Positions 1 to 64,000 of a stretch of 64,000 nt of DNA are shown here, piece by piece. Every line of letters begins with the position of its first letter. Position 1 is the stretch's first letter. The notes under the pieces are model-generated. The model was given only the letters and a program-made list of their open reading frames with translations. It was not told where the DNA came from and ran no database searches. The stretch is from Alphaproteobacteria bacterium. GTDB lineage: Bacteria; Pseudomonadota; Alphaproteobacteria; MPNO01; UBA830. The stretch is from positions 5,824,001-5,888,000 of the forward strand of contig OZ251539.1 of the NCBI GenBank assembly GCA_965243135.1. Reading direction: 5' to 3'. Position numbers and translations under genes: made by a program.

Positions 1-282
1 GTCCATCTCGACCGCAGGCAGAAGCCGCACTGGTGCGTGGAAGTCAAATGGTTGGACCGGTGCGTTCAACGCCCTGAAGAATTGAGAAGTTTGAGCGACT
101 TCGCGAACCGGCATCCCGGCGCCAAGCCGCTTGTCACAACGCGTACGCTGATTGAAAAAGAAGCGCGATGGCCCGGAGAAACCCGTTTGGATTTCTTGCC
201 GACCAGCCTTTACTGCTATCTGATTGGACGCGCGGCGATTCGCGATCCGTCCGCTGATGGAGCGTGGACGGTCGGCGACTAG
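1..282 (+). CDS. 3' end of probable AAA_14/DUF4143 ATP-binding protein (runs in from window edge)
   Basis: Frame 1 is open from base 1: VHLDRRQKPHWCVEVKWLDR, an 'VEVK' PD-(D/E)XK-like tail typical of this family. Confidence 0.55.
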   Translation, partial: VHLDRRQKPHWCVEVKWLDRCVQRPEELRSLSDFANRHPGAKPLVTTRTLIEKEARWPGETRLDFLPTSLYCYLIGRAAIRDPSADGAWTVGD

Positions 283-924
283 CATCCGCGGTCGCGGCGC
301 CGCCGCTCGCGTCCGGAAAACGCCAAACCTCGCGCGCTTCCTCGAAGGAAGCGCCCGGAACCGGATTCGGCGTTTTGCAGCGCACGGCACCGGAGGAGGG
401 CCGACAGCTTTCGACGGCGCCGTCGCAGCGTAGCCAGCTTCGTGGTTCCCGTTCGTTCGATCCGGGTGCGCAACTATCCGGGGTCGCCGACCCGCCGTTT
501 CGCGGCGTTTCTTTCGCGGCCGCACGCGGGGTTCGGAAGCGCGGCGGCGAGGACCGCCCGGTTTTCGTCCTGGCCGCTCGCGTCCGAATCCGGAACGGTT
601 CTCCGGGGCGCGGTGGAATCAAGTCGCGCGCTGCGCGAAGTGAGCGAGAGCGCAGCCGCCGGCCAGCCCGGAGTTGGCGTAGCGGTTGCGCATCCACGCT
701 TCGGTCGTCCGCGTTGTGCGCCGGGGCCGCAGTGACGTTTTGCCATGATCGACGTCCCATCCGCGAACGCCGCTGCGGCCGTTTTCCGGCGGAAGGGCAG
801 CGCAAGATGACCGGCCGGGCCGACGGCCTCGGCGCGGATGTCGCGCTGTTGACCGGCACGGTGGATTTTCTATTCTTGCGCGCGACGGCCGCTTGGGCCG
901 AATTCCACAAGGCGAGAGAAGGAA

Positions 925-1533
925 ATGAAGCTTTACTTCACAAGGGGAGCGTGCTCGTTCGGTCCTCATATGGTCGTTCGCGAGCTCGACGCCGACTGCG
1001 AGCTGGCGGCGGTGAACCTGCAGGAGAAAACCCTGCCCGACGGCAGCGATTTTCGGGCCGTCAATCCGAAGGGCTACGTGCCGTTTCTTCAGACGGACGA
1101 CGTCGGAGGGATCAGCGAATGCAGCGTCATACTTCAGTACCTCGCGGATCGTCATCCGGACAGCGGCCTCGCGCCGTCCGCCGAAACGCCCGACCGGTAC
1201 AGGTTGCAGGAGTGGCTGAGCTTCATCGGCCTCGAGCTGCACAAGACCCTGCCTCCGCTTTTTCTGCCCGGGATTCCGGACGAATATCGCTCGATCGCGC
1301 GCGGCCGGGTTACGCAGCGGCTCGGCTATCTCGACTCCGGACTCGAGGGCCGGAATTACCTGATGGGCGACGCATTCAGCGTAGCTGACGCCTACGCCTG
1401 CGCCGTGCTCAACTGGACCAAGCCCGCGAAATACGACCTGTCTGCCCACCCCAATGTCGCCGCATATTTTGACCGGCTGCGCGGCCGGGACAGCTACGCC
1501 GCCGTTCGCGCCGCGGAGGCGGCTGCCGCGTAA
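925..1533 (+). CDS. gstA: Glutathione S-transferase (GstA/beta class)
   Basis: MKLYFTRGACS N-terminus, NPKGYVP, SEC..ILQYLAD, FSVADAY. Confidence 0.9.
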   Translation: MKLYFTRGACSFGPHMVVRELDADCELAAVNLQEKTLPDGSDFRAVNPKGYVPFLQTDDVGGISECSVILQYLADRHPDSGLAPSAETPDRYRLQEWLSFIGLELHKTLPPLFLPGIPDEYRSIARGRVTQRLGYLDSGLEGRNYLMGDAFSVADAYACAVLNWTKPAKYDLSAHPNVAAYFDRLRGRDSYAAVRAAEAAAA

Positions 1534-1912
1534 GCGGCGCCGTCGTTCAGGAGAGGGAGGAAGCCGGGTAAAACGGAGGCCCGCGAAGGATCCGGGGATG
1601 GATTTGGCTTGAGTCGCGCCGCCGGGCCGCATGCTTCCTTCCCGGATGCGCGGCAAAGCGACGGTTTCCGTGGGCCGGGCGGCGAGGCGTTCGCGGTACG
1701 GAAGGCGTAGCTTGGGGCGAATTCTCAAGCCGTCTTCGCCGCTTATGGCGTCGAATCAGGAGATTTCAGCCGACCCATGCAATCCTTTGGCAGCGCTGAT
1801 TCCCGATTGGTCGCTGTAGCGAGATAACTTGGTGCGTCACTTGGGCAACGATGGGCAGTGCGCGCGTTCGCGATGAACGAGCGCGGTGACTTGACTGAAA
1901 CGCGAGAGACAC

Positions 1913-3025
1913 ATGGGCGCGCACCTCGTCGAAACGCGACTGGACGAGAGAACCATCAGGGAATTGGACGGATGGCGGACCAAGCAAACGCCGTCGCCGT
2001 CCAGATCTGAAGCCGTTCGCCTGCTGCTGGAGGAGAGGCTTCGCGACGAGCGCCGGAAACGACAAGGCGCGTTCTCGTCGAGTTTCGGGCGCCGCCCCAC
2101 GGCGGACAAGCTGGGGGCCCTGTGCGCTTTGGACCGGGTGTCCGGCTTCGGTCCCGTGAAGTTCCGGGAGATGCATGACGCCGGCGTGGACCCCCGGGAA
2201 GCGATCGAGCGCCCTGAGTCGCTCCCGTTCGGCGGACGCGCGGGAGACAAGCTCCGCGCTGCGATCCGCGCTCTTTCGCCCGCCGACATCGCCGCCGGAC
2301 GCTCTCGCGCTGAAGAGCAGCTTAAGCGTGCGGAAAATTGCTCCGCTGCGATTCTCGTCCACGGCGATGCGGAGTTTCCCGAGCGCGTATACGCCAGCAA
2401 CAATCCCGTACCGATCCTCTATGTCCGCGGCGACCCCGCGGTCTGGGCTACCGGGGGTTCCGTCGCGGTCGTAGGTTCGCGAAACACGCGCGACCCGTAC
2501 GCGAGCGGCGCCCGGAAGTTCGCGACGGCCGCAACGCGCAAGGGGTTGGCCATCGTGTCGGGCTTTGCGGTCGGCGCCGATTCCATCGGACATATTGCGG
2601 CCCGGGATGCGGACGGAAGCACGGTCTGCGTCATGCCCTGCGGACTGGACAAGGTATTTCCGCCGGAGAACCGGAGTTTGTGGGAGGAGTTGCTTGCTTA
2701 CCCTGGAGCTGTCTTCGTCAGCGAGTTCGGCTTCGGGCAGCGCGCGTCGTCGTTGCAACTGCGAAAGCGCAACAAGCTTATCGTAGCGTTCGCGCAAGGC
2801 GTTCTGGTCGCTCAATCGGCGGTCGACGGCGGCGCGATGAACGCTTACCGTTTCGCGCTCGAGCAGAAGAAGCCTGTCGCCACGTTCAGCCCCGACGGAT
2901 CGAAGGACACGACCGGCAATGCGGTGATCGGGGAAGACTCGCGGACAGGCGGGTGCATTTTCGAGTCGATCGTCGGCGAGTCGCAGTACGAAACTTGGCT
3001 CGACGGACTCTCCTCCTGGATCTAG
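1913..3025 (+). CDS. DprA/SMF (SLOG) family protein with N-terminal ribbon-helix-helix-like domain
   Basis: PILYVRG, VAVVGSR, IVSGFAVGADSIGH, RNKLI, GGAMNA motifs; N-terminal RELDGWR...PSRSEAVRLLLEE is CopG/RHH-like. Confidence 0.8.
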   Translation: MGAHLVETRLDERTIRELDGWRTKQTPSPSRSEAVRLLLEERLRDERRKRQGAFSSSFGRRPTADKLGALCALDRVSGFGPVKFREMHDAGVDPREAIERPESLPFGGRAGDKLRAAIRALSPADIAAGRSRAEEQLKRAENCSAAILVHGDAEFPERVYASNNPVPILYVRGDPAVWATGGSVAVVGSRNTRDPYASGARKFATAATRKGLAIVSGFAVGADSIGHIAARDADGSTVCVMPCGLDKVFPPENRSLWEELLAYPGAVFVSEFGFGQRASSLQLRKRNKLIVAFAQGVLVAQSAVDGGAMNAYRFALEQKKPVATFSPDGSKDTTGNAVIGEDSRTGGCIFESIVGESQYETWLDGLSSWI

Positions 3026-3200
3026 ACGGCACGCTCCGGGACAGACGTCCGTGGTATGCCGAGGGCGCAACCGACCGGCGGTTCGGCATCGCGATGCGAA
3101 CGCGCTCTCGAGAAGGGGACGGGCATTGTGCAGTCGCTGCAGCGGCGCGGATCGCTTCGCCAGGGCGGCGAAAGAAGGCGCACAGTGGCAAGGATGCGCA
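2995..3200 (+). pseudogene. HAD-family hydrolase remnant overlapping the dprA-like stop
   Basis: TTG start reads LARRTLLLDLDGTLRDRRPWYAE (HAD motif I DxDGTL), then the sequence degenerates; end approximate. Confidence 0.55.
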
Positions 3201-3665
3201 ACTGCGCAATTCGTGGTCCAGTGCGCTATGGGCGGACGTCCCATGCGGACAGGCTGCTGCCGGTGGACGGGGTGATTACCAAGGGAAGCGCTGTGTTGCA
3301 CGGCCTCGAGGCGATCCGCCAGCAGAGATCGGAGACGAAATGGCGGTGACGAGCGACGGTCAGTGCTTTTGTAAGTGACCGTCGTGCGGCCGTGCGGTTG
3401 ACGACGGCATCATTGCCACCGCTTGTCGACGCATTCGTCTTAAGGTTGGCATCAGCGGCCGCCAGTTGCGCCGGACCGCTGGACAATCGGGCCCGACTTC
3501 GGGTTGACGGTCGCGCTCTATGCCGGTTGGGTGCAGGCGCCAGCTCGAGCGTAGCTCCTGCTTCGAACGCCCTCCGGGCCGGAAGTCGGAGCCGCCCGGC
3601 TGGCTTGCCTCTCGAAACGCTTCAGGGATCGCGATCGTCGCCTTCGGGAACCGACGCGCCACGAG

Positions 3666-4223
3666 TCACGGTTCGACAGGGCTTTCCGGGTGACGCGCCG
3701 TGGCGCGCGGCTTGCGTCCGTGAATCATCGATGCGACCAGGTTTTCCCCTTGGCGGACGGAAGTGAAGACCACGCCCGCCACATGAACGCAGGCCAGAAG
3801 GATCAGGAGATCGGCCGCCGTTCCGTGAATCGCCTCCATCCAAGCCAGTCCCCAGAACCGGTCGGTCGTATACAGCCACCCGGACGCGCCTGCGACGAAG
3901 CCCGTTCCCAGAAGAGCGACGATCATCCAGCCGCCCAACGGGTTATGGCCGAGATAGCGAGGTTCGGATCCTGACAGGACGCGGCGCGCATATGCCAGCG
4001 TCGCCGCCGGGCTGGCGACGAAACTGCCGAACCTGTCCTGTCGGCGTCCGGCGCAACCGATGAGAAATCGCGAAAACGCCAGCGCCAGCACGGCGTAACC
4101 CGCTCCGTCGTGCAACCATGAAGGTCCATGAGGCGTCAGCCACGAGACCGCGACGGAACAGGCGAGGCCCCAATGGATCAGCCGGATCGTCGGCGTCCAG
4201 ATTTTCGGATTGCCGGAGCCCAT
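3666..4223 (-). CDS. Cytochrome b (Ni/Fe-hydrogenase b-type/b561-like) membrane protein
   Basis: IRLIHWGLA, GHNPLGG, conserved His in TM helices, ENLVASMIHGRK. Confidence 0.85.
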   Translation of the reverse strand: MGSGNPKIWTPTIRLIHWGLACSVAVSWLTPHGPSWLHDGAGYAVLALAFSRFLIGCAGRRQDRFGSFVASPAATLAYARRVLSGSEPRYLGHNPLGGWMIVALLGTGFVAGASGWLYTTDRFWGLAWMEAIHGTAADLLILLACVHVAGVVFTSVRQGENLVASMIHGRKPRATARHPESPVEP

Positions 4224-4229
4224 GCGGCG

Positions 4230-4502
4230 TCATCGGGTGCTGGTAAAGACGTTCTCCAGCGTGACTGGGTGGAAATACGCCTCGACCCGTTGTCCGTTCG
4301 GATCCAGGGCGTAGACTTCCCAACAGCCTCCGTCTTCCTTGATTCGGCGGACCGTCCAGCCTTTCTCCGTCAAGCGCTCTTTCAGCTGTTCGTCGGATTG
4401 CCAGTTTTCGCGAGGCCCTGAATCGCAGGTGTGCAGGCCGGTTGCCGCGGCGGGCGCGGCCAACGTCAGGGCGATGCCGCAGGCAAGAAAAGTCGCTCTC
4501 AT
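4230..4502 (-). CDS. PepSY_2 domain secreted protein
   Basis: Signal peptide, GWTVRRIKEDGGCWEVYA...VEAYFHPVTLE; usual partner of the adjacent cytochrome b. Confidence 0.85.
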   Translation of the reverse strand: MRATFLACGIALTLAAPAAATGLHTCDSGPRENWQSDEQLKERLTEKGWTVRRIKEDGGCWEVYALDPNGQRVEAYFHPVTLENVFTSTR

Positions 4503-5087
4503 CTTTTGCGTTTCCGTTGGTGGCGCGAACGTCGCGAAGGAATCACGCGGGAGAGGCGCGTTTTCCGCCGCTCGGCCGCTTTCCGTCGAACGACCGTACG
4601 GCGGTTCGTGCCGGGCGGAGGCGTCCATCCCGCTGCCGTCGCCGGAACGTCGCGGCGATGGCGGCTTCTTCCAGTTTGGGTCGCCGATTTTCCGGCAAGG
4701 CTGGCTGCGCCCCTGCCGGCAAGGTGCCGCCTGGCCGCGACGGTTGCAGCGTCTGGCCGTCCGCATCGTTCGCGGGAGGTCGGCGACGCTGGTCGGAAAG
4801 ATTTTGCCTGTAGCCCGCCTGCCGCTCCGCTGCGGAGAACGGGCGGCCGGCGCGACAAACCGCGGGCCGAAACGCGGAAGAAGCTTCTTGACGGCTGGCC
4901 GCGGCATGTTTTCCCGCCTTCGGAAGCTTCCGACGATGCAGTCGCGCACGGATTTCGGGCGCCGGGCCGCTTCTGCGTCAAACCGTTCTGTCGCCGGATG
5001 CGCCATGAGTTCGCGCCGTGCGGCGAGGATGCGTTCGAGGACGGGAAAGGCCGGGAGCGCAAGCCTGTCCGAAGAGGCTCGCCTCGT

Positions 5088-6050
5088 TCAGAGCCGCGGA
5101 GCTTCTTCGGCAGCGTAGTCGAAATAAGCCGAGGTCACGAGATCGTGGAAAGTCCGGCAATGCTCCAGGAACTGCGGAAGGAGCGCTTCCCTGTCGTTCC
5201 GGTCGGGCCACTCGAAGCGGACCAACGCGCGGAGCCGCCCCGCAAGCCGTCTCGCCGCGTCGCCGGTTCTTGGCACCGGGTCCGGAGCCATGGCGTCCAG
5301 CGTTTCGGCGGCCGTATCGAGCGAACGGCATAGCGAACGGGGCAGCAGGCGATCGGTGACGAGCAGATCCAGAATTCTGTGCGGCCGGATCTCGACGCCG
5401 TAGCGGCCGCTGTAGGCGTCGAAAGCCTGATAGGCTCGAAGAAGATCCGTCCAGTCGGAATCGAGGGATTCGTCGCGCGCGGCGGCAAGCTGGGCGAGCA
5501 ACAGCGCGCTCAGAAGCTGGGCGCGCTCGATGGCTCGCCCAAGCTGCATGAAATGCCACCCCTCGTCGCGGTACATCGTGGTCTCCGCGACGCCCATGAA
5601 GGTGTCTATGTCCCGCGCCGTTTCCGCATAGAAGTTCTCGGGAGACGCCTTCCAGATGTCCTGGATGGCAAGGTCGCGGATTCGCAGATACGAGAGGTTC
5701 AGACTGGTCCACATCTCCCTGCTGATGCAGTGCCGCATCTGCCGGGCGTTTTCCCTGCCCATGGAGAAACAGCTCAGCACGGCGTCGGGGTTCATCCGAT
5801 CGAAAGTGAGGTTGTCGGCCAGCGTATAGGAGTCGGCGAGCGTGTATTCGTCGTCTCCGTGGAAATCGAGATCGCCGACCGGCGGTTGCCGGTTCAGATT
5901 GCCGTAGATTCGGCTCCATCCGAAGTGAATTTCCCGCAGCGGACGGTCCACCAAGGCTTCCACCTGCAGTCGCAGCAGGCGGCAGACATGCTCGGCCCGC
6001 TCAAGATAGCGACCCATCCAATAGAGGCCTTCTGCGTTGCGGGAAAGCAT
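5088..6050 (-). CDS. Alpha-E domain protein
   Basis: MLSRNAEGLYWMGRYLERAE, RENARQMR, QLGRAIERA, LPRSL. Confidence 0.9.
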   Translation of the reverse strand: MLSRNAEGLYWMGRYLERAEHVCRLLRLQVEALVDRPLREIHFGWSRIYGNLNRQPPVGDLDFHGDDEYTLADSYTLADNLTFDRMNPDAVLSCFSMGRENARQMRHCISREMWTSLNLSYLRIRDLAIQDIWKASPENFYAETARDIDTFMGVAETTMYRDEGWHFMQLGRAIERAQLLSALLLAQLAAARDESLDSDWTDLLRAYQAFDAYSGRYGVEIRPHRILDLLVTDRLLPRSLCRSLDTAAETLDAMAPDPVPRTGDAARRLAGRLRALVRFEWPDRNDREALLPQFLEHCRTFHDLVTSAYFDYAAEEAPRL

Positions 6051-7484
6051 TCAGTCCTCGAGCACCCAGACGTCCTTGCCGCCGCCGCCCTGACTCGAGT
6101 TCACGATCAGGCTGCCGCGTTGCAGCGCGACCCGGCAGAACGCGCCCGGCACGAGCCGGGTCTCTCGTCCGCGCAGCACGAACGGGCGGAGATCCACGTG
6201 GCGCGGCTCGAAACGTCCCTCGATCAGGCAAGGCGCCCGGGAAAGGCCGAGCACCGGCTGGGCGATGAAGTCGGACGGATCGGCCCGGATCTCCGCCGCA
6301 TAGGCGTTTCGTTCAGCGGGCGCGGCATGCGGTCCGACCAGCATGCCGTAGCCCCCCGAGCCGCCCACGCGTTTCACCACCAGCTTGTCGAGGTTGTCCA
6401 GAGTGTATTCGAGATCCTCCGGCCGACGGCACAACCGGGTCTCCACGTTGTCGAGAAGCGGCTCCTCTCCCAGATAGTACCGGATCATGTCGGGCACGAA
6501 AGCATAGACGCCCTTGTCGTCGGCGACGCCGGTTCCCGGCGCATTCGCCAGCGCGACGTTCCCGAGTTCGCAGACGCGCAGCAGTCCGGGCACGCCGAGC
6601 AGGGAATCCGGACGGAAGACGAGCGGATCCAGGAAGTCGTCGTCCACGCGGCGATAGATCACGTCGACGCGCCGCAGCCCCGTCGTGGTTCGCATGTAGA
6701 CGAAACCGTCCTTGACCAGAAGATCGCGGCCTTCGACGAGCGCGGCGCCGATCTCCCGCGCCAGGAACACATGCTCGTAGAATGCGGAATTGTAGACCCC
6801 GGGAGTTAGCAGCGCGATGACGGGCTCGGTTCGGCCGTCGGGAGCGAGTTCGCGCAGGGTCTCCCTCAGAAGCCTTCCGTAGTGTTCGACCCCTCGCACC
6901 CGGCAGCTTCGGTAAAGGCGGCGCAGGCTGGCCTTGACCGCCATTCGGTTGGCGATCATGTACGACACGCCGGAAGGCACGCGCAGATTGTCTTCGAGCA
7001 CCAGAAAACCGTCGTTGGTGCGCACGAGATCCGTGCCGCATATCGCGACCCAGCATCCGTCCGGCACCTCGACGCTTCGCATCTGGACGCGGTACTGCGG
7101 ACATCCGTAAACGATGTCGCCCGGAACGACGCCGTCGGAGACGATTCGTCCGGCGCCGTAGATGTCGTCCAGGAAGCGGTTCAGCGCGTCGAGCCTTTGA
7201 GCCAGTCCCGCCTCCAGTTGCTTCCATTCCGACCCCGGGATGATCCTGGGCAGGCAATCGACGGGAATGATGCGTTCCTCGGCTTCGCTCTCGCCGTAGA
7301 CGGTGAAGGAAATTCCCTCGTTCGCGAAGGCGCGGGTGACTCTTTCCTGGATGCCGTTGAGTTCGTCGTTCGATAACCGGCGCAGCGCATCGTGAAGGCG
7401 TCCGCTGTGTTCGCGCGCCTCGCCGTCAGGCTGGAACATCTCGTCGTAGATGGCGGCATCGAGTTCGTAGGCGTCGAAGTCCAT
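6051..7484 (-). CDS. Circularly permuted type 2 ATP-grasp protein
   Basis: LEDNLRVPSGVSY, VDVIYRRVDDDFLDP, GVADDK, SGGYGM, VNSSQGGGGKDVWV; start taken at MDFDAY. Confidence 0.92.
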   Translation of the reverse strand: MDFDAYELDAAIYDEMFQPDGEAREHSGRLHDALRRLSNDELNGIQERVTRAFANEGISFTVYGESEAEERIIPVDCLPRIIPGSEWKQLEAGLAQRLDALNRFLDDIYGAGRIVSDGVVPGDIVYGCPQYRVQMRSVEVPDGCWVAICGTDLVRTNDGFLVLEDNLRVPSGVSYMIANRMAVKASLRRLYRSCRVRGVEHYGRLLRETLRELAPDGRTEPVIALLTPGVYNSAFYEHVFLAREIGAALVEGRDLLVKDGFVYMRTTTGLRRVDVIYRRVDDDFLDPLVFRPDSLLGVPGLLRVCELGNVALANAPGTGVADDKGVYAFVPDMIRYYLGEEPLLDNVETRLCRRPEDLEYTLDNLDKLVVKRVGGSGGYGMLVGPHAAPAERNAYAAEIRADPSDFIAQPVLGLSRAPCLIEGRFEPRHVDLRPFVLRGRETRLVPGAFCRVALQRGSLIVNSSQGGGGKDVWVLED

Positions 7485-7607
7485 GTGCTTGCCTTGCGGA
7501 AGACTCTTTGCGCGGGGGCACCGCCGACCGGATAGCGAACCTATAGCCTGAAACGGTCGGGATTTCACGAGCGGCGCGCGGTTCCCGCGCATTCCGCGGG
7601 GCGGGAT

Positions 7608-7694
7608 TGGTGCGGGCGGGGAGACTCGAACTCCCACTTCCATAAGGAAACCAGATTTTGAGTCTGGCGCGTCTACCGATTCCGCCACGCCCGC
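7608..7694 (-). tRNA. tRNA-Leu(CAA)
   Basis: Reverse complement GCGGGCGTGGCGGAATCGGTAGACGCGCCAGACTCAAAATCTGG...GGGAGTTCGAGTCTCCCCGCCCGCACCA; long variable arm, CAA anticodon, encoded CCA. Confidence 0.95.
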
Positions 7695-7744
7695 CCGACG
7701 GCCGCATTTACGTTAGATCGCGCCTTGCAGTCAAGCGGCGCGCC

Positions 7745-8020
7745 GAACGGGCCGTTTGCGCTGCGTCATTTCTTGTCCGCCCGCCGCCCTGCGGATCGTT
7801 CCGCCCGCCGACAGGTCCGCAAGGGCCGCGCGGACGCTCGGTCTTCAGAACGAAAAGCCCGGTTGCCGCGGCGCCGCAAACCCTGGGCGAGCCGGACCGT
7901 GACGCGGGCGCCGGGTTGCGGTTGTGGAGGAGGCGGTCGGACGACCGCAACGGTCATCCCGTGTCGCGACCCGACCGGCGACCGCCCTGACGTTCTGCCC
8001 GCAGGCAGCCGAGCGCCATC
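7745..8020 (-). mobile_element. IS remnant (3' end of a DDE transposase plus element end), copy 1
   Basis: About 220 bp closely similar to 10592-10812; encodes MALGCLRAERQGGRRS; GCCGTTTGCGCTGCG is shared with ~38990. Confidence 0.6.
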
Positions 8021-8306
8021 GGAGTTGATTAGGGGGAACGAATTAGCCGTGCCGGTTCGGCAATATCGGACTTGCACCCCCCGCGACTTGGCATCGAGCT
8101 TGACGTATGCGCAACTGTCCAAGCTGGAATTTTGCTTGCACGGTCGTTCCCATGGCCCTGATCCAGCGAAGAATGCCTGATATCGCGGCTATCTGACCGC
8201 TTCTCCGCCACGTCCAGAGAATTTTTGCAACCCGGAATCGCCGAATCAGGCACAGAATAGTCGCTCATTTTATGTCGGACACGAACAAATTGGCCGCGAC
8301 CGCGGC

Positions 8307-8747
8307 CTACGCAGTTGAGTGAGGCCGCGGGAGCCACTTCGCACGCTTGGCCAACGCAAGCGCGTGCTGTTTTTGGATGTCTCGCCTTTCCACCTCGGCG
8401 CCGAGAATGGTCAGGACGATGTTCGCATGGTACGGGTTCTTCGGCAGCGGCGAGGCTTCGACGGTCCTTCGACATTCCGCGTCCCCCGACCGCGCGGCAC
8501 CGGCAATGAGCGTGGCTCAACCATAAAACTTAGCCCCCCTCCCTTCTCCCCGAGCGTCCGCCAGCGAGGCCATCGTTTCGACAGGCGCATAGTCCATGCG
8601 GTCCACGGAAACGCAATCGTCCTCCAGACGCGCGAGAAAGACATCTCGAACGATAGTGCCTCTGCGCGCGCGCCTCGCGGCACTGTTGCTGAACACGCTC
8701 CTGCCGAGCATTTCGTCATCTCGGATCGTTTTCTACGGCGCCGCCAT
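8307..8747 (-). pseudogene. Hypothetical toxin-like gene with two in-frame stops
   Basis: One 147-codon frame with TAG at 8733-8735 and TGA at 8517-8519; motifs LGRS, VSVDR, NPYHANI. Confidence 0.55.
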
Positions 8748-8748
8748 C

Positions 8749-9144
8749 TCAGGACTCGCGGCACAGTTCGCGCAACTGGGATCGAACAAAGTCGTCCGGC
8801 AAGTCCCTGGAATCGTCGTAACGAGCTCGTCGGTTTTTCCCTCCGACGCGCGAAAAGCACGCCGCCCCTCCGCCGACTCGGCTTAGCTCGATGACCACGG
8901 CCGACTCCTCGGAGTCGAACTGAATGGCTATATCGCCATCCTGCGTCCCGTACACCGTCGGCACGGCCTCCGGTCCCGCCAATGCAACCACAATCCTGCG
9001 AGCTTCGTCCTTCATCGCGGCGGTGCTTGGCGGCAAGCCGTCCGCCTTCATTTCGTCATCCAATTCGGCAATGTCCCTATACGCCTCAAGGATCCGCTCT
9101 TTGGCGATCCTGTTCCTGGAGCGTGGAGGGGCTACGAGCTGCAT
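8749..9144 (-). CDS. Hypothetical protein (possible antitoxin partner of the downstream pseudogene)
   Basis: Protein-like composition (PTVYGTQDGDIAIQF); stop sits 1 nt before the next ATG. Confidence 0.55.
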   Translation of the reverse strand: MQLVAPPRSRNRIAKERILEAYRDIAELDDEMKADGLPPSTAAMKDEARRIVVALAGPEAVPTVYGTQDGDIAIQFDSEESAVVIELSRVGGGAACFSRVGGKNRRARYDDSRDLPDDFVRSQLRELCRES

Positions 9145-10207
9145 ATCCGAAAATACGCCCCATTCTTCGAATTCAACTTCGCCGGCGCCAACGGGAGCTT
9201 GGCCAGATCGATCATTTTATCCCGCTTCATCTCCACAAAAAAGCCGACGAACGGATGCTCATACTTGAGCGGGGTCTTATGCCCGATAAGCATTTCGTTC
9301 AGCACGGAAGCGGAATGCTTCAACGTAGCGTCCATGCGCTTTTCCCGATCTCTACGCGTGCGTAAAGCAATGGACACTCAAGGTCGAGGCCGATAGCCAA
9401 CTGCATCCAGCCGATTTCGCATCGCCTTCTCCTCGTTTCCTATTTTGCGGTACAAGTCCCACGCTTGGATTAGATGATCGGGGGCATCCGCCGCCATCTC
9501 CATGCAACGCTCAATAGCTTCGACGGCTTTCTCCAGGTCCACGCGCTTCTCGTAGATCGTCGATAGATTGAAGTAGTAGCTCGGGTTCTCCGGGGAAAGC
9601 TCTATCGCCAAGTTTATGCGCCTAGCGCGTCGCCCGTCTCTTCTACGCCCAAATACAGCATCTGTAGTTGGTTGGCTATGGCGGCGCGAAACTCCTTTGA
9701 CCGAGACGCGTCATGAACATGCCGCTCAAGAACTCCCTTCGTCCTATCAAGTCCTTCCCGTTCCTGGTCTGTAGATACGTAGTACTGGACAACGCTTTCG
9801 ATAATGGTCCGGAGCACGGTTTCGTCGGAGATCCCGTCCGAGTCGACGGCATTGAGAAGGGGCTGAATATCGATCCGCGCGCCGACCGCGGCCAGCGCTC
9901 CAGCGGACAGCAGGTATTCCTCGTTCTCGGGACCCAACGTTTGCCGTAGTTCCGGCAGTATCGAGATGGCGGATTGCGTATCTCCGTTCATGAAGGCGTC
10001 TCTGAACGCCCTTCTGGGGTGGCGGAAACCTATCGGATGCACCGAGGGGAGCCGGTCAGTCTCTTTCGCCGTCGCCGAACCGTCCTGGGCCAAGCGTTCT
10101 TGGCGCGACTGTCGTCCCGGATCGCGCTCTTGCTTATTCCGCGCGGCCAGAACGGTGACCGTCCATCCCAGAACCAGGACAGCGACGGTCAACCCGGTCA
10201 CTGACAT
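9132..10207 (-). pseudogene. Membrane-anchored TPR protein, fragmented
   Basis: N-terminal TM, helical body, then frame break near 9612 into LAIELSPENPSYYFNLSTIYEKRVDLEKAVEAIE (TPR); further fragment 9132-9377. Confidence 0.55.
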
Positions 10208-10519
10208 TACAGGGAGCCAGTCCCTCGTCTCCTCCGGTTCGTGTTCTTGTCGCGCATTCTTTGCGATACCCGCCCTAATCAACTCCGTGGATGGCCTGCC
10301 TGACGGCACCGCGCCGCAGCCACTCCGTGGTCGGCGTGACGGCATGGCCCGACGACCACAGGGCAAGACCGGCGAAACGCCGGTCCTCGTCGGACTTCTC
10401 GACCCGCTACGTTTCGTCCTCCTTCATTCCCGCGTGCGATCTTGCGCCGCCTCTCGTTTCCGCTCAGGTCTTGGCACCGTCACCCACAGAAGATCAATAA
10501 TGCACCGTCCGCGCCCTTT

Positions 10520-11040
10520 CAACTTCCCGGAGGCTTTGCGCGCGTGCCTGTCGGCTCGCGCGCGGCCAACACCCTGTAGTTCGCTCCGCTTGCCCGCCGA
10601 CAGGTCCGCAAGGGCCTCGCGGACGCTCAGTCTTCAGAACGAAAAGCCCGGTTGCCGCGGCGCTGCGCCGCAAACCCGGAGCGAGCCGTTCCGCGATGCG
10701 GGCGCCCGGTTGCGGAGGAGGCGGTCGGACGACCGCAGCGGTCATCCCGTGTCGCGAACCGGACCGACCGGCGGCCGCCCTGACGCTCTGCCCGCAGGCA
10801 GCCGAGCGCCACCGCCGTCACGAGGCCGAGCCGCAGGCGCGTTCGCGCCGCGGACATGGTGTTTCCCCATGCGGCAAGCGTTGTCGAATCGGCTGTAGAT
10901 TCGCGGCGGAACGGCGGGCTGCGCTTCCAGGAGGGGCTGCCCCAAGGGGTGAAGATCCGCCCGTCATGCGTTTCCAGGCGGACGATGCGACCGTACTCGC
11001 CGGCCCGGTGCCTTGGGGTGGAATCCGTGAAAATCGCGAC
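10520..11040 (-). mobile_element. IS remnant (C-terminal part of DDE transposase), copy 2
   Basis: Fragmented frames YGRIVRL...RIFTPWGSPSWKR, RIYSRFDNACRMGKHHVRG, LRLGLVTAVALG; shares ~220 bp with 7800-8016. Confidence 0.6.
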
Positions 11041-11283
11041 CTCGGCGCGGAGAATTCGCAGTACCGTGCCCGAGCACAAGAATTTCCGCACTCCCGAAAA
11101 CTGCCCGCATCTCACGACGTTACGAACGGCGCACGCGGGTCCAGATCGAGAACTCGCTGGAGGCCGGAGCGCCGCTGCCGGTTTCGGAAACTGCGGAAGC
11201 AAGGGCCCGAACGGCGGTTCTCCGGCGTTGCGGAAGCCGCGACCCGCGCTGCCTCCTCCGCTTCCGGGGGGACGACTTCGCAT

Positions 11284-11320
11284 CTATGCAAATTCGAAAT
11301 TTGATGTTAAATTTGCATAG
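11284..11320. promoter_or_regulatory. AT-rich palindrome abutting the start codon (putative operator)
   Basis: CTATGCAAATT-N15-AATTTGCATAG, immediately followed by ATG 11321. Confidence 0.55.
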
Positions 11321-12499
11321 ATGATCGAACGAAAACTGAAGTCCGGGATAGGCCGGTTGCTGAACAGGATGCCGGCTGTCGTCCTCACGGGACCGCGGCA
11401 GGTGGGAAAGACCACCCTCGCGTTGGAAATCGCGCGCGAGCGGGACGCGGTCTATCTTGATCTGGAACGTCCCCGCGATCTGGCGAAAATAGCCGATATC
11501 GAACAGTTTTGCGCGTTCAACGCCGACAAGCTGGTCGTTTTGGACGAAGTGCAGCGCATGCCCGGTCTCTTCGCGCCGCTTCGAGGCATTATCGACGAGC
11601 GCAGGCGGTCCGGCCGGAAATCGGGACAGTTCCTGCTTCTGGGCTCTGCGTCCATCGAGCTGTTGAGGCAATCCGGCGAAACCCTCGCCGGGCGCGCAGC
11701 CTATACCGAACTCCATCCATTCGATCTGACGGAAACGGGGGAGACGCGAGGCCTCTGGCATCGGGGCGGCCTTCCGGAAAGTTACCTTGCTGGCAGCGAC
11801 GCCGACAGTCTGGACTGGCGGGTCGATTTCATCCGCACGTATCTGGAGCGAGACGTTCCGCAGCTCGGGCCGCGCATACCCGCGGAAACGCTGCGACGTT
11901 TCTGGACGATGCTGGCCCATAACCAGGGACAGGTCTTCAACGCTTCCGCATTCGCCAGAGGTCTGGACATGAACGGCGTCACCATCGGCCGTTACCTGGA
12001 CGTGATGGTCGATCTCCTGTTGGTGCGCCGGCTTCAGCCATGGACCGGCAATCTGGGAAGGCGTCTGGTCAAGGCGCCGAAGACCTATGTGAGGGACAGC
12101 GGCGTTTGCCACGCTCTTCTCGGCATTGAAACGCCCAACGATCTTCTGGGCCATCCCGTCGTCGGCGGCAGCTGGGAGGGGTTCGTGATCGAGAATATCT
12201 TCGGCGTTCTGCCTGGACGGGCAGTTTGCGGTTACTACCGCACGGCCGGCGGAGCGGAAATCGATCTCGTTGTCGATCTTGGCACCGGCGCGCTTTGGGC
12301 CCTCGAAATCAAGCGCAGCAGCGCGCCATCGGTGTCGAAAGGCTTTCACAGCGCCTGCGAGGACCTGAAACCGGCCCGAAGGTTCGTTGTCCATGCCGGC
12401 GACGCGAGTTTCCCGTATTCAGCCGGAATAGAGGCCGTCAGCCTGGCGGACATTCTTGCGCACTTCGCCGAAGCGCCGCCGGAACGTTCGCGCGCCTGA
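11321..12499 (+). CDS. AAA_14 ATPase with DUF4143 domain
   Basis: GPRQVGKTT, LDEVQ, LLGSAS, LAGR, RGGLPE, KAPKTYVRDSG, EIDLV...LEIK. Confidence 0.9.
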   Translation: MIERKLKSGIGRLLNRMPAVVLTGPRQVGKTTLALEIARERDAVYLDLERPRDLAKIADIEQFCAFNADKLVVLDEVQRMPGLFAPLRGIIDERRRSGRKSGQFLLLGSASIELLRQSGETLAGRAAYTELHPFDLTETGETRGLWHRGGLPESYLAGSDADSLDWRVDFIRTYLERDVPQLGPRIPAETLRRFWTMLAHNQGQVFNASAFARGLDMNGVTIGRYLDVMVDLLLVRRLQPWTGNLGRRLVKAPKTYVRDSGVCHALLGIETPNDLLGHPVVGGSWEGFVIENIFGVLPGRAVCGYYRTAGGAEIDLVVDLGTGALWALEIKRSSAPSVSKGFHSACEDLKPARRFVVHAGDASFPYSAGIEAVSLADILAHFAEAPPERSRA

Positions 12500-12562
12500 T
12501 CTCTCCGCGCTCGAGCTTGTTTCCGCCCGGCGCCTGCCGTCCCTTGGGTTTGGGCGGCTCTC

Positions 12563-13744
12563 CTACAGAATGTCCGTTCCGGGTTCCAGACCCAACAGGG
12601 TCCGCCCGTAGATCAGGGAGTTGGTTCGAAACTGCAGGGTTGCGTGCTGGTTGATGGCGTAAACGTCGCGCCACGCGCGCTGCACCGGGTTCGCCTCAGA
12701 CAGGCCGGCGCCGCCGCAGGCGAGGAATACGCTCTCCACCGCCTCCATGCACAGCTTCACCGCGTAGGCGCAGTCCATGCGAATGCGGGCGCGAACCATC
12801 CTGCGCATGCGGCCGTTGCGTTCGGCGGCTTCGTGAATGTCGTCGGCCGTTCGGTGAAGCAGCGTCCGCGCCGCGTCGACGCCGGCGCGGGCGTCGGCCA
12901 CGATCCGGTGGGTCAGCGGATCCTCGATCTGCGGCGCGGCGCGCAGGTGCGGATCGGTCCGGCCGGGCACGAAGTCGATGAAGTCTCGGATTGCGCCTTC
13001 GGCCAACCCGAGCGCCGGGCCGCAGAGCGCCAGCGCCAGCGGCGGCGCCAGCGGCGCGCGGTACAATGTGCCTGTATGGATTTCGCCGCCCGGGGTGCTG
13101 CCCTTGCGCGCCCTGCGAAACGAGATATGGCGGTGTTCGGGCACGAAGATGTCCTTGCCGGTCACGCTGCAACTTCCCGTTCCGCGCAGACCCGCCGCGT
13201 GCCAATCGTCCTTGATGGCGGCGTCCGCGACAGGCACCGCGAAACAGGCCTCGTCCTCGACTCCCCCATCGTCGTCGAGCACCCGCGCGCCGAGTATCAG
13301 CCAGTCGGACCTCTCGCAACCGGAAGCGAACGGCCAGAAGCCTTCCAGCCTGTAGCCGTCGCTTTCTCTCCGCGCGGCGCCGCGAGGATTGAGGACCGCC
13401 GCGACGAGCGCGTCGGGATTATCGAGGTATATCTCGTCCTGCGCCTCGCGAGCGAGCAGGCCTACCAGCCACGAGTGGATTTGCAGCACGCCGAGGCACC
13501 AGGCGGTCGAGGCGCAGCCCTTGCCGATTTCCTCGACCACGTCCAGATGGACGTGAAAGTCCAGTTGCCGGCCGCCGCAACGCTCGGGCTGCAGGACGCG
13601 AAACAATCCGGCGGATCTCAGATCGGCGACGTTTTCGACGGGCAGGCGGCGGTCGCGTTCGGTATTTCGCGCTCGTTCGCGCAGGACAGGCGCGAGGCGT
13701 CGCGCGGCGGCGGCGAGGCTGTCGGGAAAAACGGCTGCGTCCAT
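12563..13744 (-). CDS. Acyl-CoA dehydrogenase-fold flavin monooxygenase (HsaA/HpaH-like)
   Basis: CASTAW, WPFASGC, DDWHAAGLRGTGS, VQRAWRD. Confidence 0.85.
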   Translation of the reverse strand: MDAAVFPDSLAAAARRLAPVLRERARNTERDRRLPVENVADLRSAGLFRVLQPERCGGRQLDFHVHLDVVEEIGKGCASTAWCLGVLQIHSWLVGLLAREAQDEIYLDNPDALVAAVLNPRGAARRESDGYRLEGFWPFASGCERSDWLILGARVLDDDGGVEDEACFAVPVADAAIKDDWHAAGLRGTGSCSVTGKDIFVPEHRHISFRRARKGSTPGGEIHTGTLYRAPLAPPLALALCGPALGLAEGAIRDFIDFVPGRTDPHLRAAPQIEDPLTHRIVADARAGVDAARTLLHRTADDIHEAAERNGRMRRMVRARIRMDCAYAVKLCMEAVESVFLACGGAGLSEANPVQRAWRDVYAINQHATLQFRTNSLIYGRTLLGLEPGTDIL

Positions 13745-13880
13745 GAAGGCAATGTAGTGGAGATCGGGCGCTCGGGAAACGCCGCGGATCCGGCAGGTTC
13801 GTCGCCTTCGTCCGGTCGGGTTCCTTGTCCGGCGCGATGGCGCCTGTTAAATCCTGCGCGCCTGCCCGACGAGGACATCC

Positions 13881-14462
13881 ATGCTTCGCAGCCTCTACGA
13901 CCGGACGATGCGACTCGCCGCCCGTCGCGATGCGGTGTGGTTTCTCGCGGCGGTCGCATTTGTCGAGAGTTCGGTATTTCCCGTTCCGCCCGACGTCATG
14001 CTGATTCCGATGGTGCTCGCCGCGCGCGGCGGCGCCTGGCGGTTCGCCGCCGTCTGCACCGTCGCCTCGGTGCTCGGAGGACTGGCCGGCTACGCCGTCG
14101 GCCTGACCCTTTTCGAGACCGCCGGGCGGCCGATTCTCGAGCTGTACGGTTACGCCGACCGGTTCGCCGAGTTCACGCTTCGCTACAACGAATACGGCGC
14201 CTGGATCGTCTTCGCGGCGGGCGTTACGCCCTTTCCGTACAAGGTGATCACTATTGCCAGCGGCGCTGCGCAGCTCGATCTCGCGACCTTCACCGTGGCG
14301 TCGGCGCTCGCGCGCGGGACAAGATTCTTTCTGGTGGCGGCGCTGCTTTACTGGATCGGTCCTCCCGTCCGCAGTTTCATCGAGCGGCGCTTGGGGTTGA
14401 TGTTCACGATCTTTTGCGTTCTGCTGATCGGCGGTTTCGTGCTCGTCAGGATCGCAGCATGA
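13881..14462 (+). CDS. YqaA/DedA family membrane protein
   Basis: FVESSVFPVPPDVMLIPM, TPFPYKVITIASG. Confidence 0.9.
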   Translation: MLRSLYDRTMRLAARRDAVWFLAAVAFVESSVFPVPPDVMLIPMVLAARGGAWRFAAVCTVASVLGGLAGYAVGLTLFETAGRPILELYGYADRFAEFTLRYNEYGAWIVFAAGVTPFPYKVITIASGAAQLDLATFTVASALARGTRFFLVAALLYWIGPPVRSFIERRLGLMFTIFCVLLIGGFVLVRIAA

Positions 14463-14962
14463 AGATTGTTGCCGATAGCGCCGCGCCGCTGTGGGCGATG
14501 GCGGCGTCCGCCGGGGCGCTCGCGGTCGCGCTCGGCGCGCAGTATCTGGGAGGTCTGCATCCCTGCGATCTTTGCATCTGGCAGCGATTGCCCTACGGGA
14601 TTGCGATCGTGATCGGAACGGCGGCGCTTCTGTGGTTCCGGTCGCCGCGCGAGCGCGCCGTGCTGACGTGGCTCGCCGTTCTCTGCTTCGCGGCGGGCGT
14701 CGTCGTCGCCCTGTATCACGTCGGCGTGGAACAGCGCTGGATTGCGGGGCCCTCTTCCTGTTCGGGGTCGTCGGCGCTCGGCGCGGCCGGCAGCGTCGAG
14801 GAGTTGCGAAAGCTGCTTGCGGCCGCTCCCGTGATACGCTGCGACGAGATACCATGGTCCCTGTTCGGCGTCTCGATCGCCGGCTGGAACGCTGTCGCCT
14901 CGCTTGCGCTGGCCGCGACCTGCGGCGTCGCCGGGTGGCGGCAGACGGCGGCGTTTCGATGA
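14459..14962 (+). CDS. dsbB: Disulfide bond formation protein B
   Basis: PCDLCIWQRLPY, YHVGVE, second Cys pair; ATGA overlap with upstream gene. Confidence 0.9.
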   Translation: MKIVADSAAPLWAMAASAGALAVALGAQYLGGLHPCDLCIWQRLPYGIAIVIGTAALLWFRSPRERAVLTWLAVLCFAAGVVVALYHVGVEQRWIAGPSSCSGSSALGAAGSVEELRKLLAAAPVIRCDEIPWSLFGVSIAGWNAVASLALAATCGVAGWRQTAAFR

Positions 14963-15519
14963 CCGACAAGAAAGACACGCGCCACGGGATACTGCCGGGG
15001 GACGTGCCGGCGGAAGAGATGATCGAGAGGTTCGTGCGGGTCGATCATGCGGGAGAGTACGGCGCCGTGCGAATCTGCGAGGGTCAGCTCGCGATTCTCG
15101 GCAAGTCGCCGTCCGGCGACGCGATCCGCGACATGACCGCCAAGGAGCGCGAACATCTCGCGAAATTCGACGAATTGATCGGCGCTCGGCGCGTGCGACC
15201 GACCGCTCTGTTGCCGATCTGGCATGTCGCGGGATACGCGTTGGGCGCCGCGACCGCCCTGATGGGCGAACGCGCCGCCATGGCGTGCACTGCGGCCGTC
15301 GAGGAGGTGATCGACGCGCATTACGCGGATCAGGCGGCGCGACTCGGCGACGACGAATCCGAGCTTCGCGAGACCATAAGGCAATATCGCGCCGACGAGA
15401 TCGAACATCGGGAAACGGCGCTCGATCACGGAGCGGAACAGGCGCCGGGCTACGAAGCGCTGTCGGCAGCGATCAAGACCGGTTCCCGCATCGCGATCTG
15501 GCTCAGCGAGCGGATCTGA
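14959..15519 (+). CDS. coq7: Demethoxyubiquinone hydroxylase (Coq7 family)
   Basis: RVDHAGEYGAVRI, AMACTAAVEEVIDAHY, DEIEH di-iron motifs. Confidence 0.92.
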   Translation: MTDKKDTRHGILPGDVPAEEMIERFVRVDHAGEYGAVRICEGQLAILGKSPSGDAIRDMTAKEREHLAKFDELIGARRVRPTALLPIWHVAGYALGAATALMGERAAMACTAAVEEVIDAHYADQAARLGDDESELRETIRQYRADEIEHRETALDHGAEQAPGYEALSAAIKTGSRIAIWLSERI

Positions 15520-16030
15520 TTTCTCAGGCGCATATGGCACCCAAACGCTTCATAATTTGCGTACTCGGTCAACATGTTCAGGTATCGTATTGCGTCGGCG
15601 CGGAGCGTATGGGTTCGAACGCACGGCGATGGGACGGCGCATGACCGCGATGAGCATGGCATATCTTGGACGACAGGGGTTGCACGACCGGGACGAGGTA
15701 GCGGTGATCGAGGAGAGGTTCACGGTGCCATGGGGTGTTGATACATGTGCTGTTGCTGGACAATTTGTACAACTTGTAGAAGCGCGCCGCGGCGCGTCCG
15801 CCCTACGTCGCACGGCGAAGTCGTCAGCTCCGCGCCAAGCGAATCCGAATGCCCAGCCTTGCTTCTTTACGGTTTGGGGAGAGGCGCGCATGGTCGACGT
15901 GAACGGAGCATGCGACGTTTCGATACGAATTTGCAGCCGGATACGTGCGAAATTCCGGCGGAAGGGCGGTGCGATTTGATCGCAGGACGCGGCGTCTTCC
16001 GAGCATCGGGGCGATTGAAGGAGACAGGAC

Positions 16031-16243
16031 ATGAGCAATCGTAAGGTCAAAAAGCGTTCGGATTCCAAGCGTGAGCAGGAATACGAAGCGATGCTGAAGG
16101 CTGCACTTGCTCGTCCGGGCGTTCACGAAGTGATGAAGGTCTATGACGGCTGGCGGGAGAAAGATCTAGGGCGCGATGCCTATCGCTCAGCGACCAAAAA
16201 TCCCCATCGTATATTGACGACGAATTCGTCGAACGCTCGTTGA
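16031..16243 (+). CDS. Small hypothetical protein
   Basis: RBS-like AGGA before ATG; protein-like 70 aa; precedes the protease remnant. Confidence 0.5.
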   Translation: MSNRKVKKRSDSKREQEYEAMLKAALARPGVHEVMKVYDGWREKDLGRDAYRSATKNPHRILTTNSSNAR

Positions 16244-16289
16244 AGCGACGAAGAAGGACAGCCGAGATTGCCGATATGGAGTGAGATCT

Positions 16290-16900
16290 GGCGCAACTCG
16301 CTATGTCGGCTGCTACCATGATCGCGTGCGCCGCCGATGAGATTGTTCTTGGAAGACATTCGTTTCATGGCCCTACCGACCCGCAACTTTTACTTCCGAC
16401 GTCGCGTAAGGGCGGTTCCTGCTCAAGCGGTCTTGGATCAGTTCGACCAAGCGCGGCGGGAATGCACCGGTCCGGCTAAGTTGTCGGCTTGGTTTCCAAC
16501 GCTTGGCCAATATGGGCCCGGCCTCTTGGCGCGATCGGCGCTCGACATGTCGAGAGAATTGGTAAGGACATGGTTAGCGGCCTATATGTTCAAGGACAAG
16601 AGTGATCGTTCTCGAAGAGCAAAAAAGGTATCGAATTGGTTATCTGGTCATGGCAATTTCAAGAGCCGTTCCGGACGCATTCCAAGAACTGAATTTGAAA
16701 AGCATGGATTGGCGGTATTTCGACTTGAGAGCGACGAACAATTTCAAGATTTATCGGTGTTTCATGCGACAATGCATACTTTTACCGACACGCGTGCCGT
16801 AAAGATCGTCGAAAACCATACTGGTCGCGCTTTCAGCATGCCGTTCATTCCGTTCCGGCCGTTCAACTCGGAATCGCTCAGGTATCTCCAGACGCGCCTG
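16290..16900 (+). pseudogene. SDH family Clp-fold serine proteinase remnant
   Basis: LAMSAATMIACAADEIVLGRHSFHGPTDPQ, then a frameshift into VPAQAVLDQF...SVFHATMHTF...VKIVENHTGRAF; N-terminus missing. Confidence 0.7.
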
Positions 16901-16992
16901 ACCAAGCGTAGAGTTCCGGTTTGCCGCCGCCGCCGGGGTCATGGGCGGAGCCCCGCAGCCACGCTTGGCGACTGGACGATCCGGTGCGCGTT

Positions 16993-17577
16993 TCAGAACC
17001 GCCTCATCTCCCGGCGCACCTTGTCGATGAACCTGGTCACGGACGGCGCCTGCCGTTTCTGCAACCCGTAGAGCCCCAAGTACGAAATTCTCGCCCCGGG
17101 GGCGACGAACCAGCTCATGTAGCGCGTCATCATCCGCCGCGACGGGTCTCCGAACCACAGGAAATCCGCGCGCCGCCGCCCGTAGGTCACGACCGAGGCG
17201 ACGCGTCCGATATGTTCCAGATTGGGGCCGAGAGCGCCGTCGTCCTTCATGCGGAACGCGATGCCCGGCGCCATCACGCGATCGAAAAACCCCTTGAGAA
17301 TGGCGGGAGGGCCGAGGCACCACGTGGGAAAGCAGAAAACCAGCCCCCTGGCGGCCTCGATGCGCTCGGCGTAGTCCCGGAAACGCGCCCGGTTGGCCTC
17401 GACGTCGAAATAACCCTGCCGTTCCTCGGCCGTCAGCACCGGATCGAAGCCGTCCGCGTAAAGGTCGAGGTCGTCGGCCTCGTGGCCCGCTTCCCGAAGG
17501 GCTTCGAGAATCGTTCCGTGCAGCGTTCCGTTGAGGCTGTCGGCAAGAGGATGGGCGCGGACGACGAGAACCCGCAT
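16993..17577 (-). CDS. NAD(P)H-dependent oxidoreductase (flavodoxin_2)
   Basis: AHPLADSLN, DLYADGFDP, FPTWCLGPPAILKGFFDRV. Confidence 0.88.
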   Translation of the reverse strand: MRVLVVRAHPLADSLNGTLHGTILEALREAGHEADDLDLYADGFDPVLTAEERQGYFDVEANRARFRDYAERIEAARGLVFCFPTWCLGPPAILKGFFDRVMAPGIAFRMKDDGALGPNLEHIGRVASVVTYGRRRADFLWFGDPSRRMMTRYMSWFVAPGARISYLGLYGLQKRQAPSVTRFIDKVRREMRRF

Positions 17578-17626
17578 CAGTCCGCTCCGCGACGGGCGGG
17601 CGCAGGTCTTTTCCGGCGATCCCGGG

Positions 17627-18874
17627 TCATGCTGCGCGAACCGGATAGCGGACGAAGCCGCGGAACCGCGCCCGCGGATGGCGCAGGGCCTCGCCCGCCT
17701 TCTCGATGCGCGCGAAACGCCGGACGAAGGCGCCGAGCGCGATCCGCGCCTCCATGCGGCCCAGCGACATTCCCGCGCAGGCGTGTATGCCCGATCCGAA
17801 GGCGAGATGCCTGTTGGGCTTCCGCGAAACGTCCAGCCGGTCGGGATCGGGGAAGATTTCGGGGTCGCGGTTGGCCGCGCCGATGCTCATCCATACGTAG
17901 GATTCCTTTTTGATCGTCACGCCGTTCACCTCGGCGTCCGCCGTCAGCTTCCGGTTGCCGAGCTGGACCGGACTTTCGAAACGCAGGATTTCCTCGACGG
18001 CCGTGCCGATCAGATCCGGCTCGTCGCGCAACCTCGCAAGCTGGTCGGGAAACCGCAGCAACGCGTCGACGCCGTTCGTTATCGTGTTGGCGGTGGTTTC
18101 GTGCCCGGCGTTGAGCAGGAAGATGCAATTGTGCAGGAGTTCGAGTTCCGTCAGCGTTTCGCCGTCCTCGTCGGGACCGACGAGCTTGGACAGCACTTCG
18201 CCCGCGTCGCCGGGAGCGCGCTCGCGCTCGGCGATCAGCCAGCGCAGGTAGTCCTTGAATTCGTCCACCGCCCGGCTGCCGGCGTCGCGGCCTTCCTCCC
18301 CGAGATCCGCTTCCAGTCCGCTGAGAATGGCGACCGCCCACGGGGACAGGCGGCGGCGGTCGGCGCTCGGCACGCCGAGCATGTCGCCGATCAGTTCGAT
18401 CGGGAGCTTCATCGCGAAGTCGTGCAGCAGGTCGAATTCGCCGGCGAGTTCGTCGAGAGACGACGCGACGACCGCGCGAACCCGCGGTTCCAGCGCCCGC
18501 AGCGCCCGCGGGGTGAAGGCGGGAGACAGGCGCTTGCGGACGCGGGTATGCCGCGGCGGATCGTTGAAGACGAGGCTCGTCGTGTGATGCTCGTACAGGG
18601 GCGTCTCGCCCATCGTGCGGCGGAACTCGACCGTCTTGTCGGAAGAGAACAGGATCGGATCGTGGTAGATCGCGTCGAGATCGGCGTGCCGCGTCAGGAA
18701 CAGCGAGCCGTCCGGCAGCCTCTTCACGGGCGCGCGGCGGCGGAGCGCGTGAAAGACGGGATATGGATCCTCGTAGAAGCTGCGGTCGAGCCTTCCGAGA
18801 TCGAACGCCTCGACCGCGGCGGCTCCCGCATCGACGATGCCGCCGTACAGCGCCTCTTTCCGGATGGCCGCCAT
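17627..18874 (-). CDS. Cytochrome P450
   Basis: DPPRHTRVR, AGHETT, EEILR, HLAFGSGIHACAG. Confidence 0.95.
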   Translation of the reverse strand: MAAIRKEALYGGIVDAGAAAVEAFDLGRLDRSFYEDPYPVFHALRRRAPVKRLPDGSLFLTRHADLDAIYHDPILFSSDKTVEFRRTMGETPLYEHHTTSLVFNDPPRHTRVRKRLSPAFTPRALRALEPRVRAVVASSLDELAGEFDLLHDFAMKLPIELIGDMLGVPSADRRRLSPWAVAILSGLEADLGEEGRDAGSRAVDEFKDYLRWLIAERERAPGDAGEVLSKLVGPDEDGETLTELELLHNCIFLLNAGHETTANTITNGVDALLRFPDQLARLRDEPDLIGTAVEEILRFESPVQLGNRKLTADAEVNGVTIKKESYVWMSIGAANRDPEIFPDPDRLDVSRKPNRHLAFGSGIHACAGMSLGRMEARIALGAFVRRFARIEKAGEALRHPRARFRGFVRYPVRAA

Positions 18875-18953
18875 GACGGGTGCAGTCTAGCCGACGGAGA
18901 CGCCGACGGCAAAGAAGGCGCGCGCCGGCCGCTCCTCGGCGGGCGCACGCTCC

Positions 18954-19508
18954 TCAATCCTGTTCGAGCTCGCTGTCCCAGTAAAGGAAGTCGCGCCAGC
19001 TCTCGTGCAGGTAATTCGGAGGAAACGACCGGCCGTTGCGCTGGAGCAGATGGTTGGTGGGCTCCCGCGGCGGCGGCGACGGGATCATTCCGCATTCCTG
19101 CGGCAGCTTGTCGCCCTTGCGGAGATTGCAGTCCGAGCAGGCGGCGGCGACGTTGTTCCAGACGGTCTGGCCGCCGCGCGATCTGGGGACGACGTGATCG
19201 AAAGTCAGATCGGACGTCGGCGGCGAGTCGCCGCAATAGAGGCATCTGAACCTGTCGCGCAGGAAGACGTTGAAGCGCGTGAACGCCGGACGCCGGGACA
19301 GATGCACGTACTGCTTCAGCGCGATGACGCTGGGCAGGCGCATCGAGAAGGAGGGCGACCTGATCTCGCGCTCGTACTCGGAGACGATATTCACCCGATC
19401 GAGGAATACCGCCTTGACGGCGTCCTGCCAGCACCACAGCGACAGCGGAAAATAGCTCAGCGGCCGGAAATCGGCGTTGAGAACCAAAGCTGGACAATCG
19501 TTCGACAT
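18954..19508 (-). CDS. HNH endonuclease (McrA-like, conserved in alphaproteobacteria)
   Basis: ALVLNADFRPLSYFPLS, CLYCG, TFDHVVPRSRGG, CSDCN. Confidence 0.92.
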   Translation of the reverse strand: MSNDCPALVLNADFRPLSYFPLSLWCWQDAVKAVFLDRVNIVSEYEREIRSPSFSMRLPSVIALKQYVHLSRRPAFTRFNVFLRDRFRCLYCGDSPPTSDLTFDHVVPRSRGGQTVWNNVAAACSDCNLRKGDKLPQECGMIPSPPPREPTNHLLQRNGRSFPPNYLHESWRDFLYWDSELEQD

Positions 19509-19591
19509 CGTTCGGCTACCCGGATCGTGCAACCGCAAGATAGCTCCCAGAGAACATCGGAGCAACCTTCGCGGCGGCGGCCCGGCGGCCG

Positions 19592-20248
19592 TCAGCTGCC
19601 GATCGCGCGCCGGACGAATTCCAGTCCGATTTCGATCCCCCGTTCGTCGATGCCGTGGCCGAGCCCGGGGCGGACATGGGTCTCGACGTCGACGCCGCAG
19701 TCGCGAAGCGCCGCCGCGGCGGCCTCCATCTCGGAGACCGCGAGGAGCTCGTCGGAATCGCCGTGCACCAGGACCACGGGCGGCCGCGACGCGATCTCCG
19801 CGCGCAGCAGATCGGGCGCTTCCATGCGCCCGGAATACCCCACGATGCCGGCGACCGCGGATCGGCGGCGCGGCGCGACGAACAGCGACATCATGGTGCC
19901 CTGCGAGAAGCCGATCAGCACGAGATCCCGCTCCGCGAGGCCGCGCCGCTCGAGCTGGGCCGTGATGAAGCCGTCGAGCATCCCGGCGGCGGCGCGGATC
20001 GCGGCGAGCCGCGCCTCCCTGTCCTGCATCCAGACGTCGTACCACTGGTAGCCGAACGGCGAGCCGCCGCAGCGGAAGGGCGCGTTGGGCGCGATGAAGG
20101 CCGCGTCCGGCGCGGCCTCGGCGAAATAGCGTCCGAGCGATATCAGGTCGTTGCCGTCCGCGCCGTAGCCATGGAGGAAGACGATCAGCCGGCGCGCGGG
20201 AGCGCCGGATGCGGGTTGTATTTCGGGGCCGGAGAGGATTTCGGTCAT
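19592..20248 (-). CDS. Phospholipase/carboxylesterase
   Basis: LHGYGADGNDL, GFSQG, HGDSD, GHGI. Confidence 0.9.
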   Translation of the reverse strand: MTEILSGPEIQPASGAPARRLIVFLHGYGADGNDLISLGRYFAEAAPDAAFIAPNAPFRCGGSPFGYQWYDVWMQDREARLAAIRAAAGMLDGFITAQLERRGLAERDLVLIGFSQGTMMSLFVAPRRRSAVAGIVGYSGRMEAPDLLRAEIASRPPVVLVHGDSDELLAVSEMEAAAAALRDCGVDVETHVRPGLGHGIDERGIEIGLEFVRRAIGS

Positions 20249-20284
20249 GGTCTCGGGGATCGGCGCCGCGCCGGTTTCCGCCCG

Positions 20285-20950
20285 TCAGGCGGGCGGCGTC
20301 TTGGCGATCTTTCGGCGGACGGTGTTGAGGTAGTGGTGCCAAAGAATGCGGGCGGCGACGCTGCGCCACGGACGCCATTGCTGGCCGATTCCGGTCAGGG
20401 TGTCCGCGTCGGGCCGAAGGGCGAGCCCTTTCACCTCGCGCGCGGCCGCCTGGAGCGCGACGTCGTCCGCCGGCCATACGTCCGGCCGCATCAGGCACGT
20501 CAGCAGATAGACGTCGGCCGTCCACGGACCGATGCCCTTCACGCGGGTGAGGCGGTCCCGGACCCCGTCGTCGTCCAGCCGCGCCAGTTGCCCGGTGCGG
20601 AGCGATCCGTCGGTCACGCAATCGCCGAGATGCCTGATGTAGCTCGTTTTCTGACGGCTGATGCCGGCGTCGCGGAACGTTTTGTCCGGCAGCGCGCCGA
20701 CGTTTTCCGGGGTCAGTTCGCCGACCGCGGCCGACAGGCGCTCGAAGGCCGCGCGCGCCGACGCGAGCGAAACCTGCTGCTCCAGAATGAGAAGGGCCAG
20801 CGTCGCGTATCCGCCCGGACGCCGCCGCAACGCGGGCCGCCCGAAGCGCTCGACGACGGCCCCCAATTCCGGGTCGCGCCGCGCGAGAAGCGCGACGGCC
20901 TCGTCGAAGGTCCGCTTCGTGAGCCGGCCGGTCAAATTTTCGCGTGTCAC
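20285..20950 (-). CDS. DNA-3-methyladenine glycosylase (AlkA family)
   Basis: ILEQQVS, VKGIGPWTA HhH motif, WRPWRSVAA; start approximate. Confidence 0.88.
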   Translation of the reverse strand: MTRENLTGRLTKRTFDEAVALLARRDPELGAVVERFGRPALRRRPGGYATLALLILEQQVSLASARAAFERLSAAVGELTPENVGALPDKTFRDAGISRQKTSYIRHLGDCVTDGSLRTGQLARLDDDGVRDRLTRVKGIGPWTADVYLLTCLMRPDVWPADDVALQAAAREVKGLALRPDADTLTGIGQQWRPWRSVAARILWHHYLNTVRRKIAKTPPA

Positions 20951-20978
20951 GAGAGTTCCATGCCATAAAATCGGGATC

Positions 20979-21803
20979 ATGGCAAAACGAGAGGTAACCC
21001 GGTTCGCGCCGAGTCCCACGGGCCTCCTCCACCTCGGTCACGCGTTTTCCGCGCTGACCGCCTATCGCGCCCGCGGCCCCGCCGGCAGTTTTCTGCTGAG
21101 AATCGAAGACATCGATCCCGTCCGATGCCGGGAGGAGTTCGTGGAGGCGATCTTCGAGGATCTCGCGTGGCTGGGCCTCGGCTGGGAGACGCCGGTGCGG
21201 CGCCAGTCCGGGAGCATGGCGGATTACCGCCGCGCCCTGGACCGCCTCGACCGGCGGGGCTTGACCTATCCGTGCTTCTGCACGCGCTCCGAAATCAGGA
21301 AGGAGATCGAAAATTCCGGCCGCGCGCCGCACGGCCCCGACGGCCCGGTCTACCCCGGGACGTGCCGGAACGGGCCGCCGCCGGGAAGGGCGGGCGCGCC
21401 GCGCGTCACGCGCCTCGACGCCGCGCGCGCCTCCGCCGCCGCCGGGCCGTTGCGCCGGGAGGAGGTCGGGCGCGGCATGATCGCGGCGCGGCCCGAACGT
21501 TTCGGCGACGTCGTCCTCGCCCGCAAGGACGTGCCCACGAGTTATCATCTCTCGGTCACCGTCGACGATCATCTGCAGGGCGTCACCCTGGTGACCCGCG
21601 GCGAAGACTTGATGCTGCATACCGACGTTCACCGCCTGCTGCAGGGCGTGCTGGGCTACGAACCTCCCGCCTACCGCCATCACCGGCTGTTGACCGACGC
21701 GGCCGGACGGCGCCTTTCGAAACGCGACCGGGACGTGACGATTCGAAGCCTGCGGAAGGCGGGCCACGCGCCGGACCGGGTCGTCGCGATGGCGGGGTTC
21801 TGA
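20979..21803 (+). CDS. gluQ: Glutamyl-Q tRNA(Asp) synthetase
   Basis: RFAPSPTGLLHLGH, LRIEDID, YPCFCTR, LSKRD; lacks anticodon domain. Confidence 0.92.
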   Translation: MAKREVTRFAPSPTGLLHLGHAFSALTAYRARGPAGSFLLRIEDIDPVRCREEFVEAIFEDLAWLGLGWETPVRRQSGSMADYRRALDRLDRRGLTYPCFCTRSEIRKEIENSGRAPHGPDGPVYPGTCRNGPPPGRAGAPRVTRLDAARASAAAGPLRREEVGRGMIAARPERFGDVVLARKDVPTSYHLSVTVDDHLQGVTLVTRGEDLMLHTDVHRLLQGVLGYEPPAYRHHRLLTDAAGRRLSKRDRDVTIRSLRKAGHAPDRVVAMAGF

Positions 21804-21817
21804 GACCGCCGGCCGCG

Positions 21818-22663
21818 CTATCTCCGCAGGCCGAGCACGATCTCCTCGTAGTCCGGGTGCGTCGGCTGGAGCAGGCCGCGCCGGACGAAGAAATCGATGT
21901 TGACCAGGTTGCAGTTGAACTTGAACGCGAACCCGGAGTCGACGATCTCCATCACTTCGGTCGCGGGCAGGAGCCGGAATTCGGCGATCTCGCCGTCCGC
22001 GTTCTCCGGCGCGAAGTCCGGAGGAAGCTCGAGATCCCAGCAAAGCATCATGTCCGGCCGGAGGCCCGGCGCGTCTTCCATCGCATAGGACACGGCTCCG
22101 ACCGGAACGGCGCGCCGGGCGAGCTCCTCGGGGACGCCGGCCTCCTCGGCCGCTTCCTTGATCACGTTCTCCAATAGCCCCAGCCCGACCGGCTGGCCGC
22201 CCGCGACCATGTTGTCCAGCTGGCCCGGACAGACCGGCCGGTCGTCCGCCCGGACGCCGATCCACATCATCGTCTCGCCGCCGCGCCGGGTGAACCCGTT
22301 GACGTGGACGCCGTAGGCCCGGATGCCGAAAAACGGCGCCGCGGCGCGATCGATTTCAAGGGCGTGCGGACCGCCGAGGCCTCCGCCGACCGGATAGAGC
22401 TCGTCGCGCAGGGCGGGGATCGCGCCTTCTTCCGCGAGCGTCCGGACGACTGCGGCGACCGCGTCGGCGCGGACGGCGTATCCGTCGAGTTCCGGCGCCA
22501 GCGTCACGCCGGCGGAGGCGACGCGAAAGGTCTCGGGAAATCGGGCCAGCCGCTCCGCATTGTCCCGCCGGACGTATCCGACTCGCTCGCCGGCCGCGGC
22601 GAACGGCACGAATTTCGACATGTCGCGCGCGTTGCAGCGCGCGATGTGGTCCAGAAAGCTCAT
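21818..22663 (-). CDS. NUDIX hydrolase with DUF4743
   Basis: YGVHVNG, LDNMVAGG...KEAAEEAG Nudix box, FKFNC. Confidence 0.88.
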   Translation of the reverse strand: MSFLDHIARCNARDMSKFVPFAAAGERVGYVRRDNAERLARFPETFRVASAGVTLAPELDGYAVRADAVAAVVRTLAEEGAIPALRDELYPVGGGLGGPHALEIDRAAAPFFGIRAYGVHVNGFTRRGGETMMWIGVRADDRPVCPGQLDNMVAGGQPVGLGLLENVIKEAAEEAGVPEELARRAVPVGAVSYAMEDAPGLRPDMMLCWDLELPPDFAPENADGEIAEFRLLPATEVMEIVDSGFAFKFNCNLVNIDFFVRRGLLQPTHPDYEEIVLGLRR

Positions 22664-22762
22664 CGGCGGAGCCCGGCGGCGAACCGCCGTACGCGGCGAG
22701 ACGCGGCGCGTCCCGGAAACGCGGGCGTTGCCGATCCCGCTCCGCCGGTCCATATTGACGCC

Positions 22763-22960
22763 ATGTCGGGAGTCCTTCCGGTTCTGGTCGTCGCGGCCGT
22801 GCTCGCCACTTTCGGCGCTCTGGCCTGCGGCATCGTATCCATGGTCAGGGGCGGGCGCTACAACGCCCGCAACTCGAACCGGTTCATGCGCCTGCGCGTC
22901 GCCGTGCAATTCGCGGCGATCGTCCTGATCGGCCTCGCGTTTCTGTTCTCGTCCGAATAG
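22763..22960 (+). CDS. Twin transmembrane helix small protein (HIG1-like)
   Basis: Two TM helices, NSNRFMRLRVAVQ. Confidence 0.8.
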   Translation: MSGVLPVLVVAAVLATFGALACGIVSMVRGGRYNARNSNRFMRLRVAVQFAAIVLIGLAFLFSSE

Positions 22961-23089
22961 GGAAGCGGACGTCCCGCGGCGCGCGTCGGCCGGCGTCTTG
23001 ACACCGCGCGGGAGCGGATTAGGTTGCGGACGGGCCGGGGCCGCCGACGGAAACGCCGGCCGTTTTTTCGTCCGGGGAAGAGGCTGCCG

Positions 23090-23839
23090 ATGAAGATCCT
23101 CGTCGCCGTCAAGCGCGTCATCGATTACAACGTCAAGATTCGCGTCAAGGCGGACGGAAGCGGCGTCGAGACCGCGAACGTCAAGATGTCCATGAATCCT
23201 TTCGACGAAATCGCCGTCGAAGAGGCCGTGCGGCTGCGCGAAGCCGGCGTCGCGACCGAGGTGGTCGCCGTATCGATGGGCGTGCGGCAATGCCAGGAAA
23301 CCATACGCACCGCTCTGGCCATGGGAGCGGACCGGGGCGTTCACGTCGCCACCGACGCGGAACTGCAGCCGCTGGCCGTCGCCAAGTTGCTGGCGCGGAT
23401 CGTCGAAAACGAGGCGCCGGACGCGATTATCCTCGGCAAGCAGGCGATCGACGACGACTCCAACCAGACCGGCCAGATGCTGGCCGGATTGCTGGGCTGG
23501 TCCCAGGGCACGTTCGCGTCGCGTCTCGAACTGGCCGACGGACGGGCGGTCGTGACGCGCGAAGTCGACGGCGGCCTGGAGACCGTGTCGCTCGCGCTTC
23601 CCGCGATCGTGACCACGGATCTGCGTCTCAACGAACCGAGATACGCCTCCCTTCCCAACATCATGAAGGCCAAGAAGAAGCCGATCGAGGAGACGACTCC
23701 CGAAGCGCTCGGCGTCGATCCGGCGCCGCGGCTGACGACGATCGAGGTCTCCGAGCCGCAGAAGCGCGAAGGCGGCACGAAGGTCGAGAGCGTGGCGGAA
23801 CTGGTCGACAAGCTGAAAAACGAGGCGGGGGTAATCTGA
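23090..23839 (+). CDS. etfB: Electron transfer flavoprotein beta subunit
   Basis: [40 protein letters not shown]. Confidence 0.96.
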
Positions 23840-24789
23840 TGCCGGTCCTGGTCGTTGCCGATCACGACAATTCGGAACTCGTTCCGATCACCTTGAACGC
23901 GGTTCGGGCGGCGTCCGAGCTCTCCGGCGACGTGCACGTGCTCGTGGCGGGAAGCGGCTCCGGAGCCGCGGCGTCCGCGGCGTCCGCGATCGACGGCGTG
24001 ACGAAGGTTCTTCACGCCGAAGACGACGCCTACGGAAACCAGCTCGCCGAGGCGATGGCGCCGCTGGTGGTCCGGCTGGCCGCGGACTACACCCACGTCC
24101 TGTTTCCGTCGAACACGACCGGCAAGAACGTCGCGCCGAGGGTCGCCGCGCTGCTCGACGTGGCGCAGGTATCCGACGTGGTCGAAATCGTTTCCGACGA
24201 CACCTTCGTGCGTCCGATTTACGCCGGCAACGCGATGGCCACGGTCCGGTCCGCGGATCCGGTCAAGGTCGTCACGGTCCGCGGCACGGCCTTCGCGGCG
24301 GCCGGCGAGGGCGGCGCCGCGCCGGTCGAAAAGATCGACGCCGCCGCCGACCCGGGCCTGTCCAGTTTCGTCGGACGCGAGTTGACCAGATCGGAGCGTC
24401 CCGAGTTGACCTCCGCGCGCGTGATCGTTTCCGGGGGGCGCGGAATGCAGTCGGGAGAGAATTTCGCGCTGATCGAGAAGGTGGCCGACCGCCTCGGCGC
24501 CGCGGTGGGGGCGTCGCGCGCGGCCGTCGACGCCGGTTTCAAGCCCAACGACTACCAGGTCGGACAGACCGGCAAGGTCGTGGCGCCCGAGCTCTACGTC
24601 GCGGTGGGCATTTCCGGCGCGATCCAGCATCTGGCCGGCATGAAGGATTCCAAGGTGATCGTCGCCATCAACAAGGACGAGGAGGCGCCGATCTTTTCCG
24701 TGTCCGATTACGGGATCGTCGGCGACCTGTTCAAGCTGCTGCCCGCGCTCGACGAGGAGCTGGAGAAGCAGGGCGTTACGCCGCGCTGA
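23839..24789 (+). CDS. etfA: Electron transfer flavoprotein alpha subunit
   Basis: [35 protein letters not shown]. Confidence 0.96.
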
Positions 24790-24851
24790 GCTTTTCCGCC
24801 GGCCGCGAAACCGTTCCCGGCGGCGCGCGGCGCGTTTTCAGGAGAGACGGA

Positions 24852-25766
24852 ATGACCGATGTGAAGGATCCCGGCGCGACGCCGGAGGCGATGAGCGTCA
24901 AGACGATCGGCGTGATCGGCGCGGGCCAGATGGGCTCGGGAATCGCCCACGTGGCGGCGACGACCGGCATAGACGTCGTCATGACCGACGTCGGGCGGGA
25001 ACAGCTCGACCGGGCTCTCGCCGGCATAGAGAAGAACATGGATCGTCAGGTGCGGCGCGAGCGCATGACGGCGGACGGCAAACGGTCGGCCCTCGAGCGG
25101 ATCCGCTGCTCGACCTCCCTGGCCGATCTTTCCGGATGCGACGTCGTCGTCGAAGCCGCGACGGAGGACGAAGGGGTGAAGCGGGCCATATACAAGGCGA
25201 TGCTGCCCAACCTGCGGAGCGACGCGATCATCGCTACGAACACCTCGTCGATTTCGATTACGCGCCTGGGCGCGACGACGGATCGCCCCGAAAAATTCAT
25301 GGGCATGCATTTCATGAATCCGGTGCCGGTCATGCAGCTCGTCGAGCTGATTCCCGGCATCGCCACGGACAAGCAAACGCACAAGGTCGTCGAAGGGCTT
25401 ACCTACCGCCTCGGCAAGACGCCGGTGATCTCCGAAGACTTTCCCGCGTTCATGGTCAACCGCATCCTGCTTCCGATGATCAACGAGGCGGTCTACACCC
25501 TGCACGAGGGGGTCGGCTCGGTCGCCGACATCGACACCGCGATGCGGCTCGGCGCCAACCACCCCATGGGGCCCCTCCAGCTGGCGGATTTCATCGGCCT
25601 CGACACCTGCCTGGCCGTGATGCACGTGCTCTACGAGGGGCTTTCCGACAGCAAGTACCGGCCCTGTCCGCTCCTGGTGAAGTACGTGGAGGCCGGATGG
25701 CTCGGACGCAAGACCGGCAAGGGTTTCTACGATTATTCCGGCGACAGCCCGGTTCCGACGCGATAG
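24852..25766 (+). CDS. hbd: 3-hydroxybutyryl-CoA dehydrogenase
   Basis: [32 protein letters not shown]. Confidence 0.93.
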
Positions 25767-25788
25767 GGCTTCCCGGGACCGCCGCCCG

Positions 25789-26664
25789 GTGACCCCGCCG
25801 GTTCCGCATTATTCCGGCGTCGCGGGGATCGCGGATCTTTACGACGGCTTCGTGCTCGACGTCTGGGGCGTCCTGCACGACGGCGTGACGCTCTTCCCCG
25901 GGGTCGTGGAAGCTCTCGACCGCCTCCGGGACGCCGGCAAGCGGGTCGTCATGCTGACCAACGCGCCGCGGCGGAGCGCGGCGGTCGCCGGGACCATGAT
26001 GGCCATGGGCATGCCGGAGGCCCATTGCGCCCGCCTTCTTTCGTCCGGCGAGGCGGCCTTCGCCGATCTCGACGAGCGGCGGGGTTCGTTCTACGACGGT
26101 TTGGGGAATCGCTTCATCCATATAGGCCCGGACCGCGACCGCGGCCTGTTCGACCGCCTCGACTGGGAGGAAACGGGCAGCCTGGAAGGCGTCGACCTGA
26201 TCGTGAACACCGGACCCTGGGAGGACGGAGAGACCGTCGCGGATTACGAGTCGCTGCTTGCGGACGGGGCGTCCTCGCGGGTGCCCATGATCTGCGCCAA
26301 CCCGGATCTGGAGGTCGTGCGCGGCGGCCGCCGGATCGCGTGCGCGGGCGCTCTCGCGCAGCGGTACGAGGAGCTCGGCGGAAAGGTGCGCTATCTCGGC
26401 AAGCCCGCCGCGGAAATCTACGAATACTGTTTCCGGTCTCTGGACGGCCTCGACAAGTCCCGAATCGCGGCGATCGGCGACTCCTTCCGGACCGATCTCG
26501 TCGGCGCGCGAAACGCCGGAATCGACCCGGTTCTGGCGGTCGGGGGGATTCATGCGGCCGAGCTGACCGGACCGGGCGACGCTCCCGATCCGGAGAGGCT
26601 CGCGTCGCTCGCGGAGGAATGGGGCGTGCTGCCGACGGCGTCCATCCCTGCCTTTCGATGGTAG
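25789..26664 (+). CDS. HAD-IIA hydrolase (TIGR01459-like)
   Basis: LDVWGVLHDG, CANPD, GKP, IGDSFRTD. Confidence 0.88.
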   Translation: MTPPVPHYSGVAGIADLYDGFVLDVWGVLHDGVTLFPGVVEALDRLRDAGKRVVMLTNAPRRSAAVAGTMMAMGMPEAHCARLLSSGEAAFADLDERRGSFYDGLGNRFIHIGPDRDRGLFDRLDWEETGSLEGVDLIVNTGPWEDGETVADYESLLADGASSRVPMICANPDLEVVRGGRRIACAGALAQRYEELGGKVRYLGKPAAEIYEYCFRSLDGLDKSRIAAIGDSFRTDLVGARNAGIDPVLAVGGIHAAELTGPGDAPDPERLASLAEEWGVLPTASIPAFRW

Positions 26665-26774
26665 GCGTCCCGAAAAAACCGCGCGCCGCGCGCCGATCCT
26701 GTTGAAAATGCGGCCGTTGCCGCGTGCCGCAGGCGGGCTGCCGGACGTCCGCGTCCAGTGAAGGCGAGGCGGTC

Positions 26775-27938
26775 GTGTACCCGCTCATACTGACCGTCTT
26801 CGTCGACCTGATCGGCTTCGGCATCGTGCTGCCGTTGCTGCCGCTGTACGCGCAGGCTTTCGGCGCGTCGCCCGAGACGGTGACGCTGGTCGCCGCGAGC
26901 TTCACGCTGGCGCAGTCGCTGTTCGGCCCGTTCTGGGGCTGGCTGAGCGACCGCGTCGGCCGTAAGCCCGTGCTGATGATCACCATATTCGGCACGTTCT
27001 GCGCGTATCTTCTGCTGGCGTTCGCAAGCACGCTATGGATGCTGTTCGCCGTGCGGTTTCTCGGCGGCGCCATGGCCGCGAACATGGGCGTCGCGCAGGC
27101 GCTCGTGACGGACATGACGCGCCCGGAGGAACGCACCCGCGGCATCGCCCGGTTGAGCGGGGCCGCCGGGTTGGGATTCGTCGCCGGCCCGGCGATCGGC
27201 GGCCTGCTTGCAGGGTCCGAAGATCCGGATTTCGCGGCGCCTTATCTGGCCGCGGCCGCGTTCTCCGCCGCCGCGTTTCTGCTGGTGGCGCTTCTGGTGC
27301 GGGAGACGGTCACGCCGGAGCAAAAAACGCAGGCGCGGATCGGCGGCGGCTCGTGGCTCCGCCCCGTTCGTCACCGGCAGACCCGGCTTGTCCTGTCCCT
27401 CCTGTTCATGACGCCGTTCGTCTTCGCCGGAATCGAGGTGATCGTCGTTCTCTGGTCGGAACGCGCCTGGAACTGGGGGCCGTGGCAGAACGGTTATTTT
27501 TACGCATGGATGGGGTTATGCCACGTAACCTTCCAGTGGTTCGCGATCGGCCCTCTGGCGCGCCGGTTCGGCGAGCGGGCGATGGTGACGGCGGGGGCTT
27601 TCTGCCTCGGCGCCGGGGTTCTTTGGATGCCGCTGGCGCAGAGCGTTCCCGAGCTCTACGCGGCGGCCTTTCTGATGATTCTGGGCGTGTCCATGAACGC
27701 GGCGTCCCTGAACGCCTTGCTGTCGCAATATGCGGATCCGGAGAATCGCGGCCGGCTGCTGGGCTTGGGCCAGATGTCGGCCGGCGCCGGGCGCATCGCC
27801 GGCCCGGTGCTGGCCGGGGTCGTTTTCGCCAATCTGGGAATCAGCTGGCCGTTTTTCGCAGGCGCGATGGTCATGGTTGCGATGGCTGCGCTCAGCCGCA
27901 GGATTTCGAGTCGGCGGATCGGGCAGGCCCCGCCGTGA
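26775..27938 (+). CDS. MFS transporter (TetA/DHA1-like)
   Basis: DLIGFGIVLPLLP, GWLSDRVGRKP motif A, GPAIGG. Confidence 0.88.
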   Translation: MYPLILTVFVDLIGFGIVLPLLPLYAQAFGASPETVTLVAASFTLAQSLFGPFWGWLSDRVGRKPVLMITIFGTFCAYLLLAFASTLWMLFAVRFLGGAMAANMGVAQALVTDMTRPEERTRGIARLSGAAGLGFVAGPAIGGLLAGSEDPDFAAPYLAAAAFSAAAFLLVALLVRETVTPEQKTQARIGGGSWLRPVRHRQTRLVLSLLFMTPFVFAGIEVIVVLWSERAWNWGPWQNGYFYAWMGLCHVTFQWFAIGPLARRFGERAMVTAGAFCLGAGVLWMPLAQSVPELYAAAFLMILGVSMNAASLNALLSQYADPENRGRLLGLGQMSAGAGRIAGPVLAGVVFANLGISWPFFAGAMVMVAMAALSRRISSRRIGQAPP

Positions 27939-28430
27939 CCCCGTGCGGGAATTGCCGGGAGGAGGTCGGCTCGAGCTTGGAACCAGCTTTCCCGCAACCG
28001 TTGCGCATCGGGACAGCTCCGCACGCTCCACGACGGTTTTCAGGAGGAAGCGGAGCGCAGACATCGTCTGAGCGCGGTGTTTCGTGGCGGTTCGCTTTCT
28101 TGGACTGCGATATCGAGTTCTTCGCTATCGGAGGATGGCGGCTTGCAGGATCGTTTCGACAACCGAACGCGTCGCGACGGCGTTCCGCTGGCGCGGACGC
28201 TGAGGCCGCGTCTTCGACAAGGAAATCCCACCCGGCGTTGGACATGCGCAGGTCGCCCTGCGCTCCGGCTTCGCGCGACGGGGCGCTCGACCTTTCCGCA
28301 AGAGAGCGGGCGCTCAAGACAGTGAACGGCAGGGAGGAGCTCCTGTACCCGCTACCGGGGCTGGATGCATCGAAGATTGCAAGATCGCGCCGGGCAGCGA
28401 CGTTCCACTTTGAACCCCCTGTCGGAGGAA

Positions 28431-28449
28431 ATATAATAGACTATGATAT
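28431..28449. promoter_or_regulatory. Putative mazEF autoregulatory operator
   Basis: ATATAATAG-A-CTATGATAT imperfect palindrome just upstream of mazE. Confidence 0.5.
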
Positions 28450-28472
28450 AAGTATGGGCGGAGGGTATTCTT

Positions 28473-28706
28473 ATGAATCTTCATATCTGCAAATGGGGCG
28501 GCAGCTTGGCCGTTCGCATTCCCAAGGCTGTGGCCGAACAATGCGGGGTTTCGGAAGGTTCCGCTGTAGCGATAGACGTGCAAGGCGGCCGGATAGTGAT
28601 GCGGAAACGGACCTACGATCTAGCGGACATGCTGACTCAAGTTACGGCGGACAATGCTCATCCTGAGCAGGACATCGGCGATGCTCAAGGTAACGAGCAA
28701 TGGTAA
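28473..28706 (+). CDS. mazE: AbrB/MazE antitoxin
   Basis: KWGGSLAVRIPK, YDLADML, GNEQW. Confidence 0.88.
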   Translation: MNLHICKWGGSLAVRIPKAVAEQCGVSEGSAVAIDVQGGRIVMRKRTYDLADMLTQVTADNAHPEQDIGDAQGNEQW

Positions 28707-29048
28707 CTGCGGAGTACGTCCCCGACAGGGGACACATGGCTCGAGTTCTCTCCTCAAGCCGGGCATGAGCAGGCTGGGCACCGTCCTGCCCTAGTTTTGA
28801 GTCCGCGAAACTACAACGAAAAGACAAGCTTGGCGCTGTTTTGCCCCATAACGTCCAAGGTAAAGGGCTATCCTTTCGAGGTCTTGCTTCCTTCTTCGAG
28901 CGCTGTCACGGGTGTCGCCCTTGCGGACCAGATCAGGAGTCTGGATTGGCGGGCGCGCCGCGCTCGGTTCGGTGTTCAGGCACCGCCGGGAGCGGTATCC
29001 GAAGTTCGGGATAAGCTGGCCGCTCTCTTGCTATACGACCTCCCCTGA
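28700..29048 (+). pseudogene. mazF: MazF endoribonuclease toxin, frameshifted
   Basis: MVTAEYVPDRG, then a frame change to WLEFSPQAGHEQAGHRPALVLSP...CPITSKVKGYPFEV; 349 nt is not a multiple of 3. Confidence 0.85.
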
Positions 29049-29703
29049 CTGCGTTTCGGCCTGGTCGGAAGAAACCGTTGAAGCGCTGGGAATTCTAAGC
29101 GAGTTTGTTGCGTGCCTAACCCTGAACTACGGATGGCGGCACGCCGATGTTCTGGCCGACCGGGGTCTTGCGGTTTCGTAGTCGGGTGCAGTCTTCCGCC
29201 AGCGGCTCGGCACGCGCAGACGCCGGAACTCGTGGGGCAGGACCAGGCCCGCCAGACCGAAGACGCGAGCCTGCTGCACGGCGACATCCGTTTTCCGGTA
29301 CTTGGCGCTGCGCGCAGGTCGACGCGGATGCGGCCGTCGCAGGGTTGGAAAGCGACGGCGTGGACAGTCCGGCAACTACGCGCCCCGCGGTTTCCGGTTC
29401 GTCGTCCGGCGGCATGCCCGCTAACCGATGGAGCTGTTTCCTGATGGTCGCGCCCTCAAGGACTTGAGGTTGCAGATACGGCTTCTGCCAACCGTTACGG
29501 CATCTTTTTCGGAGTCTCCAGCCTCGGCGCTCGAAAATCCTTGGAAATCCGCAAATCGCAGGGAGGCGTGCCGCGATTTCGAGCGCGATGCCTTGCGTAT
29601 CCGCGAACCGTCGTGGAAACGATGCGTCGCCTCGGCGAAAACTCCGTTTTGCCTGCCCGCTCGTCTTGGGCTACAACGGGTCCGTCACTTGCTGGGGAGA
29701 GCG

Positions 29704-30564
29704 ATGAAATACCAGGCGCCGGCTTCTCTGGACGACGCGGTCGCCCTTGTCGCGGATGGAAGCGGTGTCGTGCGCGTGCTCGCGGGCGGCACCGACGTTC
29801 TCGTCCAGATGCATTCCGACCTCGTCGAGCCCGACCTTCTGGTCGATATCAAGAACGTCGCGGAGTTGCGCGAAATCTCCCTTGACGGCGGACGCTGGCG
29901 CTTCGGCGCGGCGGCGACCGGCAAGGAACTCATGGATCACGCGGCGTTCAATGCGGCCTGGCCCGGGATCATGGACGGCGTCGGCCTCATCGGCTCCCTG
30001 CAGATAAGGGGCCGGGCGACCGTGGGCGGCAATCTGTGCAACGCCTCGCCCGCCGCCGACGGCGTGCCGCCGCTCATCGCCGCGCGGGCGACGGCCGTAA
30101 TCGCGGGCCCCGCCGGCCGGCGGCGCGTCCCGGTCGAGGAGGTGGCGACCGGACCGGGCGAAACGTCCCTCGCTCCGGGCGAGATCGTCGTCTGCTTCGA
30201 ACTGCCCGAACGCCCGCCCAATTCCGGCGACGCCTATCTGCGCTTCACCCCGCGCACCGAAATGGACATCGCCGTCGTCGGCGCGGCGGTGAACCTGACT
30301 CTCGACGGCGGCGGCGTCTGCACGGACGCGCGGGTGGCGCTCGGCGCCGTCGCGCCGCGGGCGCTGGTGGTCGAAGACGCCGCCGCGGCGTTGATCGGCA
30401 CGCGGGTCGACGAGGCGGCGATGGAGAATCTGGCGGCCGCCGCGAGCGCCGCCTGCGACCCCATCGACGACAAGCGTGGAACCATCGAATACCGGACGGA
30501 AGTGGCGGGCGTCCTTGCCCGCCGCGCCGCCGCGCGCGCGCTGGAAAGGGCGAATTCGCGATGA
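29704..30564 (+). CDS. Xanthine dehydrogenase family FAD-binding subunit
   Basis: LAGGTDV, ATVGGNLCNASPAAD. Confidence 0.9.
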   Translation: MKYQAPASLDDAVALVADGSGVVRVLAGGTDVLVQMHSDLVEPDLLVDIKNVAELREISLDGGRWRFGAAATGKELMDHAAFNAAWPGIMDGVGLIGSLQIRGRATVGGNLCNASPAADGVPPLIAARATAVIAGPAGRRRVPVEEVATGPGETSLAPGEIVVCFELPERPPNSGDAYLRFTPRTEMDIAVVGAAVNLTLDGGGVCTDARVALGAVAPRALVVEDAAAALIGTRVDEAAMENLAAAASAACDPIDDKRGTIEYRTEVAGVLARRAAARALERANSR

Positions 30565-31037
30565 CGAAGCATCACGTTACCACCACCGTCAACGGCGACG
30601 GCGCGGAGTTTCTCTGCGACGCCACCCAGACCCTGCTGGACGTGCTGCGCGACGAACTGGATCTCACGGGAACCAAGGAAGGGTGCGGCACCGGCGATTG
30701 CGGCGCCTGCACCGTCGTCGTGGACGGCGTCATGGTCTGCTCCTGCCTGGTGCTCGGGGTCGAGGCGGACGGAAAGTCGATCGAGACCATCGAAGGGATG
30801 GCCGAAGGCGAGGAGCTTCATCCGCTGCAGCGGAAGTTCATCGAACGTGTCGCGCTGCAATGCGGAATCTGCACTCCGGGATTGCTGGTGGCGTCGAAGG
30901 CGCTTCTCGACGAGAATCCGGATCCGACCGAGGAAGAAATTCGCTATTGGCTCGCCGGCAACCTGTGCAGGTGCACCGGTTATCACAAGGTCGTCGAGGC
31001 GGTGCAGGACGCCGCCGCAGAATTGCGAGGGAGCTGA
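30561..31037 (+). CDS. Xanthine dehydrogenase family 2Fe-2S subunit
   Basis: GCGTGDCGACTV, QCGICTPG, NLCRCTGY. Confidence 0.92.
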   Translation: MTKHHVTTTVNGDGAEFLCDATQTLLDVLRDELDLTGTKEGCGTGDCGACTVVVDGVMVCSCLVLGVEADGKSIETIEGMAEGEELHPLQRKFIERVALQCGICTPGLLVASKALLDENPDPTEEEIRYWLAGNLCRCTGYHKVVEAVQDAAAELRGS

Positions 31038-31040
31038 GTC

Positions 31041-33371
31041 ATGGGAAGGGCGCCGTCACCCTGGGCCACCAGGATCCCCTACGAAGAAAAGAAGCTGAAG
31101 GTCGTCGGATCGAATCCGACGGCGCGCGGCGACGCGGTCGACAAGGTCACCGGACGGGCGCGGTTCGCCGCCGACGTCAAGCTGCCGGGGCAGCTCTTCG
31201 GCAAGGTTCTGCGCAGCCCTCACGCCCGCGCGAATTTGATTTCGATCGACGCGTCCGAAGCCGAAAGGCTGCCGGGCGTGAAGGCGGTCGTCACGCGCGA
31301 CGATTTTCCCGACATGGAGGTCGAGCACGCCGCGTCGGGCGAACTCATGGTCAATTTCCGCGACGTCACCCGCAACATGATGGCGCGCGAGAACGTGCTT
31401 TACGACGGCCATCCGGTCGCCGCCGTCGCCGCCGCGAGCGATGCGGTCGCCCGCCGGGCGTTGAAGCTGATCAAGGTCGAGTACGAGGTGTTGCCGCACG
31501 TGATCGACGTCGTCGAGGCGATGAAGCCGGACGCTCCCGTTCTCCACGAGGACCAGTTCACGCGCGGCGTCGACCCTGCGCCCGACCGGCCGTCGAACGT
31601 CGCGGCGCGCCTCGAAAGCAAGCTGGGCGACGTCGAGAAGGGCTTCGCCGAGGCCGACGTGATCGTCGAGCGCGAATGCAGCACCAAGCCGGTCCATCAG
31701 GGGTATATCGAGCCTCAGGCCTGCGTCGCGAACTATACCGAAGGCGGCTACGCCGAAGTGTGGACCTCGACGCAGGGGCATTTCGTGTTCCGGGCGCAGA
31801 TCGCCAAGCTGCTGAAGATGGACATGTCGAAGGTCAAGGTGATTCCGACGGAAATCGGCGGCGGCTTCGGAGGAAAGAACAACGTCTATCTCGAGCCGCT
31901 GGCCGTGGCGTTGTCGCGCAAGGCGAAGCGCCCGGTCAGGATCGTCATGGACCGCGACGAAGTATTCCGCGCGACGGGGCCGACCTCGGGCACGAACGTC
32001 AAGGTCAAGATGGGCGCGACCCGCGACGGCCGCATCACGGCGGCCCAGGCCGAACTCAACTACCAGTCCGGCGCCTACGCGGGATCGTCGTTGCCGCTGG
32101 CCACCATCACCGTCTTCACCCGATACGACATCGACAACGTCCTGGTGGTCGGCCACGACGTGACCACCAACAGGCCGAAAGTCGCCGCTTATCGGGCGCC
32201 CGGCGCGCCGATGGTGGCGTTCGGCGTCGAGACCGTGATCGACGAGCTCGCCGAGGAACTCGGCATGGATCCTGTCGACATTCGTCTGAAGAACGCCGCG
32301 AAGGAAGGGACGCAGACTCATTTCGGACCCAAGCTGGGGCCGATCGGCTTCATCCAGACCCTGGAGAAAGCGAAGGCGCATCCGCACATGCGGGAAAAGC
32401 TGGGACCCGACCAGGGGCGGGGCGTCGCGTCGGGCTTCTGGTTCACGCTGGGCGCGGAGACCTCCGCCACGTTGAACATTGGCGAGGACGGAACGGCGAC
32501 GCTGATCTTCGGCACGGTCGACGTGACCGGCGGTTCGCGCGCGGCGTTCGCCATGATCGTTGCCGAGGAACTTGGCATACCGTTCGAGAAGGTGCGGACG
32601 ATGTCGGGAGACACCAGCGCGCTCGGCTTCAACTTCATGACGGCGGGAAGCCGCGGCACCGCGGCGGGCAGCATGGCCGCCGTCAAGGCCTCGCGGAACG
32701 CGATCGCTCGCATGTGCGAAATCGCGGCCCGAAAGTGGGAAGTCGATCCCGAACAGGTCGTCTGGGAGGACGGCAAGGCGCGTCCGGCCGGCGCCAACGT
32801 CGGCGATTTCGAACCGATGTCGGTTGCGGAAATCGTGCGCGAAGCCGCCTGGTTCGGCGGTTCCGTCGCGGGCCACGCGGAGATCAACGTCGCTCAGGGC
32901 GGGCCGGGCTTCGGGACGCACGTCGTCGACGTGGAGGTCGACCGCAAGACCGGCGCCGTCAAGGTATTGCGCTACACGATCGTTCAGGATGCCGGCAAGG
33001 CGGTCTATCCGGAGTTCATCGAAGGCCAGTTCCAGGGCGGCGCGGTGCAGGGAATCGGGTTCGCGCTGAACGAGGAGTACATCTACAACGAACGCGGCGT
33101 CCTGGAGAACCCCGGTTTTCTCGACTACCGCGTTCCGGTCGCCTCGGACGTGCCGTTCATCAATACGGAGATCGTGGAGGCGCCCAACCCGGATCACCCC
33201 TACGGCGTTCGCGGGATCGGCGAGGTGCCGATCATCCCGCCGCTGGCGGCGATCTCCAACGCGATCTACGACGCGGTCGGCGTGCGGCTGCGCGACCATC
33301 CGATGTCCCCGCCGAAGATCCTGAAGGCGTTGAAGGAACGGGCGCTGGAGGAGCGGATCGCCGCGGAATGA
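31041..33371 (+). CDS. Xanthine dehydrogenase family molybdopterin-binding subunit
   Basis: GGGFGGK, AYRAPG, GQFQGGAVQGIG, GIGE. Confidence 0.92.
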   Translation: MGRAPSPWATRIPYEEKKLKVVGSNPTARGDAVDKVTGRARFAADVKLPGQLFGKVLRSPHARANLISIDASEAERLPGVKAVVTRDDFPDMEVEHAASGELMVNFRDVTRNMMARENVLYDGHPVAAVAAASDAVARRALKLIKVEYEVLPHVIDVVEAMKPDAPVLHEDQFTRGVDPAPDRPSNVAARLESKLGDVEKGFAEADVIVERECSTKPVHQGYIEPQACVANYTEGGYAEVWTSTQGHFVFRAQIAKLLKMDMSKVKVIPTEIGGGFGGKNNVYLEPLAVALSRKAKRPVRIVMDRDEVFRATGPTSGTNVKVKMGATRDGRITAAQAELNYQSGAYAGSSLPLATITVFTRYDIDNVLVVGHDVTTNRPKVAAYRAPGAPMVAFGVETVIDELAEELGMDPVDIRLKNAAKEGTQTHFGPKLGPIGFIQTLEKAKAHPHMREKLGPDQGRGVASGFWFTLGAETSATLNIGEDGTATLIFGTVDVTGGSRAAFAMIVAEELGIPFEKVRTMSGDTSALGFNFMTAGSRGTAAGSMAAVKASRNAIARMCEIAARKWEVDPEQVVWEDGKARPAGANVGDFEPMSVAEIVREAAWFGGSVAGHAEINVAQGGPGFGTHVVDVEVDRKTGAVKVLRYTIVQDAGKAVYPEFIEGQFQGGAVQGIGFALNEEYIYNERGVLENPGFLDYRVPVASDVPFINTEIVEAPNPDHPYGVRGIGEVPIIPPLAAISNAIYDAVGVRLRDHPMSPPKILKALKERALEERIAAE

Positions 33372-34360
33372 CGCGGGCGGCGCGGCTCTCCGGCGTTCCG
33401 GTGATCGATATCGGGGGATTCCGCGCCGGAGCCGACAAGGCGGATATCGCGGCGCAGGTGGCGCAAGCGTGCCGCGACATCGGCTTTCTCGTGATCTCGG
33501 GACACGGCGTGCCCGAAGAACTCGTCGATCGGATCGACCGCGTCTCGCGCGCGTTCTTCGACCTGCCGCTCGACGAGAAAATGGCCGTCGCTCGTCCGGC
33601 GCGCGACGTGACGCGCGGATACGTTCCGCTGGAGAACGAGGCCGTGGCCGCAAGCCGGGGGGCGGCGCCGGAAGGCGATCTGAACGAATCCTTCATGATC
33701 GGGCCGGTCGACGCGAACCTGGACGATCCCTATTGCCGCCGCGCCGCCGCCGGAACCCATTTCCATCCCAATCTGTGGCCCGACCGTCCGTCGGGCTTGC
33801 GGGAGGCTTTCACCGGCTACTACCGGGCGATGAGCGCGCTTGCGGCGATGTTGATGCGCATATTCGCCCTTGCGCTGAACTTGCCCGAAACCTGGTTCGA
33901 CTCCAGGATCGATCGCCATGTCAGCCGGCTTCGAGTGCGCAATTATCCTCCTTGCAGACCCCGGGCCGGGCAGCTTCGCGCCGGCCCCCACAGCGATTAC
34001 GGAAGCCTGACGATCCTGAAGACGGAAGCTGTTCCGGGCGGCCTTCAAGTGATGAACGAGGCTGGCGAATGGACCGACGTTCCCGCGTTGCCGGAAACGT
34101 TCGTCGTCAATCTCGGCGACATGATGGCGCGATGGACCAATGATCGTTGGGTATCGACGCTGCATCGCGTCGCGAACCCGCCTTCCGGCGAAACCAATCG
34201 GCGCCAGTCGATCGTGTTCTTCCACAACCCGAACTACGATGCGGTGATCGACTGCATTCCGTCTTGCGGCGCGTCCGCCTATCCGCCCGTCGCGGCGGGC
34301 GCGTATCTGAACGAGAAATTCACCCGTACTCAGGGAACGGGCAAGGCGGCGGCGCGGTAG
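33368..34360 (+). CDS. 2OG-Fe(II) dioxygenase (IPNS family)
   Basis: ACRDIGFLVISGHGV, HSDYGSLTIL, STLHRV, RQS. Confidence 0.9.
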   Translation: MTRAARLSGVPVIDIGGFRAGADKADIAAQVAQACRDIGFLVISGHGVPEELVDRIDRVSRAFFDLPLDEKMAVARPARDVTRGYVPLENEAVAASRGAAPEGDLNESFMIGPVDANLDDPYCRRAAAGTHFHPNLWPDRPSGLREAFTGYYRAMSALAAMLMRIFALALNLPETWFDSRIDRHVSRLRVRNYPPCRPRAGQLRAGPHSDYGSLTILKTEAVPGGLQVMNEAGEWTDVPALPETFVVNLGDMMARWTNDRWVSTLHRVANPPSGETNRRQSIVFFHNPNYDAVIDCIPSCGASAYPPVAAGAYLNEKFTRTQGTGKAAAR

Positions 34361-34438
34361 GAAGCGTCCGAAAACGCCGTCGCGGGCAGGCGCCTTTTCG
34401 GGCTTCGGCAGCTCGGGATGAAGCAGGGGGAGGGATAG

Positions 34439-35413
34439 ATGCAAGGCAAGGTTGCGCTCGAGGAACACTACGCTATCGAGGACACGCTCATGGATTCGGC
34501 GGGCTACTTGCCGGAATACACATGGGAGGAGTTGTCCGCCCGCGTTCTCGATGTCGAGGGCAGGCGCATCGAGGAAATGGACAGGCATGGAATCGAAATC
34601 ATGATTCTGTCCCTCAACGCGCCCGCGGTGCAGGCGATTCCCGATCGCCGCAGGGCCGGAGACGTCGCTCGCAAGGCCAACGACAATCTGGCCGAATGGG
34701 TGGGCCGGCATCCCGGCCGTTTTCGCGGCTTCGCGGCGTTGCCGCTGCAGGACGTGGAAACGGCTTGCGCGGAGATGGAGCGCTGCGTGAAGGAACTCGG
34801 CTTCGTGGGGGCGCTTGTCAACGGGTTCTCGCAGATCGACGACCCTGAAACCGCCTACTACTACGACTTGCCGCAGTTCCGGCCGTTCTGGAACTTGATG
34901 GCCGAACTGGACGTCCCGTTCTACCTGCACCCGCGCAATCCGTTGCCGAGCATGGCGCAGATCTACGACGGCCATCCCTGGCTGCTCGGCCCGACCTGGG
35001 CGTTCGGCCAGGAAACCGCGGTTCATGCATTGCGTCTGATGGCGTCCGGGGTGTTCGACGAACATCCGAACCTGCAGATCGTTCTCGGCCATATGGGGGA
35101 AGGGTTGCCGTTCAGCATTTGGCGCTGCGACAACCGGAACGCGTGGACCGGCGCGCCGCCCGGCTATCCGGCGAAGCGGAGATTCGCGGAGTATCTGCAG
35201 GACAATTTCTACATCACGACGTCGGGAAACTTCCGCACCCAGGCTCTGATCAACACCATGCTCGAAGTCGGCGCGGACAGAATCCTGTTTTCCGCGGACT
35301 GGCCGTTCGAGAACGTCAGCCATGCCGCCGAGTGGTTCGACGTTTGCCCGATCAGCGAGGCCGATCGCAAAAAGATCGGCCGCTCCAACGCGATGCGGCT
35401 TTTCAGGCTGTGA
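34439..35413 (+). CDS. Amidohydrolase-family aromatic acid decarboxylase (gamma-resorcylate decarboxylase-like)
   Basis: MQGKVALEEH, SLNAPAVQ, FYLHP, LGHMGEGLP, TTSGNF, FSADWPFE. Confidence 0.85.
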   Translation: MQGKVALEEHYAIEDTLMDSAGYLPEYTWEELSARVLDVEGRRIEEMDRHGIEIMILSLNAPAVQAIPDRRRAGDVARKANDNLAEWVGRHPGRFRGFAALPLQDVETACAEMERCVKELGFVGALVNGFSQIDDPETAYYYDLPQFRPFWNLMAELDVPFYLHPRNPLPSMAQIYDGHPWLLGPTWAFGQETAVHALRLMASGVFDEHPNLQIVLGHMGEGLPFSIWRCDNRNAWTGAPPGYPAKRRFAEYLQDNFYITTSGNFRTQALINTMLEVGADRILFSADWPFENVSHAAEWFDVCPISEADRKKIGRSNAMRLFRL

Positions 35414-36194
35414 GCTTCGCGGGAAGGGCGATGGAAATCGCGTAGATCGCCGCCGAGGCGACGACGATGGAAGGGCCGGACGGCGTGTCCCAGATCAGAG
35501 ACGCCTGAAGGCCGGCCGTCACCCCCAAGACGCCGAGCAACGCCGCGAGCAACGCCATCCGCTCGGGAGTCCGCGCGAAACGCCGGGCGGTCGCCGCGGG
35601 TATGATCAGCAGCGCGGTGACCATCATGATGCCGACGACTTTCATCGCCATCGCGATGACGAGCGCGAACAGAAGCATGAAAGCGGTCTGGGTTCGCGGC
35701 ACGTCGACGCCTTCGACGCGCGCGAGGTCCTCGTGAACCGTGATCGCCACGAGGTCTCGCCATAGCCAGGCGAGGATGCCGAGGGCCGCCGCGCCGCCTC
35801 CGTAGATCCAGATTATGTCCGTGGCCGAGGTCGCCAGGATGTCTCCGAACAGATAGGCCATCAAATCGACCCGCAGCGTCGCCAGAAACGAGACTGCGAC
35901 AAGTCCCAGGCCGAGCGAGGAATGCGCGAGGATGCCCAGCAGCGTGTCTTCCGCAAGGTGCCGCTGGTGGCGCAGCAGCACCATGGCGAAGGCGACTCCC
36001 AGGCAGACTGCGACGATGCCGATGTTGATGTCGATCCCCGTTATCAGTCCGAACGTGACGCCGAGCAGCGCCGAGTGGGCGAGCGTGTCTCCGAAATAGG
36101 CCATCCGGCGCCACACGACGAAGACGCCGGCCGCTCCCATGACGATCGCGACGCCGGTCCCGGCGACGAGGGCGCGCAGAACGAAATCAGGCAT
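35403..36194 (-). CDS. znuB: Zinc ABC transporter permease
   Basis: WRRMAYFGDTLAHSALLG, YLFGDIL. Confidence 0.92.
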   Translation of the reverse strand: MPDFVLRALVAGTGVAIVMGAAGVFVVWRRMAYFGDTLAHSALLGVTFGLITGIDINIGIVAVCLGVAFAMVLLRHQRHLAEDTLLGILAHSSLGLGLVAVSFLATLRVDLMAYLFGDILATSATDIIWIYGGGAAALGILAWLWRDLVAITVHEDLARVEGVDVPRTQTAFMLLFALVIAMAMKVVGIMMVTALLIIPAATARRFARTPERMALLAALLGVLGVTAGLQASLIWDTPSGPSIVVASAAIYAISIALPAKLTA

Positions 36195-36909
36195 GCCGAT
36201 GGTCGTGGCTGTGGGAATAGACGGCGATCGTGGCGGGCCTGTCGCCCAGAAGGGCGAGATAGGCCGGGTGCTGGGAAACGTCCTCGGGCACTCCGGAACA
36301 GCAGACGTGTCCGTTCAGGCACAGGACCCGGTCGGTCGCCGCCATGACCAGGTGAAGGTCGTGCGAAACCATCAGAACGCCGCATCTCCGGGAATCGCGG
36401 ACCGAACGGATCAATTCGTGGATTTCGGTCTGTCCGCGCACGTCGACGTTCGCGGTCGGTTCGTCGAGCACCAGCAGGTCGGGCCTGCGCAGCAGGGCGC
36501 GGGCCAGCAGCACGCGATGGAGTTCTCCGCCGGACAGGAGACGGATCTCGTGTTCCATCACTTCCGGCGCGCCAACTTGCTCGAGTGCCTTCGAGAGCGC
36601 GGCCGGATCCCGTTCGCCGCTCAATTCGAGAAAGCGGCGCACGCTGATCGGCAGCGTGCGGTCGACCCTCAGACGTTGGGGCATGTAGCCGACGCGCAGA
36701 CCCGGCGCCGAATCGATCCTGCCCTTGTCGGGCCGCTGGAGGCCCAGCAGCGTGCGGATCAGCGTCGTTTTGCCGGAGCCGTTGGGGCCGATGAGCGTGA
36801 GAATTTGTTCCGGTTCGACCGCGATGTCGACGTCGTCGAGAATGGTCCGACGTCCCTTGCGGACGACGATGCCGGCTCCCCGCAGAAGAGGGCGCTTTTC
36901 GTCACCCAC
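36187..36909 (-). CDS. znuC: Zinc ABC transporter ATPase
   Basis: GPNGSGKT, LSGGE, LDEP, HVCCSG, His tail. Confidence 0.92.
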   Translation of the reverse strand: MGDEKRPLLRGAGIVVRKGRRTILDDVDIAVEPEQILTLIGPNGSGKTTLIRTLLGLQRPDKGRIDSAPGLRVGYMPQRLRVDRTLPISVRRFLELSGERDPAALSKALEQVGAPEVMEHEIRLLSGGELHRVLLARALLRRPDLLVLDEPTANVDVRGQTEIHELIRSVRDSRRCGVLMVSHDLHLVMAATDRVLCLNGHVCCSGVPEDVSQHPAYLALLGDRPATIAVYSHSHDHRHA

Positions 36910-37411
36910 GAGAGGCGCAATCTTTGCAGGAACCCTGCAGTTCGATCGTTTGGCGCGAGACGCTGAATCCTGCGCGCGACGCCTTGCTGGAGACGAGGGT
37001 GGCGACCTCGGGATCGTCGAGTTCGGCTACGCGCCTGCAGTCGATGCAGATCAGGAACTGCGCGGTATGCGCCCCGTCGGGCTTGCGGCAACCGACGAAG
37101 GCGTTGAGGGATTCGATCTTGTGCACGAGGCCATGCGTCAACAGGAAGTTGAGCGCGCGATAGACCGTAGGCGGGGCGGCCGCGCCGCGCTCTTCGCTCA
37201 GCTGCTCGAGGATATGGTAGGCGCCGATCGGCGCGTGGTGTTCCCAAACGATCTCCAGAACCCGTTTCCGGATTCCGGTGAGACGAAGATTGCCCTCGCG
37301 GCAGATTCGCTCCGCGGCGTTCAGGGCGTTCTCGATGCACTGCGCGTGATCGTGTTCTTTGGAAGGAAAGGCGGCATTGTCCACCGTGGAGATCTCCGTA
37401 ACGGATAACAT
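36902..37411 (-). CDS. zur: Zinc uptake regulator (Fur family)
   Basis: HDHAQC, PPTVYRAL, HKIESLNAFVGC, CxxC pairs. Confidence 0.9.
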   Translation of the reverse strand: MLSVTEISTVDNAAFPSKEHDHAQCIENALNAAERICREGNLRLTGIRKRVLEIVWEHHAPIGAYHILEQLSEERGAAAPPTVYRALNFLLTHGLVHKIESLNAFVGCRKPDGAHTAQFLICIDCRRVAELDDPEVATLVSSKASRAGFSVSRQTIELQGSCKDCASRG

Positions 37412-37554
37412 GAAATAATGTAACCCCTAATCAACTCCGAATCCAAGAACGGCGCGGTCATTGCCAAGCGCCGCCCGCGAGGCGGCCGCGGCGCGGGAGG
37501 CAGCGGGTCGCCCTGCCTCCTTCGCGTTCCGGCCTCCGCGCGCGCTGCGCGCCG

Positions 37555-38661
37555 TTACCCCAAGCATTTCCGGATCGATGCGGCCATGGCGCGGACGAGG
37601 GAGAAATACAGTTCGGGGCCGTCTTCCATCGCCGCTCCGAGGGGATCGAGAACGCCCGTCCGGGTGTTCGTCCCCTCGACGACGACGTCGACGAGCGAAG
37701 AGGAAAACTGCGGTTCCCGGAAGACGCACGCCGCAGAGGTTTCGCGCAATCTCTCGCGAATCTCGGCGACGCGCTGCGCGCCCGGAAGACGTTCCGGAGC
37801 GAGCGCGATCGCCCCGGCGGCGGTCAGGCCGAAGCGTTTTTCGAAGTATTGGTAGGCATCGTGAAACACGATGAACGGTTTGCCTCGAACGGGCGTCAGC
37901 GTTTCGCCGACTTCCTTGATCAGCGCGTCCAGGCGGGAAGCGAGCTCCCGTCCGTTCTTCGCGTAGACCGAGGCGTTCGCCGGATCGGCGGCGGACATCG
38001 TCTCGACGATCGATTCCGCCATCGCCCGGGCGTTCGCCGGATCGAGCCAGACATGCAGGTCGTGCTCCGCGTGTTGGCGGCGTTCGTCGTGGTGCTCGTC
38101 CGCTTCGGCATGCTTGTCGTGGCCGTGGCCGTGCTCCTTGTCCGCTTCGGCATGCTTGTCGTGGCCGTGGCCGTGCTCCTCGTCCGCTTCGGCGTGCTTG
38201 CCATGGCCGTGACCGTGCTCCTTGTCCGCTTCGGCGTGCTTGCCATGGCCGTGACCGTGGTCCTCGTCCGCTTCGGCGTGGTGCGCGTGGTCGTGGTGTT
38301 CGAAAGCGGCGTTCAGGCGGAGAGATCTCAGGACCATGCCCGGCGCGCGGAACAACGACACCACTCGGGCTTCGCGGCCAAGCGTCCGGATCGGGCCGGA
38401 CAGCGTGGCTTCGAAATCCTCGTCGATCCGGAAAATCACGCGAGCGTTTTCGAGCGCTTCGGCGTCGGAGGGCCGCATGGCGTAGCCGTGGGGGGAAGCC
38501 GCGCCCTTAATCAGAAGATGAGGCTTCGCGACGCCGGCTGTGACGAAACTCACCAGCGAGTGCAACGGCTTGATCGTGGCGACGATCCCGTCGGCCGCCG
38601 CCGGGCCGCAGAAGCCGACGATAGCCAAGGCCAGCAGTTTTCCCGTAGTCTTTGCGTGCAT
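37555..38661 (-). CDS. znuA: Zinc ABC transporter substrate-binding protein
   Basis: TIKPLHSL, SPHGY, His-rich loop, HVWLDP, FHDAYQYFE. Confidence 0.93.
   Translation of the reverse strand: MHAKTTGKLLALAIVGFCGPAAADGIVATIKPLHSLVSFVTAGVAKPHLLIKGAASPHGYAMRPSDAEALENARVIFRIDEDFEATLSGPIRTLGREARVVSLFRAPGMVLRSLRLNAAFEHHDHAHHAEADEDHGHGHGKHAEADKEHGHGHGKHAEADEEHGHGHDKHAEADKEHGHGHDKHAEADEHHDERRQHAEHDLHVWLDPANARAMAESIVETMSAADPANASVYAKNGRELASRLDALIKEVGETLTPVRGKPFIVFHDAYQYFEKRFGLTAAGAIALAPERLPGAQRVAEIRERLRETSAACVFREPQFSSSLVDVVVEGTNTRTGVLDPLGAAMEDGPELYFSLVRAMAASIRKCLG
38098..38280. repeat. 42-bp tandem repeat (~4.4 units) in the znuA His loop
   Basis: GTCCGCTTCGGC recurs at 38098, 38140, 38182, 38224, 38266 and encodes HAEAD(E/K)(E/D)HGHGH(G/D)K. 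Confidence 0.9.
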
Positions 38662-38673
38662 GGTCGTATCCTT

Positions 38674-38908
38674 TCAGAATTCGGCGGAAAGCAGGGTGGC
38701 GAAGGCGTCGGAGTTCTTTCCGTCGCCGCCTTCCGCTTCGTCGTAACTGGTGTCGCGCTTCTCGACGATCGCCCTGTCCTGCGCCGCGACTCGCTCTTCC
38801 AGACAGCGTATGCGCCGCTCCATCTTGGCGAGGCGCTCCTCGAAGTAGTCCTGCGCCATGGCAGGCAAGGATTACCGCAGCGACGGCCGCCAAGGTTCCC
38901 GGTCTCAT
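38674..38908 (-). pseudogene. Internally deleted outer-membrane porin remnant (LbtU-like)
   Basis: Frameshifted signal peptide, short coiled coil, and C-terminus GGDGKNSDAFATLLSAEF ending in Phe. Confidence 0.45.
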
Positions 38909-38937
38909 GGGTAGTCCTTCCGTGACATTGACAACTG

Positions 38938-38966
38938 ATCGTAATGATATAATGTATCATTACGAT
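38938..38966. promoter_or_regulatory. Putative Zur operator
   Basis: Perfect palindrome ATCGTAATGATA-TAATG-TATCATTACGAT upstream of the znu operon. Confidence 0.65.
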
Positions 38967-38982
38967 TATATCAACCCCTTCC

Positions 38983-39500
38983 CCAGCGGAGCCGTTTGCG
39001 CTGCGCCATTTTTTGCCGACCCGCCGCCGAGTCCCCGATCCGCGCTGAATTCCTTGCAGCGCCCGGCCAGCAGCGGCGTTTCCAGCCTGTCCCCGTCCAG
39101 TTCCTTGACCTCGGACCGCGGCGCCCGGGCAACGTCGAAGACTACCGGGATTTCGTGCTTGGTATCCGCGCGCAGCCCGAACCACGAATTGACCTTCAGC
39201 TCGCCTGTCTTCCCGTCGGCGGTCTCGCGCTTCCCCCGATCGGCGTCGGAAGTCTTTTGCGGCTGACCTGCCCCGTCGAGCGGTTGTCCACCGCCTTGCC
39301 GTCCGAGGCGCTCGCCGAAGTCCGGCAACTCGGCCTTGCTCCGTCCTCCGCGCACGCAAGTCCGTCGACGGTCTCGACGGAACCGAAGCCGCGATCGTCG
39401 CTTTCGGACGCAAGCTCTTCGGAGAACGCCGGATATCGCCGGAAACTTGGGCGCGGCTTTCGAGCCGGTTCGAGCGGCGGATGAATCTCGTCCGGCACGC
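38983..39500 (-). mobile_element. IS remnant (central DDE transposase region plus element end), copy 3
   Basis: Fragments LPDFGERL, DGKAVDNRSTGQ, VNSWFG, ADTKHEIPV, CKEFSADRGL; end motif shared with ~7750. Confidence 0.6.
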
Positions 39501-39575
39501 AAGCGATGCCTGCGGCCGTTGCGTTCGACGGCCCGAGAACGTTCCGCCAGGTTCGCCGCCGCGCGAATGACGCGT

Positions 39576-40109
39576 TCAGTCGGCGGCTTCAGGATCCACT
39601 TCCAGCGCCTGCAGGACGCGGGTATGGGCGACGTAGGCGCCGATCAGGACCGTCAGTTCCACGAGCTGCCGCTCGTCGAAGCAGGCGCGCAGCGGTTCGA
39701 AAACCTTGTCGGGCACGACGATGTCGTGGAACACGGAGTCGACATAGGCGAGGGCGGCGCGCTCGCGCGCGTCGAACAGCTCCGAGCTTCTCCAGTCTTG
39801 CAACGCCGCGCACGCTTCGGGCGGAACGCCCTCCGCGCCCGCGAGTTCCGGCACATGCTGCCTCAGAACGTAGGCCGATCCCGCCATATGCGCGAGGCGC
39901 ACGATCACGATCTCGCGCAGCTTTCCGTCGATGGCGGTATCCCAGCGCACCCGATTGATGTGCTCGAACCAGCTCTCCGCCAGCGGCGGAGAATGAAGCA
40001 GCATTCGGTAGACGTTGATGACGCGGCCGCGGCGGCGGCTGCGCACTCGGCGCGCGAACCCCGCCAGTTCGGGTTGCCGGTCGGGGTCGATCAAGGGTAT
40101 GCGGGCCAT
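39576..40109 (-). CDS. Carboxymuconolactone decarboxylase/AhpD family protein
   Basis: NVYRMLLHSP, LREIVIVR, ERAALAY, LVELTVLIGAY. Confidence 0.85.
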   Translation of the reverse strand: MARIPLIDPDRQPELAGFARRVRSRRRGRVINVYRMLLHSPPLAESWFEHINRVRWDTAIDGKLREIVIVRLAHMAGSAYVLRQHVPELAGAEGVPPEACAALQDWRSSELFDARERAALAYVDSVFHDIVVPDKVFEPLRACFDERQLVELTVLIGAYVAHTRVLQALEVDPEAAD

Positions 40110-40156
40110 GGCGAAACTCCATGCGGCGAAACGCGCGCAAGACGACGGAGAGGATA

Positions 40157-41263
40157 GTGACGACTATAGCGGTCGAGGACGACAAGATTCTGCGATCCCT
40201 TCAGGTTCTTCTGGATCCTGCGGTCGATCCGGCGCGGGTCGATGCGTTTCGGGACTATCTGTCGTTCGACGAGCCGGATCCGGACGGTTGGTTCGATACC
40301 GTGCGCGGACGCTCGGCGTCCATCTATCCCTGCAGCGTGGTCATGGTTCGCGACGAGGCCGAAATGCGCGCGGCATTGCGCGGCGCGAGCGCGGTCGTGA
40401 CCGAGAGCCTCAGAATCGGGGCGGGAGATCTCGCGCCCGGACTGAAGCTCGTCCAGAAATTCGGCGTCGACGCGCGGAACATCGACGCGGCCGCCTGCGA
40501 AGCCGCCGGCGTCGCGGTGCGCACCTTGCGGCGCAGGGTGAACGGCGCGGTGGCCGAACATGCGCTGCTTCTGATGATGGCGGTCGGACGCAAGCTGGTG
40601 GAGACCCACGGCGCCCTCGACTTCGCGACGCTGCGGTCGCTCGGGTATGCGCCGAAAACGTTCGACGGCCGCCATGTCGCGGGGGCGAACTGGGCGCGGA
40701 TAACGGGCCTCAAGAGCCTTCAGGGCGCCGCTCTCGGCATACTGGGTTTCGGCGAGACGGGACGCGAGGCGGCGGCGCGGGCGGCGGCCATGGGGATGGA
40801 CATCCTCTATCATCAGCGTTCGCGCGCGCCGGAAGGGGTCGAGGCGGCGTTCAACGCGCGATACGTCTCGTTCGGGGAACTGCTCGGGCGGGCGGATTTC
40901 GTCAGCGTTCACCTGCCTTTGAACGACTCTACCGAAGGCATGATCGATTCGGCCGCCTTCTCGCGCATGAAGCCGGGCGCCGTGCTCGTCAACGTTTCGC
41001 GCGCGCGGATCGTCGACCGCGGCGCGCTGATCGCCGCGCTCGACGAAGGAAGGCTCGGCGGGGCGGGGCTCGACGTCCATTACGAGGAGCCCGGCGCGCC
41101 GGACGAGCCGCTCAAGCAATACCGCAACGTGGTTCTGAGCCCGCACATCGCGGTCGGAGCGCGGCAGCACAACATGGCGGATATCGCTGAATTGGCTGCC
41201 TGTCTCGCGGACGGCCTGGATGACGGAAGCCATGCCTCCGACGGTCGAACCCGGGCAGGATAA
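40157..41263 (+). CDS. D-isomer specific 2-hydroxyacid dehydrogenase family
   Basis: VAEHA, GILGFGETG, VHLPLN, NVSRA, GLDV, SPHIA. Confidence 0.88.
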   Translation: MTTIAVEDDKILRSLQVLLDPAVDPARVDAFRDYLSFDEPDPDGWFDTVRGRSASIYPCSVVMVRDEAEMRAALRGASAVVTESLRIGAGDLAPGLKLVQKFGVDARNIDAAACEAAGVAVRTLRRRVNGAVAEHALLLMMAVGRKLVETHGALDFATLRSLGYAPKTFDGRHVAGANWARITGLKSLQGAALGILGFGETGREAAARAAAMGMDILYHQRSRAPEGVEAAFNARYVSFGELLGRADFVSVHLPLNDSTEGMIDSAAFSRMKPGAVLVNVSRARIVDRGALIAALDEGRLGGAGLDVHYEEPGAPDEPLKQYRNVVLSPHIAVGARQHNMADIAELAACLADGLDDGSHASDGRTRAG

Positions 41264-42393
41264 TCGGACCGAACCCGGAAAACGGCCATGATCCACAGAG
41301 AACACTTTTGGCGAGATCCAGATGCTGTCGGAACAGAAGCGGCAAGGACGCCCGCGAGTCAAAGTCGATCTTGAAGTAAGTTCCCGGCTTCGTGACGCAA
41401 CCTGCCGTGGGCACTATGGGCGCGATGATTGCCTGACTCTGGCCGTTGAAGCCGGGACTCGCCGGTTCTTCCTCGTTGTAGGGCGATAATTTTGCCATTA
41501 GATTTCTGGAAAATCGACTTGGAGAGCGAACTATGCGCGGACTTCCCAAGCGCATTATCGACCATGCTGCGGCCTTGGCTGCGCCGCCGTGTCCGGCTGG
41601 CCCGCTTCACCTCGGCAATCTCGCGGCAGTCGATCAGCGTTGTCTCGTTTCGCGCGATCAGGCGATCTGATGCGCGTTTGCCAAGGCGTGCGCCTGATCG
41701 AGATCCGTTTCGGTCTTCGGGCCCCCGCGACGGCAAGGCGCTCGCCACTCTGTCGTCGCTGTTGTCTTCTGCCGCCAAGAGCGGTGCCGCGGCGAGCGTT
41801 TGTCTGGGCACTGGTAAGATCTCGCGCGCCTCGACGAGGCAGGAATCGCTGCAAGGGCGCTCGCCTATCATGTCCTCGCGCTATCGGTTGTCCGCCGCAA
41901 GACGATGTTCTTTGCCGGGAACGATGCCCGCAGCGGGCGGGTCGCCTACGAGGCCGCGCCTCGGGATACCTTCGGCCCGTTCCCGAAGGGGTTGGGCGCA
42001 CGGTGTTCGCCGATGACTGCGCGAAGATGCTGACCGACAGCATGCCGCTCAACGAGAGCGAGCCGGAGCGGTGCGCGCAACCTGAGGCACGCGCCAACGT
42101 TCCGCGGTCGAGGAACAGCTGATGGAGGTATTCGCCTTTCGCGAAGAAAACGTCGGCAAATTCGAGCGGTTTTCGCGAAACTTCACAAACGCCCGAGCCG
42201 AGGACACCTCCCGCGAGGTCGATGCAGTCAGCATGTCCGCATGTTGGAAATCGACAGCGGTGCGCGAGCCGTCCTGTCACGCTGGCCGACTGCCGACTCG
42301 CTATCGTTCCAGAAGGAATGGAGCCCGCGCCGAGGCTGCAACGTGACCCGCACGGCCAAGAACCATGGCGCGGTAAAGCAGTCTCCTTAGACA

Positions 42394-45300
42394 ATGACGC
42401 GGAGTCCATCATCTGCCGACGCGGACGTCATTGTCGACAACCAAGAACGCAACGTAGCGGATTTCCTGCGCGACAGCATCGAGCCCGGGGCAGACCTGTC
42501 TTTCGTCTCGGCCTATTTCACGATCTACGCGTACGAAGCCATGCGCGATGCCCTGGAAACCGCTGGACGCATGCGCTTTCTCTTTGGCGAGCCGACGGCC
42601 GTTGGCGCGCCGGACCCCGGCGGAAACGAAGGCAAGTCTTTCCACCTGAACGAAGACGGCGACATGGCGCTGAAACAAGTCCTCGCCCAGAAGCCGCTGG
42701 CCCGCGCCTGCGCCGCCTGGATCCGGCGACAAGTCGAGATTCGAACGATCAAACGCGCCAATTTCTTACATGGCAAGCTCTATCACGTGGCACAAGCTGA
42801 CAAGACCGCGGCACTCGCCGGCAGTTCCAACTTCACTCTGCGGGGACTCGGCTTCGGCGCTACGCCCAATGTCGAGCTCAACCTGGACGTACGCCGCGAA
42901 GAGGATCGCACGGCACTTCTCGACTGGTTCGACGACTTGTGGCGCGATGAAGGCCTCACTCGCGACGCCAAGACCGATGTCCTTGCAGCGCTTGACCGAT
43001 TGGGCCGACCTTATTCGCCTGAGTTCGTCTATTACAAGACACTCTTCCATGTCTTCGAAGGCTGGCTGGAGAGACATGGCGAGCAAGACGGCCTGCTCCT
43101 CGACATCCATCTTCACGATACGGAGATTTGGAAAGCTCTCTATGCGTTTCAAAGGGACGGCGCGACCAGCGCGATCAACCGTCTTCTACGCCACAACGGC
43201 TGTATCGTCGCTGACAGCGTGGGCCTCGGAAAGACCTGGACGGCACTGGCCGTCATCAAGTTCTTCGAATTGCGCAACGAGCGGGTCCTTGTCCTCTGTC
43301 CCAAGCGGCTCGAAGATAATTGGGTCCGCTATACCGCTTGGGCAGCGTCACGCAACAACCCCTTCGAGAAGGACCGTCTGAACTACGCGGTGCGCGCGCA
43401 CACGGACCTCAGCCGTTACGACGGATGGGCCGGAGCGATCGATCTCGCCCAATTCAACTGGGGTTCGTTCGATCTGATCGTCATCGACGAATCCCACAAC
43501 TTCCGCAACGAAGGTCGGGATCGGCGGGACGACGCCGGCAACCTTGTCAGGCGTAGCCGCTACAACCGCCTGCTCGACGAGGCACTGAAGGGCGGAGTGC
43601 AGACCAAGGTGTTGATGCTATCCGCGACCCCGGTCAACACCAGCTTGCGAGACCTTCGAAACCAAATCTACCTCATGACCGAGAGGCGCGAAGACGCGTT
43701 TCGAGAAGCGCTTGGAATCGGAAACATCCAGTCGATGTTCGCCGTCGCTCAACGCGAGTTTCAGCAATGGGAAAAGACGCGTATCGGCGGCCGAAAACCG
43801 GATAAAGCGTCCCTTCTCGAAAGGCTTGGCGGGGACTTCCTGACTCTGCTCGACGCAGTGTCGTTCGCCCGCTCGCGCGAACATGTTCGCCGTTACTATC
43901 CCGAAGTGACGTCAGCCATTGGCGGCTTTCCACTGCGATCTCAACCGCGAAACCTGCATCCAGCGACGGACAGCGAGGGAGAGCTATCCTACGACGACCT
44001 TCATCGTCGCATCGGGAAATTCCAGCTCGCAGTCTACATGCCCTCACAGTATCTGAAGGATACGTCGATCCTGGACGAGGAGAAGGCGACACTGCGTTTC
44101 GACCAGCGGGACCGGGAGCGTTTCCTGATCGGCATGATGCGAGTCAACCTACTGAAGCGTTTGGAAAGCTCGGTGCATGCGTTCACGCTGACGATGCGCC
44201 GCATCCTGGACAAGATGGACAACCTTGATCGCGTGATCGAGGCATGGCGGGAACGCGGCGAGTCGGAAGAGATCGACTCGCGCCCGGACGAGGACGAGGA
44301 GGACGAGGAGTTTGCGATCGGAAAGGGACGGCGCTACCGGCTCGACGAGCTCGACGTCGAAAGATGGCAGCGGGACATTCACGAGGATAGGAAGGTTTTC
44401 GAGGAGTTGCACCGCCGGGCGGAGCAAGTCACCATAGATCGCGACGACAAGTTTGCAGAACTGAGACGGGTATTGAGGCGCAAAGTCGAGGAAGCGCCGC
44501 TCGACATGGATGGGCGCGCCAACCGCAAAGTGCTCGTATTCACTACATTCGCCGATACCGCACGCTATCTATACGGCCATCTTGAAGAATGGGTACGCGA
44601 CGAACTCGGCGTTCATATCGCTCTCGTCACCGGCGGCGACAGCAACCGGAGCACTGCGGGAACATCGCGGTTCATCGATATCCTGACGCGGTTCGCCCCG
44701 AGGGCACAGCAGGCGGAGAGCGAGAACGAAGAAATCGACATCGTCATCGCGACCGACTGCCTGTCAGAGGGCCAGAATCTTCAAGACTGCGATTTGGTGG
44801 TCAACTACGACATCCACTGGAATCCCGTGCGGTTGATGCAGCGATTCGGGAGGATCGACCGACTAGGGAGCCGCAACCGGCAGGTTGCAATGACTAATTT
44901 CTGGCCTACCGCTGACCTTGACCGCTATCTGGATCTGAAAAATCGCGTCGAGGCGCGTATGGCGCTTGCCGACGCCGCGGCGACCGGTCTAGACGACCCG
45001 CTCAATCGGGAGCGTCGGACCGAGGACGAGCAGAGAGAAAACGCGCAGATGGAACTCGCCTTCCGTGACCGGCAGCTGACCCGCATGCGCGAGGAGATTC
45101 TCGATGTTGAGGAGGCGGACGATGGCGTTGGCCTGAACGACCTTACGCTGGACGACTTCATCGCCGACCTGCTGCACTTTATCCAGCGAAACCGCGTTGC
45201 GCTTGAAGCCGCGCCGCTCGGCATTCATGCGGTCGTGTGCGAGAGCGCGGCGACCAGTTCGGACCGCCCACCGGAATCGGCGCGGCAGGGAGCGATCTTC

Positions 45301-45708
45301 TGTCTAAAGCATAAGGGCGCCCCGACAGCGAGAACGCCGAACAGGCTCTGGCCTTACTTCCTGGTGTATGTCCGAGATGACGGCAGCGTGCGCTACACTT
45401 TCCGGCAAGCTCGGCAATGTCTCGCCCTGTTCCAGGCGCTGGCCGCCGGACGGCCCGAGGCGGTATTGGCGTTGGAGGACGCCTTTGATCAAGAAACTGG
45501 CCAAGGCCGATGTATGGAAAAATATGATGATATGCTTGCCGCAGCGCTGCGCAGTATTGCCGGTACTTTCCGGGATGCAGAACTCGTCGGGCTGAGTCGA
45601 GACCGCGGAGCCGTGCTCACCGAGAAGTCGCAGCACCAAAAGCCAGCCGAGAATTTTACATTGATCACTTGGCTGGTCATTACCAATATCGAGGCACGAC
45701 CGCAATGA
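42394..45708 (+). CDS. SNF2-family helicase with N-terminal phospholipase D-like nuclease domain
   Basis: HGKLY...GSSNFT (PLD), ADSVGLGKT, DESHN, LSATP, SEGQNLQ, HWNPVRLMQRFGRIDR. Confidence 0.9.
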   Translation: MTRSPSSADADVIVDNQERNVADFLRDSIEPGADLSFVSAYFTIYAYEAMRDALETAGRMRFLFGEPTAVGAPDPGGNEGKSFHLNEDGDMALKQVLAQKPLARACAAWIRRQVEIRTIKRANFLHGKLYHVAQADKTAALAGSSNFTLRGLGFGATPNVELNLDVRREEDRTALLDWFDDLWRDEGLTRDAKTDVLAALDRLGRPYSPEFVYYKTLFHVFEGWLERHGEQDGLLLDIHLHDTEIWKALYAFQRDGATSAINRLLRHNGCIVADSVGLGKTWTALAVIKFFELRNERVLVLCPKRLEDNWVRYTAWAASRNNPFEKDRLNYAVRAHTDLSRYDGWAGAIDLAQFNWGSFDLIVIDESHNFRNEGRDRRDDAGNLVRRSRYNRLLDEALKGGVQTKVLMLSATPVNTSLRDLRNQIYLMTERREDAFREALGIGNIQSMFAVAQREFQQWEKTRIGGRKPDKASLLERLGGDFLTLLDAVSFARSREHVRRYYPEVTSAIGGFPLRSQPRNLHPATDSEGELSYDDLHRRIGKFQLAVYMPSQYLKDTSILDEEKATLRFDQRDRERFLIGMMRVNLLKRLESSVHAFTLTMRRILDKMDNLDRVIEAWRERGESEEIDSRPDEDEEDEEFAIGKGRRYRLDELDVERWQRDIHEDRKVFEELHRRAEQVTIDRDDKFAELRRVLRRKVEEAPLDMDGRANRKVLVFTTFADTARYLYGHLEEWVRDELGVHIALVTGGDSNRSTAGTSRFIDILTRFAPRAQQAESENEEIDIVIATDCLSEGQNLQDCDLVVNYDIHWNPVRLMQRFGRIDRLGSRNRQVAMTNFWPTADLDRYLDLKNRVEARMALADAAATGLDDPLNRERRTEDEQRENAQMELAFRDRQLTRMREEILDVEEADDGVGLNDLTLDDFIADLLHFIQRNRVALEAAPLGIHAVVCESAATSSDRPPESARQGAIFCLKHKGAPTARTPNRLWPYFLVYVRDDGSVRYTFRQARQCLALFQALAAGRPEAVLALEDAFDQETGQGRCMEKYDDMLAAALRSIAGTFRDAELVGLSRDRGAVLTEKSQHQKPAENFTLITWLVITNIEARPQ

Positions 45709-48700
45709 CTGACACACCGATCCATTCCCTGCACTCAGCGCTGGTCGATCTCGCAGGCCCGAATCCATTGCGAGCTGGAGCGGCGGAATTGCTGAACATC
45801 CTCGGTTACCGGAGCGACCGGACAGCGGATGCAGGCAGCGTCGAGGAATTTAAGAAACGCTTCGCGACCGATAGCGAGCTGACCGAAAAGCAGCGTGATT
45901 TGTTCGACTCATGGACCGCCGTCGACATCGTGTATCAGTTCACCTTAGAAGAGGTAGCCCGGCAATCCGAGCCGTTCGAGACCGCTAGCTTCGATAAGAG
46001 CCGGATCAAGTCTTTCCTGTTCCTTGCCGTGGACATGTCGGGCGACGCCTACGCGCGTACGTATTTGGCGGAAACGACCCGCACCGTGAATCGCCTCTTC
46101 GCAATGCCGGTCATCCTTCTATTTCGTCACGGTTCGACCTTGACACTTGCCACCATCCATCGGCGCGCTCACAGGCGGGACGATGACCTCGACGTGTTGA
46201 CCAAGGTTACGTTGGTCAAGGACATCCGCATCCACAGTCCGCACCGCGCCCATATCGAGATTCTTTCCGACCTCGCTTTCCCTCGCATGGTCAAGTCGGG
46301 CGTCAGCAGTTTCGACGGCCTGCACGCGGAGTGGGAACGGACGCTCGACATCGAAACGTTAAACAAACGTTTCTACCGCGAGCTGTTCTCCTGGTTCGAG
46401 CGGGTAGTCGCCGAGTGCCGCTTCCCTAACGACGGCGCAGGGGAAGGCGGTGCAGAACGGCATGTCATCCGGTTGATCACACGCCTTCTCTTTATTTGGT
46501 TTCTGAAGGAGAAGGGTCTAATACCCGAAGAATTGTTCGAGGAAAAGTTCGCTCGTTCCACGCTAAGGAATCATGCGCCGGAGCGGACAGACTACTACCG
46601 CGCAATCCTGCAAAACTTGTTCTTCGCCACCTTGAACACCGAGATCTGCAGACGACGTTTTGGCAGTCAAGGGGAACCGGAGAAACCTGAATTCAACGAA
46701 TATCGCTACCGCGACCTTCTGGCCGATCCGGACGCCTTTGCCAAAAGCCTGCAGGAGGTCCCGTTCGTAAATGGCGGGCTGTTCGATTGCCTGGACGATT
46801 TCGCAGCCGTCAGCTCGGACGGCGGGCTGGTCGACGCTTTCGCAGACGATCCGGTCCACCACAGAGAATTGTGCGTTCCTGCGCGCCTGTTTTTTGACGA
46901 GAAAGGACTGTTCGCGTTCTTCCGACATTACAAGTTCACGATCGAGGAGGGCACACCGCTCGACCGAGAGGTCGCTCTCGACCCCGAACTTCTAGGCCGC
47001 GTTTTCGAGAATCTTCTGGCTGCCTACAATCCGGAAACCCGCGCAACCGCCCGTAAAGCCACTGGCTCCTATTACACGCCCCGACCGGTGGTGGACTACA
47101 TGGTCCGTGAAGCTCTCACCGAGGCTCTAGCGGCCGTTACCAAGCCAGCGGACGGCGATATCGAATCCTGGCGCGACCGGCTCGAATATCTTCTCGACCA
47201 TTCCTCTGCGATGGACGACGCCGACAAATTCTTCAAAAAATCCGACAGGCGTGCCGTCGTGTCTGGCATCGCGGAGATTCGAACGCTCGATCCCGCGGTC
47301 GGTTCCGGGGCATTCCCTATGGGTATCCTTCAAACCCTCACCTTGGCGCTGCGCCGTCTTGACCCCGACAACGCGCTTTGGGAGGAAATTCAAAAGGAAC
47401 GAGCCATGGCGCGAGCCAGGCATGCGTTCGACACTCCGGACCAGACGTCGCGAGACGAAGCGCTGCGCGAAATCAGCGAGACATTTGAAAAATACCGGCA
47501 GTCGGACTTCGGCCGGAAGCTTTACCTCATTCAGAACGGCCTCTACGGCGTGGACATTCAGCCGATTGCCTGTCAGATCGCCAAACTGCGGGTTTTCATC
47601 TCGCTGCTCATCGAACAGCAGTCCGCCCCTGGTTTGCCAAATCTCGGCATCAAGCCGCTACCCAACCTGGAGACGCGACTGGTCGCCGCCGACAGTTTGC
47701 TCGACCTAAAGGCCGAAGCCACCGATCTGCTTCACGAGGACGCCTTGACGTCGAAGCAAAGGGAGATTGCGGCCGTACGCGAGCGTTACTTCCTGGCCGA
47801 CAGTCGGCCAATGAAACTCGACTGCATGCGGGAGGAGAAACGACTGCGCGGCGAATTGCGGCAGATTCTGGAGGCGAACCGCCGGGACTGGGTCGCAGCC
47901 CAAGAGCGGGATATCGAAAGCACGGCGGCGAGATTTCCCAACGAGGACGCACGCGAAACGTTCCGGGAAGAAGAGCGGCGCGAGCTCGCTCGACGGCTAT
48001 GCAAGTACGATAGGACTTTGGCCAGCGCCCGCATGATTGCCGAATGGGATCCGTACGATCAAAATGCCCACGCCGCTTGGTTCAACGCCGAGTACATGTT
48101 CGGTATTCACGAGGGTTTCGACGTAGTGGTCGGGAACCCGCCCTACATTCAGCTGCAAAAGGATGGCGGTTATGCCGGGAAATTCTACGCTGGTGCCGGA
48201 TATGAGACTTTCCAGAAAACGGGCGACATTTATCAGCTCTTTTACGAGCGCGGTTGTGGACTGCTCAAGCCGCAGACGGGCGTGTTAGCCTACATTACTT
48301 CCAACAGTTGGATGAAGGCGGAATACGGCAAACCACTTCGCCGGTGGTTCGCGGAACGCCACACGCCTCTGCAACTGATCGAATTGGGAAAGAACGTCTT
48401 CGAGAATGCGATAGTCGACACGGCGGTGCTGGTTGTCAGGAACGACAAGGACCAGCCTGTAACATGTCGCGCGGTGGATATCGAGGAGGAATCAGATGAC
48501 CGATTCCCACCGCTCAAACGAAACTGGGGGACGCTGCAACCGGAAGGTGAGAGGCCATGGATGGCTCTTTCCCAAGTCGAGCGGGCCATCATGAAAAAGA
48601 TGGAATCTGTTGGCACGCCGCTAAGGGAGTGGGATATCTCCATTTACTATGGAATAAAGACCGGCTGCAATGACGCGTTTGTTGTGGAAACCGCGGTGCG

Positions 48701-49381
48701 GGATCGGCTGATCAACCAAGACCCGGCCTCGGAGCAAATACTTAAACCGATCCTCCGAGGCCGCGATATAGCGCGTTACCATGCAAACTGGGCAGGACTG
48801 TGGCTGATTGATACGCACAACGGCTACGATGGCAATTACTCCCGATCGACGTCAACGATTATCCCGCGGTGAAAGCACACTTGGATAAATTCATTCGACG
48901 CCTTGAGCATCGTCAAGACCAAGGCGTCACGCCCTATAATCTCCGTAATTGCGCTTACCATGAGGATTTCAAAGGTCCCAAGCTCCTGTGGAAGGAAATG
49001 ACAGACCAAGGTTCCTTCGCATACAGTGAGACGGAGGTTTACACAAACAACAAAGCCTATATGATGACTGGCGAGCACCTGAGGTATCTTTGTGCTGTAC
49101 TAAACGGATCAGCCATATCTTGGCTGGTGGCAAAAATCGGGCTGACCACCGGAATGGGACTCATCCAATGGACGAAATTCGTTGTCGAGCAGATACCGAT
49201 TGTTCGACCTGATGAGCAGACGTTGCAGATCATCGGAGATAAGGTCACGCGTCTGACCGCCTCTCTAGATGCTGGAGATAAGCAGGAAGCCTTGGTAATC
49301 CAAGCCGAAATCGACAGCGATGTTTGCGAGCTATACGGCTTGTCAGGTCGACAAATCAAGGCATTGCGTAGAGCGAAGTAG
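45705..49381 (+). CDS. Eco57I/Type IIG-like N6-adenine methyltransferase with TaqI_C-like TRD (allele A); 1-nt frameshift at ~48840
   Basis: GSYYTP, LDPAVGSGAF, YGVDI, GNPPY; frame breaks at DGNY / PIDVNDYPAVKAHLD; ATGA-coupled to the helicase. Confidence 0.88.
48638..48808 (+). repeat. 171-bp inverted repeat, left copy (inside the MTase gene)
   Basis: Exact reverse complement of 49975-50145 by base-by-base comparison. Confidence 0.95.
48946..48962 (+). repeat. 17-bp nested inverted repeat, left copy
   Basis: TAATTGCGCTTACCATG; reverse complement at 49795-49811; both copies encode NCAYH. Confidence 0.85.
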
Positions 49382-49794
49382 CTCTTCTAATTCCCTTTTC
49401 TCCTCCTTTGTGATGCCGTAGCTCTCATACACGATGGCTTCGATCTCCGGTTCGATTTCCTGAAAATATGCACTACCCTCATCTAATTCTCTACGCAGTA
49501 AATCGTCGACAAGACCTTCAAGGTGAAGGCCTTCTGGAACGGACTTTGGTACAGGGATTCCTTCTACCACATACGCGATCCACCTCGCGGTTCCCATTCC
49601 GGATGTCACCGCTGTCTTGTTCACATACCAAGTGATCAGAGATGAGTTTAGAAAGGCAGCCAACTGCTTCAGCAATGGGCCACGCATAACGTACGCAGTA
49701 TTGGCACAAAACATCTCTGCTCCGGCGGGTGCGTAGGAAAACCTGCCCTCTGGAGTTAAATCCATCCAAAATAGCTTCTCTTCGGAAAACTGTG

Positions 49795-49811
49795 CATGGT
49801 AAGCGCAATTA
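49795..49811 (-). repeat. 17-bp nested inverted repeat, right copy
   Basis: CATGGTAAGCGCAATTA. Confidence 0.85.
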
Positions 49812-49974
49812 TCTTGAGAGTTCGTACCACGCATTGGATGTCTTCTTCCTTGACCGACCTCCTCCTGGCAATCGGCGTCCTTCCTGTGCCAACCGTTCTT
49901 TGCCAAAAGACAATAGATGTCGCTTGATCGCCGGATAATTGTCGATGTCCAGATTGAGGGACGGAAACGTCGAT

Positions 49975-50145
49975 ATCAGCCACAGTCCTGCCCAGTTTGC
50001 ATGGTAACGCGCTATATCGCGGCCTCGGAGGATCGGTTTAAGTATTTGCTCCGAGGCCGGGTCTTGGTTGATCAGCCGATCCCGCACCGCGGTTTCCACA
50101 ACAAACGCGTCATTGCAGCCGGTCTTTATTCCATAGTAAATGGAG
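49975..50145 (-). repeat. 171-bp inverted repeat, right copy
   Basis: Exact reverse complement of 48638-48808. Confidence 0.95.
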
Positions 50146-50156
50146 GTATCGACGAA

Positions 50157-51090
50157 GGTAATGTCACGACTTTATGTGTGAGAAAGAAAAGGGTGGTTAT
50201 TTCTTGTTGTGTAACGTACCCCAAGCCGCAGGCCGCACGACAACGCCCCGCAAATCGAGAATTTTTTCGCGGCAGCGCTCGCCGTTCAAGAGCTCGGGAG
50301 CGCGACGCCGAGGGCACGCCCTGTTTTCACGCCGCGCTGTTCGTGCTCGGAACGTTATGTCGCAGCATGATAGCGGTGCGCGTCCAGAGGTCCCATACTC
50401 AAGGTTGCACGCTACAGGGCGGCAGCCGCCGATCATGAGCGTTTGTCTTGGGAGGCGCCCATGGGGCAGGTTCGTCGCCGAACCTCGCGGAAACGGCACT
50501 CAATGACGTTTGTAGTGCTGACCTGTTGGCGCTGGTCTGTGTATCAGAAGCAGGCCGGCAGGAGATCGTCGCGCAAGTAGGCGGCGGTCTTGGGGTAGAC
50601 ATCTTGCACGCGTCTGGCTAAACGCTCGGCGGCGCGCCGGGCCTTGGTGCGGTCGAGGGCGAAAGCGTGGAGATCCCGCTGACGGCCGGGCTTTGCGAAC
50701 CTTGTCGATGACCTTCCTGAGCTTGTGCGCTCAGCGGCGCTGGACCGGGATTCCAACGGTGGTCAAGGCTGCCATCGAGCCTTGACCACCGTCGATGCAG
50801 ATCATCTCCAGACCTTCGCCGGTCAACCCACGGGCAAAGAAAGAAGTGTTTCCGCAACGCTCTCGGCTCTCACGCCCCTCAATGATCTCCGCCAAGACCG
50901 GCGGCCCAGAGGGCGGTAGCCCTCGCTCCAGTCCAGCCCTTCGGTTCGCATTGCCTTCACGACCTCGAATCCCTCCTGTAGGTTCTTGATCGTCGCAGTC
51001 TTCAGCATCGGGGTGCTCCTTATTCGTGATTGTCGCCTGACCGCAGCGAGTGCCTCTTTTCCCGGCTGACACATAATTTGATACATCACC
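50157..51090 (-). mobile_element. Decayed IS256-family element
   Basis: Ends GGTAATGTCACGACTTTATGTGT and (rc) GGTGATGTATCAAATTATGTGT; flanks ATCGACGAA/ACCGACGAA; transposase fragments GLEMICIDGGQG, IECRFREVRRRT. Confidence 0.8.
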
Positions 51091-51144
51091 ACCGACGAAC
51101 CGGATGTCCTACTGCGCCCCTTGCCTCAATAGGGGGATTATCGC

Positions 51145-52101
51145 ATGAACTATCCGCATAACGCGGCAGACTTGGAGCACTGCGCCGGCGCTGTCCGAAA
51201 AGCCGCTCATTCAGAAAATACGCGGACAGCGTATGAGAAGGGCTGGCAATGCTTCATCGCATGGTGCCGGAGCGTAGATTTGGTTCCGCAAAAGGCCGAG
51301 TCGGATGATGTCGTCAGGTTTTTGGTCGCGATGGCGAGCGAGGGCACGGCTGGCGGCAAGAAGCCGCTCGCGCTGAATACGCTTAGGCTCTATCGCAGTG
51401 GCCTGAATGACCAATGGCGTCGGATGGGGGCGCCTTCGCCCGCTTCCGCGAGGATGGTAGACGAGGTACTGCGAGGCTTGGCGAAAATCCACGGCGACGC
51501 CCCGCGCCGGGTAAAGGCTCTCAGGGAGTATCAGATTCGCGCGATGCTGAAGTCATGCGGCGGAGGCCTGCATGGACTTCGCGACGCAGCAATCCTGGCG
51601 TTGGGTTTCGCGGCAGCGCTCCGGAGATCGGAGTTGTGCTGCCTGCGGATGGAGGATCTCGAACGCAAGGGCGCCGAGGGCATGATGATTCACGTTCGAC
51701 GGTCGAAGACGGATCCGCAAGGAATCGGACAAAGGGTGGCGGTCATTGAGGGCAAGGTCATCAAGCCGATTGCGCACGTGGAACGCTGGCTAAGCGCATC
51801 CGGCGTTAGCGCGGGGTTCGTTTTTCAGACCCTACTGGCCGGCGGAGTGGCGTCAGGTCGGCCGCTCGATCCAGGCGATGTCGCGCGGGTGGTAAAGCGC
51901 CATGCCCGCAGAATTGGACTCAATCCGCGAGATTACTCCGGGCACTCCCTGCGGGCCGGGTTCGTAACTTGCGCAGCGGTGCACCACGCGAGGATCGACA
52001 AGATCATGGAGGTGACCCGACACAGGAACGCCGAAACCGTGTTGAAATACGTTCGCGACGAGGAGTCATTCGTCGATCATGCGGGTGCTTCGTTTCTCTG
52101 A
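51145..52101 (+). CDS. Tyrosine recombinase/integrase (Cre/Xer-like)
   Basis: SENTRTAY N-terminal domain; catalytic R (LRRSEL), K (RSKTD), HSLR, RH, Y (LKYVR) all present. Confidence 0.92.
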   Translation: MNYPHNAADLEHCAGAVRKAAHSENTRTAYEKGWQCFIAWCRSVDLVPQKAESDDVVRFLVAMASEGTAGGKKPLALNTLRLYRSGLNDQWRRMGAPSPASARMVDEVLRGLAKIHGDAPRRVKALREYQIRAMLKSCGGGLHGLRDAAILALGFAAALRRSELCCLRMEDLERKGAEGMMIHVRRSKTDPQGIGQRVAVIEGKVIKPIAHVERWLSASGVSAGFVFQTLLAGGVASGRPLDPGDVARVVKRHARRIGLNPRDYSGHSLRAGFVTCAAVHHARIDKIMEVTRHRNAETVLKYVRDEESFVDHAGASFL

Positions 52102-52364
52102 CGGCGACACTGCGCGAACTCTTCAAAGCGGTCGAGGACAGCGTGTGGCGGCGCTCTCGCCATGAGGTAGGATCTCCTTCTCGCCGTCGGGGCGCAGGCC
52201 GAGAGCCCCAGCACCGGAGGCATGAGGGTGCCGGTCCGGCGGCTGAGCGCCACGCCGTCGAACGACGGAGCCTTGTAGTCGTTGGCCGGCGGGCGGCGCG
52301 CCTCCACCGCGCTGTCCAGGATCTTGGCGGCCCGGCGGACGATGCCCTGCGCGCCGCCGGCTTG

Positions 52365-52937
52365 CTAATCCCGCAAAAACGGACGTATCGCTTCCTTGAA
52401 CTCGCGGCGGCGCTCGGCGCTGTGAAGCCAGTCGTAGTCGAACGGCGGCGTATCGTCCGCTTCGACCCTGAGCGTCGCGAACGCCGGCCCCGGTTCCGAC
52501 AGCAACCCGGGAAGATCCGCCCCGAAACGGTCGATATCTTCGTACGTCCGCGCGACCGGATATCCGGCCGCGAGCGCCATCCCGGCGAATTCGATCCTGC
52601 CGCGGCCGGGAATCGGGTGTCCGCCGTTGGCTTCGTAAGTTCCGTTCTCGACCGCGAAATGCACCAGATTGCGCGGCGCGGCTTCGGCGATCGTGACGAG
52701 GCTCGACAGATTCATGAGCAGGCTGCCGTCGCCGTCCAGAACGATGATCCTGTGGTTCGGCAGGCCCAGGGCCAGCCCGAGACCGTGCGAGGACGCTTGT
52801 CCCATGGCTCCGATCCCGACGAAATTCAGCGGATTGGGGTCTATGCGTTGCCATTCGAAGGCGGACGTATAAGTCGCCACCACAACCGCGTCGTCGCGAA
52901 GCGCGGCGATTTTCCGGAAGCATGCCGTTCGCCGCAT
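52365..52937 (-). CDS. TPP-dependent decarboxylase beta subunit (ComE/phosphonopyruvate decarboxylase-like)
   Basis: GAMGQAS, LDGDGSLLMNL...EN TPP motif. Confidence 0.85.
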   Translation of the reverse strand: MRRTACFRKIAALRDDAVVVATYTSAFEWQRIDPNPLNFVGIGAMGQASSHGLGLALGLPNHRIIVLDGDGSLLMNLSSLVTIAEAAPRNLVHFAVENGTYEANGGHPIPGRGRIEFAGMALAAGYPVARTYEDIDRFGADLPGLLSEPGPAFATLRVEADDTPPFDYDWLHSAERRREFKEAIRPFLRD

Positions 52938-53446
52938 CACGGGCGAACGCTCCTGCCGATCAGCGCCGCCAGCGGCCGGGACCGCGCGTAGGCGCGATCG
53001 ATCGCCGGCGCCAGCTGCGCGACGTCTTCCGATCCCTCGATCAACAAGCGGTCGATCTCCATCGCGTCCAGCACCGGCTCGACGATTCGCACGCCGTAAC
53101 TCGCGGATTCGCTCGGCGCGCGGTCGGGTTCCTTGCCGAGCAGGCCGACCAGCATGCAGACCGGTTGCCGGTACTGAACGGCGATGGCGCGGACGGCGTT
53201 GAGGGAATCCATCAGCCCCGTCTGTTGCATCAACAGCACGGCCCGCTTGTCGCAGAACGCGAGGGCGGCGCATATCGATACGCCTTCGTCCTCCTTGCAG
53301 AGGCGGACGAGGCGAATGTTTTCTTCCCTCGACAGCGGCCAGAGCAGTCCGGCGCTGGTCGTGATGTCCGGCAACGCCGCGACATGGGTGACGTTCGCCT
53401 GTTTCAGCGCCTCGATGATTTCCGCGCCGCGCGGTCCGGCGTTCAT
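52937..53446 (-). CDS. TPP-dependent decarboxylase alpha subunit (ComD-like)
   Basis: LPDI, KEDEGVSICAAL, LMQQTG. Confidence 0.82.
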   Translation of the reverse strand: MNAGPRGAEIIEALKQANVTHVAALPDITTSAGLLWPLSREENIRLVRLCKEDEGVSICAALAFCDKRAVLLMQQTGLMDSLNAVRAIAVQYRQPVCMLVGLLGKEPDRAPSESASYGVRIVEPVLDAMEIDRLLIEGSEDVAQLAPAIDRAYARSRPLAALIGRSVRP

Positions 53447-53452
53447 CGCGTC

Positions 53453-54247
53453 TCAGGCGGCGACATGCGGGAGAAAATCCTCCAGCGCGGCGTTGACGGC
53501 GGCCGGGTTCTCCAGATTCGAGATGTGTCCGGCGCCTTCGACGACAACGTGGCGGCAACCCGGAATGACGGCCGCGGCCTCCGCGAGGACGTCCGGCGGC
53601 GCGCCCTTGTCCCTGTCGCCGCCGAGAATCAGGGTCGGAATCCGGATGTCGCCGATGACCGCCCCGAAGGAAAGCCGCTTCAGCGCCTCGCAGCAGCCTT
53701 CGTGTCCGACCGGGTCGGTCCTCCGCAACATGCCGCGAACTTTGTTCAGGAACGCGGGAGCCGCTTGCCGCGTCTCCGGCGTGAACCAGCGCTCGATCGT
53801 CGGTTCCACGATTCCTTCCATTCCCTTTTTCCTGACCGTGTCGATGCGGTACTGGAAATAGTCGGCGTAGTCCGGCGGCGCGTCCGGCCGCGCGTCGCAG
53901 GCCACGAGCGACGACAGCCGGCCGCCGTGATGCCGGGCAAGGCCGTAGCCCAGCATGCCGCCGATGGAAAGCCCCACCCAGTGCGTTCTGGCGATGCCGA
54001 AATGGTCGAACAACGCGATGACGTCTTCCATCAGGTCGTCGAAGGAATAGGGGCCGGGCGGCGCGTCCGAGCCGCCGTGCCCGCGGTGGTCGAAGCGCAG
54101 GATCCGGAAACGGTCGGCGAACAGCGCCGCCTGTTCGTCCCAAAGATGCAGGTCGTTGCCCAGCGCATGGCTGAACGTGATCCACGGCGCGCCTTCGACG
54201 CCGTCGACCGCGCAGTTGACGGAGAATTTTCCGATATCGACCTTCAC
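53453..54247 (-). CDS. Alpha/beta hydrolase (PcaD-like)
   Basis: FDHRGHGGS, GLSIGG, TIERWFT, AGHISNLE. Confidence 0.85.
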   Translation of the reverse strand: MKVDIGKFSVNCAVDGVEGAPWITFSHALGNDLHLWDEQAALFADRFRILRFDHRGHGGSDAPPGPYSFDDLMEDVIALFDHFGIARTHWVGLSIGGMLGYGLARHHGGRLSSLVACDARPDAPPDYADYFQYRIDTVRKKGMEGIVEPTIERWFTPETRQAAPAFLNKVRGMLRRTDPVGHEGCCEALKRLSFGAVIGDIRIPTLILGGDRDKGAPPDVLAEAAAVIPGCRHVVVEGAGHISNLENPAAVNAALEDFLPHVAA

Positions 54248-54344
54248 GCGGCGCTGCCTCTCCTTATCGTCCCGCTTGCGGGAGCGCGGCGCCGAAGCCG
54301 CCGCCCGTTCCGCTGCGCCGGGGTCGCGCGCTGCGGGTCGGACT

Positions 54345-55049
54345 TCAGTTCTGGCTTCGGGTTTCCACCAGTTTCCAGTTGGGGTCCCGCGACCTGACGT
54401 CGCGGCGGAAGGTCCAGATGTCCGTGATTTCGTTCACGTGAGAGGGGTCGCCGTCCAGGATCCGGCCTTCGGAGTCGCGGGTCACGTTGATCTGCTCGGT
54501 CAGGAAGCTGACGGTGACGGCGGCGTCGCCGTCGACGAGATCCGCCTCGACGATTTGCGCGGACCTCGTTCCGATGATCGTCGTTTCCAGGACGTGTCCG
54601 TCCGCCTTGCGCTGCTCGATGGCGTCGCTGAAGTTTTCGTAAACGTCCTCCGACAGCAAGTCCCGCAGGGTGTCGGCGTCGCCTTCGGCGAACGCCTGCA
54701 CGATCACGTCGAACGCTCCGCGCGCGCCCGTCAGGAATTCGTCCGGATCGAAGGCGCGGTCGGCGTTCCTGATGTTCGCGATGCCTTGCGATATCGGATC
54801 GTCGGGATCCGCGTACTCGTCCTCGGCCTCCGCGTCCTCGGCCGCCGCGTCCTCGGCCTCCGCGTCCTCGGCCTCCGCGTCCCGGTCGGCGGGCGGAGGC
54901 TCGGGCGCGCGGTCGTCGGGCGGCGGCGCGATCGAACGCGGTCGCTGATGGCCCGTCCGTTTGCCGAGCGCGCTTCGCAGGCGCAGCACGAGAAACGCCG
55001 CGACCATGGCGAAGAGCACGATATCTAGGAACTGGAATCCGTCACTCAT
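54345..55049 (-). CDS. Tim44/TimA family adaptor protein
   Basis: LRLRSALGKRTG, FLTGARGAF, DIWTFRRD..NWKL; 15-bp acidic repeats at ~54818-54880. Confidence 0.9.
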   Translation of the reverse strand: MSDGFQFLDIVLFAMVAAFLVLRLRSALGKRTGHQRPRSIAPPPDDRAPEPPPADRDAEAEDAEAEDAAAEDAEAEDEYADPDDPISQGIANIRNADRAFDPDEFLTGARGAFDVIVQAFAEGDADTLRDLLSEDVYENFSDAIEQRKADGHVLETTIIGTRSAQIVEADLVDGDAAVTVSFLTEQINVTRDSEGRILDGDPSHVNEITDIWTFRRDVRSRDPNWKLVETRSQN

Positions 55050-55224
55050 GATCCAGCTTTCCGCACGCCTCCGCTACGTGGACCGGCGCCTCGCCGTTCG
55101 GGTGGACGCGCCCCTGGCTTGGCGGTATTCTGCCTCTGCGCGTCGCGTCGGCTTGGGGAGTTTCCTCCGGCCGGAGCGTGCAACGTTTCATTGCAATATA
55201 TGCCGACTGCGGAAAATCGCAAGC

Positions 55225-55632
55225 ATGAGATTTCTGGTCCTTGCGGCCTTCGTTGCCGTGCCGGTTGTCGAAATCGCCGCTTTCATCGGGATCGGCGGAC
55301 GGATCGGTCTGTGGCCGACGATCGGCCTGGTCGTCGTCACGGCCTTCGTCGGCTTGACGCTGCTGCGAATCCAGGGCCTTGCCGTCCTTCGACGGCTTCG
55401 GGTGAGCAGGGAACCCGCGGCCGAGTTGTTCGAAGGGTTGTGCCTTTTGATCGCGGCGGTTCTGCTTCTCGTTCCGGGCTTCGTCACCGATGCGGCTGGA
55501 TTTCTGTTGCTGGTTCCCCGGGTGCGCATGGCCCTCTCGCTCGTCTTCCGTCGCGCCCGCCGTGACGGCGGACCGGTGATCGAGGGCGAGTTCGAAGAAG
55601 TCAACGCGCCGGGCCGCCGGCGAGGCGGTTAG
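55225..55632 (+). CDS. fxsA: FxsA family protein
   Basis: PVVEIAAF, PGFVTDAAGFLLLVP, VIEGEF. Confidence 0.88.
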   Translation: MRFLVLAAFVAVPVVEIAAFIGIGGRIGLWPTIGLVVVTAFVGLTLLRIQGLAVLRRLRVSREPAAELFEGLCLLIAAVLLLVPGFVTDAAGFLLLVPRVRMALSLVFRRARRDGGPVIEGEFEEVNAPGRRRGG

Positions 55633-55639
55633 GCCGCCG

Positions 55640-56083
55640 TCATCCCTGCCGGTCGTTTGCGATGCTTTGCAGGCAGCGCTCGCTGTCGACCTCGCGTCCG
55701 CCGGCCTCCCGGATTTCGAGATGCTTCAAGACGTGATGGCGTCCGCTCGGATAGAAGTACAGCTCCAGAATGCAGCTTTCGCTTCGATAGCGGCGGAACT
55801 CGGCAGGCGGATCCCAGCGCAGGAAGGCCGGCGGACCGAAAAGCGCTTCGATCTGCCCGCGGGTCATGCCGACGGCGAGCTTCGGCGCGGCCGGCAGCGA
55901 CGCGACGCGGCGCTCGGGCTCGTCCCGAACGGGCGCCTCCCGGTCCGCGGAAGGCGCGGCCGCGCGTTCCGGAGGCGCGGGGACGCTCTCGGGAGGCGCG
56001 GGAACGTGTCCGGAACCGCACGCGGCCAGGCCCAGGGACAGCGCGACCGGCCAAAGCGCCTTCGCGCAGGGTCGCGGGTTCAG
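55640..56083 (-). CDS. Hypothetical lipoprotein
   Basis: Lipobox LAAC; LFGPP..R..P...RY....C.L..Y pattern; start uncertain. Confidence 0.65.
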   Translation of the reverse strand: MNPRPCAKALWPVALSLGLAACGSGHVPAPPESVPAPPERAAAPSADREAPVRDEPERRVASLPAAPKLAVGMTRGQIEALFGPPAFLRWDPPAEFRRYRSESCILELYFYPSGRHHVLKHLEIREAGGREVDSERCLQSIANDRQG

Positions 56084-56547
56084 TCGCCGCCTCCGGCCGA
56101 CTGGGGAGCGATGTCGCCGGTGATCTGGCCGCCCCGTTCGACCTCCAGCCGGCCGAATCTGATCGTGCCCTTGATTCGGCCGCTCGACCTTACGACAAGG
56201 ATGTCGTGGGCCGTCAGCGAGCCCTCGTAGTTGCCGCTGATGTCGGCGGTTTTGATCTCCGCTTCGCCCTTGAACGTCCCCGACGCGGCGACCTCGATCT
56301 CGCTGCAATCCTTCAGGTTGGCCTCCACCCGGCCTTCGACGATCACCTTGTCGCAGGATCCGATATTGCCCGTCAGTTCGATTCCCCGCCCGACGATCAG
56401 CTTTCTCGCGTCCATGTCGCCGGCCGGTTTCGCGGCCGAATGGATTTCCGGGCGCACGACTTCCAGCGGCCTTGGCGGAATCACCGGCGCGGCGACGCCG
56501 GTCGCCGGTGGATCCTGAGTTTCCGGTTTCTTGGTTTCTTCCGCCAT
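56080..56547 (-). CDS. Bactofilin (polymer-forming cytoskeletal protein)
   Basis: LIVGRGIELTGNI...VEG beta-helix repeats. Confidence 0.88.
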   Translation of the reverse strand: MAEETKKPETQDPPATGVAAPVIPPRPLEVVRPEIHSAAKPAGDMDARKLIVGRGIELTGNIGSCDKVIVEGRVEANLKDCSEIEVAASGTFKGEAEIKTADISGNYEGSLTAHDILVVRSSGRIKGTIRFGRLEVERGGQITGDIAPQSAGGGD

Positions 56548-56585
56548 GTCTCTCTTCTCCGTTGCGGCCGCGCCGGCCGAATTCG

Positions 56586-57263
56586 TCACCGAGTTCGAAG
56601 ATCCTCGAATACGTGGACCATGTACGCCACCGCGACGACGGGCATCAGCCAGTTCAGAACGGGAACCGCCATCAGCGCCGCGATCGCCAGGCCGCACAGG
56701 AACAGCCTGCCCCTGTTGCGCCGCCGCAGCGCCCTGCCCGGAGCCGGACCAAGCCGTCGCACGGCCGCGAATTCGAAATACTCGCGACCCAGAAGATAAC
56801 CGTTCAGGGCGAAAAATACAAAGGGAATGAACGGCGCCAGCGCGACGGTCGCCAGCATTATCGGCGCGACCGTCGCGAAGCACAGCAGATTGAGCGCGAC
56901 GGCCGTTCCCGCGAACCTGAGCGCCGCGATCGGCGCCTCCCGGACCGGCTGCTCCCGGGGAGGCGGAAGCCCCGGATAATGGCGCGCCTCGACCGCCCGC
57001 GCGACGTCCTCCAGCATGAAGGAGACCGCTATTCCCGCGAGTCCGGGAAACAGGACGAGACCGAGCGCGAACGCGGCGCCGACGCCGAGCAGCCGGATCG
57101 ACCAGTCCACCCAGCCGACGCCGGACAGCCCGTCGAGCGCCCGGACCGCCGCCAGCGCGAGGACGGCGAAGATCGCGGCGGCGATCAAGGCCGCGCGCAG
57201 CGCGACTCCGCGGATTCTCCGGTCGCCGAGCTGCGCCGCGGCGAGATAAAGGCCTCGAAGCAA
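56586..57263 (-). CDS. EI24/CysZ-like membrane protein
   Basis: VEARHYP, NGYLLGREYFE, VPVLN; start approximate. Confidence 0.82.
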   Translation of the reverse strand: MLRGLYLAAAQLGDRRIRGVALRAALIAAAIFAVLALAAVRALDGLSGVGWVDWSIRLLGVGAAFALGLVLFPGLAGIAVSFMLEDVARAVEARHYPGLPPPREQPVREAPIAALRFAGTAVALNLLCFATVAPIMLATVALAPFIPFVFFALNGYLLGREYFEFAAVRRLGPAPGRALRRRNRGRLFLCGLAIAALMAVPVLNWLMPVVAVAYMVHVFEDLRTR

Positions 57264-57387
57264 GCCGATCGCTCCCGATCCAGGGCGTCCTTGATAGTCG
57301 GCTTGCCGGCGCTCGCCAATCCTCCGCGTTGCGGCGAAACGGAGCCCGCCTATACTGCGCGCCTCCACCATGTCGCGGGAAGCGAAC

Positions 57388-58391
57388 ATGTCCGACGCGC
57401 CGTTGGATGTTCTGGGCGTAGGCAACGCCATTGTCGACGTCATTGCGAAGGCCGACCTTTCCGATATCGGGCGTCTTGGCCTGACCAAGGGCGCCATGAC
57501 CCTGATCGAAGCGGCCGACGCGAATCGCCTTTACCCCGAAATGGGCGCGCCGATCGAGACCTCCGGCGGCTCGGCCGCCAACACTCTGGCCGCGCTCGCT
57601 TCTCTCGGCGGACGCGGCGCATTTATCGGAAAGGTGCGCGACGACCGATTCGGCGACGTCTTCCGGAACGACATGGCTTCGATCGGCGTCGACTACCGGC
57701 TGCCGGCCGCGATCCAGGGCCCGCCGACCGCGCGCTGCCTCGTCTTCGTGACCCCCGACGCCGACCGCACCATGCAGACGTTTCTCGGCGCAAGCGTTCT
57801 GCTCGGGCCCGACGACATCGATCCGGAAGCGGTCGGCAACGCGCTGATTACCTATCTGGAAGGCTACCTTTTCGATCGCGAGCCGGCCAAGGAGGCGTTC
57901 GTCAAGGCCGCCGAAATCGCCCACGCCGCGGGACGGAAGGTGGCTCTGACGCTTTCCGATCCGTTCTGCGTCGACCGTCACAGAGCCGCGTTCCGGCATC
58001 TGGTCGAAGGCCATGTCGACATCCTGTTCGCCAACCGCGACGAGATCGTCTCGCTCTACCAAAGCGACGGTTTCGAGCGGGCGGTCGATTCGGTCGCCGG
58101 CCGCGTCGAGACCGCGGCGATCACCCGCGGCGCGGAGGGATCGATAATCGTCTCCCGCGGCGAGAGGATCGAGATCGCCGCGGCGCCGGCCGGCGAAGTC
58201 GTCGACACCACCGGCGCCGGGGATCTTTACGCGGCGGGCGTCCTCTACGGCATGACCAGGGGCTACGAACTCGAGACCGCCGGTCGAATCGGCGCGATCT
58301 GCGCCGCCGAGATAATCGGGCGGTACGGCGCCCGGCCGGCCGAGCCGTTGTCCGGGATCGTCGAGGCCGCGATCGGCCCGGGCGGAGGTTC

Positions 58392-58395
<4 letters not shown>
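57388..58395 (+). CDS. PfkB family kinase (adenosine kinase-like)
   Basis: GNAIVDV, GGSAANT, DTTGAGDLYAAG. Confidence 0.9.
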
Positions 58396-60206
<1,811 letters not shown>

Positions 60207-60394
60207 GACGGCATTCGCCGAATTGTCTGTCACGGGGCCGGAAGCCGTCAGGCGGGCGGCCTTCTCCGACGGCATGCGCCTGCACCGTATATCGATATTC
60301 GTCAATCTGCCGATGGAGGGCCTCGACCGGCTCAGCCTGCAGAAGCGGCTGGACGAAATCGGCGGGACCGCGACGCGGCGGCCTCGGCGGACGC

Positions 60395-60703
60395 TCACCG
60401 GGCCCTGTATTCGATCTCCAGCACCCGCACTTCCTGATCGGACGTGTTGACGGCGTTGTGCTCGACGGGCGCGGACCACGCGAGCGTCCGGCCGTCTTCG
60501 TAGTCGACGCGGGTTTCGCTGCCGTCCGCGCCCATCAGCGACAGGTGTCCGCCGGACTGCTGGACGGTGACGTAATCGAGCTCGTGCCGGTGCCAGCCCG
60601 TCTGATCCCCCGGCGCGAAGACCCACCGGGTGATTCGCGTGAATTCGTTGTCGAGGAGCAGCGTTCGTCTGGCCGTGCCTCGCTTTCCTGCGCTTTCCGA
60701 CAT
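60395..60703 (-). CDS. Cupin domain protein
   Basis: TGWHRHELDY...VEHNAVN. Confidence 0.85.
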   Translation of the reverse strand: MSESAGKRGTARRTLLLDNEFTRITRWVFAPGDQTGWHRHELDYVTVQQSGGHLSLMGADGSETRVDYEDGRTLAWSAPVEHNAVNTSDQEVRVLEIEYRAR

Positions 60704-60772
60704 TCGCGTCTTTCCCTGGCCGCGCCGAAGCGCGGCGTTCGCCGCCTTGGGCCGTTTCCGGCTTCGCGGCGT

Positions 60773-61010
60773 TCAGGCTTCCACAATGACTTCGAAGCCT
60801 CCGTGAATCAATCGTCGTCCGTCGAACGGCGTCGGGTCCACGGCCGGGTCGGCCATGGCTCTTTTCATGCCTTCGTCCCTGACCGTCCTGGACGGCCAGG
60901 CGATCCAGGAAAAGACCGCCGATTCGTCGTCCTTGCGCATCGCGGCGGTGCGCATGGAGTTCGTCTCGCCGTCCGGCGCGTCCCCGTTCCGTCTTCGCCC
61001 GTCGGGGGCC
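60773..61010 (-). pseudogene. DUF1428 family remnant (5' truncated)
   Basis: PDGETNSM..A...DESAVFSWIAWPS...PFDGRRLIHGGFE; N-terminus not recognisable. Confidence 0.65.
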
Positions 61011-61219
61011 ATCGTAACGGAGACGCGCGGGCGCGCGCCGCGGCGTTCGATTCTCCGGAAGCGCCGTCCGCCCGCGCGAACGACGACGTTCGGGAAGCGC
61101 GCCGGGCGGGGGTCGCCTTGCGGGGATTCGCCGCGACCCCTTATATTCCGCCGCGTCCCTTTCAGGAATCCGCGCGCCCGGATCGAAAGGGTCGAGGGCG
61201 CGAACGGTCGGGGTCGGGC

Positions 61220-62503
61220 ATGCCGGAAACCAGAAACTGGGCGGCTTATCTTCGCGATTCCCGTTTCCGCGCGATTTTCCTTCTGGGCGTGGCCAGCGGC
61301 CTTCCCTCGTCGCTCGTCTTCTCGACCCTGTCCATCTGGCTGCGCGAAGCGGGGGTGTCGCGCACCTCCATCGGGCTGATCGGCGCGGTCGTTACCCCCT
61401 ACGCGATAAATTTTCTGTGGGCGCCGCTGGTCGACCGGCTCCGCCTTCCCTTGCTGCACGGACGGCTCGGCCAGCGGCGATCGTGGCTCCTGCTTTGCCA
61501 GATGATCCTCGCCCCGGCGGTCGCGATCATGGGCATGCAGGATCCGGCCTCCGCGGCGGCGGTACTGGCGGTTTGCGCCTTGCTCGTTTCCATCGCGTCG
61601 GCGACGCAGGATGTCGCCATAGACGCTTACCGGATCGAGATCCTCGAACCCGACGAATACGGCGCCGGTGCCGCGGTCGCGATCTACGGTTGGTACGCCG
61701 GCGCGTTCGTCACGGGCGCCGGCGCGCTTTACGCGGCTGCGGCGGGGGGATGGGCCGCGGCTTACGGCGCCGCCGCGCTCGTCATCGCGGGCGTCGCGAC
61801 GGCGACCCTGTTCGCGCGCGAACCCGAACGCCCGCCCGAACGCCGCGCTCCTTCGGAGAGCGCGGTCGACTGGCTGCGGCGCGCGGCGGTCGCGCCGTTG
61901 ATCGAATTCTTCTCGCGTCTCGGATGGACGGCCGCGCTGGTTCTCGCCGTCATCGTCTTCTACAAGTTCGGCGACGCCATGCTGGGCCGGATGTCGGGCG
62001 TGTTCTACGTCGACCTGGGGTTTTCGAAGGTCGAAATCGCGAATTACACCAAGACGGTCGGCCTCGTCGCGACGTTGCTCGGCGTCGGCGCCGGCGGCTG
62101 GGCGTGCGTTCGCGTCGGCGTCCTGCGCGCGATGTTTCTCGGCGCTCTCCTGATGCTGATCACCAATCTCGCCTTCGCGCTGCTGGCCGCCGGGGGTCCG
62201 GACTACGGGCTTCTCGCGACGGTGGTGTTTTTCGACAATCTGACCGGCGGCATGGCGACGACGGCGTTCGTCGCCTATCTGTCCGGCCTCTGCAACGTCG
62301 CCTTCACCGCGACGCAATACGCGCTGCTGGCGTCCCTGGGCAATTTCGCGCGCATCCAGCTCGGCTCGGTTTCGGGATGGGCGGTGGACGCCACGGGGGG
62401 CGACTGGGCGCTGTTCTTCGTCGCCGTCGCCGCGGTTTCGCTGCCGGCGATCGGGCTGCTGGCGCTGCTGGCGCGGCGCATGCGGGGAGCGGGCGGCGGC
62501 TAG
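61220..62503 (+). CDS. ampG: AmpG family muropeptide MFS transporter
   Basis: SGLP, FLWAPLVD, GQRRSW, SATQDVAIDAYRIE, TATQYALL. Confidence 0.92.
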   Translation: MPETRNWAAYLRDSRFRAIFLLGVASGLPSSLVFSTLSIWLREAGVSRTSIGLIGAVVTPYAINFLWAPLVDRLRLPLLHGRLGQRRSWLLLCQMILAPAVAIMGMQDPASAAAVLAVCALLVSIASATQDVAIDAYRIEILEPDEYGAGAAVAIYGWYAGAFVTGAGALYAAAAGGWAAAYGAAALVIAGVATATLFAREPERPPERRAPSESAVDWLRRAAVAPLIEFFSRLGWTAALVLAVIVFYKFGDAMLGRMSGVFYVDLGFSKVEIANYTKTVGLVATLLGVGAGGWACVRVGVLRAMFLGALLMLITNLAFALLAAGGPDYGLLATVVFFDNLTGGMATTAFVAYLSGLCNVAFTATQYALLASLGNFARIQLGSVSGWAVDATGGDWALFFVAVAAVSLPAIGLLALLARRMRGAGGG

Positions 62504-63196
62504 TCAGGGAGCCTTGGCGTCGAGCGCGTAGCCGGCCGAGCGCACCGTGCGGATGACGTCCCGGCCGGAGTTCTCGTTGAGCGCCTTGCGCAGGCGGCGA
62601 ATGTGGACGTCGACGGTCCGCGCGTCGATGAATATCCCGTGGCCCCAGACCGAGTCGATCAGCTGGTTGCGGGAAAAGACCCGGCCCGGATGCTCCATGA
62701 AATGGCGCAGAAGGCGGAACTCGGTGGGTCCGAGGGAGACGGAACGGCCGCCGCGCAGCACCTTGTATTCGAGCAGGTTCATTTCGATGTCGCCGTAGGT
62801 CAGCCGCTCTTCCGCGAGCGCCGGACGGGCGCGGCGCAGCACCGCCCGGATGCGCGCGGCGAGTTCCTCGGGAGCGAAAGGCTTCGTCACGTAATCGTCG
62901 GCGCCGGTGTCGAGGCCGCGGATCCGGTCCGCGCCTTCGCCGCGCGCCGTGATCATGATGATCGGCAACTTGCGGGTTTCGGGCTTGCGCCGGAGCTGGC
63001 GGCATATCTCGATCCCGGACAGCCCGGGCAGCATCCAGTCCAGAAGCAGCAGGTCGACCGGCCTCTTCTCCAGGATCGTCAAGGCCTCCTCGCCGTTCGA
63101 CGCGGAGACCACCTCGAAGTCCCGGCGCTCCAGGTTGTAGCGGAGGAGTTCGACGAGCGCCGTTTCGTCCTCGACGATCAGGACGACGGGTTTCAT
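62504..63196 (-). CDS. phoB: Phosphate regulon response regulator
   Basis: LDWMLPGLSG, GADDYVTKPF, LGPTEFRLL, RTVDVHIRRLR. Confidence 0.95.
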   Translation of the reverse strand: MKPVVLIVEDETALVELLRYNLERRDFEVVSASNGEEALTILEKRPVDLLLLDWMLPGLSGIEICRQLRRKPETRKLPIIMITARGEGADRIRGLDTGADDYVTKPFAPEELAARIRAVLRRARPALAEERLTYGDIEMNLLEYKVLRGGRSVSLGPTEFRLLRHFMEHPGRVFSRNQLIDSVWGHGIFIDARTVDVHIRRLRKALNENSGRDVIRTVRSAGYALDAKAP

Positions 63197-63936
63197 GCGT
63201 CCTCCCCGCGCGCCGGGAGCGAAAGGTTCATGCCCTCGGGCCCCGCGCCCTTGGGCCGGGTCTCGCGCATGCGCTCGCCGTGAACGAGGAAATAGATCGT
63301 TTCCGCGACGTTCGTGACGTGGTCGCCGATGCGTTCGATGTTCTTGGCGATGAACAGCAGATGGGTGCAAAGCGAAATGCTGCGCGGGTCCTCCATCATG
63401 TAGGTCAGCGCTTCCCGGAAGAGGCTGGTGTAGACGTTGTCGAGCGTCTCGTCCGCGTGCCAGACGTCGAGCGCCTTGTCGACGTCGCGCGCGATGTAGG
63501 CGTCGAGCACTTCCTTGATCATCTGCTGCGCCATCCGGCTCATGCGCGGGATCGAATGGACGGGCGGCACCGGCGCCGCGCCCGCGAGCGTCACGGACCG
63601 TTTGGCGATGTTCGCCGCGTAGTCGCCGATGCGCTCCAGGTCGGAGGAAATCTTCAGCGCGGCGACGATGTGCCGCAGATCCTGCGCCATGGGCTGGCGC
63701 AGCGCCAGAAGCCGCATCGCGTGGGTGTCGATCGTGTAGTTGATGTCGTCGACGAGGTCGTCGTCGGCGATCACTCTCGAAGCGAGGTCGGGGTCGCGCC
63801 GGACGACCGCTTCGACCGCGCGCGCGATCTGGGCCTCGGTCAGCCCGCCCATCTTGATGATGTCGTTGTTGAGCTGCTCGAGTTCCTGATCGTAGGATTT
63901 GACGATGTGGTCGCCCGCCTGGTTGTTGCCCGTCAT
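63193..63936 (-). CDS. phoU: Phosphate signalling protein
   Basis: HIVKSYDQEL, LRQPMAQDLR, DLERIGD, NIERIGDH. Confidence 0.95.
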   Translation of the reverse strand: MTGNNQAGDHIVKSYDQELEQLNNDIIKMGGLTEAQIARAVEAVVRRDPDLASRVIADDDLVDDINYTIDTHAMRLLALRQPMAQDLRHIVAALKISSDLERIGDYAANIAKRSVTLAGAAPVPPVHSIPRMSRMAQQMIKEVLDAYIARDVDKALDVWHADETLDNVYTSLFREALTYMMEDPRSISLCTHLLFIAKNIERIGDHVTNVAETIYFLVHGERMRETRPKGAGPEGMNLSLPARGEDA

Positions 63937-63952
63937 GATCTCGTTCCGCTTG

Positions 63953-64000
63953 TCATCCGTAACGGCCGGTGATGTAGCCCTGCGTCCGTTCGTCGCCGGG
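63953..64000 (-). CDS. pstB: 3' end of phosphate ABC ATPase
   Basis: RTQGYITGRYG-stop directly upstream of phoU. Confidence 0.85.
   Translation of the reverse strand, partial: PGDERTQGYITGRYG

What the first reader, a model, noticed from the sequence alone, without database searches (positions are those of the whole stretch)
42394..52101. Putative specificity shufflon: helicase-coupled Type IIG-like MTase with an invertible two-allele TRD and an adjacent tyrosine recombinase
Seen: 48638-48808, inside the MTase gene, is the exact reverse complement of 49975-50145. The 1166 bp between the repeats carry two homologous but divergent TaqI_C-like C-termini tail to tail (A on +, ending 49381; B on -, ending 49343). 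Inversion would join B to the MTase in the same reading frame at WAGLWLI. An intact tyrosine recombinase follows. Known: TRD inversion switches methylation specificity in Type I hsdS loci (Streptococcus pneumoniae SpnIII/ivr, Mycoplasma pulmonis, Bacteroides) and has been reported for some Type IIG genes. Inference: this is a phase-variable defence/epigenetic switch in a PLD-SNF2 + MTase architecture; I do not know a characterised example of that combination in alphaproteobacteria.
Basis: partly seen in the sequence, partly recalled or inferred. Interest (0 to 1): 0.92.

Follow-up and report, generated by a model that had tools for sequence, protein, structure and literature searches.

The report
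Invertible specificity switch in restriction system
A DNA-methylase gene paired with a helicase-nuclease carries two swappable DNA-recognition ends and its own flipping enzyme, so cells can probably change which DNA sequence they mark; the design is real and widespread, but a very similar one is already published.

Summary
A 171-nt exact inverted repeat (48638-48808 / 49975-50145) brackets two tail-to-tail TaqI_C-type recognition domains. It lies behind a PLD-SNF2 helicase gene and an Eco57I-type N6-adenine methylase gene, and an intact tyrosine recombinase follows.

The window's frameshifts in both alleles look like assembly errors. Contigs from every public run that covers each site (4 of 4 runs; 3 of 3 for the silent allele) restore both frames. 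The methylase then reads 1224 aa.

Comparative evidence supports real inversion:
- A congener has the same cassette in the opposite orientation.
- Repeat arms are identical within a genome but about 75% alike between genomes.
- In 73 related loci, the inverted arm and the recombinase co-occur 10 of 10 and 0 of 63.

A second, inner repeat at the CAYH motif (48946-48962 / 49795-49811) re-assorts only the variable core among close relatives. This implies four possible C-termini.

Coexisting orientations in one population could not be shown, because the contigs cannot bridge the repeat.

The architecture is already published. Milman et al. 2023 confirmed inversions by long reads in a Type II RM gene behind a PLD+SNF helicase gene. 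I file this as a new member of a known kind, of moderate interest. The cassette is spread across many phyla of MAGs, many of them typical sponge-symbiont lineages.

The parts
42394..45708 (+). PLD (single HKD motif) + SNF2 helicase, 1104 aa; the presumed translocating nuclease subunit
   Evidence: Pfam PLDc_2 1.5e-06, SNF2-rel_dom 2.1e-07, ResIII, Helicase_C 2.9e-14. PADLOC PDLC01075 'HKD+Snf2' 3.9e-111. The HxK...GSxN, GLGKT and DESH motifs are readable in the translation. NCBIfam DrmD scores 149.8 bits against a cut-off of 610.
45705..49381 (+). N6-adenine DNA methylase with a C-terminal recognition domain. It is 1224 aa once the three window-vs-read differences at 48836/48837/48844 are taken into account. 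The ATG overlaps the helicase stop codon (ATGA).
   Evidence: Pfam Eco57I 6.7e-34 and N6_Mtase 1.6e-08. PADLOC REase_MTase_IIG 2.6e-118. The DPAVGSGAF and NPPY motifs are in the translation. The frame is restored by the differences seen in 4 of 4 runs. The G002 ortholog is intact at 1206 aa.
48638..48808 (+). Outer inverted repeat, left arm. It encodes the conserved start of the recognition domain (...YYGIKTG...WAGLWLI).
48809..48945 (+). Variable segment V1, D-type (begins DTHNGY, 46 aa), in the expressed position
48946..48962 (+). Inner inverted repeat, left copy, at the CAYH motif
   Evidence: The public contigs of X6 and X7 end and begin here (48962 and 48949), and X9 and X10 contigs begin at 48949.
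48963..49381 (+). Variable core V2, allele A (TaqI_C core plus C-terminal helix), in the expressed position
   Evidence: Pfam TaqI_C 1.4e-09. It is 39% identical to core B.
49343..49794 (-). Variable core V2, allele B, in the silent position
   Evidence: Pfam TaqI_C 4.8e-06
49795..49811 (-). Inner inverted repeat, right copy
   Evidence: X6 and X7 contig ends fall at 49808 and 49795.
49812..49974 (-). Variable segment V1, S-type (begins STFPS, 55 aa), in the silent position. The window has one extra letter at 49818.
49975..50145 (-). Outer inverted repeat, right arm
51145..52101 (+). Xer-like tyrosine recombinase, 318 aa; the presumed dedicated invertase
   Evidence: Phage_integrase 1.4e-14. 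The R, K, HxxR, H and Y catalytic positions are invariant in 10 of 10 family members aligned. Homologs are present in 10 of 10 loci with an inverted arm and in 0 of 63 without.

Best explanation
This is a two-protein restriction-modification-like defence module whose DNA specificity is switched by site-specific inversion.

The module. The first gene encodes a PLD nuclease domain fused to an SNF2 translocase. The second gene is translationally coupled to it and encodes a gamma-class N6-adenine methylase whose C-terminus is a TaqI_C-type recognition domain. That domain has four parts: a conserved start (zone 1), a variable segment V1, a conserved CAYH motif (zone 2), and a hypervariable core V2.

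The silent copy. A promoterless second copy, running from zone 1 to the stop codon, lies tail to tail on the other strand.

The switch. The adjacent Xer-like tyrosine recombinase recombines the two zone-1 copies (171 nt) and probably also the two zone-2 copies (14-17 nt). An outer inversion swaps V1 and V2 together. An inner inversion swaps V2 only. Up to four methylase C-termini can therefore be expressed (D-A, S-B, D-B, S-A), and at least two recognition specificities are expected.

Shown here: the anatomy; intact frames in read-derived contigs; both arrangements among relatives; strict linkage of recombinase and repeat; and a modelled contact between the helicase tail and the methylase N-terminal domain.

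Inferred: that inversion is ongoing in this strain; that the recombinase, rather than RecA, catalyses it; that A and B recognise different sequences; and that the PLD-SNF2 protein cuts unmethylated DNA.
For: 1. Anatomy.

2. Both alleles are intact in public data. 4 of 4 runs from 2 studies carry the three differences that reopen allele A, and 3 of 3 covering runs carry the one that reopens B. This gives frames of 1224 aa and 275 aa without stops. A silent copy kept open argues that it is used.

3. The same-genus genome G002 has the same cassette: helicase, an intact 1206-aa methylase, a 203-nt repeat at 98%, 1167 nt between the arms, and a recombinase 74% identical that abuts the arm. There the S-type V1 is expressed and the D-type is silent, the reverse of the window.

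4. The arms are identical within each genome but only about 75% alike between the two genomes. This is concerted evolution.

5. Of 73 related loci with at least 2.6 kb downstream, 10 have an inverted copy of the methylase end. All 10 have a homolog of this recombinase 3-2023 nt beyond the arm. None of the other 63 has one. An eleventh such locus, L060, lies on a short contig.

6. In 13 loci where both positions can be read, D is expressed in 7 and S in 6. Twelve of the 13 hold one D and one S.

7. Core re-assortment. The window and L094 are D-A | S-B. L014 is D-B | S-A. L095 is 93% identical in DNA to L094 over the recombinase and arm, and has S-A in the silent position. An inner inverted repeat at CAYH is present in 8 of 12 loci, and lies within a longer repeat in a ninth.

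8. In X6 and X7 the contigs end and begin at both copies of the inner repeat (..48962; 48949-49808; 49795..). X9 and X10 contigs also begin at 48949. With 31-letter words, which I assume for these contigs, that is expected only if other junctions also exist in the reads.

9. The window's wrong letters in the D segment match the S segment at the aligned positions (alignment score 29 against 18). This would follow if flipped molecules entered the long-read consensus.

10. The catalytic R-K-HxxR-H-Y positions are invariant in 10 of 10 recombinases.

11. Cores A and B are 39% identical over 137 aa.

12. Complex model of the methylase N-terminal domain (1-440) with the last 250 aa of the helicase: score 0.72, best of 3 controls 0.00. 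That mark was reached by 58 of 80 solved complexes and 2 of 110 mismatched pairs. The runs agree in at least 44% of contacts and the partner's pLDDT is at least 52. My own alignments were used, so these counts hold only roughly.

13. A locus of the same architecture was confirmed by long reads in Bacteroides ovatus (PMC9881135; passages).
Against: - No read or contig bridges the 171-nt repeat, so no orientation was counted in any population. None of the 5 joints listed changes strand; all 5 are 'skips'.
- By my own hand arithmetic on the depth table, the window-type junction at the inner repeat carries about the full depth (roughly 190 of 155-216 in X6). Any alternative junction is therefore a minority, and was not itself seen.
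- The contig start at 48949 is 3 nt inside the 17-nt repeat. That fits only if the true S segment differs from the window near 49809, which I could not see.
- The inner repeat coincides with a conserved protein motif and could be conservation alone.
- Orientation differences between species could be old events.
- Restriction itself is not shown. No nuclease was found in the methylase, and the PLD domain has a single HKD motif.
- No methylation data were available.
- The outer 113 nt of the repeat has an unexplained depth deficit in the contigs.
Confidence: 0.75

Rival explanations
1. Epigenetic switch only. The methylase acts as a phase-variable regulator (a 'phasevarion') and the PLD-SNF2 protein does not restrict DNA. 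Inversion changes gene expression rather than defence.
For: No nuclease domain was found in the methylase. No restriction assay exists. Switching specificity in a restricting system risks self-cleavage. 21 of 75 related loci with enough upstream DNA have no helicase in the upstream flank, so the methylase can apparently stand without it there; the downstream side was not examined for all loci.
Against: The helicase and methylase genes overlap by ATGA, or by 8 nt in G002. The helicase is upstream in 54 of 75 loci and directly adjacent in 36. The HKD, Walker A and DESH motifs are intact. The modelled tail-to-domain contact scores 0.72 against 0.00 for controls. The best PADLOC models are defence-type.
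Confidence: 0.13
2. Frozen relic. The repeat and silent copy stem from an old duplication. Inversions happen only rarely, by general (RecA) recombination, and the recombinase plays no part.
For: 171 nt is long enough for RecA. No within-population heterogeneity was seen directly. Orientation differences were seen only between species or between 93%-related populations.
Against: The silent frames are open in the window (from reads), in G002 and in the other loci. The arms are homogenised within genomes. The recombinase is linked 10 of 10 against 0 of 63, and its catalytic residues are conserved. D and S are expressed about equally often, 7 to 6. The inner repeat of 14-17 nt is too short for efficient RecA exchange, yet cores are re-assorted among close relatives.
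Confidence: 0.09
3. The recombinase is the integrase of the roughly 11-kb island (or a stray Xer paralog) and is beside the repeat by accident.
For: It sits at the island's edge. The island has lower G+C (55-61% against 64-69% in the flanks) and lies between housekeeping-type genes. In the window it is 995 nt from the arm.
Against: It is absent from all 63 related loci that lack the inverted arm. It lies 3-292 nt from the arm in 10 of the 11 loci with an arm, the eleventh being at 2023 nt. At 318 aa it is Xer-sized. The 995-nt spacer in the window holds an inserted dispersed repeat.
Confidence: 0.02
4. Assembly artefact. The inverted duplication does not exist in the organism.
For: The window assembly has at least four wrong letters within the invertible segment.
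Against: Independent contigs from X6 and X7 cover both inner junctions (repeat to D segment, and repeat to S segment) and both outer junctions. The same structure is present in G002 and in 10 other genomes.
Confidence: 0.01

Closest known systems
Programmed-inversion loci of Type II RM genes 'homologous to Cj0031' next to a PLD+SNF helicase CDS (Bacteroides ovatus CP083813.1:5322008-5329826; also CP044495.1), Milman, Yelin and Kishony, NAR 2023 (PMC9881135; passages read)
   Same: A PLD+SNF2 CDS lies immediately upstream of a large Eco57I-type methylase CDS. The C-terminal part of that CDS is altered by inversion between inverted repeats. The family was reported to reach three phyla.
   Different: The host lineage and habitat differ: an alphaproteobacterial genome, with relatives in MAGs of many phyla. 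Sequence homology to the B. ovatus genes was not tested here, because that record is not in the collections I could read. The conserved D/S pair of V1 segments and the CAYH inner repeat are described here; I did not see them in the passages I read. The paper's supplements were closed.
Type I hsdS shufflons, such as Streptococcus pneumoniae SpnD39III (ivr) with its tyrosine recombinase (PMC4948785 and PMC7096588: abstracts seen in the listing; repeat lengths recalled)
   Same: Recognition-domain halves are exchanged by a neighbouring tyrosine recombinase acting on several inverted-repeat pairs of very different length, including one of about 15 bp (recalled). The result is several methylation specificities.
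   Different: Here the recognition domain is fused to the methylase rather than being a separate HsdS. There is no HsdR; the motor-nuclease is a PLD-SNF2 protein.
BREX type 1 PglX inversion locus of Lacticaseibacillus rhamnosus (PMC9881135, passages)
   Same: A large PglX-type methylase is altered by nested inversions with an adjacent recombinase.
   Different: PglX there keeps a constant C-terminus and needs two inversions. The window's methylase is below the NCBIfam PglX cut-off (71.7 bits against 500), and no other BREX gene lies in the island.
Class 1 DISARM (DrmD SNF2 helicase, DrmMI methylase, DrmC PLD, DrmA, DrmB)
   Same: The same three activities appear (SNF2, PLD, N6-adenine methylase). 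The helicase's second-best PADLOC hits are DrmD (1.1e-38).
   Different: There is no DrmA or DrmB (DUF1998) gene in the island. PLD and SNF2 are fused. The DrmD score of 149.8 bits is below the cut-off of 610.
Type ISP restriction enzymes (LlaGI, LlaBIII; recalled, not looked up)
   Same: Nuclease, translocating motor, methylase and recognition domain act as one unit on an asymmetric site. This is the likeliest analogy for how the module works.
   Different: Those enzymes are single polypeptides with an Mrr-type nuclease and a different SF2 motor. Here there are two proteins, with PLD and SNF2.

Membership tests
Gene-altering programmed inversion locus (shufflon) as defined by Milman et al. 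2023 | An inverted-repeat pair overlaps a long target CDS and a short oppositely oriented partial CDS of the same family | tested here: met
Gene-altering programmed inversion locus (shufflon) as defined by Milman et al. 2023 | Coexistence of variants in long reads of one sample | not testable with these tools
   Only short-word contigs of public runs could be laid, and none bridges the 171-nt repeat. The only indirect hints are the contig breaks at the inner repeat and the consensus errors.
Gene-altering programmed inversion locus (shufflon) as defined by Milman et al. 2023 | A recombinase is encoded nearby | tested here: met
   51145-52101; linkage 10 of 10 against 0 of 63
Milman class (b): Cj0031-homolog Type II RM gene with a PLD+SNF helicase neighbour | An immediately adjacent CDS with PLD and SNF2 domains | tested here: met
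Milman class (b): Cj0031-homolog Type II RM gene with a PLD+SNF helicase neighbour | Sequence homology of the target CDS to C. jejuni Cj0031 or the B. ovatus gene | not tested
   Neither sequence was available in the collections I used. Only the shared Eco57I / IIG-type models were seen.
Type IIG restriction-modification enzyme | Endonuclease and methylase domains in one polypeptide | tested here: inconclusive
   There is no Pfam nuclease hit in the methylase. The AlphaFold model of residues 1-440 (pLDDT 76) has 0 Foldseek PDB matches at E<=0.001. PADLOC IIG models match mostly the methylase and recognition part.
Type IIG restriction-modification enzyme | A gamma-class N6-adenine methylase core followed by a C-terminal recognition domain | tested here: met
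   Eco57I 6.7e-34 and TaqI_C 1.4e-09. NPPY and the AdoMet-binding motif are in the translation. The nearest solved sequences are CamA 9.6e-08, BseCI and TaqI.
Class 1 DISARM | DrmA and DrmB (DUF1998) genes, and DrmD above the family cut-off | tested here: not met
   Between the flanking housekeeping-type genes, only the helicase, methylase, recognition copies and recombinase gave family hits. DrmD scores 149.8 bits against a cut-off of 610.
BREX type 1 | PglX above the cut-off, together with PglZ, BrxC and the other BREX genes | tested here: not met
   BREX_1_MTaseX scores 71.7 bits against a cut-off of 500. No further large genes lie in the island.
Tyrosine recombinase superfamily | A catalytic R-K-H-R-H/W-Y set and the Phage_integrase fold | tested here: met
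   Pfam 1.4e-14. All six positions are invariant in 10 of 10 aligned members. The protein is below the cut-off of every curated Xer or invertase NCBIfam model, so it is not a member of those named subfamilies.
Type I hsdS shufflon | Separate HsdS, HsdM and HsdR genes | tested here: not met
   There is no HsdS-type gene. The only trace is a weak PADLOC Specificity_I hit at 0.00099 on allele A. The locus works like one but is not one.

The most novel reading that the evidence does not exclude
The cassette is a four-state (2 V1 x 2 V2) specificity shufflon of a two-protein PLD-SNF2/methylase restriction system, and it travels by horizontal transfer as one unit: helicase, methylase, silent copy and dedicated invertase. 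It occurs in symbionts of many phyla, many of them typical sponge-associated lineages, and natural symbiont populations hold mixtures of its states. On this reading the universally paired D and S segments are not mere linkers. They would be a functional two-form module, for example setting the reach or register of the recognition core. That would be a new layer of combinatorial specificity in fused methylase-recognition proteins.
Probability: 0.3. Interest if true: 0.65.

Novelty: new member of a known kind. Interest (0 to 1): 0.45.

Why it matters
Switchable specificity lets a clonal population hedge against phages that have acquired the current methylation mark. It also reshapes the cell's own methylome.

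The principle, and this very gene architecture, are already in print. The value here is narrower, and lies in four points:
1. The locus is a clean, compact example. It has two repeat pairs and a conserved D/S segment pair, which suggests four rather than two states.
2. It has a well-defined invertase family that is strictly linked to the repeat.
3. It shows that the cassette is shared by uncultured symbionts of many phyla. This bears on gene flow and phage pressure in host-associated communities.
4. It gives a practical warning. Invertible segments can leave false frameshifts in long-read consensus assemblies, and automated annotation would then call the gene a pseudogene.

Tried and rejected
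- Read-level orientation count. They break at every repeat boundary and cannot link flank to allele, and no strand-changing joint was listed. The orientation question stays open.

- Unexplained depth pattern. The 143-nt contig covering the outer part of the repeat has about 1x depth or less (119.6 in X6, 43.4 in X7). The inner 58-nt piece has about 2x (412 and 81.8). Both flank contigs stop 10 nt into the repeat. This suggests a second version of the outer roughly 100 nt in the read sets, but I could not see it.

- Same-species contigs in the metagenome collection. 4 loci were found at 60-79% recombinase identity, none from the same species. They were still useful for comparison.

- Relatives by DNA. 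Of the 40 other genomes searched, 6 had a match, but only G002 matched the methylase and repeat part. The other 5 matched only the spacer at 50.4-51.1 kb.

- Rfam scan of 40000-56000 at E<=0.01: 0 matches.

- Fold of the methylase N-terminal domain: 0 PDB matches at E<=0.001. Sequence search against solved structures found nothing for that domain either.

- A hairpin-like palindrome inside the repeat (48724-48763) was considered as a recombinase site. I rejected it because it is not conserved in G002.

- A shared 8-mer in both repeat zones and the rare Ala codon GCT at the CAYH motif. GCT is used in 9 of 10 shufflon loci and 15 of 26 other loci where a simple pattern found the motif, against 11% of Ala codons overall. 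The motif was not found by that pattern in 39 loci. I keep this only as a lead, because both features are tied to conserved residues.

- The extra inverted repeats around the G002 locus are copies of a Mutator-family IS, not a second shufflon.

- Literature searches. One search (Type ISP / SNF2 / PLD / methyltransferase / two-gene) returned 0 papers. In one search (sponge / symbiont / restriction-modification / inverted repeats / phase-variable), none of the 10 papers listed out of 18 concerns such a cassette in sponge symbionts. The BREX survey PMC12839542 (passages) had nothing on inversion. 'C3a139' is only a cluster label for HKD+Snf2 proteins found near type III CRISPR loci (PMC6546367, one passage).

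- The supplements of PMC9881135 (its homolog list) were closed. They may already list relatives of this locus.

Full report
**1. The observation**

The repeat finder on 42000-53000 reports one outstanding inverted repeat. Its arms are 48633-48808 and 49975-50150, 176 nt at 99% complementarity, with 1166 nt between them. All other inverted pairs in the region are 20-28 nt at 71-87%. An exact-match script gives 171 identical letters at 48638-48808 / 49975-50145. The organism's single-contig 6.1-Mb genome holds only these two copies.

Stop-to-stop frames and Pfam show the gene order:
- a PLD + SNF2 helicase at 42394-45708;
- an Eco57I / N6_Mtase methylase that begins at the ATG at 45705, which overlaps the helicase stop codon;
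- two tail-to-tail TaqI_C frames, A on + ending at 49381 and B on - ending at 49343;
- a Phage_integrase frame at 51145-52101.

The coordinates and the description are correct.

**2. The frameshifts are not real**

In the window the methylase frame stops at 48872, 64 nt past the repeat, and allele A continues in another frame. Allele B also changes frame near 49818.

I laid the contigs of four public runs on 45600-52200. They were X6, X7 and X10 of one study and X9 of another, and these are contigs, not raw reads. All four differ from the window at 48836 (one letter fewer), 48837 (T>G) and 48844 (one letter fewer). The three runs that cover 49818 have one letter fewer there. X6 and X7 show no other difference over the 6.6 kb.

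With these differences the methylase frame 45705-49381 is 1224 aa without a stop, and the silent frame is open for 275 aa. The ortholog in G002 is intact at 1206 aa. The best holder runs may come from the same material as the assembly, so this is a correction of the consensus rather than independent strains.

All the wrong letters lie in the 1166-nt invertible segment. In the D segment they turn the sequence into what the S segment has at the aligned positions (alignment score to S of 29 for the window against 18 for the read version). This is what a consensus built from a mixture of flipped and unflipped molecules would look like. It is a hint, not a proof.

**3. What the genes are**

Helicase:
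- It carries one HKD motif, a Walker A motif (GLGKT) and a DESH motif, all readable in the translation.
- It matches PADLOC model PDLC01075 'HKD+Snf2' at 3.9e-111 over nearly its whole length. That label comes from a list of proteins found near type III CRISPR loci (PMC6546367, one passage).
- Its score for DISARM DrmD is 149.8 bits against a cut-off of 610.

Methylase:
- It has the AdoMet-binding motif and NPPY.
- It hits PADLOC 'REase_MTase_IIG' at 2.6e-118.
- It scores below the PglX cut-off, 71.7 against 500.
- Its nearest solved relatives by sequence are CamA (9.6e-08, aligned through the recognition domain), BseCI and TaqI.
- Its first ~440 residues have no Pfam family.
- An AlphaFold model of residues 1-440, built from 28 homologs, has pLDDT 76 and pTM 0.70. 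It found no PDB fold at E<=0.001.

No nuclease is therefore shown in the methylase, and 'Type IIG' membership is unproven. The only nuclease-type domain in the module is the PLD domain of the helicase.

Complex model. I modelled the methylase N-terminal domain with the last 250 residues of the helicase. The score was 0.72 and the best of 3 controls was 0.00. That mark was reached by 58 of 80 solved complexes and 2 of 110 mismatched pairs. The runs agree in at least 44% of contacts and the partner's pLDDT is at least 52. My own alignments were used, so these counts hold only roughly. The contact joins a short stretch near the helicase C-terminus (piece residues 206-225, about helicase 1060-1079) to a surface of the N-terminal domain. 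Together with the ATGA overlap, this supports a two-subunit enzyme. It does not show binding.

Recombinase. It is Xer-like and below the cut-off of every curated NCBIfam subfamily. Its six catalytic positions are invariant in 10 of 10 aligned family members.

Island. It spans roughly 41.3-52.3 kb, between a 2-hydroxyacid dehydrogenase gene and a TPP-enzyme gene. G+C is 55-61% in the island, 49.5-51% in the invertible segment and 64-69% in the flanks.

**4. Evidence that the segment inverts**

(a) A congener in the opposite orientation. G002, a genome of the same genus, has the same cassette: helicase, methylase, a 203-nt repeat at 98%, 1167 nt between the arms, and a recombinase 74% identical that starts 3 nt beyond the arm. 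The segment that follows WAGLWLI comes in two types. The D type begins DTHNGY and is 46 aa. The S type begins STFPS and is 55 aa. The window expresses D and keeps S silent; G002 does the reverse.

(b) Concerted evolution. The two arms are identical within each genome but only about 75% alike between the two genomes.

(c) Recombinase linkage. A scan of one genome per species found 516 relatives of the methylase, and the best 80 loci were kept. Of the 73 with at least 2.6 kb downstream, 10 carry an inverted copy of the methylase end. All 10 have a homolog of this recombinase, at 44-79% identity and 3-2023 nt beyond the arm. None of the other 63 has one. An eleventh case, L060, lies on a short contig.

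(d) Both states are common. Both positions can be read in 13 loci: the window, 10 genome loci and 2 metagenome loci. D is expressed in 7 and S in 6. Twelve of the 13 hold exactly one D and one S. The exception, L092, has D in both positions and an insertion. In L089 the expressed copy is broken.

Roughly equal use of the two states, silent frames that stay open and homogenised arms are the marks of a working switch. They are still not a direct observation in one population.

**5. A second, inner switch point**

The V1 segments are conserved within type across phyla (50-89% identity) and about 30% identical between types. The V2 cores after the CAYH motif are hypervariable (22-67%).

The window and metagenome locus L094 pair D with an A-like core and S with a B-like core. 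L014, the closest full relative (helicase 74%, recombinase 79%), pairs D with a B-like core (59% to B) and S with an A-like core (53% to A). L095 is 93% identical in DNA to L094 over the recombinase and arm, and has S with an A-like core in the silent position. This is exactly the product of an inversion between the two CAYH motifs.

The window has a 17-nt exact inverted repeat there (48946-48962 / 49795-49811). Exact repeats of 14-43 nt at the same motif occur in 7 of the 11 other loci, often running on into residues that vary between genomes but agree between the two alleles of one genome. In an eighth, L092, the motif lies inside a 337-nt repeat. L018, L023 and L046 have none of 12 nt or more.

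In the contigs of X6 and X7, the pieces end and begin at both copies of this short repeat (..48962; 48949-49808; 49795..). X9 and X10 contigs also start at 48949. I assume these contigs are built from 31-letter words. A 14-17-nt repeat should break such a contig only if alternative junctions are also present in the reads.

By my own arithmetic on the depth table, the window-type junction carries about the full depth, so any alternative is a minority. The alternative junction pieces themselves were not among the rows shown. The 3-nt offset (48949, not 48946) fits only if the true S segment differs from the window near 49809. One unlisted mismatch near those contig ends is compatible with that, but I could not see it.

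I therefore rate the inner inversion as likely in evolution and possible in these populations.

**6. How it most likely works**

Shown:
- the parts;
- open frames in read-derived contigs;
- both arrangements among relatives;
- linkage of recombinase and repeat;
- a modelled helicase-methylase contact.

Inferred from established knowledge of gamma-class methylases with TaqI-type recognition domains, of PLD nucleases, and of translocating restriction enzymes (Type I, III and ISP; recalled, not looked up):
- The methylase reads a short target through its C-terminal domain and marks adenine.
- On unmarked DNA the complex loads the SNF2 motor.
- The PLD domain, probably as a dimer because it has one HKD motif, cuts.
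- The recombinase exchanges the recognition domain at zone 1 (V1 + V2) or zone 2 (V2 only), giving up to four C-termini.
- A and B, at 39% identity over 137 aa, should read different sequences.

Whether D and S matter for specificity is open.

**7. Comparison with what is known**

Milman, Yelin and Kishony (NAR 2023, PMC9881135; I read passages found by term search, not the whole text, and the supplements were closed) list 22 long-read-confirmed inversion loci. [quoted passage not shown] For that locus, repeat-bearing homologs were found in three phyla. A second locus has the helicase downstream. [quoted passage not shown]

This locus works like the Type I hsdS shufflons and like the PglX and DISARM-like inversion loci of that paper. 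It fails the membership tests for BREX, DISARM and Type I, and is unproven for Type IIG.

**8. What is new**

Four things are modest additions:
- the conserved D/S pair and the CAYH inner repeat;
- the strict recombinase linkage;
- the modelled subunit contact;
- the distribution.

On distribution, the 80 best loci come almost entirely from MAGs titled Poribacteria, Latescibacterota, Dehalococcoidia/Chloroflexota, Longimicrobiales, Entotheonella, Spongiihabitans, and Alpha- and Gammaproteobacteria, among others. Many of these are known to me as sponge-symbiont lineages.

The inverting form occurs under record titles that span at least seven phyla; the phylum assignment of the named classes is from general knowledge. 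One search for sponge-symbiont shufflons in the paper library listed nothing relevant (18 papers held the terms and 10 were listed).

**9. Verdict**

This is a real, well-preserved invertible specificity cassette. It is most likely active and has two switch points, in a two-protein PLD-SNF2/methylase module. It is a new member of a known kind, and interest is moderate. Direct proof of switching needs long reads.

Noticed in passing
window 50204-50447: A roughly 245-nt dispersed repeat lies between the right repeat arm and the recombinase gene. A search with the 994-nt spacer 50151-51144 gave 49 matches in the own genome, about 44 of them other copies of this element at 69-81% identity. Rfam finds no family for it. 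In G002 the recombinase abuts the arm, so this element looks like an insertion.
   Followed up: partly
window 50445-51090: The rest of the spacer matches multi-copy sequences (67-76% identity) in genomes of other genera of the same order: G029, G036 with at least 4 places, and G039. G001 and G003 of the same genus match only its last 200 nt or so (50874-51092). It is probably another small mobile or repeated element. I did not characterise it.
   Followed up: no
window 48836-48844 and 49818: The assembly's consensus errors in the 6.6 kb examined all cluster inside the invertible segment, and they create false frameshifts. Invertible loci in long-read assemblies may be systematically mis-called as pseudogenes.
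   Followed up: partly
window 48638-48808 / 49975-50145: In the public contigs the outer 143 nt of the repeat has about 1x depth or less, while the inner 58 nt has about 2x. Both flank contigs stop 10 nt inside the repeat. A second version of the outer part may exist in the sampled populations. This remains unexplained.
   Followed up: partly
L013 (G002) 452-3402 and 13237-17001: The G002 copy of the cassette is flanked by several inverted copies of a Mutator-family IS element (repeats of 81-254 nt at 92-100%; Pfam Transposase_mut). This suggests IS-mediated mobility of the whole module.
   Followed up: partly
L063, L070, L038 and L029/L042/L058 (related loci): Some MAG loci carry two methylase paralogs of this family within 17 kb, or a second partial copy directly after the helicase. 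One Poribacteria genome appears three times among the 80 loci (L053, L068, L070) and another twice (L061, L063), so the family is multi-copy in some symbionts.
   Followed up: no
CAYH motif codons in 36 related loci: The Ala of the CAYH motif uses the rare codon GCT in 9 of 10 inverting loci and 15 of 26 non-inverting loci where the motif was found. GCT is 11% of Ala codons across these genes. This may be a nucleotide-level constraint at the inner switch point. The simple pattern did not find the motif in 39 loci.
   Followed up: partly

Follow-up and report, generated by a model that had tools for sequence, protein, structure and literature searches.

The window analysed here is a 64,000-nucleotide stretch of the genome of an Alphaproteobacteria bacterium (contig OZ251539.1, positions 5,824,001 to 5,888,000 of the forward strand), and all coordinates are given within it. 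The locus begins with two overlapping genes on the forward strand. The first (42394..45708) encodes a 1104-aa protein that combines an HKD (PLD) nuclease with an SNF2-type helicase, as judged from Pfam matches to PLDc_2, SNF2-rel_dom, ResIII and Helicase_C and from a match to PADLOC 'HKD+Snf2' C3a139 (E 3.9e-111). Its frame overlaps by 40 nt the start of the second gene (45669..49381), which encodes a Type IIG-like gamma-class N6-adenine methyltransferase with a C-terminal TaqI_C-type TRD. The methylase matches Eco57I (E 6.7e-34), N6_Mtase and TaqI_C in Pfam, as well as REase_MTase_IIG in PADLOC (E 2.6e-118), and in the window it is divided between two frames, 45669-48872 and 48869-49381.

The TRD is fused to the methylase, unlike in Type I systems, which have separate hsdS genes, and no HsdS or Methylase_S match was found apart from a weak match to PADLOC Specificity_I (E 7.6e-4). 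Pfam revealed no nuclease domain in residues 1-430 of the methylase; the sole nuclease-like domain is the HKD domain of the neighbouring helicase, which is presumably the restriction/motor partner of the methylase. The gene sets of DISARM (DrmA/B/C) and BREX (BrxA/B/C and PglZ) are absent from the immediate neighbourhood, where only partial DrmD-like and PglX-like domain matches were obtained, and the two upstream frames that were tested gave no PADLOC match. The same genome also carries a paralogous helicase and methylase pair (L014) with another C-terminus and no inverted repeat, which is uninformative on the motif described below.

The 3′ end of the methylase gene is part of a nested arrangement of inverted repeats. 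The outer repeat is 176 nt long, with a left arm at 48633..48808 (+; 171 nt exact from 48638) and a right arm at 49975..50150 (-), which form a 99% complementary pair and code for the conserved stretch DISIYYGIKTG...ANWAGLWLI. Downstream of the left arm, the expressed gene continues through a beta-type linker module, X1 (48809..48945, +), which ends in ...TPYNLR, the left copy of a short inner inverted repeat (48946..48962, +), and TRD body 1 (48963..49381, +; stop codon 49379-49381), with the TaqI_C match on residues 30-111 of the 48869-49381 frame. On the opposite strand, the silent inverted cassette (49343-50150) contains the second TaqI_C match and consists, starting from the right arm, of an alpha-type linker module, X2 (49812..49974, -), which ends in ...RKKTSNAWYELQD, the right copy of the inner repeat (49795..49811, -), and TRD body 2 (49343..49794, -; stop codon 49343-49345; ORF 49343-49906). 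The two TRD bodies overlap tail to tail by 39 nt, and these are the only two TaqI_C cassettes of this kind in the genome. Two further elements of the outer repeat were set aside: a palindrome with 11-nt arms (48724-48763), which is absent from 14 related loci and is therefore lineage-specific or due to chance, and GCGCGTTACCATG (RYHA codons), which resembles the core of the inner repeat, is present in some relatives only and is not counted as evidence.

Downstream of the cassettes lies a gene for a 318-aa tyrosine recombinase (51145..52101, +; Pfam Phage_integrase PF00589, E 1.4e-14, residues 125-306), the presumed invertase. Its matches to the NCBIfam Xer models are weak and far below the cut-offs, which indicates that it is not an XerC/D equivalog.

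As assembled, both linkers of the window are out of frame: X1 with the outer repeat and X2 with the inner repeat. We compared this region with public sequencing runs in the form of Logan contigs, which are built from 31-letter words and, being contigs rather than reads, carry no frequencies. In all four runs considered (X6, X7, X9 and X10, of which X6 to X9 may include the source sample of the window), positions 48836 and 48844 are missing and 48837 is a G; position 49818 is missing in X6, X7 and X10, X9 having no cover there. Throughout the remainder of the 3.4 kb, X6 and X7 are identical to the window. With the run differences taken into account, X1 measures 135 nt instead of 137 nt and X2 162 nt instead of 163 nt, the methylase becomes a single uninterrupted frame of 1236 aa, and the reading frame of the silent cassette extends without a break from the outer repeat to the stop codon. 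In 23 of 24 measurable related cassettes, the RGRDI codons are separated from the Cys codon of the core by 219 nt (alpha) or 192 nt (beta), the exception being 252 nt; the corresponding values in the window are 220 and 194. The indels of the window are thus best regarded as assembly errors of a mixed population, private mutations being less likely. Their placement, with 49818 situated 7 nt from the inner repeat and 48836/48844 about 30 nt past the inner boundary of the outer repeat, would fit mis-aligned reads of different isomers. Loci of this type are liable to be misassembled from mixed populations, as illustrated here by frameshifts in both cassettes of a closed genome that are absent from the run contigs.

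The sequence-only reading of this locus had drawn attention to a perfectly inverted 17-mer within the two cassettes, and this observation was confirmed: TAATTGCGCTTACCATG occurs at 48946-48962 (+) and 49795-49811 (-) with zero mismatches. The flanks have diverged, as had been claimed; their identity is roughly half. Even with up to three mismatches allowed, there is no further match in the window, and none of 100 dinucleotide shuffles yielded two or more matches. When the triplets of the silent cassette were shuffled (n=500), the longest word in common with the expressed cassette never reached 17 nt and reached at least 14 nt in four shuffles.

In the runs, the repeat is shorter. The right copy is preceded by TAC and not by TAA, with 49809 apparently reading G, and this TAC in a chimeric contig, together with contig ends at 48949 and 49808, establishes that the repeat common to both copies is 14 nt rather than 17 nt. 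The same difference affects the encoded peptide: both copies had been described as coding for NCAYH, which holds for the TRD frame of the window, whereas the right-hand copy in the runs reads TCAYH. The 14-nt core, TTGCGCTTACCATG (48949-48962 and 49795-49808), has two occurrences in the whole 6.1-Mb genome, both at this repeat. As a full tyrosine-recombinase site, a core of 14 nt between unlike flanks would be short. Contigs of the runs keep TAA next to X1 and TAC next to X2, and because each triplet remains with its linker, the inner crossover is placed within the 14-nt core.

A repeat of 14-17 nt can interrupt a contig built from 31-letter words only if the sequence continues in both ways. 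The contigs of X6 and X7 cover 48779-48962, 48949-49808 (860 nt) and 49795-50004, so that the assembly graph forks at both core ends, at the left as well as the right copy. Chimeric junctions, which had been named as the observation to look for, were found in both directions. The junction that joins the end of X2 through the core to TRD body 1 is present in contigs of X6 and X10, in which the sequence that precedes 48949, the loose end ACGAACTTCAAGATAC, matches the reverse-complemented end of X2, without 49818 and with C for A as its last letter. The converse junction, TRD body 2 through the core to the end of X1, is present in a contig of X7, which continues beyond 49811 with the loose end CGGAGATTATAGG, the reverse-complemented sequence of 48933-48945 at the end of X1. 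The contigs of X10 also span both parental junctions (48779-48978 and 49577-49817). Each of three runs, drawn from two studies (X6 and X7 from P3, X10 from P4) and with two host labels, thus contains parental as well as recombinant junctions; in X9, the depth was too low and the foreign contigs too many for judging junctions. This account covers the displayed contigs, beyond which 40 further pieces and 7 loose ends exist. Inversion at the 176-bp outer repeat is invisible to 31-letter words, and the coexisting variants seen are therefore those of the inner repeat.

Taken together with the within-locus identity at the motif and the swapped modules in two related genomes described below, the run junctions establish the inner repeat as a used crossover site. 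The expectation that it splits each TRD into exchangeable modules was borne out in one respect, since the chimeric junctions demonstrate exchange at the repeat, and had to be revised in the other, as the piece upstream of the repeat is a conserved linker type and not half of a TRD.

The runs contain at least two haplotypes. The outer part of the long repeat exists in a second version, which is joined to both flanks (20-letter loose ends at 48647 and 50136, longer loose ends at 48744 and 50039) and does not occur in the assembled genome. It follows that the population is not clonal, and the isomers could accordingly belong to co-existing strains rather than to switching clones. On such a reading, the four arrangements would be fixed in co-existing symbiont strains and would testify to past recombination with no ongoing phase variation. 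The presence of the second haplotype on both arms speaks for it, but it has to accommodate the co-occurrence of parental and recombinant junctions in every one of the three runs, the intact recombinase gene kept beside the cassettes and the core identity maintained locus by locus, which implies recurrent use. We consider fixed strains unlikely and infer that switching takes place within clones, which would change the methylated and restricted motif.

To place the locus among its relatives, species-representative genomes were scanned; 321 relatives were found and the best 80 were kept, which belong to many phyla and include an archaeon. An inverted cassette adjoins the gene in 59 of these best 80 of 321. 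The closest comparison is provided by a sister species of the same genus (G002), which has an intact locus with the helicase, a 1206-aa methylase, the inverted cassette and, directly after it, the recombinase. Its outer repeat is 203 nt long, and its inner exact repeat is a 23-mer, TTGCGCTTACCATGAGGAATTTG, that starts with the same 14 nt. As in the runs, TAC precedes the copy on the QDT side and TAA the copy on the RN side. The linker segments of the window and the sister species are orthologous, whereas all four TRD bodies differ.

Three linker types were recognized among the relatives. The alpha linker ends in ...RKKT.N.W[FY]E.QD[TS][CI][AS]Y, the beta linker in ...TPYNLRNCAY and a third type, gamma, in ...QRWGA.YW. 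We judged which copy is expressed by the length of the upstream open frame in 53 cassette pairs, which comprise the window, the sister species and 51 others and were obtained after rows with N, stops or a misplaced anchor had been dropped (133 of 148 rows kept). An expressed beta linker is combined with a silent alpha linker in 22 pairs and an expressed alpha linker with a silent beta linker in 18; the remaining combinations are expressed gamma with silent alpha (3 pairs), expressed alpha with silent gamma (1 pair) and alpha in both positions (1 pair), the types being unclear in 8 pairs. Alpha and beta linkers are thus kept as a pair in most shufflon loci of the family, in many phyla. Single-cassette loci carry either type, from which it follows that both linkers are functional.

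Two related genomes display the rearrangement expected of the inner repeat. The two TRD bodies of locus L021 recur in L025, each attached there to the opposite linker type (alpha or beta), the plus cassette of L021 being 93% identical in nucleotides to the minus cassette of L025 and the minus cassette of L021 94% identical to the plus cassette of L025. As judged from these alignments, their relation is that predicted for the product of one inner-core inversion. At a greater distance, the minus cassette of L016 (beta) is 75-77% identical to the plus cassettes of L023 and L026 (both alpha). Additional repeats in another relative (L013, 11135-15063) were considered as a second shufflon and rejected, as they are copies of a Mutator-family transposase element.

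The amino acids at the joint are conserved, which raises the possibility that the inner repeat is a by-product of the conservation of CAYH and involves no exchange. The motif is indeed conserved even in loci without an inverted cassette (for example L030, L045 and L052). We therefore compared the longest exact run at the motif between the two cassettes of one locus with that between the plus cassette of one locus and the minus cassette of another, bearing in mind that the loci are mutually related, so that contrasts of this kind overstate independence. Within loci (53 pairs), the median run is 17 nt, with 37 pairs reaching at least 14 nt and 24 at least 20 nt; across loci (2756 pairs), the median is 8 nt, and 12.4% and 3.2% of the pairs reach these lengths. 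One of the 37 pairs with at least 14 nt is the alpha/alpha locus (L017), in which the long repeat itself reaches the motif. The run is shorter than 14 nt in 16 of the 53 within-locus pairs.

The DNA identity at the motif goes beyond what amino-acid conservation explains, an outcome that favours the sequence-only reading. Where degenerate codons encode the same residue, they are identical in 381 of 443 cases (86%) within loci, as compared with 11371 of 17412 (65%) between loci. The between-locus value is itself fairly high, in keeping with a by-product of conservation, but the twelve codons downstream exhibit no excess, with 65 of 143 (45.5%) identical within loci and 3133 of 6956 (45.0%) between loci. 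Shared codon usage therefore does not explain the patch. Moreover, residues that vary from locus to locus match in both cassettes of one locus, for example DDFSRPKIVWG (L061), EDFYKQKIIW (L055) and HEVFRQDKL (L024). Along with the chimeric junction contigs, the branching of the graph at the core in three runs and the TRD bodies swapped between L021 and L025, these observations make a repeat without exchange hardly credible.

The position of the identical patch is not the same in all groups. In the clade of the window, its first base is the one immediately upstream of the Cys codon; in Bacteroidota it begins about 12 nt later, at GGAGGATTTT. A second, weaker match between the cassettes, the 11-mer CCGGAATGGGA, is found at 49149-49159 and 49592-49602 as reported, but it did not prove to be part of the system. 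At this site, a run of at least 11 nt is found in one of 16 within-locus pairs, namely the window itself, and in 4.6% of the cross-locus pairs, and it codes for a conserved (T/S)GMG. The 11-mer was consequently rejected as a recombination site and is attributed to amino-acid conservation plus chance.

We propose that the 3′ end of this Type IIG-like adenine methyltransferase gene, whose product would act together with the HKD-SNF2 helicase, is very probably a double switch made of two nested inversions. In the expressed gene, a linker module would be followed by a TRD body; the promoterless inverted copy downstream would supply a different TRD body, attached to the linker type that the expressed gene lacks. 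Linker and TRD would be exchanged together by inversion at the 176-bp outer repeats, whereas inversion between the inner repeats, with the core TTGCGCTTACCATG and the codons (N/T)CAYH, would exchange the TRD bodies alone. By combining the two inversions, four complete alleles could be reached: beta-TRD1, alpha-TRD2, beta-TRD2 and alpha-TRD1.

The inner exchange is probably catalysed by the adjacent tyrosine recombinase. This assignment is based on the analogy with SpnIII and on the co-occurrence of core and recombinase. Orthologues of the window recombinase (46-76% identity) lie beside the cassettes in 13 of the best 80 loci, and all 13 belong to the clade that shares the YTGYGCTTAYCAYG core and spans several phyla. 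Elsewhere, a serine resolvase adjoins the cassette in L050, L073 and L075 and another tyrosine integrase in L055, in a sample of ORFs of at least 230 aa that smaller invertases escape. The comparison with SpnIII that the sequence-only reading had made is accurate, in that the 15-bp IR1 requires the recombinase PsrA and the 298- and 85-bp repeats do not (PMC4948785). By this analogy, the core would be the true recombinase site.

Alternatively, exchange at the core could be real but occasional, arising from RecA-type or microhomology recombination or from gene conversion, with the recombinase acting only at the outer repeat or elsewhere. No symmetry typical of a recombinase site was recognized around the core, and the use of different machineries by the repeats of SpnIII (PMC4948785) would agree with such a division of labour. 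The Bacteroidota patch, shifted by about 12 nt (GGAGGATTTT...) and in some cases accompanied by serine resolvases, likewise suggests that the identical stretch need not be a fixed protein-binding site. On the other hand, a length of 14 nt is far below the homology usual for efficient homologous recombination. The core and the recombinase orthologues also co-occur in one clade spanning several phyla, and a patch that shifts with other recombinases is just what enzyme-specific sites would predict, so that different enzymes with differently placed patches would fit this expectation. Occasional recombination of the RecA type thus appears improbable to us, and catalysis by the adjacent recombinase is the explanation we prefer.

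Programmed inversions in enzymes of this kind have been described. Milman et al. (2023; PMC9881135) used long reads to confirm inversions in Type II enzymes of the Cj0031-like kind that have a gene for a PLD and SNF helicase upstream, and they found homologues in three phyla; one example is a locus of Bacteroides ovatus (CP083813.1, 5322008-5329826). Like the window, these loci have a PLD/HKD and SNF2 helicase upstream of an Eco57I-type methylase, inverted repeats that overlap the 3′ end of the gene, and coexisting variants. The locus is thus a member of the Cj0031-like, Type IIG-like kind of gene-altering programmed-inversion system (class b of that study) with a PLD-SNF2 partner. The main account of the study describes neither an inner repeat at the CAY motif nor two linker types; repeat pairs that were nested and close were merged by its method, and its supplementary repeat tables may list the inner repeat.

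In its mode of operation, the locus works like the SpnIII shufflon, yet it is not a Type I member. The SpnIII/Spn556II hsdS shufflon of Streptococcus pneumoniae (Li et al. 2016, PMC4948785) also has inverted-repeat pairs of very different length (15, 85 and 298 bp in SpnIII), which are situated inside the specificity reading frames and beside a tyrosine recombinase. SpnIII, however, is a Type I system with a separate HsdS that contains two TRDs, and with three hsdS genes, in which each exchanged piece is a TRD (PMC4948785). The window, in contrast, encodes a single-chain methylase-TRD that exchanges one TRD body and one conserved linker.

Nested switches in restriction systems are already known. 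In BREX type 1 PglX of Lacticaseibacillus rhamnosus (Milman et al. 2023, PMC9881135), two nested inversions likewise affect a gamma-class methylase, whose TRD fold is related. They replace the middle part of the protein, and the single-inversion intermediates lack the C-terminus, whereas all four isomers of the window are complete reading frames. A methyltransferase of Phocaeicola vulgatus (Ni et al. 2025 preprint, PMC11741434) likewise has more than one repeat pair in the gene, with three matching inverted-repeat pairs and three genotypes in one population; it may belong to another family. No published description of two linker types or of a conserved inner joint at this motif was recognized in a literature search that covered parts of a few papers.

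The results identify a short in-frame repeat as a working recombination joint that recurs across a widespread family of defence methylases, through which one cassette pair can give rise to four complete alleles rather than two. A four-allele switch bears on the reading of methylomes and of phage resistance in uncultured symbionts and gut bacteria. Whether all four alleles would confer distinct specificities is doubtful, two specificities in two linker contexts being more likely. The pairing of alpha and beta linkers may, more tentatively, constitute a second functional switch that affects, for example, register, strand or the coupling of methylation with the helicase-nuclease. The family would then represent a conserved 2 x 2 switch whose joint is held identical inside every locus by selection for recombination. 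If the linker pairing is functional, it would reveal a determinant of the behaviour of Type IIG-like enzymes that lies outside the TRD proper.

To view the joint in a structural context, an AlphaFold2 model of the alpha linker and TRD of the sister species was obtained (277 aa, 57-row alignment; mean pLDDT 82.7). The TRD core is predicted with confidence, whereas residues from about 100 to 130, which comprise the end of the linker or alpha loop and the CAYH joint, are of low confidence. The closest solved folds are those of CamA and M.BseCI in their DNA complexes, followed by MmeI and BpuSI; Foldseek matches to PglX/BrxX are weak (E about 0.02-0.03). The model seems to place the joint in a loop that precedes the first helix and strand of the TRD core, where a boundary between modules would be plausible.

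Comparison of 3.4 kb of the closed genome with contigs assembled from public sequencing runs revealed differences between the window and the run contigs at only two places, 48836-48844 and 49809-49818. In the first, which lies in X1, the forward-strand linker module (48809-48945), the window is longer by two bases and differs by one substitution; in the second, it has one extra base, probably along with one substitution, in X2, the reverse-strand linker module (49812-49974). Because of these differences, both cassettes are out of frame in the window. The spacings of 192 and 219 nt conserved in the family match the runs, which argues that the window sequence at these places is probably a consensus error originating from a population of mixed isomers, that is, of alternative linker/TRD arrangements.

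The runs X6 and X7 additionally contain a second, diverged version of the outer part of the 176-nt inverted repeat (48648-48743 and 50040-50135 in the window), which is joined to the left flank and to the right flank alike in both runs and is absent from the assembled genome. The left-flank continuation of the window type (contig 48618-48667) is present at a depth of ~76/200 in X6 and 21/41 in X7. Given its presence on both flanks and its absence from the assembly, the diverged version appears to represent a co-existing haplotype, with concerted evolution of its two arms. Within both arms of the long repeat there is also an imperfect palindrome (48724-48763 and 50020-50059; arms CGGCCTCGGAG and CTCCGAGGCCG, loop of 18 nt), and 14 related loci showed no counterpart of the palindrome at 48724-48763.

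The two TRD cassettes overlap tail-to-tail by 39 nt (49343-49381), and therefore the last 12 codons and the stop codon of each are located on the complement of the other. The silent cassette is separated from the recombinase gene by a spacer of ~1 kb (50151-51144), which yielded no domain match among the frames tested but harbours one perfect hairpin of 15 nt (50756-50770 and 50778-50792). In the sister species, the recombinase gene begins before the long repeat's right arm has ended (9522 vs 9534). Long inverted repeats of 80-254 nt downstream of the sister-species locus (L013, 11135-15063) were considered as a second shufflon and rejected, since they belong to copies of a Mutator-family transposase element.

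A second helicase and methylase pair is encoded on the minus strand of the same genome (L014, G000:C1:3928000-3940000; frames 7261-10470 and 3738-7268). Its methylase core shows 56% identity, its C-terminal domain is unlike that of the window locus, and the pair has neither an inverted cassette nor a long inverted repeat. Among other relatives, an uncultured Bacteroidales contig (L088) contains two additional TRD-body cassettes (5783-6178 and 7201-7647) in direct, not inverted, orientation. Both start at the same DDFNQPKI patch, an arrangement suggesting that switching at this same joint is of the deletion/duplication type or involves several cassettes.
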